Origin: Ranitomeya imitator
Lineage: Eukaryota
Direction: 5' to 3'
NCBI RefSeq assembly: GCF_032444005.1
Contig: NC_091282.1
Location: 326,554,001 to 326,618,000, forward strand
Length of the DNA: 64,000 nucleotides
The notes below the pieces were generated by a model that saw only the letters and a program-made list of their open reading frames with translations, was not told where the DNA came from and ran no database searches. The position numbers and the translations under genes were made by a program. This document shows, piece by piece, positions 1 to 64,000 of this stretch; the stretch's first letter is position 1, and the number at the start of each line of letters is the position of its first letter.

Positions 1-6
1 CCCAAG

Positions 7-1287
7 TTAAAAAGAATCTGTCAGCAGGCTTTTTTTTCTCATCTGGGAGCAGCCTGGTGTAGGCAAAAAGAATCTGAATCCACTGATGTATCTGTGACGC
101 CCAGGAGACTGGGATACCCAGCACCGGACCAATGGAGTCTGTCTCTTGAGGGGGATGTCACGGGTGGCTTGACCCGGTGCTGTGGCCTCAGGCAATGCAC
201 AGTGTAAGGGGTATCATGAGGGGACAGGCACTTACTTGATCAGCAGCAGGTTCTCCCAGCGGTGACGATCTCGATCCTGGATAGATGGCTATTGTCCAAA
301 TGAAAGACTGAGGCACTGAAACGTTTAACCAGTTTACTTTAACATAAAAGGATTTACAACCAGTCCTGTCACCGGAGTCTGTATGGGAACTCTGAGTTAC
401 TTTGACCCTGCCGGGGTCTTCGCCTCTTATTGTGCACAATTTCTGTGTGGCCCTGCTGCTGTATGTGAACTGGCTGCCGGCCCAATCTGTCCCCTCCGGG
501 TCCTGGTTCGACGGGCAACCCGAGTCCTTTTATCGGTTTACCCCCTCTGGGAGTACCGCTGAACTCTGTGTCTGTTGCTGCATCCGACCCTAGTGAAGCT
601 GATATCACCTCACGTTTTTCCGGTTGCTGTATTATATATAATGAATACAGCCACGGATCCGGTATCCGTCTTTGCGCCTGTTCTGGGTAGTGATTAATGC
701 TACCCGGTTCTCACAATGTCCTTTTTCTCTATCCCTCTTCTTCTCAGGCCGGTGATTTAGGCCTGGTAACAGTCACAGGGCTGTTAGAGATTCAACTGTA
801 TGACCTCTCACTATCAGCTCCTTGGCCCAACTGCCATTTCTTCTCTCAGACCAGAATGGATCAAGGGGAGTCTCTGGAGCTCCCCCTTCTGGCCGGAGGT
901 GGTAGTGCAGTCTTGCTATTTTAGTATTTGTACTTACTGTCAGTAACTATTTTTGTGGCAAATACCCCTAGGGGTGCCACATTTCGCTTAGATTACTGGG
1001 TGCAGCAGTTCTGACACAATCAGAGCTTTTAGATATAGAATGAAGCAGAGCTGAGAAAGCTAACCCCGCCCACCCCAGGCTTTTCGTGTACAAAGTCCAT
1101 AGACAGTGAGCTGCTTATTTGCTGATCTTTTCTGGAAATGTTAATGACCAAGTGATAAATCCTTCACAGTTAGTAAACAGCAGCATGCACTTGGACAAGT
1201 GACACTTCTCTGAAGTCTGTATTTCATCCTCTATCTCCTGCTGTATTCAGATTACATAGCAAAAACCTGCTGACAGAATCCCTTTAA
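7..1287. mobile_element. T2/Kolobok-type MITE, interrupted by a solo LTR
   Basis: TTAA at 7-10 and 1284-1287; terminal inverted repeats aaagaatctgtcagcagg / cctgctgacagaatccctt; no coding capacity. Confidence 0.75.
93..981. mobile_element. Solo LTR (Gypsy-like)
   Basis: TGTGACGCCC...GGGGTGCCACA imperfect terminal IR with TG..CA ends; flanks TATC (89-92) and TTTC (982-985) look like a 4-bp TSD with one mismatch; splits a MITE. Confidence 0.7.
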
Positions 1288-1325
1288 GAGAGCATAAAAT
1301 AGGAAAAATAAATTTCCCATACTTA

Positions 1326-1787
1326 TTAATAGGAATCTGTCAGTATGTTTTAGCTACCGTATCTAATTTGAGAGCAGCATAATGTAGGCGCTGAGAGCCT
1401 GATTCCAGTGATGCGTATCTTACTGGGCTGCTTGTTGCGGATTCAGTAAAAAAAAAGTGTTTTATCAGCAGCAGATTATCATCAGAGGATTAGTTGTCTC
1501 GTGCCATGTAGTCTTTCTGCTCTGTGTTAACCTCTACCCAACTACTGATTGGCAGTTTTCTGCCAAATTAGAGCGTCCATAGAAAGCTGCCAATCAGGTA
1601 TGTGGGCGGGGTTACACAGGGTTCAGCATTCTGAGCACTGCTAGATTTGCAGCAGAGAAAAAAAGTGTTTGCATCACAATGCCAGCATGTAGACACATCA
1701 CTGGAAGTAGGGTCTGTGCCCTGACATTATGCTTCTCTCGGGTTATCAAAAACACATAGCAAAACCCTGCTGACAGATTCCCTTTAA
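1326..1787. mobile_element. T2-type MITE related to 7-1287
   Basis: aggaatctgtcag ... ctgctgacagattccctttaa inverted ends. Confidence 0.7.
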
Positions 1788-2069
1788 ATCTTCCCCAGCA
1801 GTGTAAAAAAGTGGTGGGGTCAACATCACTAGTTTGAATGCACCAGGGTGCATTCCGATGGGTTTTTTATTGGTTTGGAAGCAAGCACACCTCTTAATTG
1901 AAGAAAAAAAATAACCCAGAAGCAACTAGGATGTCACCTGAGAAACAAATCTGTCCCTTCTCTTGGATGGTAGCACTCACACAGATGTGTGAATATAGCC
2001 TTAGTCATATATTTCTATAGAATCAATACCAGACAAAATGAAATGAGTAAAATGCCACCCCAGCAAGTC

Positions 2070-2317
2070 TTAAAGAGGTTGTCCACTACTTTTTCATTGA
2101 TGACCTATCCTTAGGAGCTGCATTCAAATCAATAGGAGGCGGAGGTGCAGTACCCTGCCGCGGCCGCTAATAGAAGACTGAGCAGGTCCGCAAGGTCGCC
2201 GACACCGATAACAACTGATCGACAGTGGTGCCTGGTGTCGGACTACGACTGATCAGACATTGATGACCTATCCTAAGGAAAGGTCATCAATGAAAAAGTA
2301 GTGGACAGCCTCTTTAA
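2070..2317. mobile_element. T2-type MITE
   Basis: TTAA-agaggttgtccactactttttcattgatgacct ... aggtcatcaatgaaaaagtagtggacagcctct-TTAA long terminal IRs. Confidence 0.85.
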
Positions 2318-2367
2318 GTCAATGTAAACAGCCCATAAATTCAGTTTTCTTCTGCCATCATTTCTAG

Positions 2368-2502
2368 CTTGGTGACTGCCATGAACGTACTAGAGAAAGT
2401 TCTGCCTTCCTGAAACATGTTACACGACAAGCCGTCAACTTGCAGCGGACCATGAATGAGATCTACAAAAATGGATCTATTTCATCCTTACCTCACGTCC
2501 AG
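2368..2502 (+). CDS. Internal coding exon of a CLUH-family (clustered mitochondria protein homolog) gene
   Basis: tttctag|...|gtatgc, 135 bp, phase 0/0; [45 protein letters not shown] matches the recalled CLUH C-terminal exon [37 protein letters not shown]. Confidence 0.85.
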
Positions 2503-2644
2503 GTATGCCTATCAGAATTTGTAATGCAGTGATATGGGTGAGCCCATACATTATACATGGCACTGAGATTCTGGATCATGTACTTGTGGAGTGCACCCCC
2601 ATAGAAATAATTTTTACCCTTTTCATCTGTCACATTCACATGTA

Positions 2645-3795
2645 CAGTTGTGCTCAAAAGTTTACATGCCCCGGCAGAATTTTTGCTTTCTTGGCCTTTT
2701 TTCAGAGAATATGAATGATAACACCAAAACTTTTTCTCCACTCATGGTTAGTGGTTGGGTGAAGCCATTTATTAACTACTGTGTTTTCTATTTTGAAATC
2801 CTAATAACAACCCAAAACATCCAAATGACCCTGATCAAAAGTTCACATACCCTGGGGATTTTGGCCTGATAACATGCACAGAAGTTGACACAAATGGATT
2901 TGAATGGCTACTAAAGGTAACAACATCCTCACCTGTGACCTGTTTGTAATCAATGCAGTGTGTGTGCATAAAAGCTGAGGGAGTTTCTGGGATCCAGACA
3001 GACTCCTGCATCTTTCATCCAGCCACTGACATCTCTAGATTGTGAGTCATGGAGAAAGCAAAAGAATTGTCAACGGATCTACAGGAAAAGGTAGTTGAAC
3101 CGTAATAAACCCGGAAAAGGATACAAAAAGATATACAAGGAATTGATAATGCCAGTCAGCAGCGTTCAAACTATGATTAACAAACGGAAAATCAGGGGCT
3201 CTGTAAAAACAAAACTACAGTCAGGTAGACCAACAAAAATGTAGTCCACAACTGCCAGGAAAACTGTTTGGGATGCAAAGAAAAACCCATAAATAACATC
3301 AGCTGAAATACAGGACTCTCTGAAAACTTGCGCTGTGTCTGTTTCAAGATGAACAATAAGGAGGCACTTAAAGAACAATGGGCTGCATGGTCGAGTCGCC
3401 AAAAGAAAGTCATTACTGCACAAATGCCACAAAGTATCTCGCCTATAATACGCAAAACAGCACAGAGACGAGAAGAGTGGGCGCTTTACCATCTAAGAAA
3501 ATAAAGAACCTCATCCACAACTACCACAAAAGACTTCAAGCTGCCATTGATGTTAGAGGGGGCAATACACAGTAATAAGAAATGGGGTATGTGAATTTTG
3601 ATCAGGCTCATTTGGATGTTTTGGGTTGTCATTAGGATTTAAAAAGAGAAAACACAGTAGTTTGACAATAAATGGCTTCACCCAACCACTAACCATGAGT
3701 GGAGAAAAAGTTTTTGGTGTTATCATTCATATTCTCTGAAAAAAGGCCAAAAAGCAAAAATTCTGCCAGGATATGAAAACATTTGAGCACAATTG
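2645..3795 (+). mobile_element. Internally deleted Tc1/mariner element in a CLUH-like intron
   Basis: TA|CAGTTGTGCTCAAAAG ... TTTGAGCACAATTG|TA; long (about 190 bp) TIRs; broken transposase from 3049 (MEKAKELSTDLQEKVV...GRPTK...GLHGRVAKRK) with catalytic core deleted. Confidence 0.9.
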
Positions 3796-5100
3796 TAAAT
3801 GAAAACTACCCTTATGCTCCATGCACATTATGTCTATAAAAATAAAAGATTATTAGAGCCGGCAGTGAGGAGCTGCTGTAGGAATAAAGCCTCACCTGGA
3901 GAAACTCAGCGGCTGCACCAGGGTCTAAATGCCACAGTGTTCACATAGTCTAAGGGCGGTGTTACACAGCCTTTTTACAAAAAATACTGTTTGTTTGTTT
4001 TTTTGTTTGTTATTTTGTAGCAAAATTTACTGCATTTACAGTAGATATTAGTTATTATTTATTATTATAGCGCCATTTATTCCATGGCGCTTTACATGTG
4101 AGGAGGGGTATACATAATAAAAACAAATACAATAATCTTACACAATACAAGTCCTAACTGGTACAGGAGGAGAGAGGAGGACCCTGCCCGCGAAGGCTCA
4201 CAATCTGCCAAAAGGAAGATACATAATGGAACTACAGTATTATATTGTATATGTTTTGTTCACACTTTGAATGTGTTTTGTTGGGTTTCCTTACGTTTTA
4301 TGAGTTTCCCACATCACAGAAACACATAAAAAATGTGTATAAAAGGAAAAAAGCCTCACACGCTTATAAAAATGCAATAAAATCATGCCATTTCTTAGAA
4401 ATAGGAAAAAAATGCAAAAAATTGATGTGTGAAGGAAACCTAAATGTGCAGCCCGGTTTGCTCTGGGTAGTTGTCACGTTTATATCCCTTATGGCTACTA
4501 TACGGTAAAAGAGTGGTAAAATGAAGACACTAGGGAGAACTAATGAACTAGTGCAGGGCCTAAAAACATGAGACTTCTATTTACCCCCTTCACTTTAATC
4601 CTTGCTTTAAAAGGATGTGAACACTTTTGGTAACGGTTTTTGTTTTACACCTAAAGCAAACCTGTCGTGTTGAAAATTGTATCTGATCTGCTGGCCAGAT
4701 ATTGTAGAGCAGGAGGAGCTGATCAGATTGCTGTTTTTGAGGATAAAGTTTCAGGAAAACATAATTGAAATCCCTGGCGTTTGTATACATGAGTCCGGTG
4801 GGCGGTCCTATTCAGTGATTGCCAGTTTTTCCTGTATAAGTATGCATGCTGTTGTCAATCACTATTAGCAGTGCCCACTGGACTATGTATATAAACACCA
4901 CGGATTTAGGTGAAGAAAATAGAAGTTAAACTGAAACTTTTCCACCAAACCTATAACTCATTCAGCTACTCCTTATGTATACCATGTTGTCTGCAGACTT
5001 GTAGTTTAGGACCGGATAACCCTTTTAAGTGGCATTCTTTTTTTACCTTGATAGTATTGTATTTTGTTGCACTGATTTGAAACATGCTTTACATTCACAG

Positions 5101-5174
5101 ATTGTTCCTCCAGGGATTGACACACTATTACAACAGCTAAACCTCTTAAATGGCATTTTACGGATTAATGTTGG
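5101..5174 (+). CDS. Coding exon of the CLUH-family gene
   Basis: ttcacag|ATT...GG|gtaaga, 74 bp; IVPPGIDTLLQQLNLLNGILRINVG aligns to recalled CLUH [25 protein letters not shown]; phase compatible with both neighbouring exons. Confidence 0.85.
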
Positions 5175-5295
5175 GTAAGACATAACCTATTGTAGTTTTT
5201 TTTTCTGCCGTAGATTTTTTTTTTTTTTTAACTACTGTACATTCAGAATGATTCACTGGAATTTTTCACACAATTTATTTCATTTAACTTTGCAG

Positions 5296-6127
5296 CGTTA
5301 GTGAACAAAATGGTAATGATAACCCATCCGAGAAACAACATTCCATAGACAGCGGTGAAGAACAACCCGAAGAAATTTCTGGAGTTCAAAACTCAAGCAC
5401 TGAGAATGTACAGGATGTGACCAAAGATCAGAGTAAAGCTGAACAGCAAAAAGCAGGAGCTGAAGACCAACCTCAAGATGCCACTGCAGGACAAGATAAA
5501 GTTGAAGGCCAGCCCAAAGATGTAACTCTAGAAAATGATAAAACTGAAGGCCAACCTGAAGCTTACACTGCACAAAATGATAAAGTTGAAGAACAACCAA
5601 AAAATGATACTACAGAAATAGATAAGACTAAAGACCAACCCAAAGGTGACACTGCAGAAAATTATAAACCTGCTGAGCAACCCAAAAGTGACAGTACAGA
5701 AACAGATAAACCTGAAGAGCAACCCAAAGGTGAAACTGCAGAAAACGATAAACCTGAAGAGCAACCCAAGAGTGACAGTACAGAAACAGATAAACCTGAA
5801 GAACAACCCAAGAGTGACACTGCAGAAACTGATAAACCTGAAGACCAACACAAAGGTGACACTGCAGAAAACGATAAACCTGAAGAACAACCCAAGAGTG
5901 ACACTGCAGAAACTGATAAACCTGAAGACCAACACAAAGGTGACACTGCAGAAAACGATAAACCTGAAGAACAACCCAAGAGTGACACTGCAGAAACTGA
6001 TAAACCTGAAGAGCAACCCAAAGAGGCAACTGTAGAAAAATATGGAGCTGAATGCAAAATTAAAGAGGTCACTGAGAAAGAAGAAGTTAAAGATCAAAAC
6101 AAAGATAGTGTGCAGGGTAAAAATTGA
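5296..6127 (+). CDS. Large 3' coding exon of the CLUH-family gene: acidic low-complexity repeat tail
   Basis: tttgcag| acceptor at 5295; phase 2 joins exon 5101-5174 in frame (G-VSEQNGND...); open to TGA at 6125-6127; the exon may instead end at a donor at 6116/6117. Confidence 0.75.
5460..6040 (+). repeat. Coding 42-bp (14-aa) tandem repeat, about 13-14 units
   Basis: Unit gataaacctgaagagcaacccaaaggtgaaactgcagaaaac (DKPEEQPKGETAEN); includes an 84-bp dimer repeated twice. Confidence 0.95.
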
Positions 6128-9123
6128 GATGATGGTCAAACAGAGGAGTTTAAGGAGCCTCAAGAAGCTGAAGAAAGAAAGGGTCATGATAATGAAGCAA
6201 CTAAAAATGCTGATGCCCAAGATGTGGCTAAGGGACAAATTAATGCCACACAGTAGAACAATATAGCTAGAGAACAACATAATAAAGCCGATTAACACAA
6301 TGAAGGAGCAAGGGATGTAAAGAAACATTTAGCTGTTGTTGAGACAGAGGAAGAGGAAGTAAATGACAAAGTGATATCTTTGAGCTTCTGGCCTAGACCA
6401 AGAAACACTATATTAGGAATTCTTTCAGTGATGATCAACATGCGAATTACTTTTAGTTAGCTAGAAAATTAATTACCGCACTTCTTTTCCATGAACACTC
6501 AGGATTTCTGCGGTAATTTATTCACGGCAGAATATTATCACGATATTAGGTCCTGACTATTTTTTCTTGTAATGTGACATACACTTAGCATGGCTAATGT
6601 CAGATTTTATATAGAGATTTTCTATCACAATATTGCGACAGAACCTCTTTGTAAACATATACCGATAGTTCAGGATATCGGTGCATATAACTCAGGGCTC
6701 CTCAAATGTTGTGCATTCAATCCAATGCACTGATATGTCACTTGAAATGTTGTAGTTTTTTACAAAAATTCTCACTCAACACTAAAAACCATCCATGACA
6801 TGGTCCATGAACCTTAATGGGGACAAGAAAGTAATTCTGCACCAAGGAACAGCCCTATATCTAGTGCCTTACTATTCGCTGTGTTCTTGGCAAGGTAGGC
6901 TAGGGTTATGGAAAAGTTGTGTTAATATATTACATTAGTAACAATTATTAATCATGATACAAAGTCTAAGTGTTCTAACTTTTACTAACGTTATATACAC
7001 ATCAGGTGACGGAATGCAGGCAGATATCCTAAGAATATAGGACTAGCCGCTGTATCCCAATGTCTACATATTCTATAGATTTTCTTTTTGCTACTGTTTG
7101 GATACAAAAAATGCCAAAACTGTGCCTATATACACCCACAACTCTTATATCCAGGAATTACCCACCAAGAGAGCTTTCTTTGAAATGATCGTCTGGCCAA
7201 TACAGGTCTACCTTCTGAAACCCCCAGCGATTGTCCCTGAGAAAACAGCAATTTTATCACTAGAGGTCTAGTAAACCGGATACCATGTCGTCCTCCATAT
7301 TCATGAGCTCTGTATAACTCCACCCACAACACTGATTGGCAGCTTTCTGCCTCTGCACAGTGTACACAGAAAGCTGCCAATCAGTGGTGGGGGGCGGGGT
7401 TATACAGAGCTCAGCAGTCAGAGAACTGGAAGATCTGCAGCAGAGAAAACACTGATTTCATCCAGTACTCTGGATCTCTACCCCGACTCTCATGTGGGGT
7501 AGCAAAAACACTGGTGACAGGATCCCTTTAATTATGCTGTATGTGAACACATTTATGACCTCAGATTTTAGGTAGGTTTAGAATGACCATTAAAACATTG
7601 GTTAAAACATTGCAGTGACACCAATCACTTTATTTTTACTTTACTATCAGCCGTAAAATCTACTTTTTGTACCCCTGTGATATTTCTCACTGTAACCTGG
7701 ATGGAATAATTTTCATTTTCAGTAAATCTTATAATTAAGGAAATTTAAGTACGGATTGCTACCCTAAACATTTACTGTTCAAGCAATACATAGATGATGG
7801 TAAGGAAAGATGCCAAACACACAAACGATACGCAATATTACTATTTTATTACAAGTTGTTAACGGTTTGGTAAATTCTGAATGTTTTGTTAGATAAGTCC
7901 CCCTTCTTGCTTAGTCACCCGCACCATAACGCTACACGTTACTACAAGAGTTTTTGGCTAATAACCTTGGCAACAGTCACAACAAAAGTTTACATGTTGT
8001 GGTCTCAGTCCGTTGTCTTTTGACACCATCTTTACAGGAATCAAGAGGCTGAACCGATGGGAGAGATACATTTTACTATGCAACGATTGTGGTCTTTTTT
8101 TTTCTATTGTTTTTACTTTTTTAATAAAACAATTATTTTTTGCTGTCTAAAGACTTTACTATGCCTATACGTCTATAATAAACCTGGCAATCAGACCTTT
8201 TTGTATTTTATTTATTGTACTAGCTGAAGAGCCCGGCGTTGCCTGGGCATAGTAAATATCTGTGGTTAGTTATAGCACGTCACTTCTCTTATTTTCCCAT
8301 CACGCCTCTCATTTTCCCCCTCACACCTCTCATTTTCTCCCTCACTCCTCTCATTCCCCCCTAACACTTGTCATTTCGACCTCACATCTGTCGTTTTCCG
8401 ATCACTCCACTATTTTCCCTCACTCCTCTCATTTTGCACTCACACCTTTTCATTTTCACCTCACACCCCTCATTTTCACCTCAGTATATACATGTTTGCA
8501 TCTCCCCTATATATAGTATACACCTGTATGTCATCTCCTGTATATAGTATATACCTGTATGTCATCTTCTATATATAGTATATACCTGTATGTCATCTTC
8601 TATATATAGTATATACTGTATGTCATCTCCGACCCGAGGCGAGAGTGTCTACTCGAGATTCACCTACGGATACGGACAACGGAGATCTGGGATAATGGAC
8701 GGCAAATGAATTGAAAAACCTGGCCAGGTAAGAGACATTATTAGTTCTCTTTTATCTGCCCTGTATTATCCGAAAGATCTCTACGAGCCGTGTCACGCTG
8801 GGTTAGTCTAGTAGTGAGTAGATACCTATAAAACTCGGGTTACCATATTGTATAGATTTATGAGTCCTGTCCCTGGCAGTGTGTGAACAAGTGTGAAGGT
8901 TGTGGCATGTTATGAAAGAAGGATAAAAGTACGTAGAACAATAAGCCGAAATTGTTAGGACAAGTCTTATTAGTGAAGTCAGCCTAACTGGGTCATGTGG
9001 TTGCGTCCTTTCGGGGAGACCTCCGCCCATGCTTGACTCTCTTTGAGAAACTTGTTCCTTCATTTTTGGATAAGAGTTTGATAGAATGAGCCCAGGACAC
9101 GAGTCCATGAGCCTGGGACAAGT

Positions 9124-9258
9124 ATGATAACAGAGACGGAAAGTTTGGTGATCTGTTTGGTGTTGCTGATCCCGTTTGCGTGCATTGTAGGAATCAAGTT
9201 TATTCTGCACATTAGAAAGAACGGAGCAAATCAGCCCTTCAATATCTTAGCTCCCTAG
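9124..9258 (+). CDS. 44-aa pre-gag ORF with one predicted transmembrane helix
   Basis: MITETESLVICLVLLIPFACIVGIKFILHIRKNGANQPFNILAP*; same frame as Gag; shorter than the ORFs in the supplied track and read by hand. Confidence 0.5.
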   Translation: MITETESLVICLVLLIPFACIVGIKFILHIRKNGANQPFNILAP

Positions 9259-9342
9259 GAGAGAAGGCAACGAGACATCACTCCAGAGAGGTGGTTGTCC
9301 AAACGTCACCTAGGGTAGATACAGCTATTATTGAAAAGAAAA

Positions 9343-9905
9343 ATGGGAAATAAACAGACAAAATCCGTCTTAGGACAAGTAGAAGCAAAAGATATCATAC
9401 AGGAAAGATGTGGAAAGACAGTCAGAAGGCAGATCAGAAGGGTAAGAGAAAAATTGGGAATTTCAGAAGCACTTATGTTTAGCACTGAATGGGAAAGACT
9501 GAGTAAAGAACGAGGTGGAATTATCAAAGACAATGGGTGGGAAGAAATCATACACTGTATGATAAAGGTCTCAAAAACAGCTAAAGAGGAGAATTGGAAG
9601 TATGATCCAGACACTTCCAAATGGAGTATGGGTACGGGATAATGTTGTGCCACGACTCATTCAGTTCCTCCTCCTTACCTAGATCCGAATGTTCAACCAT
9701 TTGTACCTTCTGAAGGAGGACAAACCAAACCAAATTTATATCCTGGGTTAAATGGGGTGGAAGGATGGGTGTGCAAAAATTGTGGCCAGCAGAATCCAGA
9801 CTGGAGAACTGAATGTTCTGCCTGTGGGGCCCCCAGAGGTCATCAATTGTTAGCTCCTGTTAGGATAGTACCGAAACCCTTCAGAGAAACTGGTGTAGAT
9901 GGAGT
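9343..9905 (+). pseudogene. gag: ERV gag 5' part (MA, late domains, RanBP2-type zinc finger); disrupted
   Basis: MGNKQT myristoylation motif at 9343; in-frame TAA at 9640-9642; PPPY at 9667-9678; LYPGL at 9736-9750; C4 finger at 9766-9825; apparent 1-nt frameshift near 9905 into the long ORF. Confidence 0.85.
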
Positions 9906-12900
9906 ATGGCAACTAGATATCACCAAACCCGACAATACTTCCCTTGGTCCCCCGCTGAAGGAATGTCTCTTCTACATAATGCACCAGATCCTACCCAGTA
10001 CCCAGTTAGATTCGCACAGTATATACAGCAAATTATGCAGACTCATGCAGGAGTCTGGGCAGATGGAGAGGAATTATGTAGAATGAAAATGACTCCTGGT
10101 CTCTTCCAGGAACTGCTAACACATCTACAGGGACACAGGCCACAGGTGGGACAGGAGCTACAAGAGGGACAAGCGGGACAAGGTGCCTTACAAATGATAG
10201 AATCAGGAACACAATTTGTAGACCATTTAATAGTTTTCATGAGGCAGAAACAGAGGCAGAGAGGAACAACGGGAGTGGTGGCTCAGAGACCTGGACAATC
10301 GGTAGATGAATATTATCTAGGGGTAGAGAATAATTTTAGAGATGAAGGAATAGATCTAACCGCTCCAGGAATGATGAGGTTAATTACAAAAACCTTTATA
10401 GATGGATTGTCTCCAAAAGTAAAGGAAAAACTTAAGGCTGCAACTCCTGATTGGAGAACCTTGGAAGACCCACACTTGGCCAGGCAAAAAGCCGTAGGGA
10501 TAGAGTTGGATTTAAGAGAAAATCATAAGCCTGTCAGAATAGCGCAAGCAAACACAACAGGTGGAAGGGCAAGACATAATTTTCCCTGTCATTACTGCAA
10601 GAAACCAGGACATTTCCAGAGAGAATGTAGAAAGAAGCAGGCAGACATAAAATCAGGAAAATTTGTACCAAAGAATAAGCCCTCAGACATCCAACAGACA
10701 TCCATAGTGGATGGTCCCATACCAGACTCAGATTGGCTCAATGTGTTACAAACTTCCCTACCAGCTAGAAGACCTATAATACAGGTGAATGTGGGGGGAA
10801 GAGAGATTCCATTTTTAATAGATACAGGTGCAACTTCCTCAATTTTGAATCAAGATTTTCTTCCAAACCCGGAAGATATTTCACAACAAACAACTTTTGC
10901 TGAGGGTTATGATGGGGTAATTCGAACACTACCATATACTGTGCCCCTAGAGGTCTCATTAGGACCTAAATGTTTTGCATCCAGATTTTTGTATGCCAGA
11001 GGTGCCCCAACATGTTTGTTGGGAACTGATGTCTTGAAGAAATTAGAAGCTAACATCAATTTTAGGGAAGATGGCACAGTCATGCTGACTATCCCTGATG
11101 ATGCAGAAACATTAGAACAATATGTCAGAATTCAGGCTTTTGAGGATTATACTGAAGAAAAAGAGTACACCACAGATCTAGACCTCTCAACGGTCCCAGA
11201 AACACTGTGGGCACAGGGTGACACTGATGTGGGATTATTGCATATCTCTCCTGTAAAACTATCTGTGCAACCAGGAACTGTTCTCCCACAGCTCAGACAA
11301 TACCCTGTGAGTGCCCAGCAGGAACTAGCGATTACAAAACAGATAGAGGGATATAGAGAGAAAGGGGTTTTGGTAGAGATACAATCACCTGCTAACACTC
11401 CTCTGTATCCAGTCAAGAAGAGAACTCTTGATAAAGGTTCTATGCCCAAATATCGTATGGTACATGATCTAAGAGAAATAAACAAAGTTCTAGATCCAAT
11501 CACCCCAGTAGTACCCAATCCTCATACGTTACTATCACAGATACCAGCCAGTTCTCAAGTGTTTACTGTAATAGATCTTTCAAATGCATTTTTCTCGGTT
11601 CCTTTACACCAAGACAGTTGGCATTTGTTTGCATTTACATTTAAGGGCAAACAGTTGGCGTGGACACGCCTTCCACAGGGAATGATACACTCCCCTACTC
11701 TTTATTCAAATGCCCTACAAACAGTCCTTCAGAGGTTTGAACCCGAACCACAGGTAGTAATTTTGCAGTATGTGGATGACCTACTACTTTGCTGCCCAGA
11801 TCTAGAAACTGCAGAAAGGTCCACTGTGAGTTTACTATGTTTCCTAGAAAAAGAAGGGTGTAAAGTGAATAGACAAAAGCTACAAGTTTGTCAGACCAAA
11901 GTGGTCTTTCTAGGTCATTGCATTTCTCAAGGTAAAAAGCATCTTACACCTCAAAGAACTGAAGCAATAAGACAGATGAATGAGCCTAGAAATCATAAAC
12001 AGCTACGAGCATTTTTAGGAATAGTGTCTCATTGTAGACAATGGATTATACATGCCAGTCAACTAATGCAACCACTGTATGACTGTGTAAAAAGTGAACC
12101 TTACATGTTGACAAAAGAAGGTCAGATTTCGTTCCAACAATTAAAAGATGCCCTTGTTTCAGCTCCAGCGTTAGGGCTACCAGACTACACCAAACCATTT
12201 CAGCTTATGGCTGCAGAAGTTGATTCCCATGCTACAGGAGTTCTTACCCAGAAGCATGCAGGGAAACAAAGACCAATTGCATATCTTTCAGCAAGGTTAG
12301 ATCCCGTAGCTAGAGCAGCGCCAACCTGTGTACGTGTAGTTGTTGCTGTCTCACTATTGTTGGACAAAGCATCAGAAATTGTCCTAGAGCATCCACTCAC
12401 AGTTCAAACTACACATGATGTTTATGGGATATTAAACCAGGTCCAACCAAAACACATTTCCATGGCCAGACATTTGCGGCTGCAGTGTTCTTTGCTGCTC
12501 CCCTCTACTATCACATTTGCAAGGCTTCAGACTCTCAATTTAGCTACACTGCTACCTCTCGAGTCTAAAGGGGGGAATAAGGACACTGATCCACACGCAA
12601 ATTTTTTCCCTACAGATACACATGATTGTACAGAGCTCATTTTACAAGAAACGGTAGGCTTACCCAATGTATCCGAAACACCACTTCAAAATCCAGATTT
12701 AGAGCTGTTTATAGATGGTAGTAGGTTTGCAGATGACACAGGTAACTTCCATACAGGGTATGCAGTTGTGTCAGAATCTGAAACTCTCAAAGCAGAACCG
12801 CTTCCACCGAAACAATCTGCACAAGAAGCAGAACTAACAGCATTGATTGAAGCTCTAAAAATAGCTGAGAATCAGACAGCTAATATATACACTGATTCTA

Positions 12901-14282
12901 GGTATGCACATGGTATTGTGTTTGATTTTGGAGTAATCTGGAGAGCTAGAGGTTACATGACAGCGTCAGGACAACCTGTAAAACATGCTTCTCTGATCAA
13001 ACAGATCTTAGAGGCTGCACAAGAAACAAAAGAAGTAGCAGTAATCAAGGTAGCTGCACATGTGAGACTCGACACTAGGGAATCTAGGGGAAATGATAGG
13101 GCTGATAAAGCAGCCAAAGCAGCAGCAGTCAAACCCTTACAACAGGTCCATACTGTAAACCTCACAGAAAATACTGAAGATAGACTGAGACAAGCACAGG
13201 AAGATGCAGGAGAAGAGGAGAGGGACAGGTGGAAAAAGGAAGGGGCAGAAGAACAAGAGGGAATTTGGAAGAAAAATGGACTAATATGTCTACCTAGAGC
13301 CTGGTACCCGATAGTAGTTGGTGGATTACATCACCCTACGCATGTGTCTGCAAATGCAATGACACTACTGGCAAAGCAAGTCTGGTTGGCTCCAGGTTTT
13401 GGCAACTACGCAAGAGACTATTTTGCTGCATGCGCTATATGCCTGACACATAATCCCGGACAGACAGCAAAGACCCCTATGAAGCACCACGTCCGACCTC
13501 TCTACCCGTTTCAACGGTTGCAGATAGACTTTATCCAGCTGCCAAAGAGTAATGGGTATGAGTATGTGTTGGTGTGTGTGGACATGTTCTCGGGGTGGCC
13601 AGAGGCCTATCCAGTTCGGAAGGCTTCAGCTAAAAACACTGCTGTAAAGCTAGTTACCGAACTGGTGCCCCGTTATGGTCTCCCTGAAGTGATCGAGTCA
13701 GATAGGGGTACTCATTTCACTGGAGAAATATTTCAAAATGTACTAAAAATGTTGGGTGTTGAAAGTCAGTTACACACTCCGTATCATCCTCAAAGTTCTG
13801 GTAAGGTAGAACGCATGAATGGAACTTTAAAATTAAAAATACAGAAAGCCATGGCTGAAACAGGAAAGCCTTGGACAGAATGCCTTCCACTGGCCCTTTA
13901 CTCAATACGCAATACCCCAAGGGGTAAGACTAAACTGTCTCCATATGAAATTTTGTTTGGCAGGACTGCCAATTTAGGATGTTATTTTCCACAGCAACTT
14001 GTGTTAAATATTGAATCACTGACTTCCTATGTGCAAAATCTTCAGAAACAATTAACTAAGGTGCATGCACAAGTTTTTGCTTCCCTTCCAGATCCTGACA
14101 ACACTGAAGGAAGTCACAAGTTGGAACCAGGTGATCAAGTCTATGTAAAAAGACACACCAGAAAGGCTCTTGAACCAAGATTTGACGGACCCTTCCAAGT
14201 CCTGTTGACAACACCTACATCAGTCAAGCTTGAAGGAAAGGCATCATGGATACATGCAAGCCATTGCAAAAAAGCAGTATAA
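9906..14282 (+). CDS. pol: ERV Gag(CA-NC)-Pro-Pol open reading frame
   Basis: 1458 codons with no stop: CHYCKKPGHFQREC knuckle, LIDTGAT protease, LPQGMIHSP and YVDD RT, DGS/SAQEAEL/YTDSRYA RNase H, HHPTH..CAIC and D-D-E integrase, GPFQVLL..WIHASHCK tail. Confidence 0.95.
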   Translation: MATRYHQTRQYFPWSPAEGMSLLHNAPDPTQYPVRFAQYIQQIMQTHAGVWADGEELCRMKMTPGLFQELLTHLQGHRPQVGQELQEGQAGQGALQMIESGTQFVDHLIVFMRQKQRQRGTTGVVAQRPGQSVDEYYLGVENNFRDEGIDLTAPGMMRLITKTFIDGLSPKVKEKLKAATPDWRTLEDPHLARQKAVGIELDLRENHKPVRIAQANTTGGRARHNFPCHYCKKPGHFQRECRKKQADIKSGKFVPKNKPSDIQQTSIVDGPIPDSDWLNVLQTSLPARRPIIQVNVGGREIPFLIDTGATSSILNQDFLPNPEDISQQTTFAEGYDGVIRTLPYTVPLEVSLGPKCFASRFLYARGAPTCLLGTDVLKKLEANINFREDGTVMLTIPDDAETLEQYVRIQAFEDYTEEKEYTTDLDLSTVPETLWAQGDTDVGLLHISPVKLSVQPGTVLPQLRQYPVSAQQELAITKQIEGYREKGVLVEIQSPANTPLYPVKKRTLDKGSMPKYRMVHDLREINKVLDPITPVVPNPHTLLSQIPASSQVFTVIDLSNAFFSVPLHQDSWHLFAFTFKGKQLAWTRLPQGMIHSPTLYSNALQTVLQRFEPEPQVVILQYVDDLLLCCPDLETAERSTVSLLCFLEKEGCKVNRQKLQVCQTKVVFLGHCISQGKKHLTPQRTEAIRQMNEPRNHKQLRAFLGIVSHCRQWIIHASQLMQPLYDCVKSEPYMLTKEGQISFQQLKDALVSAPALGLPDYTKPFQLMAAEVDSHATGVLTQKHAGKQRPIAYLSARLDPVARAAPTCVRVVVAVSLLLDKASEIVLEHPLTVQTTHDVYGILNQVQPKHISMARHLRLQCSLLLPSTITFARLQTLNLATLLPLESKGGNKDTDPHANFFPTDTHDCTELILQETVGLPNVSETPLQNPDLELFIDGSRFADDTGNFHTGYAVVSESETLKAEPLPPKQSAQEAELTALIEALKIAENQTANIYTDSRYAHGIVFDFGVIWRARGYMTASGQPVKHASLIKQILEAAQETKEVAVIKVAAHVRLDTRESRGNDRADKAAKAAAVKPLQQVHTVNLTENTEDRLRQAQEDAGEEERDRWKKEGAEEQEGIWKKNGLICLPRAWYPIVVGGLHHPTHVSANAMTLLAKQVWLAPGFGNYARDYFAACAICLTHNPGQTAKTPMKHHVRPLYPFQRLQIDFIQLPKSNGYEYVLVCVDMFSGWPEAYPVRKASAKNTAVKLVTELVPRYGLPEVIESDRGTHFTGEIFQNVLKMLGVESQLHTPYHPQSSGKVERMNGTLKLKIQKAMAETGKPWTECLPLALYSIRNTPRGKTKLSPYEILFGRTANLGCYFPQQLVLNIESLTSYVQNLQKQLTKVHAQVFASLPDPDNTEGSHKLEPGDQVYVKRHTRKALEPRFDGPFQVLLTTPTSVKLEGKASWIHASHCKKAV

Positions 14283-15808
14283 AACTCATGATATTGATGT
14301 TAATAATGTTAACCACAACGAAGGCATGGGAAAGACTAAATTCTTTAGCCCCTTTGAACAATAGATTCGTACAACATCATAGAAAATTAGTGAACGACTT
14401 GTTAAACAATACACAAACCCTGACAGATTGTTGGATCTGTACCCATTCGCCGGTATCAGCCACAAGTATACCTTTTCTAGCAGTTCCCGTATTAGCAGAA
14501 GAAATATTCGCTTGGCCTAATTGTTCAGACAACCTGGCCAACAACCAAACTGGTAATACTAGGCTATGGAATACTACAATCGCCATACCAATTGTGGGAT
14601 GGGTAGAATTTCCTTGGTGGCAGGGTAATCTCTCAGGGAGTAGTACACATCTACAATATTTGGCCTATAAGGGTGGAGCCTGGGTCCCTAGGAATAAGAC
14701 TGGATTAACTAATTTAGGACAGGTCCCCACAGAAAATCTACAGCTCAGTTTCAGTACAACCGCCCCTCCCTCTGATGCTTTCAAACCTGTAGTATTGGAA
14801 AGATACATACATAATAGAAAATGGGAACATTCTGAGTTGTTCCCCCAAGGTGATGATAACAGTTGTACAAGTAAGCCGGGGAACCTGGTTTGTAATGAAT
14901 CTGATGAGTATGTCAACGGAATGCATGTATGTGGTAATCCCGCAGCCGGGTACTGTAGCCCCTTGGGACAAAAACCCTCTTGGTGTATGCTTCAAAATGT
15001 ATCTAGTTTTGTGGATTTGGCTCACAGATTGGTATTGCAGCACTCAGCTCTATGGGATCTGCCTGAAGGTACATTTTGGATATGCGGAGAAGGAGCATAT
15101 AAATGGCTTCCCGTAGGTATAAAGGGTACTTGTACATTAGGATGCCTAACCCCAGCTACTTTCATAATTTCAAATAAACAAGTGAATATGCAAGCCGTGC
15201 CCAAGCACACACTGTATAAAAGAGCTGCAGATAACTCACCACGTCCCTCGGGGAGGCCGCATATAGTACAAATGGGAATTCCCAACAAAATTGCTAGTAC
15301 CATTTTTATTTATCCTATGTTAACACAAATGTGGGATAAATTAGTTAGAGCCACGGATTATCTAGATGATCAGATCTGGGATATATTAGATATACTAAAC
15401 ACTAGTGTAGCTGTACAGAATCAGCTTATAATAGTCGTCAACCAACATACCCTGGTATTGGATTACCTAACTGCCTCACAAGGGGGTATGTGTCAAATCA
15501 TTGGACCCACCTGCTGTCATTATATAGACCCGAATAGTACTATGAGTATGACATTCAAATTAAAGGACGTACAACGACTCAGAGATCAGTATGACAAAGA
15601 CAATGACCAGAATAAGGATAGCTGGTGGTCAGATACCTTTTCTTTTCTTAACCCAGCCAACTGGTTCAGAGGGATCGGTGGGTGGGTTGCCGGGATTATG
15701 CAGAGCATAATACATATAGTTATGATTATTGTAATCATATATGTGTTATTCAAGATTGTACTCAAGGGTATCTCAGTATGCACAAATAAATTTTGTGTAA
15801 GAGTATAA
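14246..15808 (+). CDS. env: ERV envelope glycoprotein, gamma-type, intact
   Basis: 520 aa; signal peptide, CWIC (CXXC), LYKR| cleavage site, ISD-like NQHTLVLDYL, CQIIGPTCC (CX6CC), C-terminal TM segment; candidate splice acceptor ttttgcttcccttccag| at 14091. Confidence 0.95.
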   Translation: MDTCKPLQKSSIKLMILMLIMLTTTKAWERLNSLAPLNNRFVQHHRKLVNDLLNNTQTLTDCWICTHSPVSATSIPFLAVPVLAEEIFAWPNCSDNLANNQTGNTRLWNTTIAIPIVGWVEFPWWQGNLSGSSTHLQYLAYKGGAWVPRNKTGLTNLGQVPTENLQLSFSTTAPPSDAFKPVVLERYIHNRKWEHSELFPQGDDNSCTSKPGNLVCNESDEYVNGMHVCGNPAAGYCSPLGQKPSWCMLQNVSSFVDLAHRLVLQHSALWDLPEGTFWICGEGAYKWLPVGIKGTCTLGCLTPATFIISNKQVNMQAVPKHTLYKRAADNSPRPSGRPHIVQMGIPNKIASTIFIYPMLTQMWDKLVRATDYLDDQIWDILDILNTSVAVQNQLIIVVNQHTLVLDYLTASQGGMCQIIGPTCCHYIDPNSTMSMTFKLKDVQRLRDQYDKDNDQNKDSWWSDTFSFLNPANWFRGIGGWVAGIMQSIIHIVMIIVIIYVLFKIVLKGISVCTNKFCVRV

Positions 15809-15909
15809 AGTTTATTATTGCCGTACTAATTTTCTTTTATATTTTAGTATACTGCCGCATAAAGAAGAAAATGCACAAGCTTCATGCAAAAATTTATGAC
15901 AAATTATAA
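15778..15909 (+). pseudogene. Small transmembrane ORF overlapping the env 3' end, with one early stop
   Basis: MHK*ILCKSIKFIIAVLIFFYILVYCRIKKKMHKLHAKIYDKL* in the -1 frame relative to env. Confidence 0.4.
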
Positions 15910-15920
15910 AAGAATATGTC

Positions 15921-15931
15921 AAAGGGGGGAA
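15921..15931 (+). promoter_or_regulatory. Polypurine tract of the ERV
   Basis: AAAGGGGGGAA immediately before the LTR start TGTGGAG. Confidence 0.9.
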
Positions 15932-15932
15932 T

Positions 15933-16307
15933 TGTGGAGACCAGACTGAACCAAAGGATCCATTTTGTCTCCCAGATGAAATCTGCTTCTGCACAGCAAA
16001 CTTGACATTTCCTTTTATAGAAGTAATCACGCGCGCATTTCTCCTTGATATTGTAGCCTTTCACCCACATACCAGATATTGTAACTTTTCACTAGTATAG
16101 ATTTGCTTTGTAAGTGATTATGAAATATGAGCGCTTGTGCGCATGTCTGTAAATGCCTAACTTCTTACTATATAAAGAAGGGGCAGCGCCCAGTGAGGCA
16201 GGCGTGCTCCGGGGCTACCCCTGTTTATGAACACACAACCTTTGTGCTGCGTGTCATTTACTTGGATTCCTCAATCCAGGAAGCCAGGGACGGAAGAGGA
16301 CTCAACA
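15933..16307 (+). mobile_element. ERV 3' LTR (375 bp)
   Basis: TG...CA ends, TATATAAA at 16169-16176, host microsatellite resumes at 16308. Confidence 0.85.
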
Positions 16308-18113
16308 ATAGTATATATCTGTCATCTCCTCCTGTATATAGTATATACATGTATCATCTTCTATATATCGCATATACCTGTATGTCATCTCCTCCTGTAT
16401 ATAGTACATACTTGTAGGTCATCTGCTCCTGTATATAGTATATACCTGTCATCTCCTGTATATAGTTTATACCTGTATGTCATCTCCTCCTGTATATAGT
16501 ATGTACCTGTATGTCATCTCCTCCTGTATATAGTATGTACCTGTATGTCATCTCCTCCTCTATATAGTATATACCCGTGTCATCTCTCCTGTATATAGTA
16601 TATACCTGTGTGTCATCTCCTCCTGTATTAGACCTCGTTCACACGTTATTTGCTCAGTATTTTTACCTCAGTATTTGTAAGCTAAATTGGCAGCCTGATA
16701 AATCCCCAGCCAACAGGAAGCCCTCCCCCTGGCAGTACATATTAGCTCACACATACACATAATAGACAGGTCATGTGACTGACAGCTGCCGTATTTCCTA
16801 TATGGTACATTTGTTGCTCTTGTAGTTTGTCTGCTTATTAATCAGATTTTTATTTTTGAAGGATAATACCAGACTTTTGTGTGTTTTAGGGCGAGTTTTG
16901 TTTGTCAAGTTGTGTGTGTTGAGTTGCGTGTGGCGACATGCATGTAGCGACTTTTGTGAGATGAGTTTTGTGTGGCAACATGCGTGTAGCAACTTTTTGT
17001 GTGTCGAGTTGCATGTGACAGGTTAGTGTAGCAAGTTGTGTGCAGCAAGTTTTGCACATGGCGAGTTTTGCGCATGGCGAGTTTTATGTGTGGTGCCTTT
17101 TGAGTATGTGCAAGTTTTGTGTGAGGCAACTTTTGCATGTGTTGCAACTTTTGTGCATGTGGCAATTTTTCCGCGTGTGCAAGATTTGCGTGTGGCGAGT
17201 TTTCCATGAGGTGAGTTTTGCACTTGTGGCGAGTTTTGCGTGAGCCCAGTTTTTGCATGTGGCGAGTTTTGCGCGTGGCGAGTTTTGAGTGGCGACTTTT
17301 GTGTTTCGACTTTTATGTGGCAAGGTTGGTGTATGTGTGGTGAAATGTGTGCTGAGGGTGATATATGTGTTCAAGCACGTGGTAGTGTGTGGCCCATTTT
17401 GTGTGTGTGTTCATATCCCCGTGTGTGGTGAGTATCCCAGGTCGGGGCCCTACCTTAGCAACTGTACGGTATATACTCTTTGGCGCCATCGCTCTTGTTC
17501 ACATCTGGCAGCTGTCAATTTGCCTCCAACACTTTTCCTTTCACTTTTCCCCATTATGTAGATAGGGGCAAAATTGGTGAATTGGAAAGCGCGGGGTTAA
17601 AATCTCACTTCACAACATAGCCTATGACGCTCTCGGAGTCCAGACGTGTAACTGTGCAAAATTTTGTGGCTGTAGCTGCGACGCCTCCAACACTTTTCCT
17701 TTCACTTTTTCCCCATTATGTAGATAGGGGCAAAATTGTTTGGTGAATTGGAACACGCGGGGTTAAAATTTCGCCTCACAACATAGCCTATGATGCTCTC
17801 GGGGTCCAGACGTGTGACTGTGCAAAATTTTGTGGCTGTAGCTGCGACGGTGCAGATGCCAATCCCGGACATACATACATACACACACACATTCAGCTTT
17901 ATATATTAGATTTAGTGAATGTGAATTAATACTATTAATTGTCCAATGAGTTATAGCATCGGTCACTATAGATTATATTGCAGTGAATGGTATTTAATAG
18001 GAAAAAATGTAGTATTGGGTGAGGAATATAATGGGTGGCATATAAAGTATATTTATTTCTAAAGACCATGTATCCCTTTGAAATTTACTGATTTTCAAGA
18101 TGTTGGCATGTTA

Positions 18114-18512
18114 GGCTAGTTTCACACTAGCGTTCGGCAGGGCTGCGGACTTCCTCAGTGAAGCCCTGCCCACTGCTGCGCCTCTTCATTCAGCTCCGCC
18201 TACGGCTGCATGCGTCCTACATACCCTATCTTTAACATTGGGTACGCAGGCCATGCGGATGCCTCTGCATGCGTCGTCTTGACGGTGCGGTGACCGCACC
18301 AAATTGCAACTTGCTGTGTTCGGCGCAGGTCACCTCACCGTCAAAATGACCCATGCGGAGGTATCAGCATACATTGGAATGGCCTGCGTACCTAATGGTA
18401 AAGATAGGGTACGCATGCCGACATAGGCAGAGCTGACCGGAGGGGGCGCAGCGGTGGGCAGAGCTTCATGGAGGATGTACGCAGCCCTCCATCCGCAAAT
18501 GTGAAACCAGCC
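18114..18512. mobile_element. PIF/Harbinger-type MITE
   Basis: TTA TSD; TIR GGCTAGTTTCACA / TGTGAAACCAGCC. Confidence 0.8.
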
Positions 18513-18549
18513 TTACGCAACAACTCTGATAATTGTATAATATAGGATC

Positions 18550-19784
18550 TGTGATGCAGTGACCCCTGTGACAGCTAGGGGGCGCTGTGAGTGCTCTTTG
18601 GGATGTGCATGGAGGCATATCTATTGTGATAATCGTGGGGAAACAGTGACTGGCTGTGTTGTGAATGGCCGATATGTGTCGCAGAGGGAGTCTGCGTAGT
18701 AAGTCTGATGCAATGTTGTTGTTCTGGGACCTGTAGTCCCTCAAGTGTGTATATGTATGGTGTAGTGGTAAGGGAGATTTACTAGGCTAGTTGTGTGAGA
18801 TAGGCGGGACAAACTAGCCACACATCCACACTCCCATCCAGGGTAGTTGTTAAGGGTATATAATGTGACCAGGGTGTGGGTCACATGGTTCCAGTGGAAG
18901 GTCCTGGAGAGCCTGTGTGTTGGGAGGTCCTGGGAGTAGGACCGGATCCCTGAATAGCACACTGAACCACCTGTGTTGAATTTCCTGGGAGTAGGAGTTC
19001 TGAATAGCACATGGTGGGGCTTTGGACCTGGTAAGCCTGGTGTGTTGGATTTTCCTGGGAGTAGGAGTCCTGAATAGCACACTGAACAACCTGTGTGGAA
19101 TTTCCTGGGAGTAGGAGTTCTGAATAGCACATGGTGGGGCTTTGGACTTGCGGGTGGCCTGGGGTGTTGGACGAGGTCCTGAATAGCACTTGGACAGGTC
19201 ACATGTGCGGTTCATGTGGGGAAGCTACCGTCCTTCGGTGGGTCTGGACTGACTAAGATATGCCGCCCAGGCAAGTTGGAGATCCCTGTAAGGCAGCTTT
19301 CCCAAAGGAGTGGACTGACAAGGAGTCAGCAGGTGGAGCAGGAGCTCCCGTCAGGTACCTTACAGACTGTTGGTGCTTGTGATGTTCCATGAACTGTGTG
19401 GTCTCCCACGGTGACTGAACAGAGTGAGGTTCGGCGTGTTTAGAGACCGCGACCCAGTGTCATATGCGCTGTATGTGACTTGGGACATTGGTGGAGTGTA
19501 CGGCGTACGGACACCCATGGGAACTGGACGAAGTGAGAGGTCCAGCATGTTTAGTGTCCATGAGTCAAAGCCGTAAATGAAGTGTTAAGACAAAGCTGCA
19601 AGTTAATATCACCAGTTGGTGCCTATTATGTTCTATGGAATGTATAATGTGAACTGTGCACAACCCGGTTTATGACCCTTTAATAAACCGTATGGCCTGT
19701 TTTGTGTTCAAAAATTGTGCCTGACTACGTCAATCCCGTGCCAAGCGAGTGTCCCCCAATACACTTAGTGAGAGCAATCTTACA
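18550..19784 (+). mobile_element. Solo LTR (1235 bp)
   Basis: TGTGATG...TCTTACA with a perfect GATC TSD (18546-18549, 19785-19788); internal tandem duplication near 18935-19170; AATAAA near 19682. Confidence 0.85.
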
Positions 19785-20716
19785 GATCAAACAACCTAAT
19801 TATTTTGCATTATTTTAGCTGGCTGTGGTTACACTGTAGTTGCTATACCAAAGGTCTTTCAAACTATCAAACTACTTCTGGACTGCCCATAGGCTTAAAA
19901 CATCCGTGCAGTCCACATTTGTCCCTGCGCTGACATTTTAAAATGTCAAAGCAGTCTAATCAGCTTTCGCAAGATTGTGAAGCTATGGTAGATGGAAGCA
20001 GACATCACACATTACCATGTCTACATTCTGGATCTCTGTCTACACAGCACTCTGTATACAGATTAGGAAGCACTGACAGTGCTTCCTCCTCCAAACCCTG
20101 TAATCACATGATAACTGGGTACAGGGAGGGAACAGGAATATCTAGGTCCTAGGAAACCCTGCAGGCTGAAATTCCACTGTAGCTGGAGATAATATACCAG
20201 TCCTAGTTACAAGAGAAATCAGCACAAAAAGGAATGAATTGATGTGTTAAAATGCCTCTTACAGGGAGGCAATGTATAAAATAAATGAAATAATAAATAA
20301 CAATTGCAAGAATGAAATCGAAAAAAGGCAGAAGAAAAAAAAACATTGCCTGTCTAACTCAATATTTCTAGCCCTGACTCCCTTTGAAAAAATATGTCCA
20401 ATATATAAAATGTATTTCTATAGGGGAATGCTATTTTAAATGTTTTAGGTGTCCTTTTTGGTCCTAAATAAAAACTAAAAAAGTGAAAACTAAACACATA
20501 TTTCCTATTTTCTCTACATTTTCCCCAGATATCAGCAAAAAAAATTTACAGAACCTTTTTTCCTCCTCCTTTCCAAGAGCCATAACTTTATTTTTCCAGT
20601 CATATGAGGGCTTGTTTTTTGCTGGACAAGCTGTACTTTTTAATCACACCATTCATTCTGAACAGTGTACTGGAAAATGGGAAGAAATTCCAAGTGAAGT
20701 GAAATTGCAATAAGAG

Positions 20717-21685
20717 TGCTGCTCCCATCCTGCTTCCCATTGTCATGTGCTGCTCCCATCCTGCACCCCCATTCAGTAATGTGCTGCTCCCATCCTGCGC
20801 ACCATTCTGTAATGTGCTGCTCCCATCCTGTAATGTGCTGCACCCATCCTGTGCCCAAATCCTGTCATGTGGTGCTCCCATCCTGCGCCCCCATCCTGTC
20901 ATGTGCTGCCCCCATTCTGTCATGTGCTACTCCCATCCTGCGCCTGTTCAGTCATGAGCTGCTCCCATCCTGTCATGTGGTGCTCCCATCCTGCACCCCC
21001 ATCCTGTCATGTGCTGCTCCCATCCTGCACCCCCATTCAGTAATGTGCTGCTCCCATCCTGCGCACCCACTCAGTAATGTGCTGCTCCCATCCTGCGCAC
21101 CATTCTGTAATGTGCTGCACCCATCCTGTGCCCAAATCCTGTCATGTGGTGCTCCCATCCTGCACCCCCATTCTGTCATGTGCTACTCCCATCCTGCGCC
21201 GTTCAGTCATGAGCTGCTCCCATCCTGCGCTCCCATCCTGTCAAGTGGTGCTCCCATCCTGCGCTCCTCCCATCCTGTCATGTGGTGCTCCCATCCTGCG
21301 CTCCCATCCTGTCATGTGGTGCTCTCATCCTGCGCCCCATCCTGTCATGTGCTGCTCCCATCCTGCACCCCCATTCAGTAATGTGCTGCTCCCATCCTGC
21401 GCACCCACTCAGTAATGTGCTGCTCCCATCCTGCGCACCATTCTGTAATGTGCTGCACCCATCCTGTGCCCAAATCCTGTCATGTGGTGCTCCCATCCTG
21501 CACCCCCATTGTCATGTGCTACTCCCATCCTGCGCCCGTTCAGTCATGAGCTGCTCCCATCCTGCGCTCCCATCCTGTCATGTGGTGCTCCCATCCTGCG
21601 CTCCTCCCATCCTGTCATGTGGTGCTCCCATCCTGCGCCCCATCCTGTCATGTGCTGCTCCCATCCTGCGCCCCATTCTGTCTTC
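20717..21685. repeat. Satellite-like array built on ctcccatcctgc/tgtcatgtg motifs with higher-order repeats
   Basis: About 970 bp of directly visible repeats; source of many spurious C/P/S/H-rich ORFs. Confidence 0.9.
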
Positions 21686-21714
21686 CCCATGATATACATC
21701 TACTGGAGCAATTA

Positions 21715-21906
21715 CTATGTAGTGGGACAGAGAATGATTTCCAGGTCTTCACAGTCTCGGTATTGAGGTTCATCTTGAGATAGCCATGTTTCCTTAGGTA
21801 ATTTTTTTAGTTCAGCCATAGGAAATCTATGAATAGATGTGTCATTGAAAACATCGCTGTAGTGATTACTTTCTGGAAATGGACTTTCTTCTACAACTTG
21901 TAAACT
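21715..21906 (-). CDS. SRRD: SRRD last coding exon
   Basis: ttccacag|SLQVVEESPFPESNHYSDVFNDTSIHRFP...DEPQYRDCEDLEIILCPTT*; matches the recalled SRR1-like protein C-terminus DIFNDTSVHWFP...DYQDCEDLEII. Confidence 0.95.
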   Translation of the reverse strand, partial: SLQVVEESPFPESNHYSDVFNDTSIHRFPMAELKKLPKETWLSQDEPQYRDCEDLEIILCPTT

Positions 21907-22770
21907 CTGTGGAAACACAGAACATTAGTAGCAGTAGCGGAGCATCAAGACACATGCAGCTGGGCCCTGAGCTACTATTGCTTCGTAATTAGCCACCACT
22001 AGGGGGAGCTCATTTGTAGCGCTCCCACTGAGCTCAATAGGCGCTGCATAAACACACATACAGAGTGCTCCCCCCAGTGGTAGCTGTAGGCGTTTCAGCA
22101 ATTAGTTCTATCATTATGAGAAGTGACGCAAGGGTTTTGAAGCTCTAGGTGAAAAATAAAGGACACATCAGGGGCAGAGGACATTTTAAATATTGCGAGA
22201 TAGCAGTTAGTGACAAAGATTTTTGTATACACCCCTGCACACTAACCTACAAAAAAAACTGTTCCTCACTGTCCCTCCTTCCTGAGAATATCTCAAACTG
22301 CTCGGTACAAGCCGCAGCTCTGAGTCAGCCTGGGAGGGCAGAAACTTAATACACGCAAATGTAAAAAATGATCAGATGACTCTTCTGACATGGAGATTCA
22401 AAATAAATACACCAGCCTCATCAGTTTTAAGAGCGTTACTTAATAATTATGCAGTTAAAAATTGTGAAAAATGGTAAGATATACATTTTAGCAATCTATC
22501 CGGTATGCAAATAAGAAGGATGTTGCCATTTTCTGCCAAATCATGTTTAACCTTGATTATATATAGCTGAAGTAAAAAAGGAAACAGAACAAGTAGAATC
22601 TGTATAGGAGATACTGGTTCCACTAAGAAAAACAATAGTAAATCGAATCTGACCCTTCTGCTCTGCATTTTCTATCTGACTGATCAGCAGATTACATGCT
22701 GGGTATCCAAAGTCCAGAAAGAACAGAAGATCTTAATAAAGTCAAGAAGGGTAGATAGGATAGTATAGAG

Positions 22771-22956
22771 CAGTGTTCCCCAACTCCGGTCCTCAATAGC
22801 AACCAACAGGTCATGTTTTCAGGATTTCCTTAGTATTGCACAGGTGATGGACTTATTGCCTGTCCAGGTGATGCAATTATCACCTGTGCAATACTAAGGA
22901 AATCCTGAAAACATGGCCTGTTGGTGGCTCTTGAGGACTGGAGTTGGGGACCACTG
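22771..22956. mobile_element. hAT-type palindromic MITE
   Basis: CAGTGTTCCCCAACTCC...GGAGTTGGGGACCACTG; degenerate 8-bp TSD gtatagag/gtgaagag. Confidence 0.75.
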
Positions 22957-22987
22957 GTGAAGAGTAAGATAATGAAATGGAGCTTAC

Positions 22988-23033
22988 CTTATATATAAAA
23001 GGGTAATCTCTCTGCAGGATTCTGGAAACCAAC
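22988..23033 (-). CDS. SRRD: SRRD coding exon (46 bp)
   Basis: attatag|G LVSRILQRDYPFIYK|gtaagc. Confidence 0.93.
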
Positions 23034-23109
23034 CTATAATATAAGATCACCATGAAACGGGAGGTATATACTTCTCAAACGAATAACCTGGTGATTTACT
23101 CTTACTTAC

Positions 23110-23261
23110 CTTTCTTCTATTCCCTTGAAACTATTGCCAATGATGATCGTTTGCGACAAAGCCTCACATGACCAGTTCCTCCATAGCAGGTTATTATACA
23201 GCGCCTTGCCACAATGCAGCATGAAGAACACGGTGGGCTTCCGGACAGCATGCTTACCCTC
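23110..23261 (-). CDS. SRRD: SRRD coding exon (152 bp)
   Basis: ttgcag|[50 protein letters not shown]|gtaagt; SRR1 core motif HCG..LYNNLLW.NW. Confidence 0.96.
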
Positions 23262-23501
23262 CTGCAATGAAGCACACACATCACAGCCTCCTGCCGTAAG
23301 AACATGACCGATCAGTTTATGGCCCTCTTATATTCAGCCCCCAATAAAGGCATGTTGCGACCAGAAGGGTCTAACAGCGGTTTAACCCCCTCTTTTGGAT
23401 GAAAAAAATATGAGCACTTGACCAATCCAAGCATGGATACTAATTAGGGGATATTTATTAGGATGTACCCTTGTAACATATCTGCGTTTGGCAAAACTTA
23501 C

Positions 23502-23600
23502 TTCATTTTTCATCACATGTGTCAGCCCTAGTTCTCGGAGTACAGCAATCTCCAACCGAGAGAATATTGGATCAAAAACATAGCACTGGTGTCTGGGGAT
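23502..23600 (-). CDS. SRRD: SRRD coding exon (99 bp)
   Basis: ttcag|IPRHQCYVFDPIFSRLEIAVLRELGLTHVMKNE|gtaagt. Confidence 0.96.
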
Positions 23601-23931
23601 CTGAACAGAGAAAAAGAAAGCAAAAAACACCGAAATCATGTCAAGGTCCAGACCTATCACTATAATCTGCTCCTTCTGATTTATGTCACTGGCGCCCTTG
23701 AAATCTCCATACTTCAACCACAAGGACAGGAGAACTGTGGGTAGAGAATAAAAGCCCATATAACTACTGTGTTATGTGCCCTAAGAGGTGATTTCAGTGT
23801 CAGCATTTTCCAGAGGAGATCCACTAGAACTACAGCAAGAGATTATGGTGTATATTAACTACAGGGCACCATTTTCCTTTGTGGGATCTTTAATCTGAAA
23901 AGTTGAAGAAAGTCCAGCATCACCAAATATG

Positions 23932-24910
23932 TAGTCATGGCCGAAAGTGTTGGCACCCTTGAAATTGTTCCAGAAGATGAAGTATTTCTCCCACAAAATT
24001 ATTGCTATTATACGTTTTGTTATACACGGGTTTATTTCCTTTGTGTGTATTGGAACAACACAAAAAAAAAAACCATAGAAAAAAAGGCAAATTGGATAGT
24101 TTCACACAAAACCCCCAAAATGGGCCGGGTAAAATTGTTGGCACCCTCAACTCAATATTTGGATGCACACCCTTTGGAATAAATAACTGCAATCAATCGC
24201 TTCCTATAACAATCAACAAGCTTCTTACACCTCTCAGCTGAAATTTTGGACCACTCTTCTTTTGCATACTTCTCAAAGTCGCTTCTCTTTGAAGATCTCT
24301 CCACTGGTGTTTAATGGGATTTAGATCCGGACTCATTGCTGGTCACTTCAGGACTCTCCAGGATTTATTTCCATCCATTTCTGGGTGCTTCTTGAATTAT
24401 GTTTGGGGTCATTGTCCTGCTGGAAGACCCATGACCTAGGACATAAGCCCAGCTTTCTGACACTAGGCATTACATTGCAACCCAAAATCCTTTAGTGATC
24501 TTCAGATTTCATGATGCCTTGCACACAGGTAAGGTACCCAGTGAAAGAGGGAGCAAAACAACCTCAAAACATCTTTGAATCTCCAACATATTTGACTGTA
24601 GGTACTGTGTTCTTTTCTTTGAATGCATCTTCCAGCTTTCAATAAACAGTAGAATGATGTGCTTTACCAAAAAGCTCTATCTTGGTCTCATTTGTCCACA
24701 AGACACTTTCCCAGAAGGACTTTGGCTTACTCGCATACATTTTGGCAAACTGCAGTCTAGTTTTTTTTATGTCTGTGTCAGCTGTGGGGTCATCCTGGGT
24801 CTCCTGCCATAGCATTTCATTCCACTCCTATATCGACGGATTGTTTGAGCTGACACTGATGCACCCTGGACAGCTTGAGATTCTTTGGAACTTGATTTGG
24901 GCTGCTTAGA
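23932..24910 (-). mobile_element. Truncated, decayed Tc1-like element
   Basis: One TIR-like end (gtcatggccgaaagtgttggcaccctt) and a minus-strand remnant VFQQDNDPKH near 24400-24430; other boundary approximate. Confidence 0.7.
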
Positions 24911-25682
24911 TAATTTGGGATTTGTTGCATATGTGCAATGAGATAAAAGAGCTTGTTCGCTTACAATGTGTTTCAAACGTATAGTTTTTTTTCAAGCGCT
25001 TGAAAAATAACTATACGTTCGAAGCGCGTTGCCTGTTGGCATGCAAGTGAACAAGCTCTTTGATCTGGTTGCACGTATGCAATTAATCCTAGGTCTTCTT
25101 TTCACATGTACACAGTGATGTTGAACTTTCTTCAAATATTATCAGAATCTGGGCTTTCACATATCTCTGTGCATTCAGAAAAACAACTACTAAAGTGCTG
25201 AGTTGGCTTTTCTCTTTTCCAAAATCTAAGACTGAAACCAAAAGTAAAGAGGGAGTAAAGATATAAATCATTTAATTCAATAATATATTGGGATTAGTGC
25301 CCAGAAATCTTCTATGCTGCCATAAAAATTTGTCACACCCCTGGACAAAAGGTGGTGGCACCTGCTTGTCACATGCAGCTTTGTAGCCAATCGCAACATC
25401 GATAAATAGTTCAGCGGATAAAATAATTGCCAAATAAAGCAACACATAACAAGCATGGGTGGTCCCATGTACACGAGACACTGCAAATATCGCTTGTAAT
25501 GGAAGCCAGATAGATTTTGGTGCTTTTTGTCATGAGAAAAAAAATGAGGCCTAGGAAATTGTAATTGGCTAGGGTCTGACCACAGTGTTCCTCTGATCAA
25601 TAGAAAGAAGGGGCTGTGGCCCCTTCAGAGTTCTCCTCTCCTCTGCACAGCAGAGTGCCTTCCTATAATGATCAATCATCAC

Positions 25683-25900
25683 CTTAAATTGTTCCAGGAA
25701 TAAGAGTAGGAAGGCCATTTGGTGTCGGGATATAACACAGGATGTGAAATTTCCCAGGCCATAGCACACACAGTCATAGTGTTGGAGAGAAATGTGGGTA
25801 GATATGGAGCCTTCAAGGTCCAGGTTCTTCATTAACTTCTCATGAACACTGCAGTCATCTGAAGTCACTGGTGAGAAATCTTGACATTTCAGTAGACGAC
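25683..25900 (-). CDS. SRRD: SRRD coding exon (218 bp)
   Basis: ccactag|...HYDCVCYGLGNFTSCVISRHQMAFLLLFLEQFK|gtgatg; SRR1 motif CVCYG(I/L)GNF. Confidence 0.95.
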
Positions 25901-26627
25901 CTAGTGGAAATGTATAATTGTCTTGGTCAGGTGAGTTTAATACTATATGGACCAGACCATTAAAGAAGAATGAAACTTTCTTGGTGATTTTTCATATGTA
26001 CCAGGCACTGCATTTACCTGTAGACCAGTGGGGGTCCATGGCCCGAGACGCTAACTGGTCACACAATAGATATCCGAGTGAACAGCTCAGCTGCGGTTTT
26101 CTCAGAGGTCAACTACGCTAGTGGTGAGGGGCTCGGCACGTGGAAACCCACATGTCTGCAGGTAAATGCAGTGGATGGTCAAGAAGAAAGTTTCATTCCT
26201 CCTTAATTGTCTGGTCCCCCAGAGCTTACCTTTTCCAGTGGCCCCCTGCCATGCTATAAACGCCTGCTAAATATGAAATATCAGCTACCAGCCGAGTCAC
26301 ATATCCCAATGAGTTCCATCCACTTCAACCAATAAAACTAATTTTCAGATGGAACATTTTAGTCACTTACATAACAGTAGTCATTAGTGGTTGTCAGTGA
26401 TACCAATACAAGTTACTAGTACATATAAGGGCAATAAACCTACCATAAACAGAAATCAGTGATATTACAGATAGTAATAACATATGAAAGACAAACGGAA
26501 TAAACTCAGCCACGGCCTCTATAGAAATCGCTATATGTTCAGGGAAAACTCAGCTTCAAGGTTTGTGGCACTTTTTCTGCTATTAAAACGTAGAGAGTCT
26601 ACAGTCTGTGGGTCCCAGCTTTCTTAC

Positions 26628-26668
26628 CTTGACAAGCAGCCCAAAAGTCAGATGCCCGCAGATCTGTC
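26628..26668 (-). CDS. SRRD: SRRD coding exon (41 bp)
   Basis: ttaacag|G TDLRASDFWAACQ G|gtaaga; matches recalled KDLFISDFWSSAL. Confidence 0.92.
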
Positions 26669-28287
26669 CTGTTAAATATAACAAGAGAAGCAGTTATACT
26701 AGAAACGATGGGTATACGGTATGTCAAAGACTGGGGCAGATTGCAGATTTATCCTATTTGCTGGGAAGAGCAGCAGGCGGATCCAGAATTCTGTCCATTT
26801 CATTTTTCTTCTTCTATGACAGATTCAGAATTCATCAGTGCTACATTGCATTACGGGAGATCATTTTTCTTTCTTTGATATAAATACTGTATACAAAAAT
26901 GTTATATTATATCTAGGCACTGCAAAGCAATTAATAGGGGAACTTCATTTTCAGTTATCCTTTCAGAATAAACTGTCCAGTGTATAAGAAATAACGCTTT
27001 CTGGACATTATCTGACGTGTATCCTGTATTTTCACCAGTTTTCCCCTCTGAAGCCATTATCTCTAACTCTCAATGTACTCTGAACTGGTGAGTAGAGACT
27101 AGCTGCTATAACCTCTCCTATACACAGCAAAGCACATGGGTATTCCTGCTCTACTCTTTTTTTTATCACACAGAGAAAACCATCAGCAGAATGTATGGAT
27201 TACATTATTGATCAGTATACATATGAATCCACCTCTGGGGTGAGGTAAAAGCCTTGTTAGAAAGCTCAGCACTATTTATATGGGTCTCCCTCTGCCTGTT
27301 TCCTCTCCCTGCTCCTCACTCCTACCATTTCCCCTCACCATAGAGCAGCAGACCTCAACCTTTCTTAACTAGAAAGCCAGATTCAGCTCTGAGAGATGGT
27401 CGTGAACTTCATGCAGTTCCTCCCACGACCCACAAATTAATGACACCCAAAACCTTCTTTACTAGCACAATGATAGCAAAGGATTCCCCACCGACAGCAC
27501 ACCGAGACCTTGTACCCTCCTCCTTTATAGACAATTACATTCAGTTGTTTCCAACTTAAGCACATTTAATATTCTCACATCAAGCACTCCCATCACACTA
27601 CTGCATCCGGCTTCACGCACCCCTCTAACCTGCAGTATCATCTTATCTAGAACTTACTATGTTTCACCCTAGGATATGTGCGGGAGTACTCACAGACGTC
27701 ACCATCTGGAGACCTTCTATTCATAGCTGTTGACTAGACCGGGTGCTAATGCACCAAGCTGGCAGACAGCCATGTGCCACACATCATGGGTCACCGAGCC
27801 ATTGGTTGGGGACCCTTGTTATACAGTGTAATGGGCTTTATCACATGACACCACAAGTAGCTGGCAATCCGTCATGTGTGAGCAAAACAGAATAGAGTTG
27901 TCTTTTCAGAGTGGGAGATGAGTTCAAGAGACAGAAAAAAAGCAGAAAGATGTGTAATAAGTGTGGCAGGAAGTTGATGTCTCTGATTAGATACATTACA
28001 AAGTCTCTTATAATCGCCTGTACTATTGATAAATGCAAAGTTTGTTAAAAGTACAGTTCCCATTAAAGGTAATAGAAAAGCGGTATATGTGCTTAATTGA
28101 CACTTATCTATGCTTTTTCCGTAGTCAGACATACCAACTATTAAAATTATCCCCACCCAGTAACATATAGCCATCATGACAGGAAAGAAAATATGGATTG
28201 TAAATAAATTATTGACATGCAATTAAAGAATTAGAAGGGTTGTCTAGCCGTATGATATTAACAACCTATAAATAGGTCATCAATGTA

Positions 28288-29902
28288 CAGTACAGACCAA
28301 ACGTTTGGACACACCTTCTCATTCAAAGATTTTTCTGTATTTTCATGACTGTGAAAATTGTAAATTCACACTGAAGGCATCAAAACTATGAATTAACACA
28401 TGTGGAATTATATACTTAACAAAAAAGTGTAAAACAACTGAAAATATGTCTTATATTCTAGGTTCTTCAAAGTAGCCACCTTTTGCTTTGATGACTGCTT
28501 TGCACACTCTTGGTATTCTCTTGATGACCTTCAAGAGGTAATCACTGGAAATGGTTTTCCAACAATCTTGAAGGAGTTCCCAGAGATGCTTAGCACTTGT
28601 TGGCCCTTTTGCCTTCACTCTGCGGTCCAGCTCACCCCCAAACCATCTCGATTGGGTTCAGGTCTGGTGACTGTGGAGGCCAGGTCATCTGGCATAGCAC
28701 CCCATCACTCTCCTTCTTGGTCAAATAGCCCTTACACAGCCTGGAGGTGTTTGGGGTCATTGTACTGTTGAAAATTAAATGATGGTCCAACTAAACGCAA
28801 ACCGGATGGAATAGCATGCCGCTGCAAGATACTGTGGTAGTCATGGTGGTTCAGTATGCCTTCAATTTTGAATAAATCCCCAACAGTGTCACCAGCAAAG
28901 CACCCCCACACCATCACACCTCCTCCTCCATGCAGGCATGTAGAGTCCACCCGTTCACCTTTTCTGCGTCGCACAAAGACACGATGGTTGGAACCAAAGA
29001 TCTCAAATTTGGACTCATCAGAACAAAGCACAGATTTCCACTGGTCTAATGTCCATTCCTTGTGTTCTTTAGCCCAAACAAGTCTCTTCTGCTTGTTGCC
29101 TGTCCTTAGCAGTGGTTTCCTAGCAGCTTTTTTATCATGAAGGCCTGCTGCACAAAGTCTCCTCTTAACAGTTGTTGTAGAGATGTGTCTGCTGCTAGAA
29201 CTCTGTGTGGCATTGACCTGGTAGCTAATCTGAGCTGCTGTTAACCTGCGATTTCTGAGGCTGGTGACTCGGATACACTTATCCTCAGAAGCAGAGGTGA
29301 CTCTTGGTTTTCCTTTCCTGGGGCGGTCCTCATGTGAGCCAGTTTCTTTGTAGCGTTTGATGGTTCTTGCAACTGCACTTGGGGACACTTTCAAAGTTTT
29401 CCCAATTTTTCGGACTGACTGACCTTCATTTCTTAAAGTAATGATGGCCACTCGTTTTTCTTTACTTAGAATTCGTATTATGGCAAGAAAAAAAGCAGCT
29501 AACAGTCTATTCAGTAGGACTATCAGCTGTGTATTCACCAGACTTCTGCACAACACAACTGATGGTCCCAACCCCATTTATAAGGCAAGAAATCCCACTT
29601 ATTAAACCTGACAGGGCACACCTGTGAAGTGAAAACCATTCCCGGTGACTACCTCTTGAAGCTCATCAAGAGAATGCCAAGAGTGTGCAAAGCAGTCATC
29701 AAAGCAAAAGGTGGTTACTTTGAAGAACCTAGAATATAAGACATATTTTCAGTTGTTTCACACTTTTTTGTTAAGTATATAATTCCACATGTGTTAATTC
29801 ATAGTTTTGATGCCTTCAGTGTGAATGTACAATTTTCATAGTCATGAAAATACAGAAAAATCATTGAATGAGAAGGTGTGTCCAAACTTTTGGTCTGTAC
29901 TG
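28288..29902 (-). mobile_element. Full-length Tc1 element (1615 bp) with a defective transposase
   Basis: TA TSD; about 250-bp TIRs starting CAGTACAGACCAAA; transposase motifs GKPR, DESKF, QQYNDPKH (D to Y) and WPPQSPDLNPIE in a shifted frame; start codon inverted. Confidence 0.93.
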
Positions 29903-30008
29903 TAAGATTGATGGGGGTCCGACACCCCGCACTCCCACTGATCAACTGTTTTCAGATCCGACTCCGTTCAAATATAAACAGCGAACAGAGCCGAAACCGC
30001 AGAGCTCC

Positions 30009-30675
30009 TGTCATGACTCAGCTGTCGGATGACCCAAGACCAGAGGCTCCTTCCCTGTCTCTAACACTAGGGGGCGCCTAGCTCGCCCTATTCGCCGGGA
30101 TACTTTTGAAGGTGAAGATGCCAGGGCCATCAACCTTGCTTATCTCCTGAATCCGCCCTCTGTCTGTTCCCTTCCCCCACCCAGAGAAGAGGGGAGCTGC
30201 CATGCACCACAGTACACCAAACAGATGAACAAGGCAACATGAACAAGGGTAAATGAAAATACCAGGCATACAAATATTCACTCACATATAAAAGAGGACT
30301 GCACCAGGGAGTGGAGGATAGGAAAAAATCCAAGTAAGAGGAGGGAAGGGAATTATCACACTGACAAACCCACACAACAGTCACAGATAACTCCTCCAAA
30401 CTCCAAGTACCAAACACCTCTCCTCCAAGCCATGCAGCATAAGCTAGCTCTGATGATGTGTTTCAGTCAGGACCCATATTATATAGGGGATAGGAGTGGG
30501 TAACCGTGCTCAGCTCAGACTCCCAGAGCTCCCAACATAGGAGATTAACCCCTGTTCTGCCAAAAGAAATTACACCACTTAAAAAGAAGGTGAAGTGCTT
30601 CTTTGCAGTGCAGGAGTAGGAGCAATCATACGCTGCAGTCTTCTGGCTCCTCTCTATTGCGGTAACCCCGTGACA
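30009..30675. mobile_element. Solo LTR (667 bp)
   Basis: TGTCATG...CGTGACA terminal IR; perfect 5-bp TSD GCTCC (30004-30008, 30676-30680). Confidence 0.85.
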
Positions 30676-31496
30676 GCTCCAATCAATATACAGCAGTCAT
30701 TGGGCAGAACCGCCATTCACTTTCTATTCAATGCAGTTTTTGTTAACGGCAAATAAATAGTGTACAAAGTGCTGCTGCTCCGGCTCCGCTCACTGTGTAG
30801 AAGACGCCTGAACAATTGGGGTGCTGGGCAGTGATGAGCGGATCGCCCTGCACAACTCTGGCTTCCCCGGCTCTGCAACTGATCACCCGTCTGGCATGAC
30901 GTCACCTGTGCAGCGTGTGGCACACAAATGACATCATGCCATCCCAGCTAGTACTAAACCGAGCCGGGGATACTGGAGGGTATGGAAATTACGAGTAGAC
31001 AGCAATGACCTGGACCATGGACTGTGATTGCACAGAGCGATTTGCTCATCTCTACAGTAGTGCTGGATGTTGGACTTCCACCAATCTGATACTGATGACC
31101 GCTCGTGACAATAGGTCACCAATATCATAAAGACGGAAAACCATTTTAAACCAAAGCTACTAGAAATTTGTGTGGAGATATCATGCAGACTACAGATGGG
31201 CCTAACTTGGTTGGCCGTTGGGTAATATTTGGGAATGGAAATCTGTGACGCTAAATTCACAAAATGTCTGTTGTGATGTCAGGAATAGCTCCCAACATGT
31301 CTGACATCTGCATGCAAAAAACCAGCTATACCACATGTTCTGCCTGATGTCAGTCAATAGCAGTATATACAGGTGCTTTACCGAATCATTTACATTGGTA
31401 TTATTGACAAGGTGTAAACCTCTTTACCTACACCAGGTTACAGATTGTGTCTTCTCTACATGGTGGCCTTGTACAATATACAGATGTGCAACTTAC

Positions 31497-31660
31497 ATGG
31501 TTTCATCAATTCGCTTCATTCCATCAGTGCAGTCTTGTGCCGAGTACAACCCATCAGGACGCTCACAACCTGCAGAATGACATGCTGGACTTCCCTGCAG
31601 CCGAGATGATTTCTTCATGGCCTTTTTCTTGCTAACCATCTGCCATGTGTCTGATTCCAT
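31497..31660 (-). CDS. SRRD: SRRD first coding exon (CDS part, 164 bp; exon begins at 31667)
   Basis: tttctccag|gtccagaATG; MESDTWQMVSKKK...KRIDET AT|gtaagt; all seven exons join in frame to 912 nt (303 aa plus stop). Confidence 0.85.
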
Positions 31661-31755
31661 TCTGGACCTGGAGAAACCAAACAATGGCAGGATTATCCAC
31701 AGCGCTGTACATAGCACACACCGGGGGCATATATCTAGGAAGTCATGGAAGGAGC

Positions 31756-32751
31756 ATGATCAGAGCACACTGACAACCACTGAACTGCCGTACCATGTGA
31801 TTACTATGATCAGAGCACACTGACAACCACTGACCTGCCGCACCATGTGATTACTATGATCAGAGCACACCGACAACCACTGACCTGCTGCACCATGTGA
31901 TTACTATGATCAGAGCACACCGACAACCACTGACCTGCTGCACCATGTGATTACTATGATCAGAGCACGCTGACAACCACTGACCTGCTGCACCATGTGA
32001 TTATTATGATCAGAGCACACCGACAACCACTGACCTGCTGCACCATGTGATTACTATGATCAGAGCACACCGACAACCACTGACCTGCTGCACCATGTGA
32101 TTACTATGATCAGAGCACACTGACTACCACTGACCTGCTGCACCATGTGATTACTATGATCAGAGCACACTGACAACCACTGACCTGCCGCACCATGTGA
32201 TTACTATGATCAGAGCACACCGACAACCACTGACCTGCTGCACCATGTGATTACTATGATCAGAGCACACCGACAACCACTGACCTGCTGCACCATGTGA
32301 TTACTATGATCAGAGCACGCTGACAACCACTGACCTGCTGCACCATGTGATTATTATGATCAGAGCACACCGACAACCACTGACCTGCTGCACCATGTGA
32401 TTACTATGATCAGAGCACACCGACAACCACTGACCTGCTGCACCATGTGATTACTATGATCAGAGCACACTGACTACCACTGACCTGCTGCACCATGTGA
32501 TTACTATGATCAGAGCACGCTGACAACCACTGACCTGCTGCACCATGTGATTACTATGATCAGAGCACACAGACAACCACTGACCTGCTGCACCATGTGA
32601 TTACTACGATCAGAGCACACCGACAACCACTGACCTGCACCATGTGATTACTATGATCAGAGCACACCGACAACCACTGACCTGCTGCACCATGTGATTA
32701 TTATGATCAGAGCACACAGACAACCACTGACCTGCTGCACCATGTGATTAC
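31756..32751. repeat. 50-bp minisatellite, about 20 units
   Basis: Unit ttactatgatcagagcacaccgacaaccactgacctgctgcaccatgtga. Confidence 0.95.
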
Positions 32752-32807
32752 AAGCTGTCTCATTTCAGGTAACTTTTCTGAATAAGGTGTCATGTGTGTA
32801 CATCTAT

Positions 32808-35800
32808 ATATATATATCTACTATATAATTGTCTAAGAGTCACTTCCGTCTTTCTGTCTTTCTCTCTGTCTGTCTGTCACGGATATTCATTGGTCGCGGC
32901 CTCTGTATATCAAGGAAATCCAAGTCGCTGATTGGTCGTGGCTTTTTTTTGCACGACCAATCAGCAACGGGCACAGTCCGGAAGAAAATGGCAGCTCCTT
33001 ACTCCCCGCAGTCACTGCCCGGCGCCCGCATACTCTCCTCCAGCCACCGCTAACACAGGGTTAATGCCGGCGGTAATCGATCGCGTTATGCCGCGGGTAA
33101 CGCACTCCGTTACCGCCGCTATTAACCCTGTGTGTCCTCAACTTTTTACTATTGATGCTGCATATGCGGCATCAATAGTAAAAAATCTAATGTTAAAAAT
33201 AAAAAAACCTGCTATACTCACCCTCCGTTGTCCGCCGAGCTGCTCGCGACGGCCGCCATCTTCCGTTCCCAGCGATGCATTGCGAAATTACCCAGAAGAC
33301 TTAGCGGCCTCGCGAGACCGCCAAGTCATCTGGGTAATTTCGCAATGCATCCTGGGAACGGAAGATGGCGGCAGCCGCGCGCTCATCGCCTGCGCCAGAT
33401 CCGAAGGTGAGTATGTTACAACTACAATGGGCCCTCGGATCCGAAGGTGAGTATGTTTATTTTTTAACCTGTGATATACGTGGCTGGGCAATATACTACG
33501 TGGCTGGGCAATATACTACGTGGCTGGGCAATATACTACGTGGCTGGGCAATATACTACGTGGATGGGCAATATACTACGTGGATGGGCAATATACTACG
33601 TGGCTCTGTGCTGTATACTACGTGGCTGGGCAATATACTACGTGTGGCTGGGCAATATACTACGTGGCTGGGCAATATACTACGTGTGGCTGGGCAATAT
33701 ACTACGTGTGGCTGGGCAATATACTACGTGGCTGGGCAATATACTACGTGGCTGGGCAATATACTACGTGTGGCTGGGCAATATACTACGTGGCTGGGCA
33801 ATATACTACGTGTGGCTGGGCAATATACTACGTGGCTGGGCAATATACTACGTGTGGCTGGGCAATATACTACGTGGCTGGGCAATATACTATGTGTGGC
33901 TGGGCAATATACTACGTGTGGCTGGGCAATATACTACGTGGCTAGGCAATATACTATGTGGCTGGGCAATATACTACGTAGCTGGGCAATATACTACGTG
34001 GCTGGGCAATATACTACGTGGCTGGGCAATATACTACGTAGCTGGGCAATATACTACGTGGCTGGGCAATATACTACGTCGCTGGGCAATACACTACGTG
34101 GGCTGGGCAATAAACTACGTGACTGGGCAATATACTGCGTGGCTGGGCAATATACTACGTGGCTGGGCAATATACTACGTGGCTGGGCAATATACTACGT
34201 GGCTGGGCAATATACTACGTGGCTGGGCAATATACTACGTGGCTGGGCAATATACTACGTGGCTGGGCAATATACTAAGTGGCTGGGCAATATACTACGT
34301 GGCTGGGCAATATACTACGTGGGCATGCATATTCTAGAATACCCGATGCGTTAGAATCGGGCCACCATCTAGTCTATCTATATATATATAATTGCCTAAG
34401 GGTTTTTCCGTCTGTCTGTCTGTCTGTCTGTCCTGGAAATCCTGCGTCTCTGATTGGTCGAGGCCGCCCTGGCCTCGACCAATCAGAGACCGGCACAGCA
34501 TCGACGTAGAAATCCCGCGTCTCTGATTGGTCGAGGCCGCCAGGCCTCGACCAATCAGCAACGGGCACAGCGACGATGATGTCATAAAGGACGTAGACAT
34601 CCCGCGTCTCTGATTGGTCGAGGCCGCCAGGCCTCGACCAATCAGCAACGGGCACAGCGACGATGATGTCATAAAAGTTGCCTCGACCAATCAGCAACGG
34701 GCACAGTCTGCCGCGAATTCTGGAATCATCATTGTCCATATATTACAGGGACATGCATATTCTAGAATACCCGATGCGTGAGAATCGGGCCACAATCTAG
34801 TATATATATAATTGTCTAAGGGGCACTTCCGTGTGTCTGTCTGTCTGTCACGGATATTCATTGGTCGCGGCCAGCCAGTGGGCATGGACAAAAGGGCAGG
34901 GGAGGCCAGGAAGTATGCAGAGCGAGTCCCCACCCGCTCTGTACAGGCCCGGCCAGAAGCGCTGCAAAGGGGCCGCGACCAATGGATATATACTCACCTT
35001 CCGTCCGCGGCTGTCACCGCCGCATGTGCTGCTCTGTTTCCTGCTGTCGCGGCCGTCATCAATGACCGCGGCCGCTAATTTAGTCCCAGGCTTTTGGCCA
35101 CGGTAGGCCTAACAGCGCCCATGATTCCGGCCGGCTCCGCTCTCCTCTTGGCGACTCCGCCCCCTTAGATTGGTCGCGGCCAGCCAGTGGGCAGAGACAA
35201 AATGGCAGGGGAGGCCAGGAAGTATGCAGAGCGAGTCCCCGCCCACTCCGTACAGGCCCGGCCAGAAGCGCTGCAAAGGGGGCGGAGTCGCCGTGAGGAA
35301 GGCGGAGCCGGCCAGGACCATGGGCGCTGTTGGGCCTACCGCGGCCAAAAGCCGGGGACTAAATTAGCGGCCGCGGTCAGTGACGATGGCTGCGACAGCA
35401 GGAAACAGCGCAGCACATGCGGCAGTGACAGCCGCGGACGGAAGGTGAGTATATATCCACTAGTTGGTGGCCCGATTCTAACGCATCGCGTATTCTAGAA
35501 TATGCATGTCCACGTAGTATATTGCCCAGCCACGCAGTATATTGCCCAGCCACGTAGTATATAGCCCAGCCACGTAGTATATTGCACAGGCCACAAAGTA
35601 TATTGTACAGGCCACAAAGTATATTGCCCAGCCACGTAGTATATAGCCCAGCCACGTAGTATATTGCACAGGCCACAAAGTATATTGTACAGGCCACAAA
35701 GTATATTGCACAGGCTACAAAGTATATTGCAAAGGCCACGGAGTATATTGAATAGCGACGTAGTATACAGCACAGGCCATGTAGTATATTGCACAGCTCA

Positions 35801-36095
35801 CGTAGTATATACTCGCCTTCCGTCCGTAGCTGTCACTGCTGCATGTGCTGCGCTGTTTCCTGCTGTCCATCACTGACTGCGGCCGCTAATTTAGTCCCCG
35901 GCTTTTGGCCGCGGTAGGCCCAACAGCGCCCATGGTCTCGGCTGGGCAATATACTACGTGGCCTGTGCTATATACTATGTGGCTGGGCTATATACACTAC
36001 GTGGCTGGGCTTTTTACCGCGTGGCTGGGCTTTATATTACGTGGACATGCATATTCTAGAATACCCAATGCGTTAGATTCGGGCCACCATCTAGT
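32808..36095. mobile_element. Cluster of Helentron/DINE-1-like elements with 20-bp tandem repeats
   Basis: Repeated ends atatataattgtctaag... and ...catattctagaatacccgatgcgttagaatcgggccaccatctag; gtggctgggcaatatactac arrays at 33478-34322 and 35510-35810. Confidence 0.65.
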
Positions 36096-36239
36096 CTATT
36101 ACATAATTTGTGTCAGATGACGCAGCCAATCACAGCTTAGCTTACATCTCTCCACCACGATTCACAAGATGACAGCTGAATGCTGATTGGTTGCACTTCC
36201 CATATACAATCTCTTGCCCGCTCGTGCCGCTTACACCTA

Positions 36240-37075
36240 AAGAACATCTCTAGAATCCGCCCTTTTCTCACCATGGAGACAACAAAGACCCTGTCGCCCT
36301 GATCCACTCCCGCCTGGACTACTGTAACGCTCTATTAATTGGCCTCCCCCTCACTCGACTTTCCCCTCTCCAGTCCATCCTTAATGCAGCAGCCAGGGTC
36401 ATCCATCTGGCTAGTCATTACTCGGACACGTCCGCTCTTCGCCAGTCGTTACACTGGCTGCCCATTCATTACAGGATACAATTCAAAGTACCTGTTCTCA
36501 CCCACAAAGCTCTCCACAGTGCGGCACCCCCTTACATTTCCTCCCTCATTTCTGTCTATCGGCCTAACCGACCTCTGCGCTCTGCAAATGACTTTCGACT
36601 AATCTCTGCACTAATCCGTACCTCCCACTCCCGACTCCAAGACTTCTCCCGTGCTGCACCAATCCTCTGGAATGCTCTACCCCAAGATATTAGGACCATC
36701 CACAATTTGTATAGTTTTAGGCGCTCGCTCAAAACACATTTGTTCAGAGCGGCCTACCACGTTCACTAATCAGTTATTTTGTTTGTTTGTGTGTAGCCCA
36801 TTCAGTACTTCGATCTATCCCCCACTTCCTGAAGGTGGCTGGACCATCATTGTAAATACATCATTGTAAATACACACCTGTACTTTGCATCTCCCCCACC
36901 TCATTGTAGATTGTAAGCTCTCACGAGCAGGGTCGTCTTATTTCACTTTAATTATTGTATTGTTAACGTTGTTACTTATGACTGTTGTGTTTGAAACTGT
37001 TAAACTGTAAAGCGCTGCGGAATATGTTGGCGCTATATAAAGATTATTATTATTATTATATAAAGATTATTGTTA
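36240..37075 (+). mobile_element. 5'-truncated L2-clade LINE
   Basis: Decayed RT C-terminus (SRLDYCNALLIGLP..LQSILNAAAR..WLP..RIQFK..WNALP..LKTHLF) and a 3' tail gcgctatataaagattattattatt. Confidence 0.8.
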
Positions 37076-37199
37076 TTATTAATAAAGCTTATTTTATATT
37101 ATGGAAGTTCCCAATCCCATTGAGACCAGTAATTGCGTTCAGTAACTACAGACAGGAAAAATGCGCTGCACGGGAGATAACGTGATGCAGCGGCGCTTC

Positions 37200-37480
37200 C
37201 TACCTGTACTTCTATTTGGGCAACACAAGGATCTAATGATAGTCCAGGCTTTTCCTACTTTCCAAGCAAAAGTCGCATCATATCTGCGCCAGCGCACAAC
37301 TAATTACGTCACATCCCTGCTTCTGAAAGGTCACAGCCACCAATCAATGTGCAGACATAGAAGCGAGGCTTGGGACGCACAGCAACTTCCGGTCTCTTGA
37401 AACGCAGAAGATACAACACAAGACGGTGGGACCGATCCAGCGCAGCCCGGGATCCAGCTCCTTTACCGACTGCTGTACGT
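37200..37480. promoter_or_regulatory. Putative bidirectional promoter and non-coding first exons of SRRD and HPS4
   Basis: Unique CpG-containing sequence between divergent genes with ACGTCA (CRE half-site), CCAATC and ACTTCCGG (ETS); candidate donors acag|gtagga on - (near 37203) and gct|gtacgt on + (near 37474). Confidence 0.5.
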
Positions 37481-37827
37481 CACTCCATTGTTGGTTGTTG
37501 TGTGTGCACGACCCGGTCACAAATGTGTGCTGATGACAGACCCCAGACCAGACCCTCCCATTAATAAAGGCTACAGACCCCAGACCAGACCCTTCCATTA
37601 ATAAAGGCTGCAGACCCCAGACCAGCATGTGCTGCGCTGTTTCCTGCTGTCCATCACTGATTGCGGCCGCTAATTTAGTCCCCGGCTTTTGGCCGCGGTA
37701 GGCCCAACAGCGCCCATGGTCCCGGCCGGCTCCGCCCTCCTCACGGCGACTCCGCCCCCTTTGCAGCGCTTCTGGCCGGACCTGTACGGAGTGGGCGGGG
37801 ACTCGCTCTGCATACTTCCTGGCCATA

Positions 37828-38185
37828 CTTGTATGAATGTCAGGGAACGGGAATGGTTGTGCTCCACCTAGTGGTCACTTGTATGAATGTCAGGGAATGT
37901 GTGAGGTTGTGCTCCACCTAGTGGTCACTTGTATGAATGTCAGGGTATGTGAGAGGTTGTGCTCCACCTAGTGGTCACTTGTATGAATGTCAGGGAATGT
38001 GTGAGGTTGTGCTCCACCTAGTGGTCACTTGTATGAATGTCAGGGAATGTGTGAGGTTGTGCTCCAACTAGTGGTCACTTGTATGAATGTCAGGGAATGT
38101 GTGAGGTTGTGCTCCACCTAGTGGTCACTTGTATGAATGTCAGGGAATGTGTGAGGTTGTGCTCCACCTAGTGGTCACTTGTATG
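37828..38185. repeat. 50-bp minisatellite, about 7 units
   Basis: Unit gctccacctagtggtcacttgtatgaatgtcagggaatgtgtgaggttgt. Confidence 0.93.
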
Positions 38186-40351
38186 GTGCCTCTAGTGGGG
38201 ACTGATCAGTATGACTGCTTTCGCCATAGACTGCTGAAGGGAGAAATCACGAGAAGCATCTTGTGATCAGTTTATCCTTCCGAGCTGGCTTCCATCATTC
38301 CCTGCATCCACCAGGGCTGTGGCTGCTTCTGTGAGAGAGGTGGGTATAAAATACTCCTAAATATTAGCACTTATGTGTTCTATTTGTTGCTGAGGGTTTC
38401 ATGGCATTGCACTTTTATTTTGAGGAGCCTTACGTCACATAGAAGTTACTGGGGTCCATGGCTGTGAGTGTCATCCATGAGAGATTCCACGTATACGTGT
38501 TGCTATATGCACAAGGGGGACATTTTAATGTTCTTCTGCCATTTCTGAGACGATGCCGTCGCCTGTGTCTGCCATTGTGCGACCTCTCAGGCACAAAGTC
38601 AGGAATGCACACATTTGGGGGAAAATTCTATGTTCTATCCAGAGGCTGCAGCCAGCAGAGACCCCCTGAGGCAGGTGCGAAACGGTGACACGTGACCACA
38701 ATTCTCAGGAGAGTTATGCCATCAAAATTAAATGTGTGACTTTCCGTCACGTGACAGAACTGTGATTTGTTTTTTTTGCAGTGAAATTTAAAAGGGGAAA
38801 AAAAACAAATCCCACACAAGCTGCAGTCACATGGGACGTGCATAGAAGTCTACGGCGAATAAGGTGCAGTGACCAGAAATAGAAAATCCAGTGGCGTGTG
38901 ACACCATAGCAAGTCACTAGATGCAGACTTTTTATATGTTTTATATATATTTGTATATATTGAGGCTTTTGAACATTTTTTTTTTTAACCAGTTCAGGAC
39001 TCCAACGGCACCAAATGGTGAATAAAAGACGTGCGCCGACCACTGTTCATGCGTCGTCCGCTCTGAAAGCCTTCTGCACTTTCTAATACAGGTCAATGGG
39101 AAAGCTCAAAAGGCACCTGGACGTCTTCATGATTGTTTTGCTTCCAAAACCGCAAACCCTTTCTTCAATGCTGAAAAAGCGCTAAAGAATCAACAAATAA
39201 AATGCTAAAAAGAAAAGGCACTTCAGGTTTACAGAAACACCAGAGAAAACGAGGCTTCTGTTTGAAAAATTGATATTTTTGTCACCTGAGAGACATTGTG
39301 TTAACGTTCCCACAATGAGTATTTTGTTCGGTTTTGACGTTGCATATATATATATATATATATATAATTTTTTTTTTTTTTTTACACAAAAATGGTGTTT
39401 TACAGTTCCAGAAGAGTGGATGTATAGAAATCAGACGCCCGTCGCGCTCTTATTACCTGTGCTGCGTTTGATACCCGCAACATGACTATTTCTTGCTGTG
39501 TTTTATTTGCAAATTTTCACCATAGACTTGAATAAGACGAAAATCTGAAACACATACACTTTTTGTGCTTTTCCACAGCAGAAAACGCACTAAAGGTCAC
39601 GTAGTCCACATGTGAAGGCATCAGTAAGGTTTTATCAACGCTGGGGAACAGGAATTATCCAATGCAAAGCAACTATTATTTAAAATATGACATACAAAAA
39701 AAATCCCCCTTAATGTAAAACAAGCTCTGGGGGCAGAGTTACCTCCTAGGCCCCGCCCTCCCCATGAAAGAGCTCATTTATATCAAGTGATAGAAGATGA
39801 TTACTCGCCAACCAGGCATCTGATACGAGACACACAGGGATCACTCTCCTCAGCAGTCTATGGCCGGTATTCCCATATTAATAGTTCAGATAGGTCAAAT
39901 ATGGTGACTGATACCCTTCAAGTGGAGTAAGAAGGTTGCAATGGATGGTGAGTGACTGAAGTGCTGCCCCCATCATCTCCTTGTCTCCTGTCATGTGCTG
40001 GTCACACAGGTACATGGCTGCCATAGCACATCTCTGACAGGACGGACTCATCCCCCAGAAGTAAGCAGTGAGGGTCCGTAAGGTTCCATCAGCAGAGAAG
40101 CTGCAACTCTTGAGAAATGTCCATTCAAAGTAGAGTAGAAACTTACTGAAAATGATTGTACTTGGCTGTAATGGCACTTGTGTCCGCTCCATATCGATGC
40201 CTATGTAGATTTCTGGACGGCCTACTCATCCTGACTGCTGCTTATTCTTCTGGGTTTTTTTTGCCAGGTATCTTGGAGACCAGTAGATTTTCGGGTTATG
40301 AGGATGTGCAGTAATTATTGTATAGCGTTGGAATGATCCTATGTGAATTCG

Positions 40352-40392
40352 ATGGCCTCTCCCTTTTTTTCCGATCCCAAGCCGGTGTCATG
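40352..40392 (+). CDS. HPS4: HPS4 first coding exon (CDS 41 bp; exon starts 40268)
   Basis: ttgccag| acceptor; MASPFFSDPKPVS-W|gtaagt, compared with recalled human MATSTSTEAKSASW. Confidence 0.88.
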
Positions 40393-41655
40393 GTAAGTTA
40401 TTAGTATTTATGAAGTATGTACACCCCACTGTGATTTAGAAGAATATTAGACATACATTTATGGGGGCACATTGTATGTCTCACAGAATGCAACTGAAAT
40501 TTCATTATACAGCACATTATGTTTCATGAGCGCGCCATCCCCGGTTCCGTCCCCTTTGGTGGGCAGTCGGCTGCTGAGACTGACACTTATCAATCGATCA
40601 AAGAACTTTTATCCTTGATCCGAAATGGCCCGACCACTTATTCAATCATTCTCTGTGGAAAAAGGAAAGTGCAGCCCCATAAGGAATGAATAGAGCGGTC
40701 GTCGAGCATGGGCACCGTTACTCCATTCTAACTGGGAGAGTGGGGCACTTTAACCACCCCCACCAGTGTAGTCCCCCACCAATCCATGTTAACACCTATG
40801 CAGTCTACAACTCCGGCGTGTCCGCCTACAGTATCCGTACATGCTCGAAAATCATGCATGTTCGCTGTGCTGGCGCCCTAATCTCTAATGGACCCCATTG
40901 ATATATACGTCCAAATCACATTTTTAGGGGGGTTCAATAATCCTTGACGGAGCCATCAAACAGGTGCCCAAACGCAGAGTTAAAGCACCCTTAAATGGTC
41001 AGTGTTGGTTTAACAAACTTATGTATATATATATGTGAAATATTGGCAGAGTAACGCAAACCTTCTACTACCTGCGACATCTCTGGGACCTTTTTGATTA
41101 GTAAGTATCACGCATGAATGATGCCGTACTGGGGCTACTAATCGGAGGGGCACCATGGGTGTGACAAGTAGCATGAGATTTGGCCATGTACTACAGGTAG
41201 TAGGGAATGGAAGCCTGGAGCATATAGTGCTGGCAATCTCAGCCTGCTCCCAGGGATATGAATGGTGCGTTTCCAGCGTATTGGCAGGAGGAAGCTCAGG
41301 AACAACTGGGAGGAGCAAACAATATATTACATTTTTAGCTGAACCACAGGTACAGTCTAAAGGATATGCTGGGAGATTTTCCATCCATACATTTTTGTTG
41401 CTTCAAAGAATAAAAACCCATTGCCAGAGCATGCTTTCTTGTAGTCCCATACACTCTTCAGTGATTTGATGTAGTTTGGCAGCAGCATTTTTTTATCTAA
41501 AGAAGTGATGTTAAATTCTCTGATAAAATATGTCTACTTATAGAGAACTTTACCTTCAGACCATTATTAAAGGCAATCTACATTTCAAATGCCACAAGAG
41601 CTTTCTTATGTAAAAAAAAAAAAACTAAATCTTTACAAATGTTCTTTATATGCAG

Positions 41656-41746
41656 GATGAATTATTTTTTTCTCTATGATGGATCAAGGGTAAAGGGAGA
41701 AGGTGACCCCACTAGGGATGGAATTAGTTACTTCTATCCACCGCAG
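41656..41746 (+). CDS. HPS4: HPS4 coding exon (91 bp)
   Basis: tgcag|(W)[30 protein letters not shown]|gtaatt; HPS4 longin-domain motif [18 protein letters not shown]. Confidence 0.97.
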
Positions 41747-42094
41747 GTAATTATCTGAATAGATAATGTGTGCTTAAACAGAACGTGTCGTCAGAAAATG
41801 TATATAAGGGTTTTAGTTTAAAATAATTTTGTTAATGCTTTTTTTTTTCCAGGTCAGTATCTATATAACAAATATACTCCTCTTGTAATTTTCACAATGG
41901 CCACTAAGACCCCATTCACGGATAGAACACATGCCTTTTTAGTCTATGGCCCTTTTTACAGGACTGTTAGCTTTTGTAGATAGATGGTCCACAAAAAAAA
42001 AAAAAATATATATATATATATGTTCAAGCTTGGTCCGATATGTATATCAAACTCCCCCCTATAAGTGGATGGATCCATGAAAAAAACAGCCTAA

Positions 42095-42288
42095 GGCTGC
42101 CGTCACACTATCAGTATTTGGTCAGTATTTCACATCAGTATTTGTAGCCAAAACCAGGAGTGGGTGATAAATACAGAAGTGGTGCAGATGTTTCTATTAT
42201 ACTTTTCCTCTATTTGTTCCACTCCTGGTTTTGGCTTACAAATACTGAGGTAAAATACTGACCAAATACTGCTAGTGTGACGGCAGCC
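42095..42288. mobile_element. PIF/Harbinger-type MITE
   Basis: TAA TSD; TIR GGCTGCCGTCACACTA / TAGTGTGACGGCAGCC. Confidence 0.85.
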
Positions 42289-42767
42289 TAAGGGTGTTAT
42301 CCTGTTTGCATCTGTGGGCTGTCTATTTCTCACTGACTTAGAAGCGTAAGGAACCTCCATTTATTTTTTTCTCATGTAAGAAAAACGGTAGACAATCAAA
42401 TACTAAAAAGACTGTCATATGGACCAAAAATGGGTGAATGTTGAATCCTGCTCACCGAGGAAAATGTGATCATTTTTGCGTAAAAGAAAAAAGTGATGTG
42501 TGAATTTAGCCTAATCCTCATACTAGACTCATACTTCCTGTGTTCTACAGAAACAATTCAGGTGTCTCATTATCATCACAGCCAGGATTTCAGTGAGAAG
42601 TAACACCGTAGATAATAACAATCACAATAGGTGATTTCACAGGTCACCTCCTCCCCCTCTTTTCAGAATGACCCAATGAAAATGCTTCTGAAGAAGTCAA
42701 TACCTCAGAGCCAGTCCATCAATGTCTATGTGCTTGCTGAAAGAGTGTGTGTGTAATATATATATAA

Positions 42768-45700
42768 GTATAGGATTTCACTCACTCAGCTGCGACGGCT
42801 GACACTCAGGAGACGTGTTCCTTTAAAGTTCACTGGGTTTATTGCTTCATAAACCATGTGGCAAATAACAGAAAGCAAAATGGGCCTTTGGTTCAGGCAA
42901 AGAAAAGCAAGTGTCCAGTTCATCCGGCTCAGTCCTGAAGCCGAACACACTCAGGAGGGTTTCACCTCCACACATATCTGCTGTGTAAAGGATTAGCCAG
43001 TCTTATAAAGAGCTAACCCCACCCAGTAACCCATCACATGATTAGCCATGTGGTCTGACATTACCACAGGTCCTGAAACACATATACCAGATTATGTGCA
43101 AGAAAGGAATACTCCGGGCTACATTACAGCAACCAGGCACTTATGTGGCACATACCTCCCGTCGACTACAAACCCTTTAGCCATGCTACATACCTCCCCC
43201 CTCTGCCTAAAGCCGTGGGGCTTGGCACTTTCCCCCACTAAACAAGGGATTCTCGATGGGGCATCCGCATTCCCGTGCAGCTTTCCGGCCCTATGTTCCA
43301 CATGGAAACTGAAGTCCTGCAGGGCTAAGAACCAACGGGTGACTCTAGCATTTCTTCCTTTCGTTTCTCTCATCCACCTAAGCGGGGCATGGTCAGATAC
43401 CAGTCTAAATTTACGTCCCAGCAGATAGTACCGCAATGTGTCCACTGCCCATTTTATGGCCAAGCACTCCTTCTCAACGACTGAGTAGTTCTTTTCAGAT
43501 GAGGACAGCTTCCTACTCAGATAGAGAACAGGATGCTCCTCCCCATGTAGTTCTTGGGAAAGGACTGCTCCCACCCCAACATCTGAGGCATCTGTCTGAA
43601 GAATAAACTCTTTCTTGAAGTTTGGGGCCATCAGAACGGGTTGCTTACACAAAGCGTTTTTCATTTCTTGGAAGGCTGACTCTGTTTCTTCGGACCACTT
43701 AACCATTACTGATTTTGTCCCTTTTAGCAGGTCAGTCAGAGGCGCAGCCATCGTGGCGAAGTTTGGGATGAACCTCCTGTAATATCCCACGATTCCCAGG
43801 AAGGCTTTAACTTGTTTCTTGGAAACTGGTTTTGGCCATGTTTGGATTGCCTCCACTTTATTGATTTGGGGTTTTATTTCTCCATGACCCACTATGTATC
43901 CAAGGTACTTAGCTTCTTCTTTACCCAAGGCGCACTTCTTCGGGTTTATAGTAAATCCGGCCTCTCTTATAGCATCCAACACCGCTTGGACTTTCTCCAG
44001 ATGACTCTCCCAGTCCGGGCTAAAGATGACGATATCATCTAGGTACGCAGCAGCGTAGGCCTTATGGGGTGCAAGGACTCTATCCATAGCCCTCTGGAAG
44101 GTCGCCGGAGCTCCCTGTAGGCCAAACGGCATCCGGGCATATTGGAAGCATCCATCAGGTGTCGAAAAGGCCGTCTTCTCCTTGGCTTCCTGTGCCATGG
44201 GGATCTGCCAATACCCCTTTGTCAAATCCAAGGTGGATATATATCTGGCGTGCCCAAGCCTTTCGATGAGCTCATCAATACGGGGCATGGGATAAGCGTC
44301 GAACTTGGAGACTTCATTCAACTTCCGATAGTCGTTGCAAAACCTCCACTCTCCATCAGGTTTTGGGACCAGGACAATTGGGCTCGACCAACCGCTCTTG
44401 GATTCCTCAATGACCCCAAGCCTCAACATACGCTCCACTTCCTTGGAGATAACTTCTCGACGAGCCTCAGGAATACGATAAGGTTTCACATTCACCCGCA
44501 CATGTGGCTCTGTTAGGACCTCGTGCTCTATGACCTTCGTGTATCCTGGCAATTCTGAAAACAGGTCCCTGTTTTTCTGGAGTAACTCCCGGCACTGCTG
44601 TTTCTGGGTCTTTGATAGCGTCTCTGCTATAGTAACCGCTCCAACCTCACCTTCTGGGTTGCTTAACAATGACGGAGTTGCTGTCGGCTCTCTATCTTGC
44701 CATGGCTTGATGAGGTTGACATGGTAAACTTGGAATGGTTTCCGTCTTCCTGGTTGGTGAATTTTATAATTTACCTCACCAAGTTTCTCGACAACCTCAT
44801 ATGGCCCTTGCCATTTGGCCAAGAACTTGCTTTCCACCGTTGGAACTAACACAAGAACTCGGTCTCCCGGATTGAACTGCCTCACTCTTGCAGACCGGTT
44901 GTAGACCCTGGCTTGAGCTTCTTGTGCTTGGAGAAGGTGTTCTTTCACGATAGGCATCACCTTTGCAATCCTCTGCTGCATCAGGGCCACATGCTCAATG
45001 ACGCTTCTGTGGGGTGTGACTTCGGCCTCCCAGGTTTCCTTGGCTATATCCAGGAGTCCTCGTGGATGTCGGCCATATAGAAGCTCAAATGGTGAGAACC
45101 CTGTGGAGGCCTGTGGAACTTCACGAATGGAAAACATCAGATAGGGTAAGAGACAATCCCAGTCTCTACCGTCTTTCTCTATAGCTTTTCTCAGCATGCT
45201 CTTTAGTGTCTTGTTAAACCTCTCAACAAGGCCATCTGACTGGGGATGGTACACCGAGGTCCTCAACTGGGAGATCTTCAGGGCTTTGCATAACTCCCTC
45301 ATCACCTTGCTCATGAAAGGTGTACCCTGGTCAGTCAGGATCTCCTTTGGCAGACCTGTCCGGGAAAAGACATGGACCAACTCGCGGGCTATGCTTTTTG
45401 AGGAAGAATTTCTCAAGGGAATTGCCTCAGGATAGCGTGTGGCATAGTCCAGGATGACTAATATATACTGATGGCCCCGAGCTGATTTAACTAAGGGACC
45501 GACCAAGTCCATGGCAATTCTCTCGAACGGTACCTCAATAATGGGCAGTGGCACAAGGGGGTTCCGGAAATGAGGAGTAGGAGCAGTTAGCTGACATGTA
45601 GGGCAGGACCTGCAATAGTTCACTATTTCCCGGTGACACCCAGGCCAATAGAACCTCTGCACAACTCGTTCCTGCGTTTTTTCCACCCCCAGGTGTCCAC

Positions 45701-47931
45701 CCAAGATGTGTGAATGGGCCATGTCCAACACTTTCCGTCTATACGGACCCGGCACTATCAACTGCTCTACCAACTCCTCCCGTATTTTCGTGACACGGTA
45801 CAACAACTCCCCCCTCAACAGAAAATGGGGAAATCTTGTGTCTGCCCCCGGCTCCTGTACCACCCCGTCAATAACTGTGACATTATTAAAGGCTTCCCTC
45901 AGAGTGGGTTCCCTATGTTGGGCAGTCCCAAAATTTTCACCGGTAACTTCTAACTCCAGAATGTCAGATGTAGGGGATACTTCCTCCTCATCCCCAACCA
46001 GAACACAAAAAGGAAAACTGTCTGCCTCTGGGTGTGGCGATACCCTTCCAGGGTTCACTGGTTCCCTGCCAGGCAGCTCAGAACCATTTCCCCACAAATC
46101 CCAAAACAAACAGAAATCCCGGCCAATAATTATAGGGTGCAACAAGTCCTGAACCACGCCGACTATGTGGGACTCAGTGCCACATGCCGTTTCAATGTCC
46201 ACCCTGGCCATAGGGTAGTCCTTTGCATCACCATGTATGCACCGCACTCCGACCTTCTTTCCTGGGAGCAGGTGGAGAGGAAAAGTGGCCCTCACCAGGG
46301 TCACTAGGCTCCCCGAGTCTAATAGTGCCGTTACTGCTCGACCGTTCACCTTTACGGGACACGCTTGAGGTCCCTCGTTGGATGGAGAGTTCACACTACA
46401 GGCTGGATACGCATAGTATGAACAACGGCGTCCCATGCTGCAGTCCATCTGCTCAGTGGTTTGGGAACAACGGGCAGCTATATGTCCTGGCTTGTGGCAC
46501 CTCCAACAAATAATATCACCCGTGGGGACCTTGGGCACCACCTCCCCCGCCCTTTGTGACCTTGGACGCACCACCCCTTTTTGGGACTCAGCTGCCTTCT
46601 GGGACCCCCAGTACGGCATGGGCTGCCTCCCGAAGGAGCCTTCCAACCCTTGGTATCTCTCAACCAGTCCGATCAGCTCGTCGGCATTCTGGGGATCACC
46701 CTGGGCAACCCAAGACTGTATAGGCCTCGGGAGGGAATGGACAAACCGATCCATCATCACCCGTTCTACCATCTGTGCAGGCGCAGAGGATTCTGGCTGC
46801 AGCCATTTCTGGACCAGGTGCAACAGATCAAACATTTGGGAACGAGGTGGTTTGTCCCGGTGATAGCCCCAGGAGTGAACTCGCTGTGCCCTGACAGTCA
46901 GTGTCACCCCCAAACGTGCGAGAATCTCGGCTTTCAATTTGTGATACTCTTTAGCATCCTGCAAGGTCAAATCATAGTACGCCTTCTGGGGTTCTCCCGT
47001 CAGGTATGACGCAAGTACCTCTGCCCACTGCTCTGGCGGAAGTTTTTCCCTCTCAGCGACCCTCTCAAACACCGTCAGGAAGGCCTCAACATCATCCCCG
47101 GGAGTCATTTTCTGCAATGCGCGTCTTACCGTCTTCCGGACGTGGGTGTCATCAGCCAAACCTGGGGTTGGGGCGCTCGCCTTGCCCTGGATGGCGGTTG
47201 CCAGAAGCTGCATCTGCTGCTGATGCTCCTGCTGGCTCTGCTGCATCTGCTGCTGTTGCTCCTGCTGGTTTTGCTGCATCTGCTGCCGTTGCTCCTGCTG
47301 GCTCTGTTGTATCTGCTGCATCAACAGCCTGTTGGTCTCTTGCTGCCTTTGCTCCTGCTGGCTCTGCCTTTTCTCCTGCTGTGACTGCATCTGGACCAAG
47401 TGTTTCAGCAGGTCCTCCATTTTCTCCAGCAATGCTTGCTGGCTTGCAACAGCCTTGACCCAGGACATTCAAAAATAAACTCACGTCTCCGCTGGGAACG
47501 CTGCTCGCACGTCTACCCCCAATTGTAAGGATTTCACTCACTCAGCTGCGACGGCTGACACTCAGGAGACGTGTTCCTTTAAAGTTCACTGGGTTTATTG
47601 CTTCATAAACCATGTGGCAAATAACAGAAAGCAAAATGGGCCTTTGGTTCAGGCAAAGAAAAGCAAGTGTCCAGTTCATCCGGCTCAGTCCTGAAGCCGA
47701 ACACACTCAGGAGGGTTTCACCTCCACACATATCTGCTGTGTAAAGGATTAGCCAGTCTTATAAAGAGCTAACCCCACCCAGTAACCCATCACATGATTA
47801 GCCATGTGGTCTGACATTACCACAGGTCCTGAAACACATATACCAGATTATGTGCAAGAAAGGAATACTCCGGGCTACATTACAGCAACCAGGCACTTAT
47901 GTGGCACATACCTCCCATCGACTACAAACCC
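42768..47931 (-). mobile_element. Gmr1-type Gypsy LTR retrotransposon, apparently intact and young
   Basis: LTRs at about 42768-43190 and 47524 to the gap at 47931, near-identical; PPT (AGAGGGGGGAGGTA on -) at 43191-43204; single long ORF. Confidence 0.93.
43119..47468 (-). CDS. Gmr1-type Gag-Pol polyprotein (SCAN-like CA, CCHC, PR, IN, RT, RNase H)
   Basis: 1449 aa without stop; CWRCHKPGHIAARC, LLDSGS, HILGGHLG..CPTC, IAMDLVGP, then YLDDIVIFS and TDASDVG, so integrase precedes RT. Confidence 0.95.
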   Translation of the reverse strand: MSWVKAVASQQALLEKMEDLLKHLVQMQSQQEKRQSQQEQRQQETNRLLMQQIQQSQQEQRQQMQQNQQEQQQQMQQSQQEHQQQMQLLATAIQGKASAPTPGLADDTHVRKTVRRALQKMTPGDDVEAFLTVFERVAEREKLPPEQWAEVLASYLTGEPQKAYYDLTLQDAKEYHKLKAEILARLGVTLTVRAQRVHSWGYHRDKPPRSQMFDLLHLVQKWLQPESSAPAQMVERVMMDRFVHSLPRPIQSWVAQGDPQNADELIGLVERYQGLEGSFGRQPMPYWGSQKAAESQKGVVRPRSQRAGEVVPKVPTGDIICWRCHKPGHIAARCSQTTEQMDCSMGRRCSYYAYPACSVNSPSNEGPQACPVKVNGRAVTALLDSGSLVTLVRATFPLHLLPGKKVGVRCIHGDAKDYPMARVDIETACGTESHIVGVVQDLLHPIIIGRDFCLFWDLWGNGSELPGREPVNPGRVSPHPEADSFPFCVLVGDEEEVSPTSDILELEVTGENFGTAQHREPTLREAFNNVTVIDGVVQEPGADTRFPHFLLRGELLYRVTKIREELVEQLIVPGPYRRKVLDMAHSHILGGHLGVEKTQERVVQRFYWPGCHREIVNYCRSCPTCQLTAPTPHFRNPLVPLPIIEVPFERIAMDLVGPLVKSARGHQYILVILDYATRYPEAIPLRNSSSKSIARELVHVFSRTGLPKEILTDQGTPFMSKVMRELCKALKISQLRTSVYHPQSDGLVERFNKTLKSMLRKAIEKDGRDWDCLLPYLMFSIREVPQASTGFSPFELLYGRHPRGLLDIAKETWEAEVTPHRSVIEHVALMQQRIAKVMPIVKEHLLQAQEAQARVYNRSARVRQFNPGDRVLVLVPTVESKFLAKWQGPYEVVEKLGEVNYKIHQPGRRKPFQVYHVNLIKPWQDREPTATPSLLSNPEGEVGAVTIAETLSKTQKQQCRELLQKNRDLFSELPGYTKVIEHEVLTEPHVRVNVKPYRIPEARREVISKEVERMLRLGVIEESKSGWSSPIVLVPKPDGEWRFCNDYRKLNEVSKFDAYPMPRIDELIERLGHARYISTLDLTKGYWQIPMAQEAKEKTAFSTPDGCFQYARMPFGLQGAPATFQRAMDRVLAPHKAYAAAYLDDIVIFSPDWESHLEKVQAVLDAIREAGFTINPKKCALGKEEAKYLGYIVGHGEIKPQINKVEAIQTWPKPVSKKQVKAFLGIVGYYRRFIPNFATMAAPLTDLLKGTKSVMVKWSEETESAFQEMKNALCKQPVLMAPNFKKEFILQTDASDVGVGAVLSQELHGEEHPVLYLSRKLSSSEKNYSVVEKECLAIKWAVDTLRYYLLGRKFRLVSDHAPLRWMRETKGRNARVTRWFLALQDFSFHVEHRAGKLHGNADAPSRIPCLVGESAKPHGFRQRGEVCSMAKGFVVDGRYVPHKCLVAVM

Positions 47932-48063
47932 NNNNNNNNNNNNNNNNNNNNNNNNNNNNNNNNNNNNNNNNNNNNNNNNNNNNNNNNNNNNNNNNNNNNN
48001 NNNNNNNNNNNNNNNNNNNNNNNNNNNNNNNNNNNNNNNNNNNNNNNNNNNNNNNNNNNNNNN
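47932..48063. other. Assembly gap (N run)
   Basis: 132 N; hides the outer end of the Gypsy 5' LTR and its TSD. Confidence 1.
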
Positions 48064-49143
48064 NTCTGTCAGTAGGACATACCCTCCTTAGTAGAGATGG
48101 GGTCTGGTGGGTTCAGCTTAACAGTTACAAAAGGTCAGAGTTCGGGTACCAGAAAAGTACCCGAACCTGGACCCCATTCACTTGAATGGGGGGCCCGAGC
48201 ATCCAGTGTTTGCGCTGTAATGTGCATGGCAGCGCGGCAAACACCGCTTCTGATGGGCGGTGAAATCATTCCCGCCAGTCAGAGAGCTGAGGTTCCCACG
48301 GTGTCAAAAGACAGCGTGAGCCCACAGTTGTGATCGGAGGTATGAAGTTTACCTCCGGTCACTGTTGTCATCTGATGGGACTACAGCTCCCATCAGCCGA
48401 TGCCTGCTGCCGCTAATAACAGCGAGAGCAGGAGGGGCAGATGGGAGTATTCATCAGCCGCTGTAAATAATTAAAAAAAAAAAACTGCGTGGGTTCCCCT
48501 GTATTTTTGTTAACCATCCAGGCATCCAGTTTTCAAGAATAGAGGGGTTCCCACGGCGTATTTTTTAATTATTTAAATAAATATACTTTTTAAAAAAACA
48601 GTGTCGGGTCCCCCATTTTTGACAACCAACCTTGCTAAAGCAGACAGTGAACCAAAATGTTATGTAAAATGTTCCCAATAAAAGTTTCAACTCCCACAAA
48701 AAAAGCCCCCGCCCTGGTTTGTTATCTGTTAGCGGAAATATAGGGGGCTTCCATGTTACTGGTAGCACAAAGGCTCTGGAATAGCACTATTGCTCCTCGC
48801 CCGCCAAAATAAATCCAGCAAATTCTGCACTTCCAAATCCAAATGTACCCCTCCCTTCGTGTGCTTAAACCACATTTAGTGCCCACATGTTTGGCTTTTC
48901 TGTAGTAATGAGAGCCCAACTAATTTGCGGGGTGTGTGTCTCCAGAAGCACGAGCCGGGCAGAATATACTGAGCACTACACTGGCATATTTGCAATCTCT
49001 GCAACATGCATTGCTGCTTGTTTCTGGAAAACACCCATGTAGTCAAATCATCACTATACTTGTAGATAAATTCCCAAAGAGGTATCATTTCCAAAAATGG
49101 GGTCACTTTCTGCTGTTCTGGCACTTAGGGTCTCTGTATATGG

Positions 49144-49329
49144 CAGTGTTCCCCAAGTTCAGTGCTCAAGAGCCACCAACAGGTCATGTTTTCAGGATTT
49201 CCTTAGTAGTGCCCAGGTGAGAATTCCATCATCTAGACAGGCAACAATTCTATCACCTGTGCAATACTAAGGAAATCCTGAAAACATGACCTGTTGGTGG
49301 CTCTTGAGGACTGGAGTTGGGGAACACTG
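49144..49329. mobile_element. hAT-type MITE, same family as 22771-22956
   Basis: CAGTGTTCCCC...GGGGAACACTG with a perfect 8-bp TSD GTATATGG. Confidence 0.88.
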
Positions 49330-51149
49330 GTATATGGAGTCTACAAACTTCGATTAATTTGTTCTCCAGGAGGCAAATAGCGCTCCATTCTTCCCAAGTC
49401 TCGCCATGTGGCTCGGTAGTACGGTACAGCCACATATGCGGTATTGCATTTTCAGCAGAAATCGTGTGACATATTATGGTGCCATTTTTACCCATTTCCC
49501 TGTGTAAAAATGTAAAATCTGGGGATAAACCTTATCATTTTTTTTTTTTTTAGGTAAAAAATGTAAATATTTTTTTTTCTTCACTGCCCAATGGCATAAA
49601 ATTCTGTAACACCCATGGTGTCAATATGAACACTGCACCACTAGATGAATTCATTGAGAGGTGTAGTTTGTAAAATGGGGTCATTTATGGGGGTTCTGCT
49701 ATTCTGGCACCTCAGGGGATCTGCCAATGTGACATGGCACCCATAACCGCAAAATCTGTGGTGCGCCTTCCCTTCTGAGTTTTACACTGTGCCTCAAAAT
49801 TAGTTTTCAACCACTTATGGGATATTGGCGAATTCAGATGAAATTGTACTGTTTCGTTTTCTCCTATTACACTTTTGAAAATTACAAACTTGGGGTCAAA
49901 GCAAGATTTTAGTACTTTAGTTCCTGTGAAGCACCTGAAGGGTTAATAAACTTCTTGAATGTGGGTTTGAGCACCTTGAGGGGTGCAGTTTTTCGAGTGG
50001 TTTCACTTTTGATTATTGTCTGTCATATAGGCCCCCCCAAAGTCACTTCCAATGTGATGTGGTCCCTAAAAAAATTTTTTTGATTTTGTACATTTTGTTG
50101 GATAGATTGCTGGTCAGTTTTTAACCCATCTAACTTTCTAATTTTTTTCTCTTATGTTTAAAAAAAATTGTGCTGATGTAAAGTAGACAAGTGAGAAATG
50201 TGATTTATTAACAACTTTGTGTGACATAACTCTGACTTAAGGGCATAAACATTAAAAGTTTGAAAAATGCAACATTTTCAAAAAGTTTCATCGGATTTCC
50301 AATATTTTTAGAAATGAACGCAAGTCGGGTCTAACAAATTTTACCACTGTCGTGAAGTACAATGTGTCACAAAATGCAATCTGAAAATCACTGGGATTCG
50401 TTGAAAAGTTCCCAAGTTATTACCTCATAAAGTGACACTGACCAGAATTTTAAACATTGGCCCGTTCACAAATGCGAAAACTGGCTCTGGCGCGAAAGGG
50501 TTAAAATAGTCTCTGGAGGCAGATTCTCAAGGAGATCTATGTCCGGCCTGTAGATCTTAACAGCTCGTTTACATATTGGGAAAAATGTGGATTTCTTGGA
50601 AATAAGACATTAGATCGCACATATCAAGGTATTGTTTAGTTCAACTTTGTGTGATCTGCATGACCATACAGGCGGCTGATCTTACAACAGTACCTAATAC
50701 ATAATGGTGTTCATGGAAGAACTGAACGTGTGCACATATGCTTAGTATTTGCAGCAGAAAAATTTGCTGCAATTACTGATGTGTTGGCAGGAAAAATGCT
50801 GCGCAAACTACACTCGTTATTTACGTGCGTTTTTTAAGCAAATGCTTCTTCCATTTAGAAGAATGGGTGAAAAACGCCCAAACCATTGACATGCTGCATA
50901 CTTGAAACTGCTTCAGATCTGCAGTAAAAAAATAAACACGATCATTTTATTTCAGAAATCTCAATTACTCTGCTGGGACAGTATAGTGCTTCATGTTTTG
51001 CAGGGAAAACGGGCCAAAAGCACAACGTGTGAGCATATCCTAATATTTGCATTTTTTTTTTTTTTTTTTTTTTTTACTTGAATAGTAGCAGAGCCGCATT
51101 ATTTGAGAAAGGCCCGTATTCTGTATGGAGGCAATCTTGTTTTTCCTTT

Positions 51150-52410
51150 GAACTAGTTGGCCCAACTCATCTGGTATTCTAGCATATGTATGTATGTACG
51201 TCGCGCTGTGAGTGGGGGTTAAATTCCGCGCCAATATCGCTGATTGGTCGCGTCCGGCTGGCCGATGAGCGAAACGTGGTTGAAATCCGGCGCCAATTCG
51301 CGGCCGGACTGCGCCTGTCGCTGATTGGTCACAGGATGTTTGGGGTGCAGGATATAGTACAGCCACGTAGTATATAACACAGCCACATAATATATGGCAC
51401 AGCCACGTAGTATATAGCACAGCCACGTAGTATGCAGTATATAGCACAGCCACGTAGTATGCAGTATATAGCACAGCCACGTAGTATATAGCACAGCCAC
51501 GTAGTGTATATAGCACAGCCACGTAGTGTATATAGCACAGCCACGTAGTGTATATAGCACAGCCACGTAGTGTATATAGCACAGCCACGTAGTGTATATA
51601 GCACAGCCACGTAGTGTATATAGCACAGCCACGTAGTATATAGCACAGACAGCCAAGTAGTGTATATATAGCACAGCTACGTAGTATATAGCACAGCCCA
51701 CGTAATACATAACACTGCCCACGTAGTATATATCAGTCACGCAGTATATAACACAACCCACGTAGTATATAGCCGTGTGGGCACCATATCCCTGTTAAAA
51801 AAAGAATTAAAATAAAAAATAGTTATAAACTCACCCTCCGGCGTCCAAAGAAGCTGTCCCGATGCGTGCGAGGCTGCCGCCAGCTTCCGTTCCCAGTGAT
51901 GCATTGCGAAATTACCCAGATGACTTAGCGGTCTCGTGAGACCGCTAAGTCATCTGGGTAATTTCACAATGCATCACTGGGAACGGAAGCTGGCGGCAGC
52001 CTCGCCACTTGCGTGCATCGGTGGACGGCGGAAGGTGAGAATAGCACCATTTTTAAATTTTTTTAAAATTATTTTTAACATATCTTTTTACTTTTGATGC
52101 TGCATAGGCAGCATCAATAGTAAAAAGTTGGTCACACAGGGTTAGTAGCAGCGTTAACAGACTGCGTTACACCGCGTTATGCCGCAGTGTAACGCAATCG
52201 GTTTAACGGACTGCTAAAACGCCATGTGGGCGGCGGGCGCTGACTGGGGGGGAGGGAGTATGGAGGGGGCACTGACTGCAGGGGAGTAGGGAGCGGCCAT
52301 TTCGCGGCCGGACTGTGCCCGTTGCTGATTGGTTGCGGCCTTCTGGCCACAACCAATCAGCGACTTGGTATTTCCGTGACAGACAGAAGTGCCCCTTAGA
52401 CGATTATGAA
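51150..52410 (-). mobile_element. Helentron/DINE-1-like element
   Basis: Reverse-complement relative of 32808-34375, with a gtatatagcacagccacgta tandem array. Confidence 0.65.
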
Positions 52411-53436
52411 ACATTGCCACGCCGTTCAGGCATTAAAATTCACTTTTTCTTCAGTTTTTCTGTGCTGTTTTCCTTTTTTTGATTCTACATTTGGAGGTCA
52501 CTGGATTGGTGGTTAGGAAAGCTTTGCATGTCATCTGAGATAACGCTGGATGCTGTTCCAATTTTTTTCTTATATATAATATGTGTGTGTTTTCCCGAAT
52601 ATTTGAGCCCATGGATCCATTATATGTCCATTTTGCAAGCCGGCGAGAAAATCTCGCTATTCGGATGTCATACGGCTGTCACACGGATGCTAACAAGCGA
52701 GAAAATCGCATCCTTGCACTGCACACGGATGACATACGGATCACTGTCAGGGAACATTTCTGCAATTGTCGTCCTTGTAAAAAACGGACCGATTATTATT
52801 ATTTTATTTTTTTTATGCGTTGTGTGTGACTCCAGCCTAAAGGAGATCCCCCAACATTAAACATAATGGTATTTTACTTACTGATCAGAAGGGGTCTGAT
52901 TGTCAGGACCTTGCAAAAGAACAGGGGCAGCAGCATTTTTTTTTTTCCCCTCCACAGCAGCACTGCCATCTATCTGCAGTGTAGGGAAGTGCAACACAGC
53001 CCTATGTATGTGAACGGAGCAGCCCCCTTGTACCGCGGTGCGACTTTGACAATAAAAATGATGAAGGAGAATTGACCCCATAACTGAGCGTATTTACACC
53101 ATTGTATAATAATTGGGAATATCCCTTAAAAAAAAAAAAAAAAAAAAAAGTATATCTGCAGATTATCTTACCTTTTTTTCCCCCTACGGTTGGATTTTTT
53201 TTTTTCAATTTTTGCAAGGTTGTTTCCACCAATCTCTCCCATCGGGAACAATGTACAGTCTGAGTTATGTCAGTGAGTTGATTTTTGTTATGCTGTAATG
53301 TCTATTGTCTGTACAAATCCTCTCTATAGTTTGTAAAGTGCTGCGGAATATGTTGGCGCTATTTAAATAAAATTATTATTATGTCAACGCTGCAGTTTTT
53401 TACTTGGAACCAGAGGTGACTCCAGGTCACCAATAA

Positions 53437-53852
53437 GGCCTCTTTCACACTTACGTCAGAATGTGCCCGTCACAATGCGTCGTTCTGTGAAAAAAAACGC
53501 GTCCTGCAAAGTTGCCCGCAGGATGCGTTTTTTTCACATAAACTTGTATTACCGATGCATCGCGACGTATGGACACACGTTCCATACGTCGTGCACTGGA
53601 TGTGTCGGTATTTGGCGGGCCGTCGTTTCAAAAAAACGTTCAAGGGAACGTTTTTTCGAACGTCGTGTCCTGCAATTTTGAGTGCGCTTGCCCGGCCGGC
53701 ACTCCACCCTCCCCGGGCCTTAACATTGAGCAGCGGACGCGTTGAAACAATACGTCCGCTGCTCACGTCAGTTAAAATTGCACACACTTCCGTCGGGACG
53801 TCGCGCCGACGCTTGGCGACGGGCACATTCCGACGTAAGTGTGAAAGAGGCC
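53437..53852. mobile_element. PIF/Harbinger-type MITE
   Basis: TAA TSD; TIR GGCCTCTTTCACACTTACGTC / GACGTAAGTGTGAAAGAGGCC. Confidence 0.88.
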
Positions 53853-55372
53853 TAAGCTGCAACCTTAGAAGGAAGATAGACTTTTCAATGACTGTCCAAT
53901 AATACAGAAAATCTGATGGTTCAGAACCTGTCCGGTCCCTTTTAGGCTGCATTCATTTATATCTTCAGTTTTAAAGCTGAAGTCTTAAACAGGTAAAGTT
54001 TTACTTTTATTCTACTTCCACGTATGTAGCAAATATCTTATATGTACCTGCCTAAAATCGGCTGGGCAAGGAGTTCGGCAAGCTGGAAAGCTCCCAAGGC
54101 AAATGTTAGGATTTGTTTCAGCTTTGTGGTAGTATGCTTTGGGGTAGTGTGGTGCCACCTGCAGATCATTTTTCCTTACTACAGGTTTATGAAAATTAAT
54201 GTTTAAAGTGTATTTTGTGATAACATCATGGATGTGTGGTTTGTTTGGCTATTTTCTTGCTGAAGAGGGCAAGTTTACCTTTCAAATGGTGTACCATTTG
54301 TGTGTGTGGGTGCAGTATGAACGAAGATACAAAGGAATCACCGAAAAAGAGTGTTTTGAAATAATACAAAAGGATAGGTCAATATCTAAGCACTGCACAG
54401 TCCTTGAAGAAGCAGCAGACTGATATGGACACAATAGGGGGGTTAAGGGAAGGATATTTTATCTGCAACCGCAGTGCAATGATTATAATATGTAATTATG
54501 GGAAAATATGAAGCTGCCTTACAGCAAGGGGAATGTAGCAGTGTGAAGAGTGTTATATGTGGTGGCATGCTATGTGAGCAGAACGTTACAAGAGGCATCT
54601 GCAGATTTTACTGTCTTGTTTATTTCTGCTGTCATTGCTTCCTGTGCTTTCCATCTTGTAAAACCTTACTGGATTATGCATCATTAATGCGACTTTTCTA
54701 CAGAAACAAGAAGAGCTTTTTCTTCCCAGCATGGTTCCACTGTACTGACATTTCAAGATCTTCTTCTTTATCAAGTTAACAAAGACTAGAGTCTAGACAG
54801 TAAAGATGAAGCCTTTCATTCCTGCAGGAAGCCTTGTGACATTCTGTAAGCTTCTGGGAAAACTGATCATTCATGGCCATTACAGCCTTTCCATGTGGGT
54901 GGAATTCGGCGTGATGAATCCATGGCATGCGCCATTTGCCTGGTTTTCTAAGGGTATGTGCATACGTATCTGTGAGGGCTGCGGATTTTTCCGTAGCGGA
55001 TTTCTTAAATCCGCAGGGCAAAACCGCTGCGGATTTATCGCGGTTTCTATTGCGGATTCCGCTGCGGGTTTACACCTGCAGTTTTCTATTGGAGCAGGTG
55101 TAAACCCGCAGCGGAATCCGCACAAAGAATTGACATGCTGCGGAATGTAAACCGCTGCATTTCCACACGTTTTTTTCCGCAGCATGTGCACTGCGGATTT
55201 CGTTTCCTATAGGTTTACATTATACTGTAAACGCATGGGAAACCGCTGCGGATCCGCAGCAAAATCCGCAGCGTGTGCACATACCCTAATAGTCCATTCC
55301 TGTGTCTGTAATTAGAGCTGTCGTACAATAAGACCGTACTGTATGCACTAATGGGCTGACCTGTGCTTTCAG

Positions 55373-55516
55373 ACCGCCATTGACCAGCAGGAGTTACTGT
55401 GCGGACAGATAGCGGGGGTTGTTCGCTGCCTGACTGAGATTTCCGGTTCTCCACCCAATCTTATCCGGTTGCGGAAACAAAAATTTGCGATCCAGGTGCA
55501 CGGGGAATATTTGTGG
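55373..55516 (+). CDS. HPS4: HPS4 coding exon (144 bp)
   Basis: tttcag|[48 protein letters not shown]|gtaagt. Confidence 0.97.
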
Positions 55517-56534
55517 GTAAGTATTTATTAAAGCAAAGTAGTCATGAGCATTTACCCCCAGTATTAGCGCTAGATCAGCCTCATAATACCCTCTTTAATA
55601 ATGGCGGAATAACCCTAAATAAGCCCTTGCAAATTCTAAATGAGTTAATTTGTACAGATGAAATGGAAAAACGTCTAATATTCATTTTCTGATCTATAGT
55701 CTATGTTCTGTTGTGAATAAATATGGCTCTAAGAAATTTCCAATTATTGCATTCTTTTTTTTCCTTGCATTTTACACCGCGTCCCAACTTTTTTGTACTT
55801 GGGGTTGTAGTATTTTTTGCTTTTAGGATAATCTTGGACTTTAATTGATACTTAGGCAATTGCCTTCTTACTATATCATTATTTAGGCAGTACATGGACA
55901 GAATGTTTTATGTATAATGGTCTATTTATATAATTAATAATAAAAGCTAGGTTTTAGAGCTTGTTAGTGAGGGTTTTTTCGGGGGTATTCCAACTGTAAT
56001 AAAATATAGATCTGAGTAGTCTCACATGTACGGTCCATATAAACGGTTCATGCTACCATCCGAAATTGGTATTTCATCCTGTATAGGAATAGTTCGATCT
56101 GAAACTACAAGTCTGCAGTCACGTTGTGTGACTGCAGACTTGTGAGCCCTTACATACTGTGCGCTGTGAGGAATCTCCGGTGTCAGTGCTGAGAACAGTG
56201 GTCGTGTGACCGCACGTAGGCGTAATGCACGCTTTCTGCCACAATGCAGCTAGACTGTTTCCGGCCTGTCTTTTCCTGCCATGTTCATCTAGTTGGATTG
56301 TGGCCCGGGAATATGCATATCATATTCTTGCAGTCACATGACAGGTGTCCCCACCCCACTCGCGCTGACATCGGAGATTCCTCACACTGAGCTGTGCACT
56401 ATGTCAGGATTCACAAGTCTCCTGTCACATAGTGACTGGACACTTGTAGTGGACAACCCCTTTAAATGGATCATTGGACGGTATGCAACTTGGTTTTATA
56501 GCGTTTCTTTATCTTTTGCACTTGTTTCTTTCAG

Positions 56535-56642
56535 GCCCTTGGATGCTCTGTAGAGGTTTCTGATGTCACGTGCAAGTGTTTCTTGGAGGATCTGATAGGG
56601 CTCTTCCGGTTTTACAATGGGCCATTATGGCATGCTTATCGG
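56535..56642 (+). CDS. HPS4: HPS4 coding exon (108 bp); gene continues beyond what I can identify
   Basis: tttcag|[36 protein letters not shown]|gtaatt. Confidence 0.96.
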
Positions 56643-57125
56643 GTAATTCTTAGCATAAGACCTGTTTTGTTTGTGTTAGGCTAAGATATAATAATTTCGG
56701 TCAGGAATATTTTTGTTTGTAATTGCTTTAACTATACTGCTCAACGTTGAAATTGCAACAATATGAAGGAAAACTCATGGAATTATGGAATCAGAAGATG
56801 GCTACACATGTTAATGAAATGAAAATTGTTTAAAAGGAAACAACATTTTCAAAACATCTAAACATAGTTAGCATAGCCATGCGCAGAAATCCCCACACTT
56901 ACAAGTTATGGCTGCTGTCAGTGAGGTTATTAATGGTTGTATGGGGAATGTTCTGCCACACTGAATGCGATTGGGCACGTAAATTATCAAGATCCGCCGC
57001 TGACAGCTCACTTTTGCAATTGCCGACCAATGACGTTCTAGATGTGCTTGCTGGGGGACAGGTCTAGACCGGGCGGACACTGACAGCATGGGGCTCATGT
57101 GCAAGAAATGTGTTTGGGGCCCCCT

Positions 57126-57269
57126 NNNNNNNNNNNNNNNNNNNNNNNNNNNNNNNNNNNNNNNNNNNNNNNNNNNNNNNNNNNNNNNNNNNNNNNNNNN
57201 NNNNNNNNNNNNNNNNNNNNNNNNNNNNNNNNNNNNNNNNNNNNNNNNNNNNNNNNNNNNNNNNNNNNN
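57126..57269. other. Assembly gap (N run)
   Basis: 144 N. Confidence 1.
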
Positions 57270-59987
57270 CTTCCGTCTGTCTGTCTGTCCTTCTGTCACG
57301 GTTATTCGTTCGCTGATTGGTCTCGGCAGCTGCCTGTCATGGCTGCCGCGACCAATCAGCGACGGCCACAGTCCGATTAGTCCCTCCCCTACTCCCCTGC
57401 ACTCACTGCCCGGCGCGCGCTCCGTAATCCCCTCCACTCAACGCTCACACAGGTTTAATGGCAGCGGTAACGACCCTCCGTTACCGCTGCTATTAACACT
57501 GTGTGTCCCCAACTATTTACTATTGATGCTGCCTAGGCAGCATCAATAGTAAAAATATGTCATGTTAAAAATAAAAATAAAAAAAAAAAACCTGCTATAC
57601 TCACCCTCCGCCGCCTTTCTGGCTCCTCGCCACGCTCCCGAGACCGCTCCATTGCAAGCGGCAGCTTCTGGTCCCGTCCCAGGGCTGGTGTGCGACAAGG
57701 ACCTGCCGTGACGTCACGGTCATGTGACCGCGACGTCATCATAGGTCCTGCTCACACCAGCCCTGGGACCGGAAGCTGCCGCTTGCAATGGAGCGATCCA
57801 GGGAGCGTGGCGAGGAGCGGCAAAGGCGGCGGATGGCAAGTATAGCAGGACTTCAACGGGCTATAGGTGAGTATATGTTTCTTTTTTTTTTTTAAAGTCT
57901 CTATACTACGTGGCTCTGTGCTGGGCAATATACTACGTGGCTCTGTGCTGGGCAATATACTGCGTGGCTCTGCTATATACTACGTGGCTGGGCAATATAC
58001 TACGTGGCTGGGCAATATACTACGTGGCTGGGCAATATACCGTACTGCGTGGCTCTGCTATATGCTATGTGGCTTGGCAATATACTACGCGGCTGGGCAA
58101 TATACTACGTGACTGGGCAATATACTACGTGGCCGGGCAATAGACTACGTGGCCGGGCAATAGACTACGTGGCCGGGCAATAGACTACGTGGCCGGGCAA
58201 TAGACTACGTGGCCGGGCAATAGACTACGTGGCCGGGCAATAGACTACGTGGCCGGGCAATAGACTACGTGGCCGGGCAATTTACTACGTGGGCTGTGCA
58301 ATATACTATGTCACTGGGCAATATACTCCGTGACTGGGCAATATACTACGTGGGCTGTGCAATATACTACGTCGCACACAGTGCAGATCAAAACTTTGGA
58401 CACACCTTCTCATTCAAAGATTTTTCTGTATTTTCATGACTACGAAAATTGCACATTGACACTGAGGGCATCAAAACTATGAATTAATACATGTGGAATT
58501 ACATACTTAATAAAAAAGTGTGAAACAGTCTTATATTCTAGGTTCTTCCAAGTAGCCACCTTTTGCTTTGATTACTGCTTTGCACACTCTTGGCATTCTC
58601 TTGATGAGCTTCAAGAGGTAGTTACCGGAAATGGTTTTCACTTCACAGGTGTGCCCTGTCAGGTTTAATAAGTGGGACTTCTTGCCTTATAAATGGGGTT
58701 GGGACCATCAGTTGTGTTGTACAGAAGTCTGGTGGATACACAGCTGATAGTCCTACTGAATAGACTGTTAGAATTTGTATTATGGCAAGAAAAAAGCAGC
58801 CTAGGCAGCATCAATAGTAAAAATATGTCATGTTAAAAATAATAATAATAAAAAAAAAAAAACCTTCTATACTCACCCTCCGCCGCCTTTCTCGCTCCTC
58901 GCCACGCTCCCGGGACCGCTCCATTGCAAGCGGCATCTTCCGGTCCCGTCCCAGGGCTGGTGTGCGACAAGGACTGCCGTGACGTCACGGTCATGTGATC
59001 GCGACGTCATCATAGGTCCTGCTCACACCAGCCCTGGGACCGCAAGCTGCCGCTTGCAATGGAGCGATCCCGGGAGCGTGGCGAGGAGCGGCAAAGGCGG
59101 CGGATGGTAAGTATAGCAGGACTTCAACGGGCTATAGGTGAGTATATGTTTCTTTTTTTTTTTTAAAGTCTCTATACTACGTGGCTCTGTGCTGGGCAAT
59201 ATACTACGTGGCTCTGCTATATACTACGTGGCTGGGCAATATACTACGTTACTGGGCTATATACTCCGTCGCTGGGCAATATACTACGTGGCTGGGCAAT
59301 ATACCGTACTACGTGGCTCTGCTATATACTATGTGGCTGGGCAATATACTACGAGACTGGGCAATATACTACGTGACTGGGCAATATACTACGTGACTGG
59401 GCAATATACTACGTGACTGGGCAATATACTACGTGACTGGGCAATATACTACGTGGCTGGGCAATATACTACGTGGCTGGGCAATAGACTACGTGGCCGG
59501 GCAATAGACTACGTGGCCGGGCAATATACTAGGTGACTGGGCAATATACTACATGGCTGGGCAATATACTACGTGACTGGGCAATATACTACGTGGCTGG
59601 GCAATATACTACGTGGCTGGGCAATATACTACATCACTGGGAAATATACTACGTCGCTGGGCAATATACTACGTGACTGGGCAATATACTACGTCACTAG
59701 GCAATATACTACGTGGCTGGGCAATATACTACGTGGCTGGGCAATATACTACGTGGCTGGGCAATATACTACGTGGCTGGGCAATATATGTGACTGGGCA
59801 ATATACTACGTGGCTGGGCAATATACTACGACACTGGGAAATATACTACGTGGCTGGGCAATATACTACGTGACTGGGCAATGTACTACGTGGGCTGTGC
59901 AATATACTACGTGGCTGGGCAATATACTGCGTGGCTGGGCAATATACTACGTGTACATGCATATTCTAGAGTACCCGATGCGTTAGA
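57270..59987 (+). mobile_element. Duplicated Helentron-like element with 20-bp tandem arrays
   Basis: 57533-58380 is repeated at 58801 onward; gtggctgggcaatatactac arrays. Confidence 0.65.
58379..58800 (+). mobile_element. 5' fragment of the same Tc1 family as 28288-29902
   Basis: TIR cagtgcagatcaaaactttggacacacc; ends at ATGGCAAGAAAAAAGCAGC, the start of the transposase. Confidence 0.88.
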
Positions 59988-60119
59988 NNNNNNNNNNNNN
60001 NNNNNNNNNNNNNNNNNNNNNNNNNNNNNNNNNNNNNNNNNNNNNNNNNNNNNNNNNNNNNNNNNNNNNNNNNNNNNNNNNNNNNNNNNNNNNNNNNNNN
60101 NNNNNNNNNNNNNNNNNNN
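59988..60119. other. Assembly gap (N run)
   Basis: 132 N. Confidence 1.
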
Positions 60120-63100
60120 CTCCCTCGCCTCTTTGTTGGACACAGACCGTGGGTGTATGCTGCTGCCACTAGGAGGCTGCCACTATGTGATACAAAGAAA
60201 GTTAGCTCCTCCCCTGCAGTATACACCCTCCTGCTGGCTCTCAGCTAACCAGTTCTTGCTTAGTGTCCGTAGGAGGCACATGGACGGGTCTGCTATTCAG
60301 ACCCAAAACGCTTTTATTATTTTACTTTTTAACTTTTACCGTTTTGATTTTTTATTTTTTCCACGGGCGAATGGGGCGACGGATCCTTTCAAGGCTCCGA
60401 TCTCCCTGAACTAACAACAAGCGAGCACGGAGAGTGTCGCCTCTCCGTATCCTCTCCTGTGACGTGGGATGCCACGCCTGAGCTGATTCTTAGTGGCGAT
60501 GGGTCCCTTCAAGGGCACCGATCTCCCCCCCCCCACCCTGAACGGACGAACACATGGAGTGTCGCCTCCATGTATCCTCTTCTCCATCCAGGCCTAATGC
60601 CGGACATCTGGCCCTGTCCACCCAGGGGCTGAACTCCGTGGATGCACAGAGGCACCCTCTTTTTGGCGTCCGAGCGGCCCCCACTGTCCCACCACTGTTA
60701 AAGCGGATGGCACAAGGAGGCGGACAGTTCCTCTCCACCTCCCTAACAAATGGATGGTGGATTGAGGTTTACCCCTTTATCCCTGCACCGTCCATGCTGC
60801 TATACCTGGCCTGCAGCAGAACAGTAGAGTGCACGCCTTCCTCGGCGCTGAAACACCAGTCATCCGCGGTGGCTCCATGCCGGGACGCACATCGATGGTG
60901 AGTGGATCCAGTCGGCGATGGGCCTCTGCAGTGGGAATTCACATGCTCACAGGCAGCCTCAGCCATGGCTTCCCTGTGGCCCACCTCCCTGAGGGAACGC
61001 TCCGGCCAGCAGCAAAAATTTAGCCCCGGATTCGGCCATTGTGTAGGAAGTCGTGCCCGCATTATGGCACGCTAATGTGGCTCCGCCTACCCTTTCTGGC
61101 GCTTCTCGCCTGGCATGGGAGCACTCGCTTTTCTCGGCCCTGGTATTTCTCCTGCTGGCTGCAGAAATTTAGGCCCCGGTTTGGGCCTATTCATGGAAGT
61201 CCGAGATCCGCCCACATCGCGTCTGTGTCTCCGCCGCCTGAAATTGCGCCTATCGCTCTCTGCGAGTTTTTACCACCTCTGCAACTCCCGGTGGCCAACT
61301 TGGTCCACCCAGCCAACACACACTGGGGCGATGATTTTGCATTGAAGGGGCACAACAACTCTGCAACTGGGTAAGGAAGTATCTCTCTCTGCATCTTCCC
61401 CCTGTACTTAAAGGCACATGACCAGCATTCCCTGGTCTTAAGGGCACATGACCAGCATTCCCTGGTCTTAAGGGCACATGACCAGTATTCCCTGGTCTTA
61501 AAGGTGCATGACCAGCAATCCCTGGTCTTCATGGTACATGACCAGTATTCCCTGTCTTAAAGGCACATGACCAGTACTCCCTGGTCTTAAAGGTGCATGA
61601 CCAGCATTCCCTGGTCTTAAAGGCATATGACCAGCATTCCCTGGTCTTAAAGGTGCACGACCAGTATTCCCTGGTCTTAAAGGCACATGACCAGAATTCC
61701 CTGGTTTTAAAGGCACATGACCAGTATTACCTGATCTTAAAGGCACATATCCAGTATTCCCTTGTCTTAAAGGCACATGACCAGTCCGAAGCCGGTCACC
61801 CTAAAAAGGCGTCTAGAAATGTACAGGAGTCTAGAAAACAGAAGCTTAATTTCCCTCACCAATGATTTGCTGAAACACAGAATATGGATCGGATATTGCC
61901 TTGGATTTGGACTCGCCAGAGCTTCACAGAAGGATGGATTCGCCTATTTATATCATTAAATGGGGCGACGGATCCTTTCAAGGTTCCGATCTCCCTGAAC
62001 CATCAACAGGCGAGCACGGAGAGTGTCGCCTCTCCGTATCCTCTCCTGCGACGTGGAATGCCATGCCTGAGCTGATTCTTAGGGGCGACGGGTCCCTTCA
62101 AGGGAACCGATCTCCCCCACCCTGAACGGACGAGCACATGGAGTGTCGCCTCCATGTATCCTCTTCCCCAGCCAGGCCTAATCCCGGACAACTGGCCCTG
62201 TCCACCTGGGGGCTTGAACTCCGTGGATGCACAGAGGCACCCTCTTTTTGGCGTCCGAGCAGTCCCCACTGTCCCACCACTGTTAAAGCAGATGGCCTAA
62301 GGAGGCAGACGGTTCCTCTCCACCTCTCTAACAAAGGGATGGTGGATTGAGATTTACCCCTTTATCCCTGCACCGCCCACGCTGCAATACCTGAAACGCC
62401 GGAACCAAACTTGTCTACCTGGTGACCTGAACTCTGTGGATGTACAGAGGCACCCTTTTTGGCATCCGAGCACACCCTCTGCATCACCACTATTTAGCAG
62501 ATGATGCAAGAAGGCGGACGATCCCTCTCCACTTCCCTGCTAAGAGGATGGTGGATCGAGGATTCATCATTTTAACTCTGCACCGTCAAGAGAGCGGCGA
62601 TAGCATAAGACGGCTTTTCCAGACCTGCTGGATACAGCCGCGCATTCTGCCACTTGACAGATTAACCAGGTAGAATCTCCTGTAGTATACCTACCAGTAT
62701 CCCTGCCCGATGGGTCATCAACTAAAATTACAACGGACTGTCAGATAACAAAGATGGTTCGCTCCATCTTGCGGCCTTGGGTTCAGCGCTCTACCCTTCC
62801 TTAGCCGCCGCATGGGTTACTAGAGCAATGGTTTACTGGTTGGAGACCTTAACTATTTTGATTCACAACAATATCCTTTTCCCGAAGACAATACAGCTGG
62901 TCAATCAATCAGATTTCTCGAGCGGGAGTCTAGCTGGTTCACACCTCTCGGATGCGGCTAGTTCCATGGTGCTGTCAGCAGCAAATGTCATTACACTCAA
63001 TTATAGCTCAGAGAATGGAAGTGTACTCTGCATTCAAAAAGCATCTCACATCACTCCCTTACCAGAGTGATTGGTTATTTCGGTGAGAAGTTGGGAGCGT

Positions 63101-64000
63101 TCCCCACGCAGGATCAAAAGATCGCTTGTTTCCTTTAGACCCAATCAGCAGTGGAAGAGCTGTCTAGGACGGTCTAGTTCTGAGGGATCTTGGTTCCAAA
63201 AAAGGGGACCGACAAGTAAGACCGATTCTGGACCTCTAACTTCTACCAAGCTTGACAAAGTCCTCCGTCTTCGGATGGAGTTCCTCCGCTCAGCCATTAC
63301 TTCAAAGGAAAAAGGTGGAGTTTTCTGGCATCCACCGACATTCGGAATCCTTACCTTCACATTCCTATTTTTCCCCTCTTGAAAAATTCCTTCGCTTTTC
63401 CATTCGCGAACAGCATTTTCAAGTCACGACCTTGTACTCCAGCCTTACTACCTCAGCCAGAGTGTTTGCAAGGGTCATGGCGGCTGTCATGTTCCTCTTG
63501 CACCCTGGAGGCGTGGTCGTCCTGCCTTATCTGGTCGACTTTCTAGCCGCTCTACCAGGACTGCGCTGAGTCGTCAGTATCACTTGCCTTACCTCTCTCA
63601 CCTGGACTGGCAGCAATACTTAGACAAGTTTTTTCCCATTTCCGACCCAGCACATACCCTTCCAGAGGGTTGGTACTTCTCCCTTGAAACAAGGCCGTGG
63701 CTCTTCAACTCGGACCTCGCTCACTTGATCACTCATCCCCTCATTCCATTTGATTCACTAGGAGGGTCATGAGGAAAAATGGCGACGGCAATGGAAGCAG
63801 TTTCCTTCGCTCCGTTCGTTTTCTGTAGGTCAAACAGGTTTTCAGAGGGTAGTCTCTGAACTACTTCCTCATCCAGGGGAGATCCTTCCTTCCGGTCCAA
63901 TGGTTATTAGTGACTACCGATGCTAGCCTTCCTCTCCCGATCATTGTTCCAGGGATCCGAACGATACGGCTAGTCCTACAGCAGGTCCACCGTCTTCTGG
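60120..64000 (+). mobile_element. Decayed DIRS1-like (tyrosine-recombinase) retrotransposon, running off the window
   Basis: Frameshifted RT remnants at about 63250-63560 (RMEFLRSAI, YLHIPIFP, KFLRFSIREQHFQ, ARVFARVMA, VVVLPYLVD) and RNase H VTTDASL near 63910, in the DIRS1 style; 5' boundary hidden by the gap; tyrosine recombinase not seen. Confidence 0.75.
61407..61784. repeat. 30-bp tandem repeat, about 12 units, inside the DIRS element
   Basis: Unit cttaaaggcacatgaccagcattccctggt. Confidence 0.92.

Follow-up and report, generated by a model that had tools for sequence, protein, structure and literature searches.

Organization of the proviral locus

The window (the whole stretch of 64,000 nt that was analysed, from Ranitomeya imitator contig NC_091282.1) contains a provirus with the following features.

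8631-16307, + strand: provirus copy of subfamily A, without 5' LTR and primer-binding site (PBS), sitting inside a 31-34-nt satellite
8725-8733, + strand: predicted major splice donor (GT of the intron at 8728-29), by match to the consensus donor
9124-9258, + strand: leader ORF of 44 aa with one predicted transmembrane (TM) helix (residues 9-27)
9343-10736, + strand: gag, broken in the window copy; order MA, spacer (PPPY, finger), CA, NC
9667-9678, + strand: PPPY late-domain motif
9766-9825, + strand: RanBP2-type C4 zinc finger (Pfam PF00641, 30.3 bits; cut-off 27)
10734-10736, + strand: gag/pro junction, a sense codon in the window copy alone and UGA in the family
10737-14282, + strand: pro-pol, open (protease DTGA, RT YVDD, RNase H, integrase with MLV-type C-terminal domain)
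14246-15808, + strand: gamma-type env, open, 520 aa, with CWIC, CX6CC and a membrane anchor
15790-15909, + strand: hydrophobic-then-basic frame, -1, over the env end, stop-to-stop and without an open start codon
15921-15932, + strand: polypurine tract, by sequence
15933-16307, + strand: 3' LTR of 375 bp, TG...CA

The boundaries originally predicted for the element proved exact: sister copies are homologous from 8631 onward, and 16307 is the last position of the 3' LTR. The sister copies carry 375-bp LTRs and a tRNA-Lys(TTT) PBS, and 4-bp target-site duplications were found in 26 of 30. The family element is about 8.1 kb long, with about 125 nt between the env stop and the LTR, and a subfamily 32-mer gave 157 exact matches. 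The RT identity to the window copy was 99% for B, 99% for C, 80% for D, 58% for E and 59% for F. The element is one damaged copy of a frog ERV family that is young, recently amplified and epsilon-related, and whose env is of gamma type.

Gag and the gag/pro junction

The gag gene of the window copy is interrupted by a stop at 9640-42 and a frameshift at about 9905, each present in 0/39 A copies. A programmed stop or frameshift within gag was rejected, since both lesions are private to the window copy, and because of them the finger is out of frame with both of its neighbours here. An unbroken natural sister Gag was used for a structure model, in which the predicted capsid matched the capsid fold. 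Gag homologues numbered 64 by HMMER and 0 in the word-indexed set.

The frame is literally open from 9906 to 14282, as the original prediction of gag-pro-pol without a stop had it, but this is a private loss and not a family trait. The junction codon was TGA in 77/79 sister copies (A 38/39, B 20/20, C 19/20; in the misses the motif was not located), and all 38 A copies covering position 10736 differ there from the window copy. The UGA junction also occurs in SSSV, ZFERV and RMERV (for RMERV, PMC13517186). Pol would be made by readthrough of this UGA; simple folding, with pseudoknots outside the model, gave no stable readthrough structure after it (z 0.19).

The finger lies just upstream of the predicted capsid start (9856), and its signature was intact in all 86 A-D copies. 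It fits the RanBP2-type signature W-x-C-x(2,4)-C-x3-N-x6-C-x2-C given in PMC12383448. The Thr-Phe pair that marks the ubiquitin-binding NZF type (PMC12383448), placed after the second cysteine, is absent, and G-Q is found there in A-F. RNA-binding RanBP2 fingers (ZRANB2, FUS, RBM10) are described with an aromatic residue at 17 and Asp at 4 (PMC6384913); by our own mapping of that numbering, the frog finger instead has Pro after the conserved Asn and Gly before the Trp. The best PDB sequence match was RBM10 (E 0.004). The finger is an old Gag spacer module next to PPPY, in the p12-equivalent slot, and most likely serves in protein binding.

The finger is real, but its novelty is not supported: it is lineage-wide and already appears in the AnERV9 preprint and in the Gag record of the Rhinella marina endogenous retrovirus (RMERV). 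As presented in that preprint (bioRxiv 10.1101/2024.07.05.601823), AnERV9 and other anuran ERVs that pair an epsilon pol with a gamma env share with the present family an epsilon-related RT, CWIC/CWVC in a gamma-type env, a single CCHC knuckle and gag in frame with pro-pol. The AnERV9 Gag likewise carries RanBP2-type finger(s), but differs in having two of them and no myristoylation signal. In the RMERV Gag (AWS20966.1), PPPY is followed by the same finger and MA and CA are alignable (E 3e-18), whereas a Macro domain insert, a length of 873 aa and about 25% identity set it apart from the frog Gag.

Env and the frame at its end

The env is open and gamma-type, as originally predicted, with CWIC at residue 62, CQIIGPTCC at 416 and a TLV_coat match of 38.1 bits; the class is defined by CXXC in SU and CX6CC in TM (PMC9967133). 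No canonical R-X-K/R-R site was found in it. The env mRNA would be a spliced RNA using the donor at 8728. A contig break is compatible with an env acceptor at 14224, and a family D variant explains the break equally well.

A second TM ORF had been proposed at the env end. The hydrophobic frame exists, but it lacks a start codon, is broken in C and is absent from D and E. In the window copy, a frame begun at the in-frame ATG at 15778 runs into a stop at 15787-89, and the same closure by a stop at codon 4 was found in 70/71 scorable copies (A 33/33, B 18/18, C 19/20). Entry from env by a -1 frameshift was rejected, as inspection showed no conserved slippery heptamer. The frame is probably a decaying second TM ORF.

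It is rather unlikely that the frame is instead a still-working accessory gene at the 3' end, accessed through splicing or a non-AUG start in the manner of the SnRV 3'ORF. A homologous TM-plus-basic peptide occurs in A, B and C, with a modal -1 frame in all three, and between B and C, which share 70/120 nt, pN/pS was 0.55 (p 0.04 unweighted). Shuffled sequences reproduced the frame in 0-1 of 1000 cases (1/1000 in the window copy, in a region picked post hoc), and A and B retain the AG 5' of the in-frame ATG, which has been lost from C and D, the subfamilies with a broken or absent frame. The SnRV 3'ORF, which also overlaps the env end in another frame, provides a precedent; as described in PMC12193657, it has 205 codons and its own start, whereas the frog frame has 39-68 codons. 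Against a working gene stand the closed ATG, an internal stop in C, deletions of 21-25 nt in A relative to B, the absence from D and E, and T-run frameshifts in 7/19 B copies.

Placement among retroviruses

In RT trees (FastTree, 63 and 68 sequences), which were built without sequences named XTERV1, ZFERV, WDSV, SSSV, SnRV or RMERV Pol, the frog clade received a support of 0.995, and the clade joining it with WEHV1 only 0.76-0.77. The RT grouped with anuran class I ERVs, nearer to WEHV than to MLV and outside the MLV clade. The PBS of the sister copies matches genomic tRNA-Lys(TTT) genes at their 3' end, not the tRNA-His of Epsilonretrovirus; ARAGORN found two tRNA-Lys(TTT) at the array locus and none at the first two tRNA-pattern loci.

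The family departs from the genus Epsilonretrovirus in lacking a tRNA-His primer and orf a/b after env, and in its length of about 8.1 kb against 12.7-13 kb. It likewise departs from Gammaretrovirus, with the RT outside the gamma clade, a UGA and not a UAG junction, and no stable downstream fold in a model without pseudoknots. WDSV and WEHV resemble the family in a related RT and in an accessory ORF, orf c, that precedes gag; according to PMC3185748, however, 7 nt separate the end of orf c from gag and its product is mitochondrial, and these viruses use a tRNA-His primer, a UAG junction and orf a/b after env, none of which is found here.

The element is not a gamma-like virus with extras: its RT is epsilon-related and its env gamma-type, a combination that has already been described. 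Epsilon-related anuran ERVs with such an env are stated, in bioRxiv 10.1101/2021.11.23.469661, to have no accessory gene, whereas by its sequence the present family carries a conserved predicted TM ORF in the leader. The reading as an amphibian retrovirus is supported, and the idea of a lineage with accessory functions is retained for this one genuine, position-conserved extra ORF under purifying selection, and not for the other extras.

Conservation of the leader ORF

The predicted pre-gag TM ORF was confirmed as an ATG-started ORF found across families A-F. An ATG-started single-TM ORF of 34-53 aa, about 220-460 nt upstream of gag, was present in 97/102 copies (A 39/39, B 20/20, C 19/20, D 7/7, E 5/7, F 7/9), and the carrier families form one RT clade (support 0.99). 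It was found in 0/5 loci of family H, which belongs to the same RT clade, and was absent from G (0/5) and, with an ATG, from K (0/2). The status of family I is ambiguous. Every leader compared is from one genome. The window copy has a private proline inside the predicted helix.

Hydropathy and charge of the A-F peptides fit a short N-terminus, one TM helix and a cytoplasmic tail, a Vpu-like layout in which the predicted topology would be N-out/C-in. Alignment with protein databases gave no homologue of the leader ORF; in the Atlas search all of its matches were below 0.9, and the Gag N-terminus gave no usable match.

Dinucleotide shuffles of five leaders (1000 each) were scored for an ATG ORF of 30 aa or longer with a KD19 of 2.5 or higher, and 1, 0, 0, 1 and 3 of the shuffled sequences had one. 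The dN/dS of the leader ORF was 0.31 for A-B, compared with 0.29 for env, and 0.15 near saturation for A-D; the two F-F values were 0.34 and 0.29, with one F control frame giving 0.45 too. In the two other sense frames of the A-B leader, pN/pS was 3.6 and 2.7. The pooled synonymous excess (17/37 changes) had p 0.003-0.04 (kappa 1-5), and single-pair tests were weak with transitions weighted (p 0.07-0.15, kappa 2-5). Overall, the leader ORF shows a dN/dS of about 0.3. The integrity of the ORF inside the young subfamily is uninformative: even gag, with ten times its length, is unbroken in 31/39 A copies. No alignment is obtained between the A protein and those of E and F (pN/pS 0.8-1.1), so that the homology of E and F is indicated by position, hydropathy and RT clade only.

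The A, B, C, D and F copies tested contained a consensus donor, 394-450 nt before the leader ORF in A-D and F, while E gave no match. An acceptor-like site immediately 5' of the ATG was found in 2/3 F copies, and no splice acceptor adjoins it in A-E. The Kozak context is weak in A-D. Six joints in contigs from four runs included 0 GT-AG; neither this nor the contig break near the possible env acceptor carries weight for or against expression. With 9-11 ATGs ahead of it in A-D, the leader ORF would probably be translated from a short spliced RNA.

Possible role of the leader protein

We consider it likely that this family, of which the window holds a broken copy, keeps a separate pre-gag ORF for a single-pass membrane accessory protein of 34-53 residues, predicted to act at cell membranes in virus release or against a host restriction factor. 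Vpu and glycoGag are known examples of small membrane proteins with which retroviruses oppose restriction factors (PMC7764263). As small or N-terminal single-pass membrane proteins, HIV-1 Vpu and MLV glycoGag offer a functional analogy only; we infer that the leader protein may do a Vpu-like job in release or anti-restriction. The ORF is not a glycoGag: that protein is an in-frame N-terminal extension of Gag, whereas the leader ORF has its own stop, and its offset to gag (-219, -229, -218 and -242 in A-D) varies, so that the frame is not kept. The cytoplasmic tail of the leader protein is presumably far shorter than that of Vpu. A bolder version, which we regard as possible but doubtful, is that the frog epsilon-related clade is still amplifying and cryptically complex, with a spliced Vpu-like leader protein of 34-53 aa, accompanied until a short time ago by another TM protein overlapping the env end, to counteract a membrane restriction factor of amphibians.

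The peptide might be irrelevant, with the ORF acting as a regulatory uORF or arising as a side effect of a T-rich cis element for splicing, packaging or ribosome entry. The leader is rich in short uORFs, its overlapping frames are likewise hydrophobic, the statistics are modest, and where A and D differ synonymously at the end of the ORF, one pyrimidine replaces the other beside two AG dinucleotides. The conserved 3' end could reflect a splice acceptor instead of a protein. However, composition-preserving shuffles almost never yield such an ORF, the A-B synonymous bias is restricted to its frame, and E and F show the same protein layout in unrelated nucleotide sequence; we judge this explanation unlikely. 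If the ORF is translated, its short length, single TM helix and tails of 7-26 residues without a motif common to A-D, E and F would also suit a peptide that forms viroporin-like oligomers or modifies membranes in another way, rather than an antagonist of a particular host protein; inspection found no polar pore-lining residue conserved across families, and we judge this quite improbable. It is very improbable that the small TM ORFs encode FAST/sORF2-like cell-cell fusogens, as in Drosophila MDG1-group retrotransposons. The location upstream of gag is common to both, and the env-end frame of subfamily B has a TM segment, cysteines and a polybasic patch. As described in PMC11952523, however, sORF2 belongs to Metaviridae without env and is longer (63-107 against 34-53 aa), myristoylated and polybasic, with an ectodomain of about 30 residues against at most 8; the leader protein lacks both MGxxxS/T and a polybasic patch, and the frog elements carry their own env.

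The main text of the AnERV9 preprint contains none of the words accessory, leader, upstream and PBS. Little is gained from the three remaining features: the stop-free gag-pol is a single-copy artefact, the finger is already published and the env-end frame looks vestigial. A leader microprotein that is conserved and under purifying selection, if true, would be an accessory gene overlooked in a group described as having none; the ORF is too short for usual ORF finders, and in such young, high-copy families its RNA should be easy to seek. Such a protein would point to a membrane-level host defence in amphibians.

Copy number, age and affinities of the provirus

The analysis concerned the following features.
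8631..16307 (+), provirus of subfamily A
9124-9258, transmembrane (TM) ORF upstream of gag (leader ORF)
14246-15808, env
15790-15909, TM frame overlapping the end of env (env-end frame)

The provirus is one member of a young ERV family within the 5.96-Gb genome. A 1-kb gag query gave 40 scored places at 99-100% identity among 1346 candidates, and the sequences retrieved from the 39 other places served as the subfamily A sample (L001-L039); a 32-mer from the Gag finger had 157 exact genome matches. Subfamily B was sampled as the first 20 plus-strand matches of a 30-mer having 438 matches, and C as 20 of the 40 matches of a variant env-end query. Searches with Gag proteins from other frogs located the related families D, E, F, G, H, I, and K (40 loci).

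The sister copies carry 375-bp LTRs, 4-bp target-site duplications (26 of 30 copies having both ends), and a primer binding site (PBS) that begins 5 nt past the LTR and matches genomic tRNA-Lys(TTT) genes at their 3' end. The mean identity of LTR pairs was 99.6%, and 14 of 32 pairs were identical. In most A copies the PBS, just 3' of the 5' LTR, is the tRNA-Lys(TTT) complement plus one base; three have the exact complement, as expected if reverse transcription recopies the tRNA. The tRNA-Lys(TTT) pattern had 377 matches genome-wide, and a tandem array of tRNA-Lys(TTT) genes with a spacing of ~1,008 bp was found from G000:C4:660778788 onward (L122). Both the 5' LTR and the PBS are missing from the window copy, which is embedded in satellite. 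Satellite arrays (20, 22, 30, 34, 42, and 50-nt units) and inverted repeats occupy 5376-6131, 20699-21678, 31606-32805, 33477-38235, 51342-51664, and 57703-62393 of the window, with N stretches at 47932-48064, 57126-57269, and 59988-60119.

The nearest named reverse transcriptase (RT) was a Ranitomeya variabilis protein (99% identity), which makes a poison frog the probable host. The RT fell within a frog clade (FastTree support 0.995), nearer to WEHV1 than to MLV, the WEHV link having weak support (0.76-0.77, FastTree). Env carries CWIC and CX6CC, reported as a gamma-type env signature (PMC9967133), and two preprints already describe the epsilon-pol/gamma-env pairing (bioRxiv 2024.07.05.601823, 2021.11.23.469661).

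Conserved TM ORF upstream of gag

The leader ORF encodes 44 aa with a single hydrophobic helix. All A (39/39), B (20/20), and D (7/7) copies, together with 19/20 copies of C, 5/7 of E, and 7/9 of F, have an ATG-started, one-helix ORF of 34-53 aa ~220-460 nt upstream of gag. When one leader each of A, B, D, E, and F was shuffled, a comparable ORF appeared in 0-3 of 1000 sequences. For natural copy pairs, dN/dS was 0.31 (A-B), 0.34 and 0.29 (F-F), and 0.15 (A-D, near saturation), compared with 0.29 for env (A-B); the other sense frames of the A-B leader pair gave 3.6 and 2.7, and one control frame in F was also low (0.45). Single pairs were not significant with transitions weighted; pooled, 17 of 37 changes were synonymous (p 0.003 to 0.04 at kappa 1 to 5). 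The predicted pre-gag TM ORF is thus supported by its conservation in A-F copies, by the shuffles, and by the pooled test.

The leader protein of A cannot be aligned with those of E and F, and database searches found no homologue. Among the 20 loci retrieved last, only F-type copies (3/4) had the ORF; it was not found in G (0/5), H (0/4, and also not at locus L094), or K (0/2), and family I had a 27-aa candidate in 3/5 loci. Since H belongs to the same RT clade as A-F but lacks the ORF, loss or later origin is needed. The K leaders (L117, L118) contain a hydrophobic frame followed by basic residues ~400 nt upstream of gag, with no ATG, possibly a degraded or spliced counterpart.

In A-D, 9-11 ATGs precede the leader ORF, and efficient scanning to it on genomic RNA is therefore unlikely. 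A consensus splice donor lies 394-450 nt upstream of it in A-D and F. Because no acceptor adjoins its ATG in A-E and an acceptor-like site does so in only 2/3 F copies, access by splicing is a guess.

Gag/pro-pol junction

Every B copy (20/20), 38/39 A copies, and 19/20 C copies have TGA as the junction codon; the two exceptions lack the anchor motif. None of the 38 A copies that cover position 10736 shares the base found there in the window. Accordingly, gag-pro-pol without a stop, as originally predicted, is not a family trait. A UGA junction is likewise on record for SSSV, ZFERV, and the Rhinella marina virus RMERV (PMC13517186). Readthrough of UGA presumably yields Pol; simple folding gave no stable structure downstream (z 0.19). 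Two lesions in the window gag, a stop at 9640-42 and a frameshift at ~9905, are also private to it, being found in none of the 39 A copies.

RanBP2-type finger in Gag

The finger matches Pfam PF00641 at 30.3 bits, and its signature is intact in 86/86 A-D copies. Representatives of E, F, H, I, and K also carry it. It is absent from G, whose Gag (L100-L104; 866-983 aa) has internal tandem repeats of variable length and also lacks the N-terminal Gly. Eleven of 16 Gags selected from 64 HMMER matches had the finger, in Anomaloglossus, Lithobates, Engystomops, Phyllobates, Ranitomeya, Ascaphus, Rhinoderma, Bufo, and RMERV. The predicted domain is thus real but not new, given RMERV and the anuran AnERV9, whose Gag is described in a preprint as having two such fingers (bioRxiv 2024.07.05.601823).

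In an AlphaFold prediction for a sister Gag that is unbroken (mean pLDDT 71.5 overall, about 60-67 across the finger), the finger would close a disordered PPPY-bearing spacer immediately before the capsid hairpin, and the predicted capsid matches MLV CA (E 2e-6). The Thr-Phe pair of NZF fingers, as defined in PMC12383448, is missing, as are the aromatic and Asp residues given for RNA-binding fingers by PMC6384913 (numbering mapped in this analysis). We infer a role in protein binding, for assembly or for access to the nucleus.

Separately, a Macro domain is inserted within Gag, past the finger, in Ascaphus and RMERV Gag records (P0010, P0013, P0023; Pfam 88-95 bits); macro domains are mentioned for fish epsilon-like ERVs in PMC4977317. 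In two annotated frog proteins (P0004, P0011) a TRIM-like N-terminus is fused to CA-NC of this lineage; these joins may be genuine or may come from faulty gene models.

Probable env exchange and the env-end frame

Compared with A, B and C were ~98% identical in pol but only 75-79% in gag. Env was 95% identical across A-D but D pol only 70-77%, which indicates, from sequence comparison, that env was recently exchanged between families. The window env was ~95% identical to those of loci L041, L062, and L084 although gag, LTR, or pol diverge by 20-30%, and this similarity stops directly past the env stop. Within the 10 kb retrieved, gag, pol, and env were all open in 6/39 A, 11/20 B, and 1/20 C copies. 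In L019, L061, L071, and other A and C copies, env has large internal deletions, some of them in frame, that spare the signal peptide and membrane anchor.

The env-end frame is hydrophobic, then basic, and a frame like it arose in 0-1 of 1000 shuffles of this region, chosen post hoc. The counterpart in B is longer, and that in C is collinear and interrupted by a stop; from these counterparts (70/120 nt identical, B-C pN/pS 0.55), the frame probably once coded. Reading from its in-frame ATG (15778) would meet a stop at codon 4 in every scorable copy of A (33/33) and B (18/18) and in 19/20 of C; the frame is missing from D and E. Of the predicted TM ORF, the hydrophobic frame stands, but a working ORF is not supported. 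Alternatively, replacement of env may have left the frame behind as a relic of a former env anchor; a decaying ORF is the probable reading, and the SnRV 3'ORF, which overlaps the env end (PMC12193657), is a positional precedent.

Proposed expression and role of the leader ORF

Searches of the open-access literature found no amphibian ERV described as having a TM ORF in its leader, and earlier annotation may exist in XTERV1 or RMERV work or in bioRxiv supplements. The main text of the AnERV preprint (bioRxiv 2024.07.05.601823) contains no mention of accessory, leader, or upstream, and epsilon-pol/gamma-env amphibian ERVs are stated in bioRxiv 2021.11.23.469661 to carry no accessory gene. An ORF ahead of gag is likewise reported for WDSV (orf c; PMC3185748) and MDG1 retrotransposons (PMC11952523).

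In the proposed scheme, genomic RNA would give Gag and, through UGA readthrough, Gag-Pol, and spliced RNA would give Env. The leader ORF, which we consider likely to be translated, would give a microprotein located in secretory membranes; its charges suggest an N-out/C-in topology in A-D. Rival readings would make the product a viroporin or FAST-like, or the ORF a regulatory uORF. For the translated microprotein, we tentatively propose as the likeliest role, by analogy with Vpu and glycoGag (PMC7764263), that it might aid release or remove a host membrane restriction factor.
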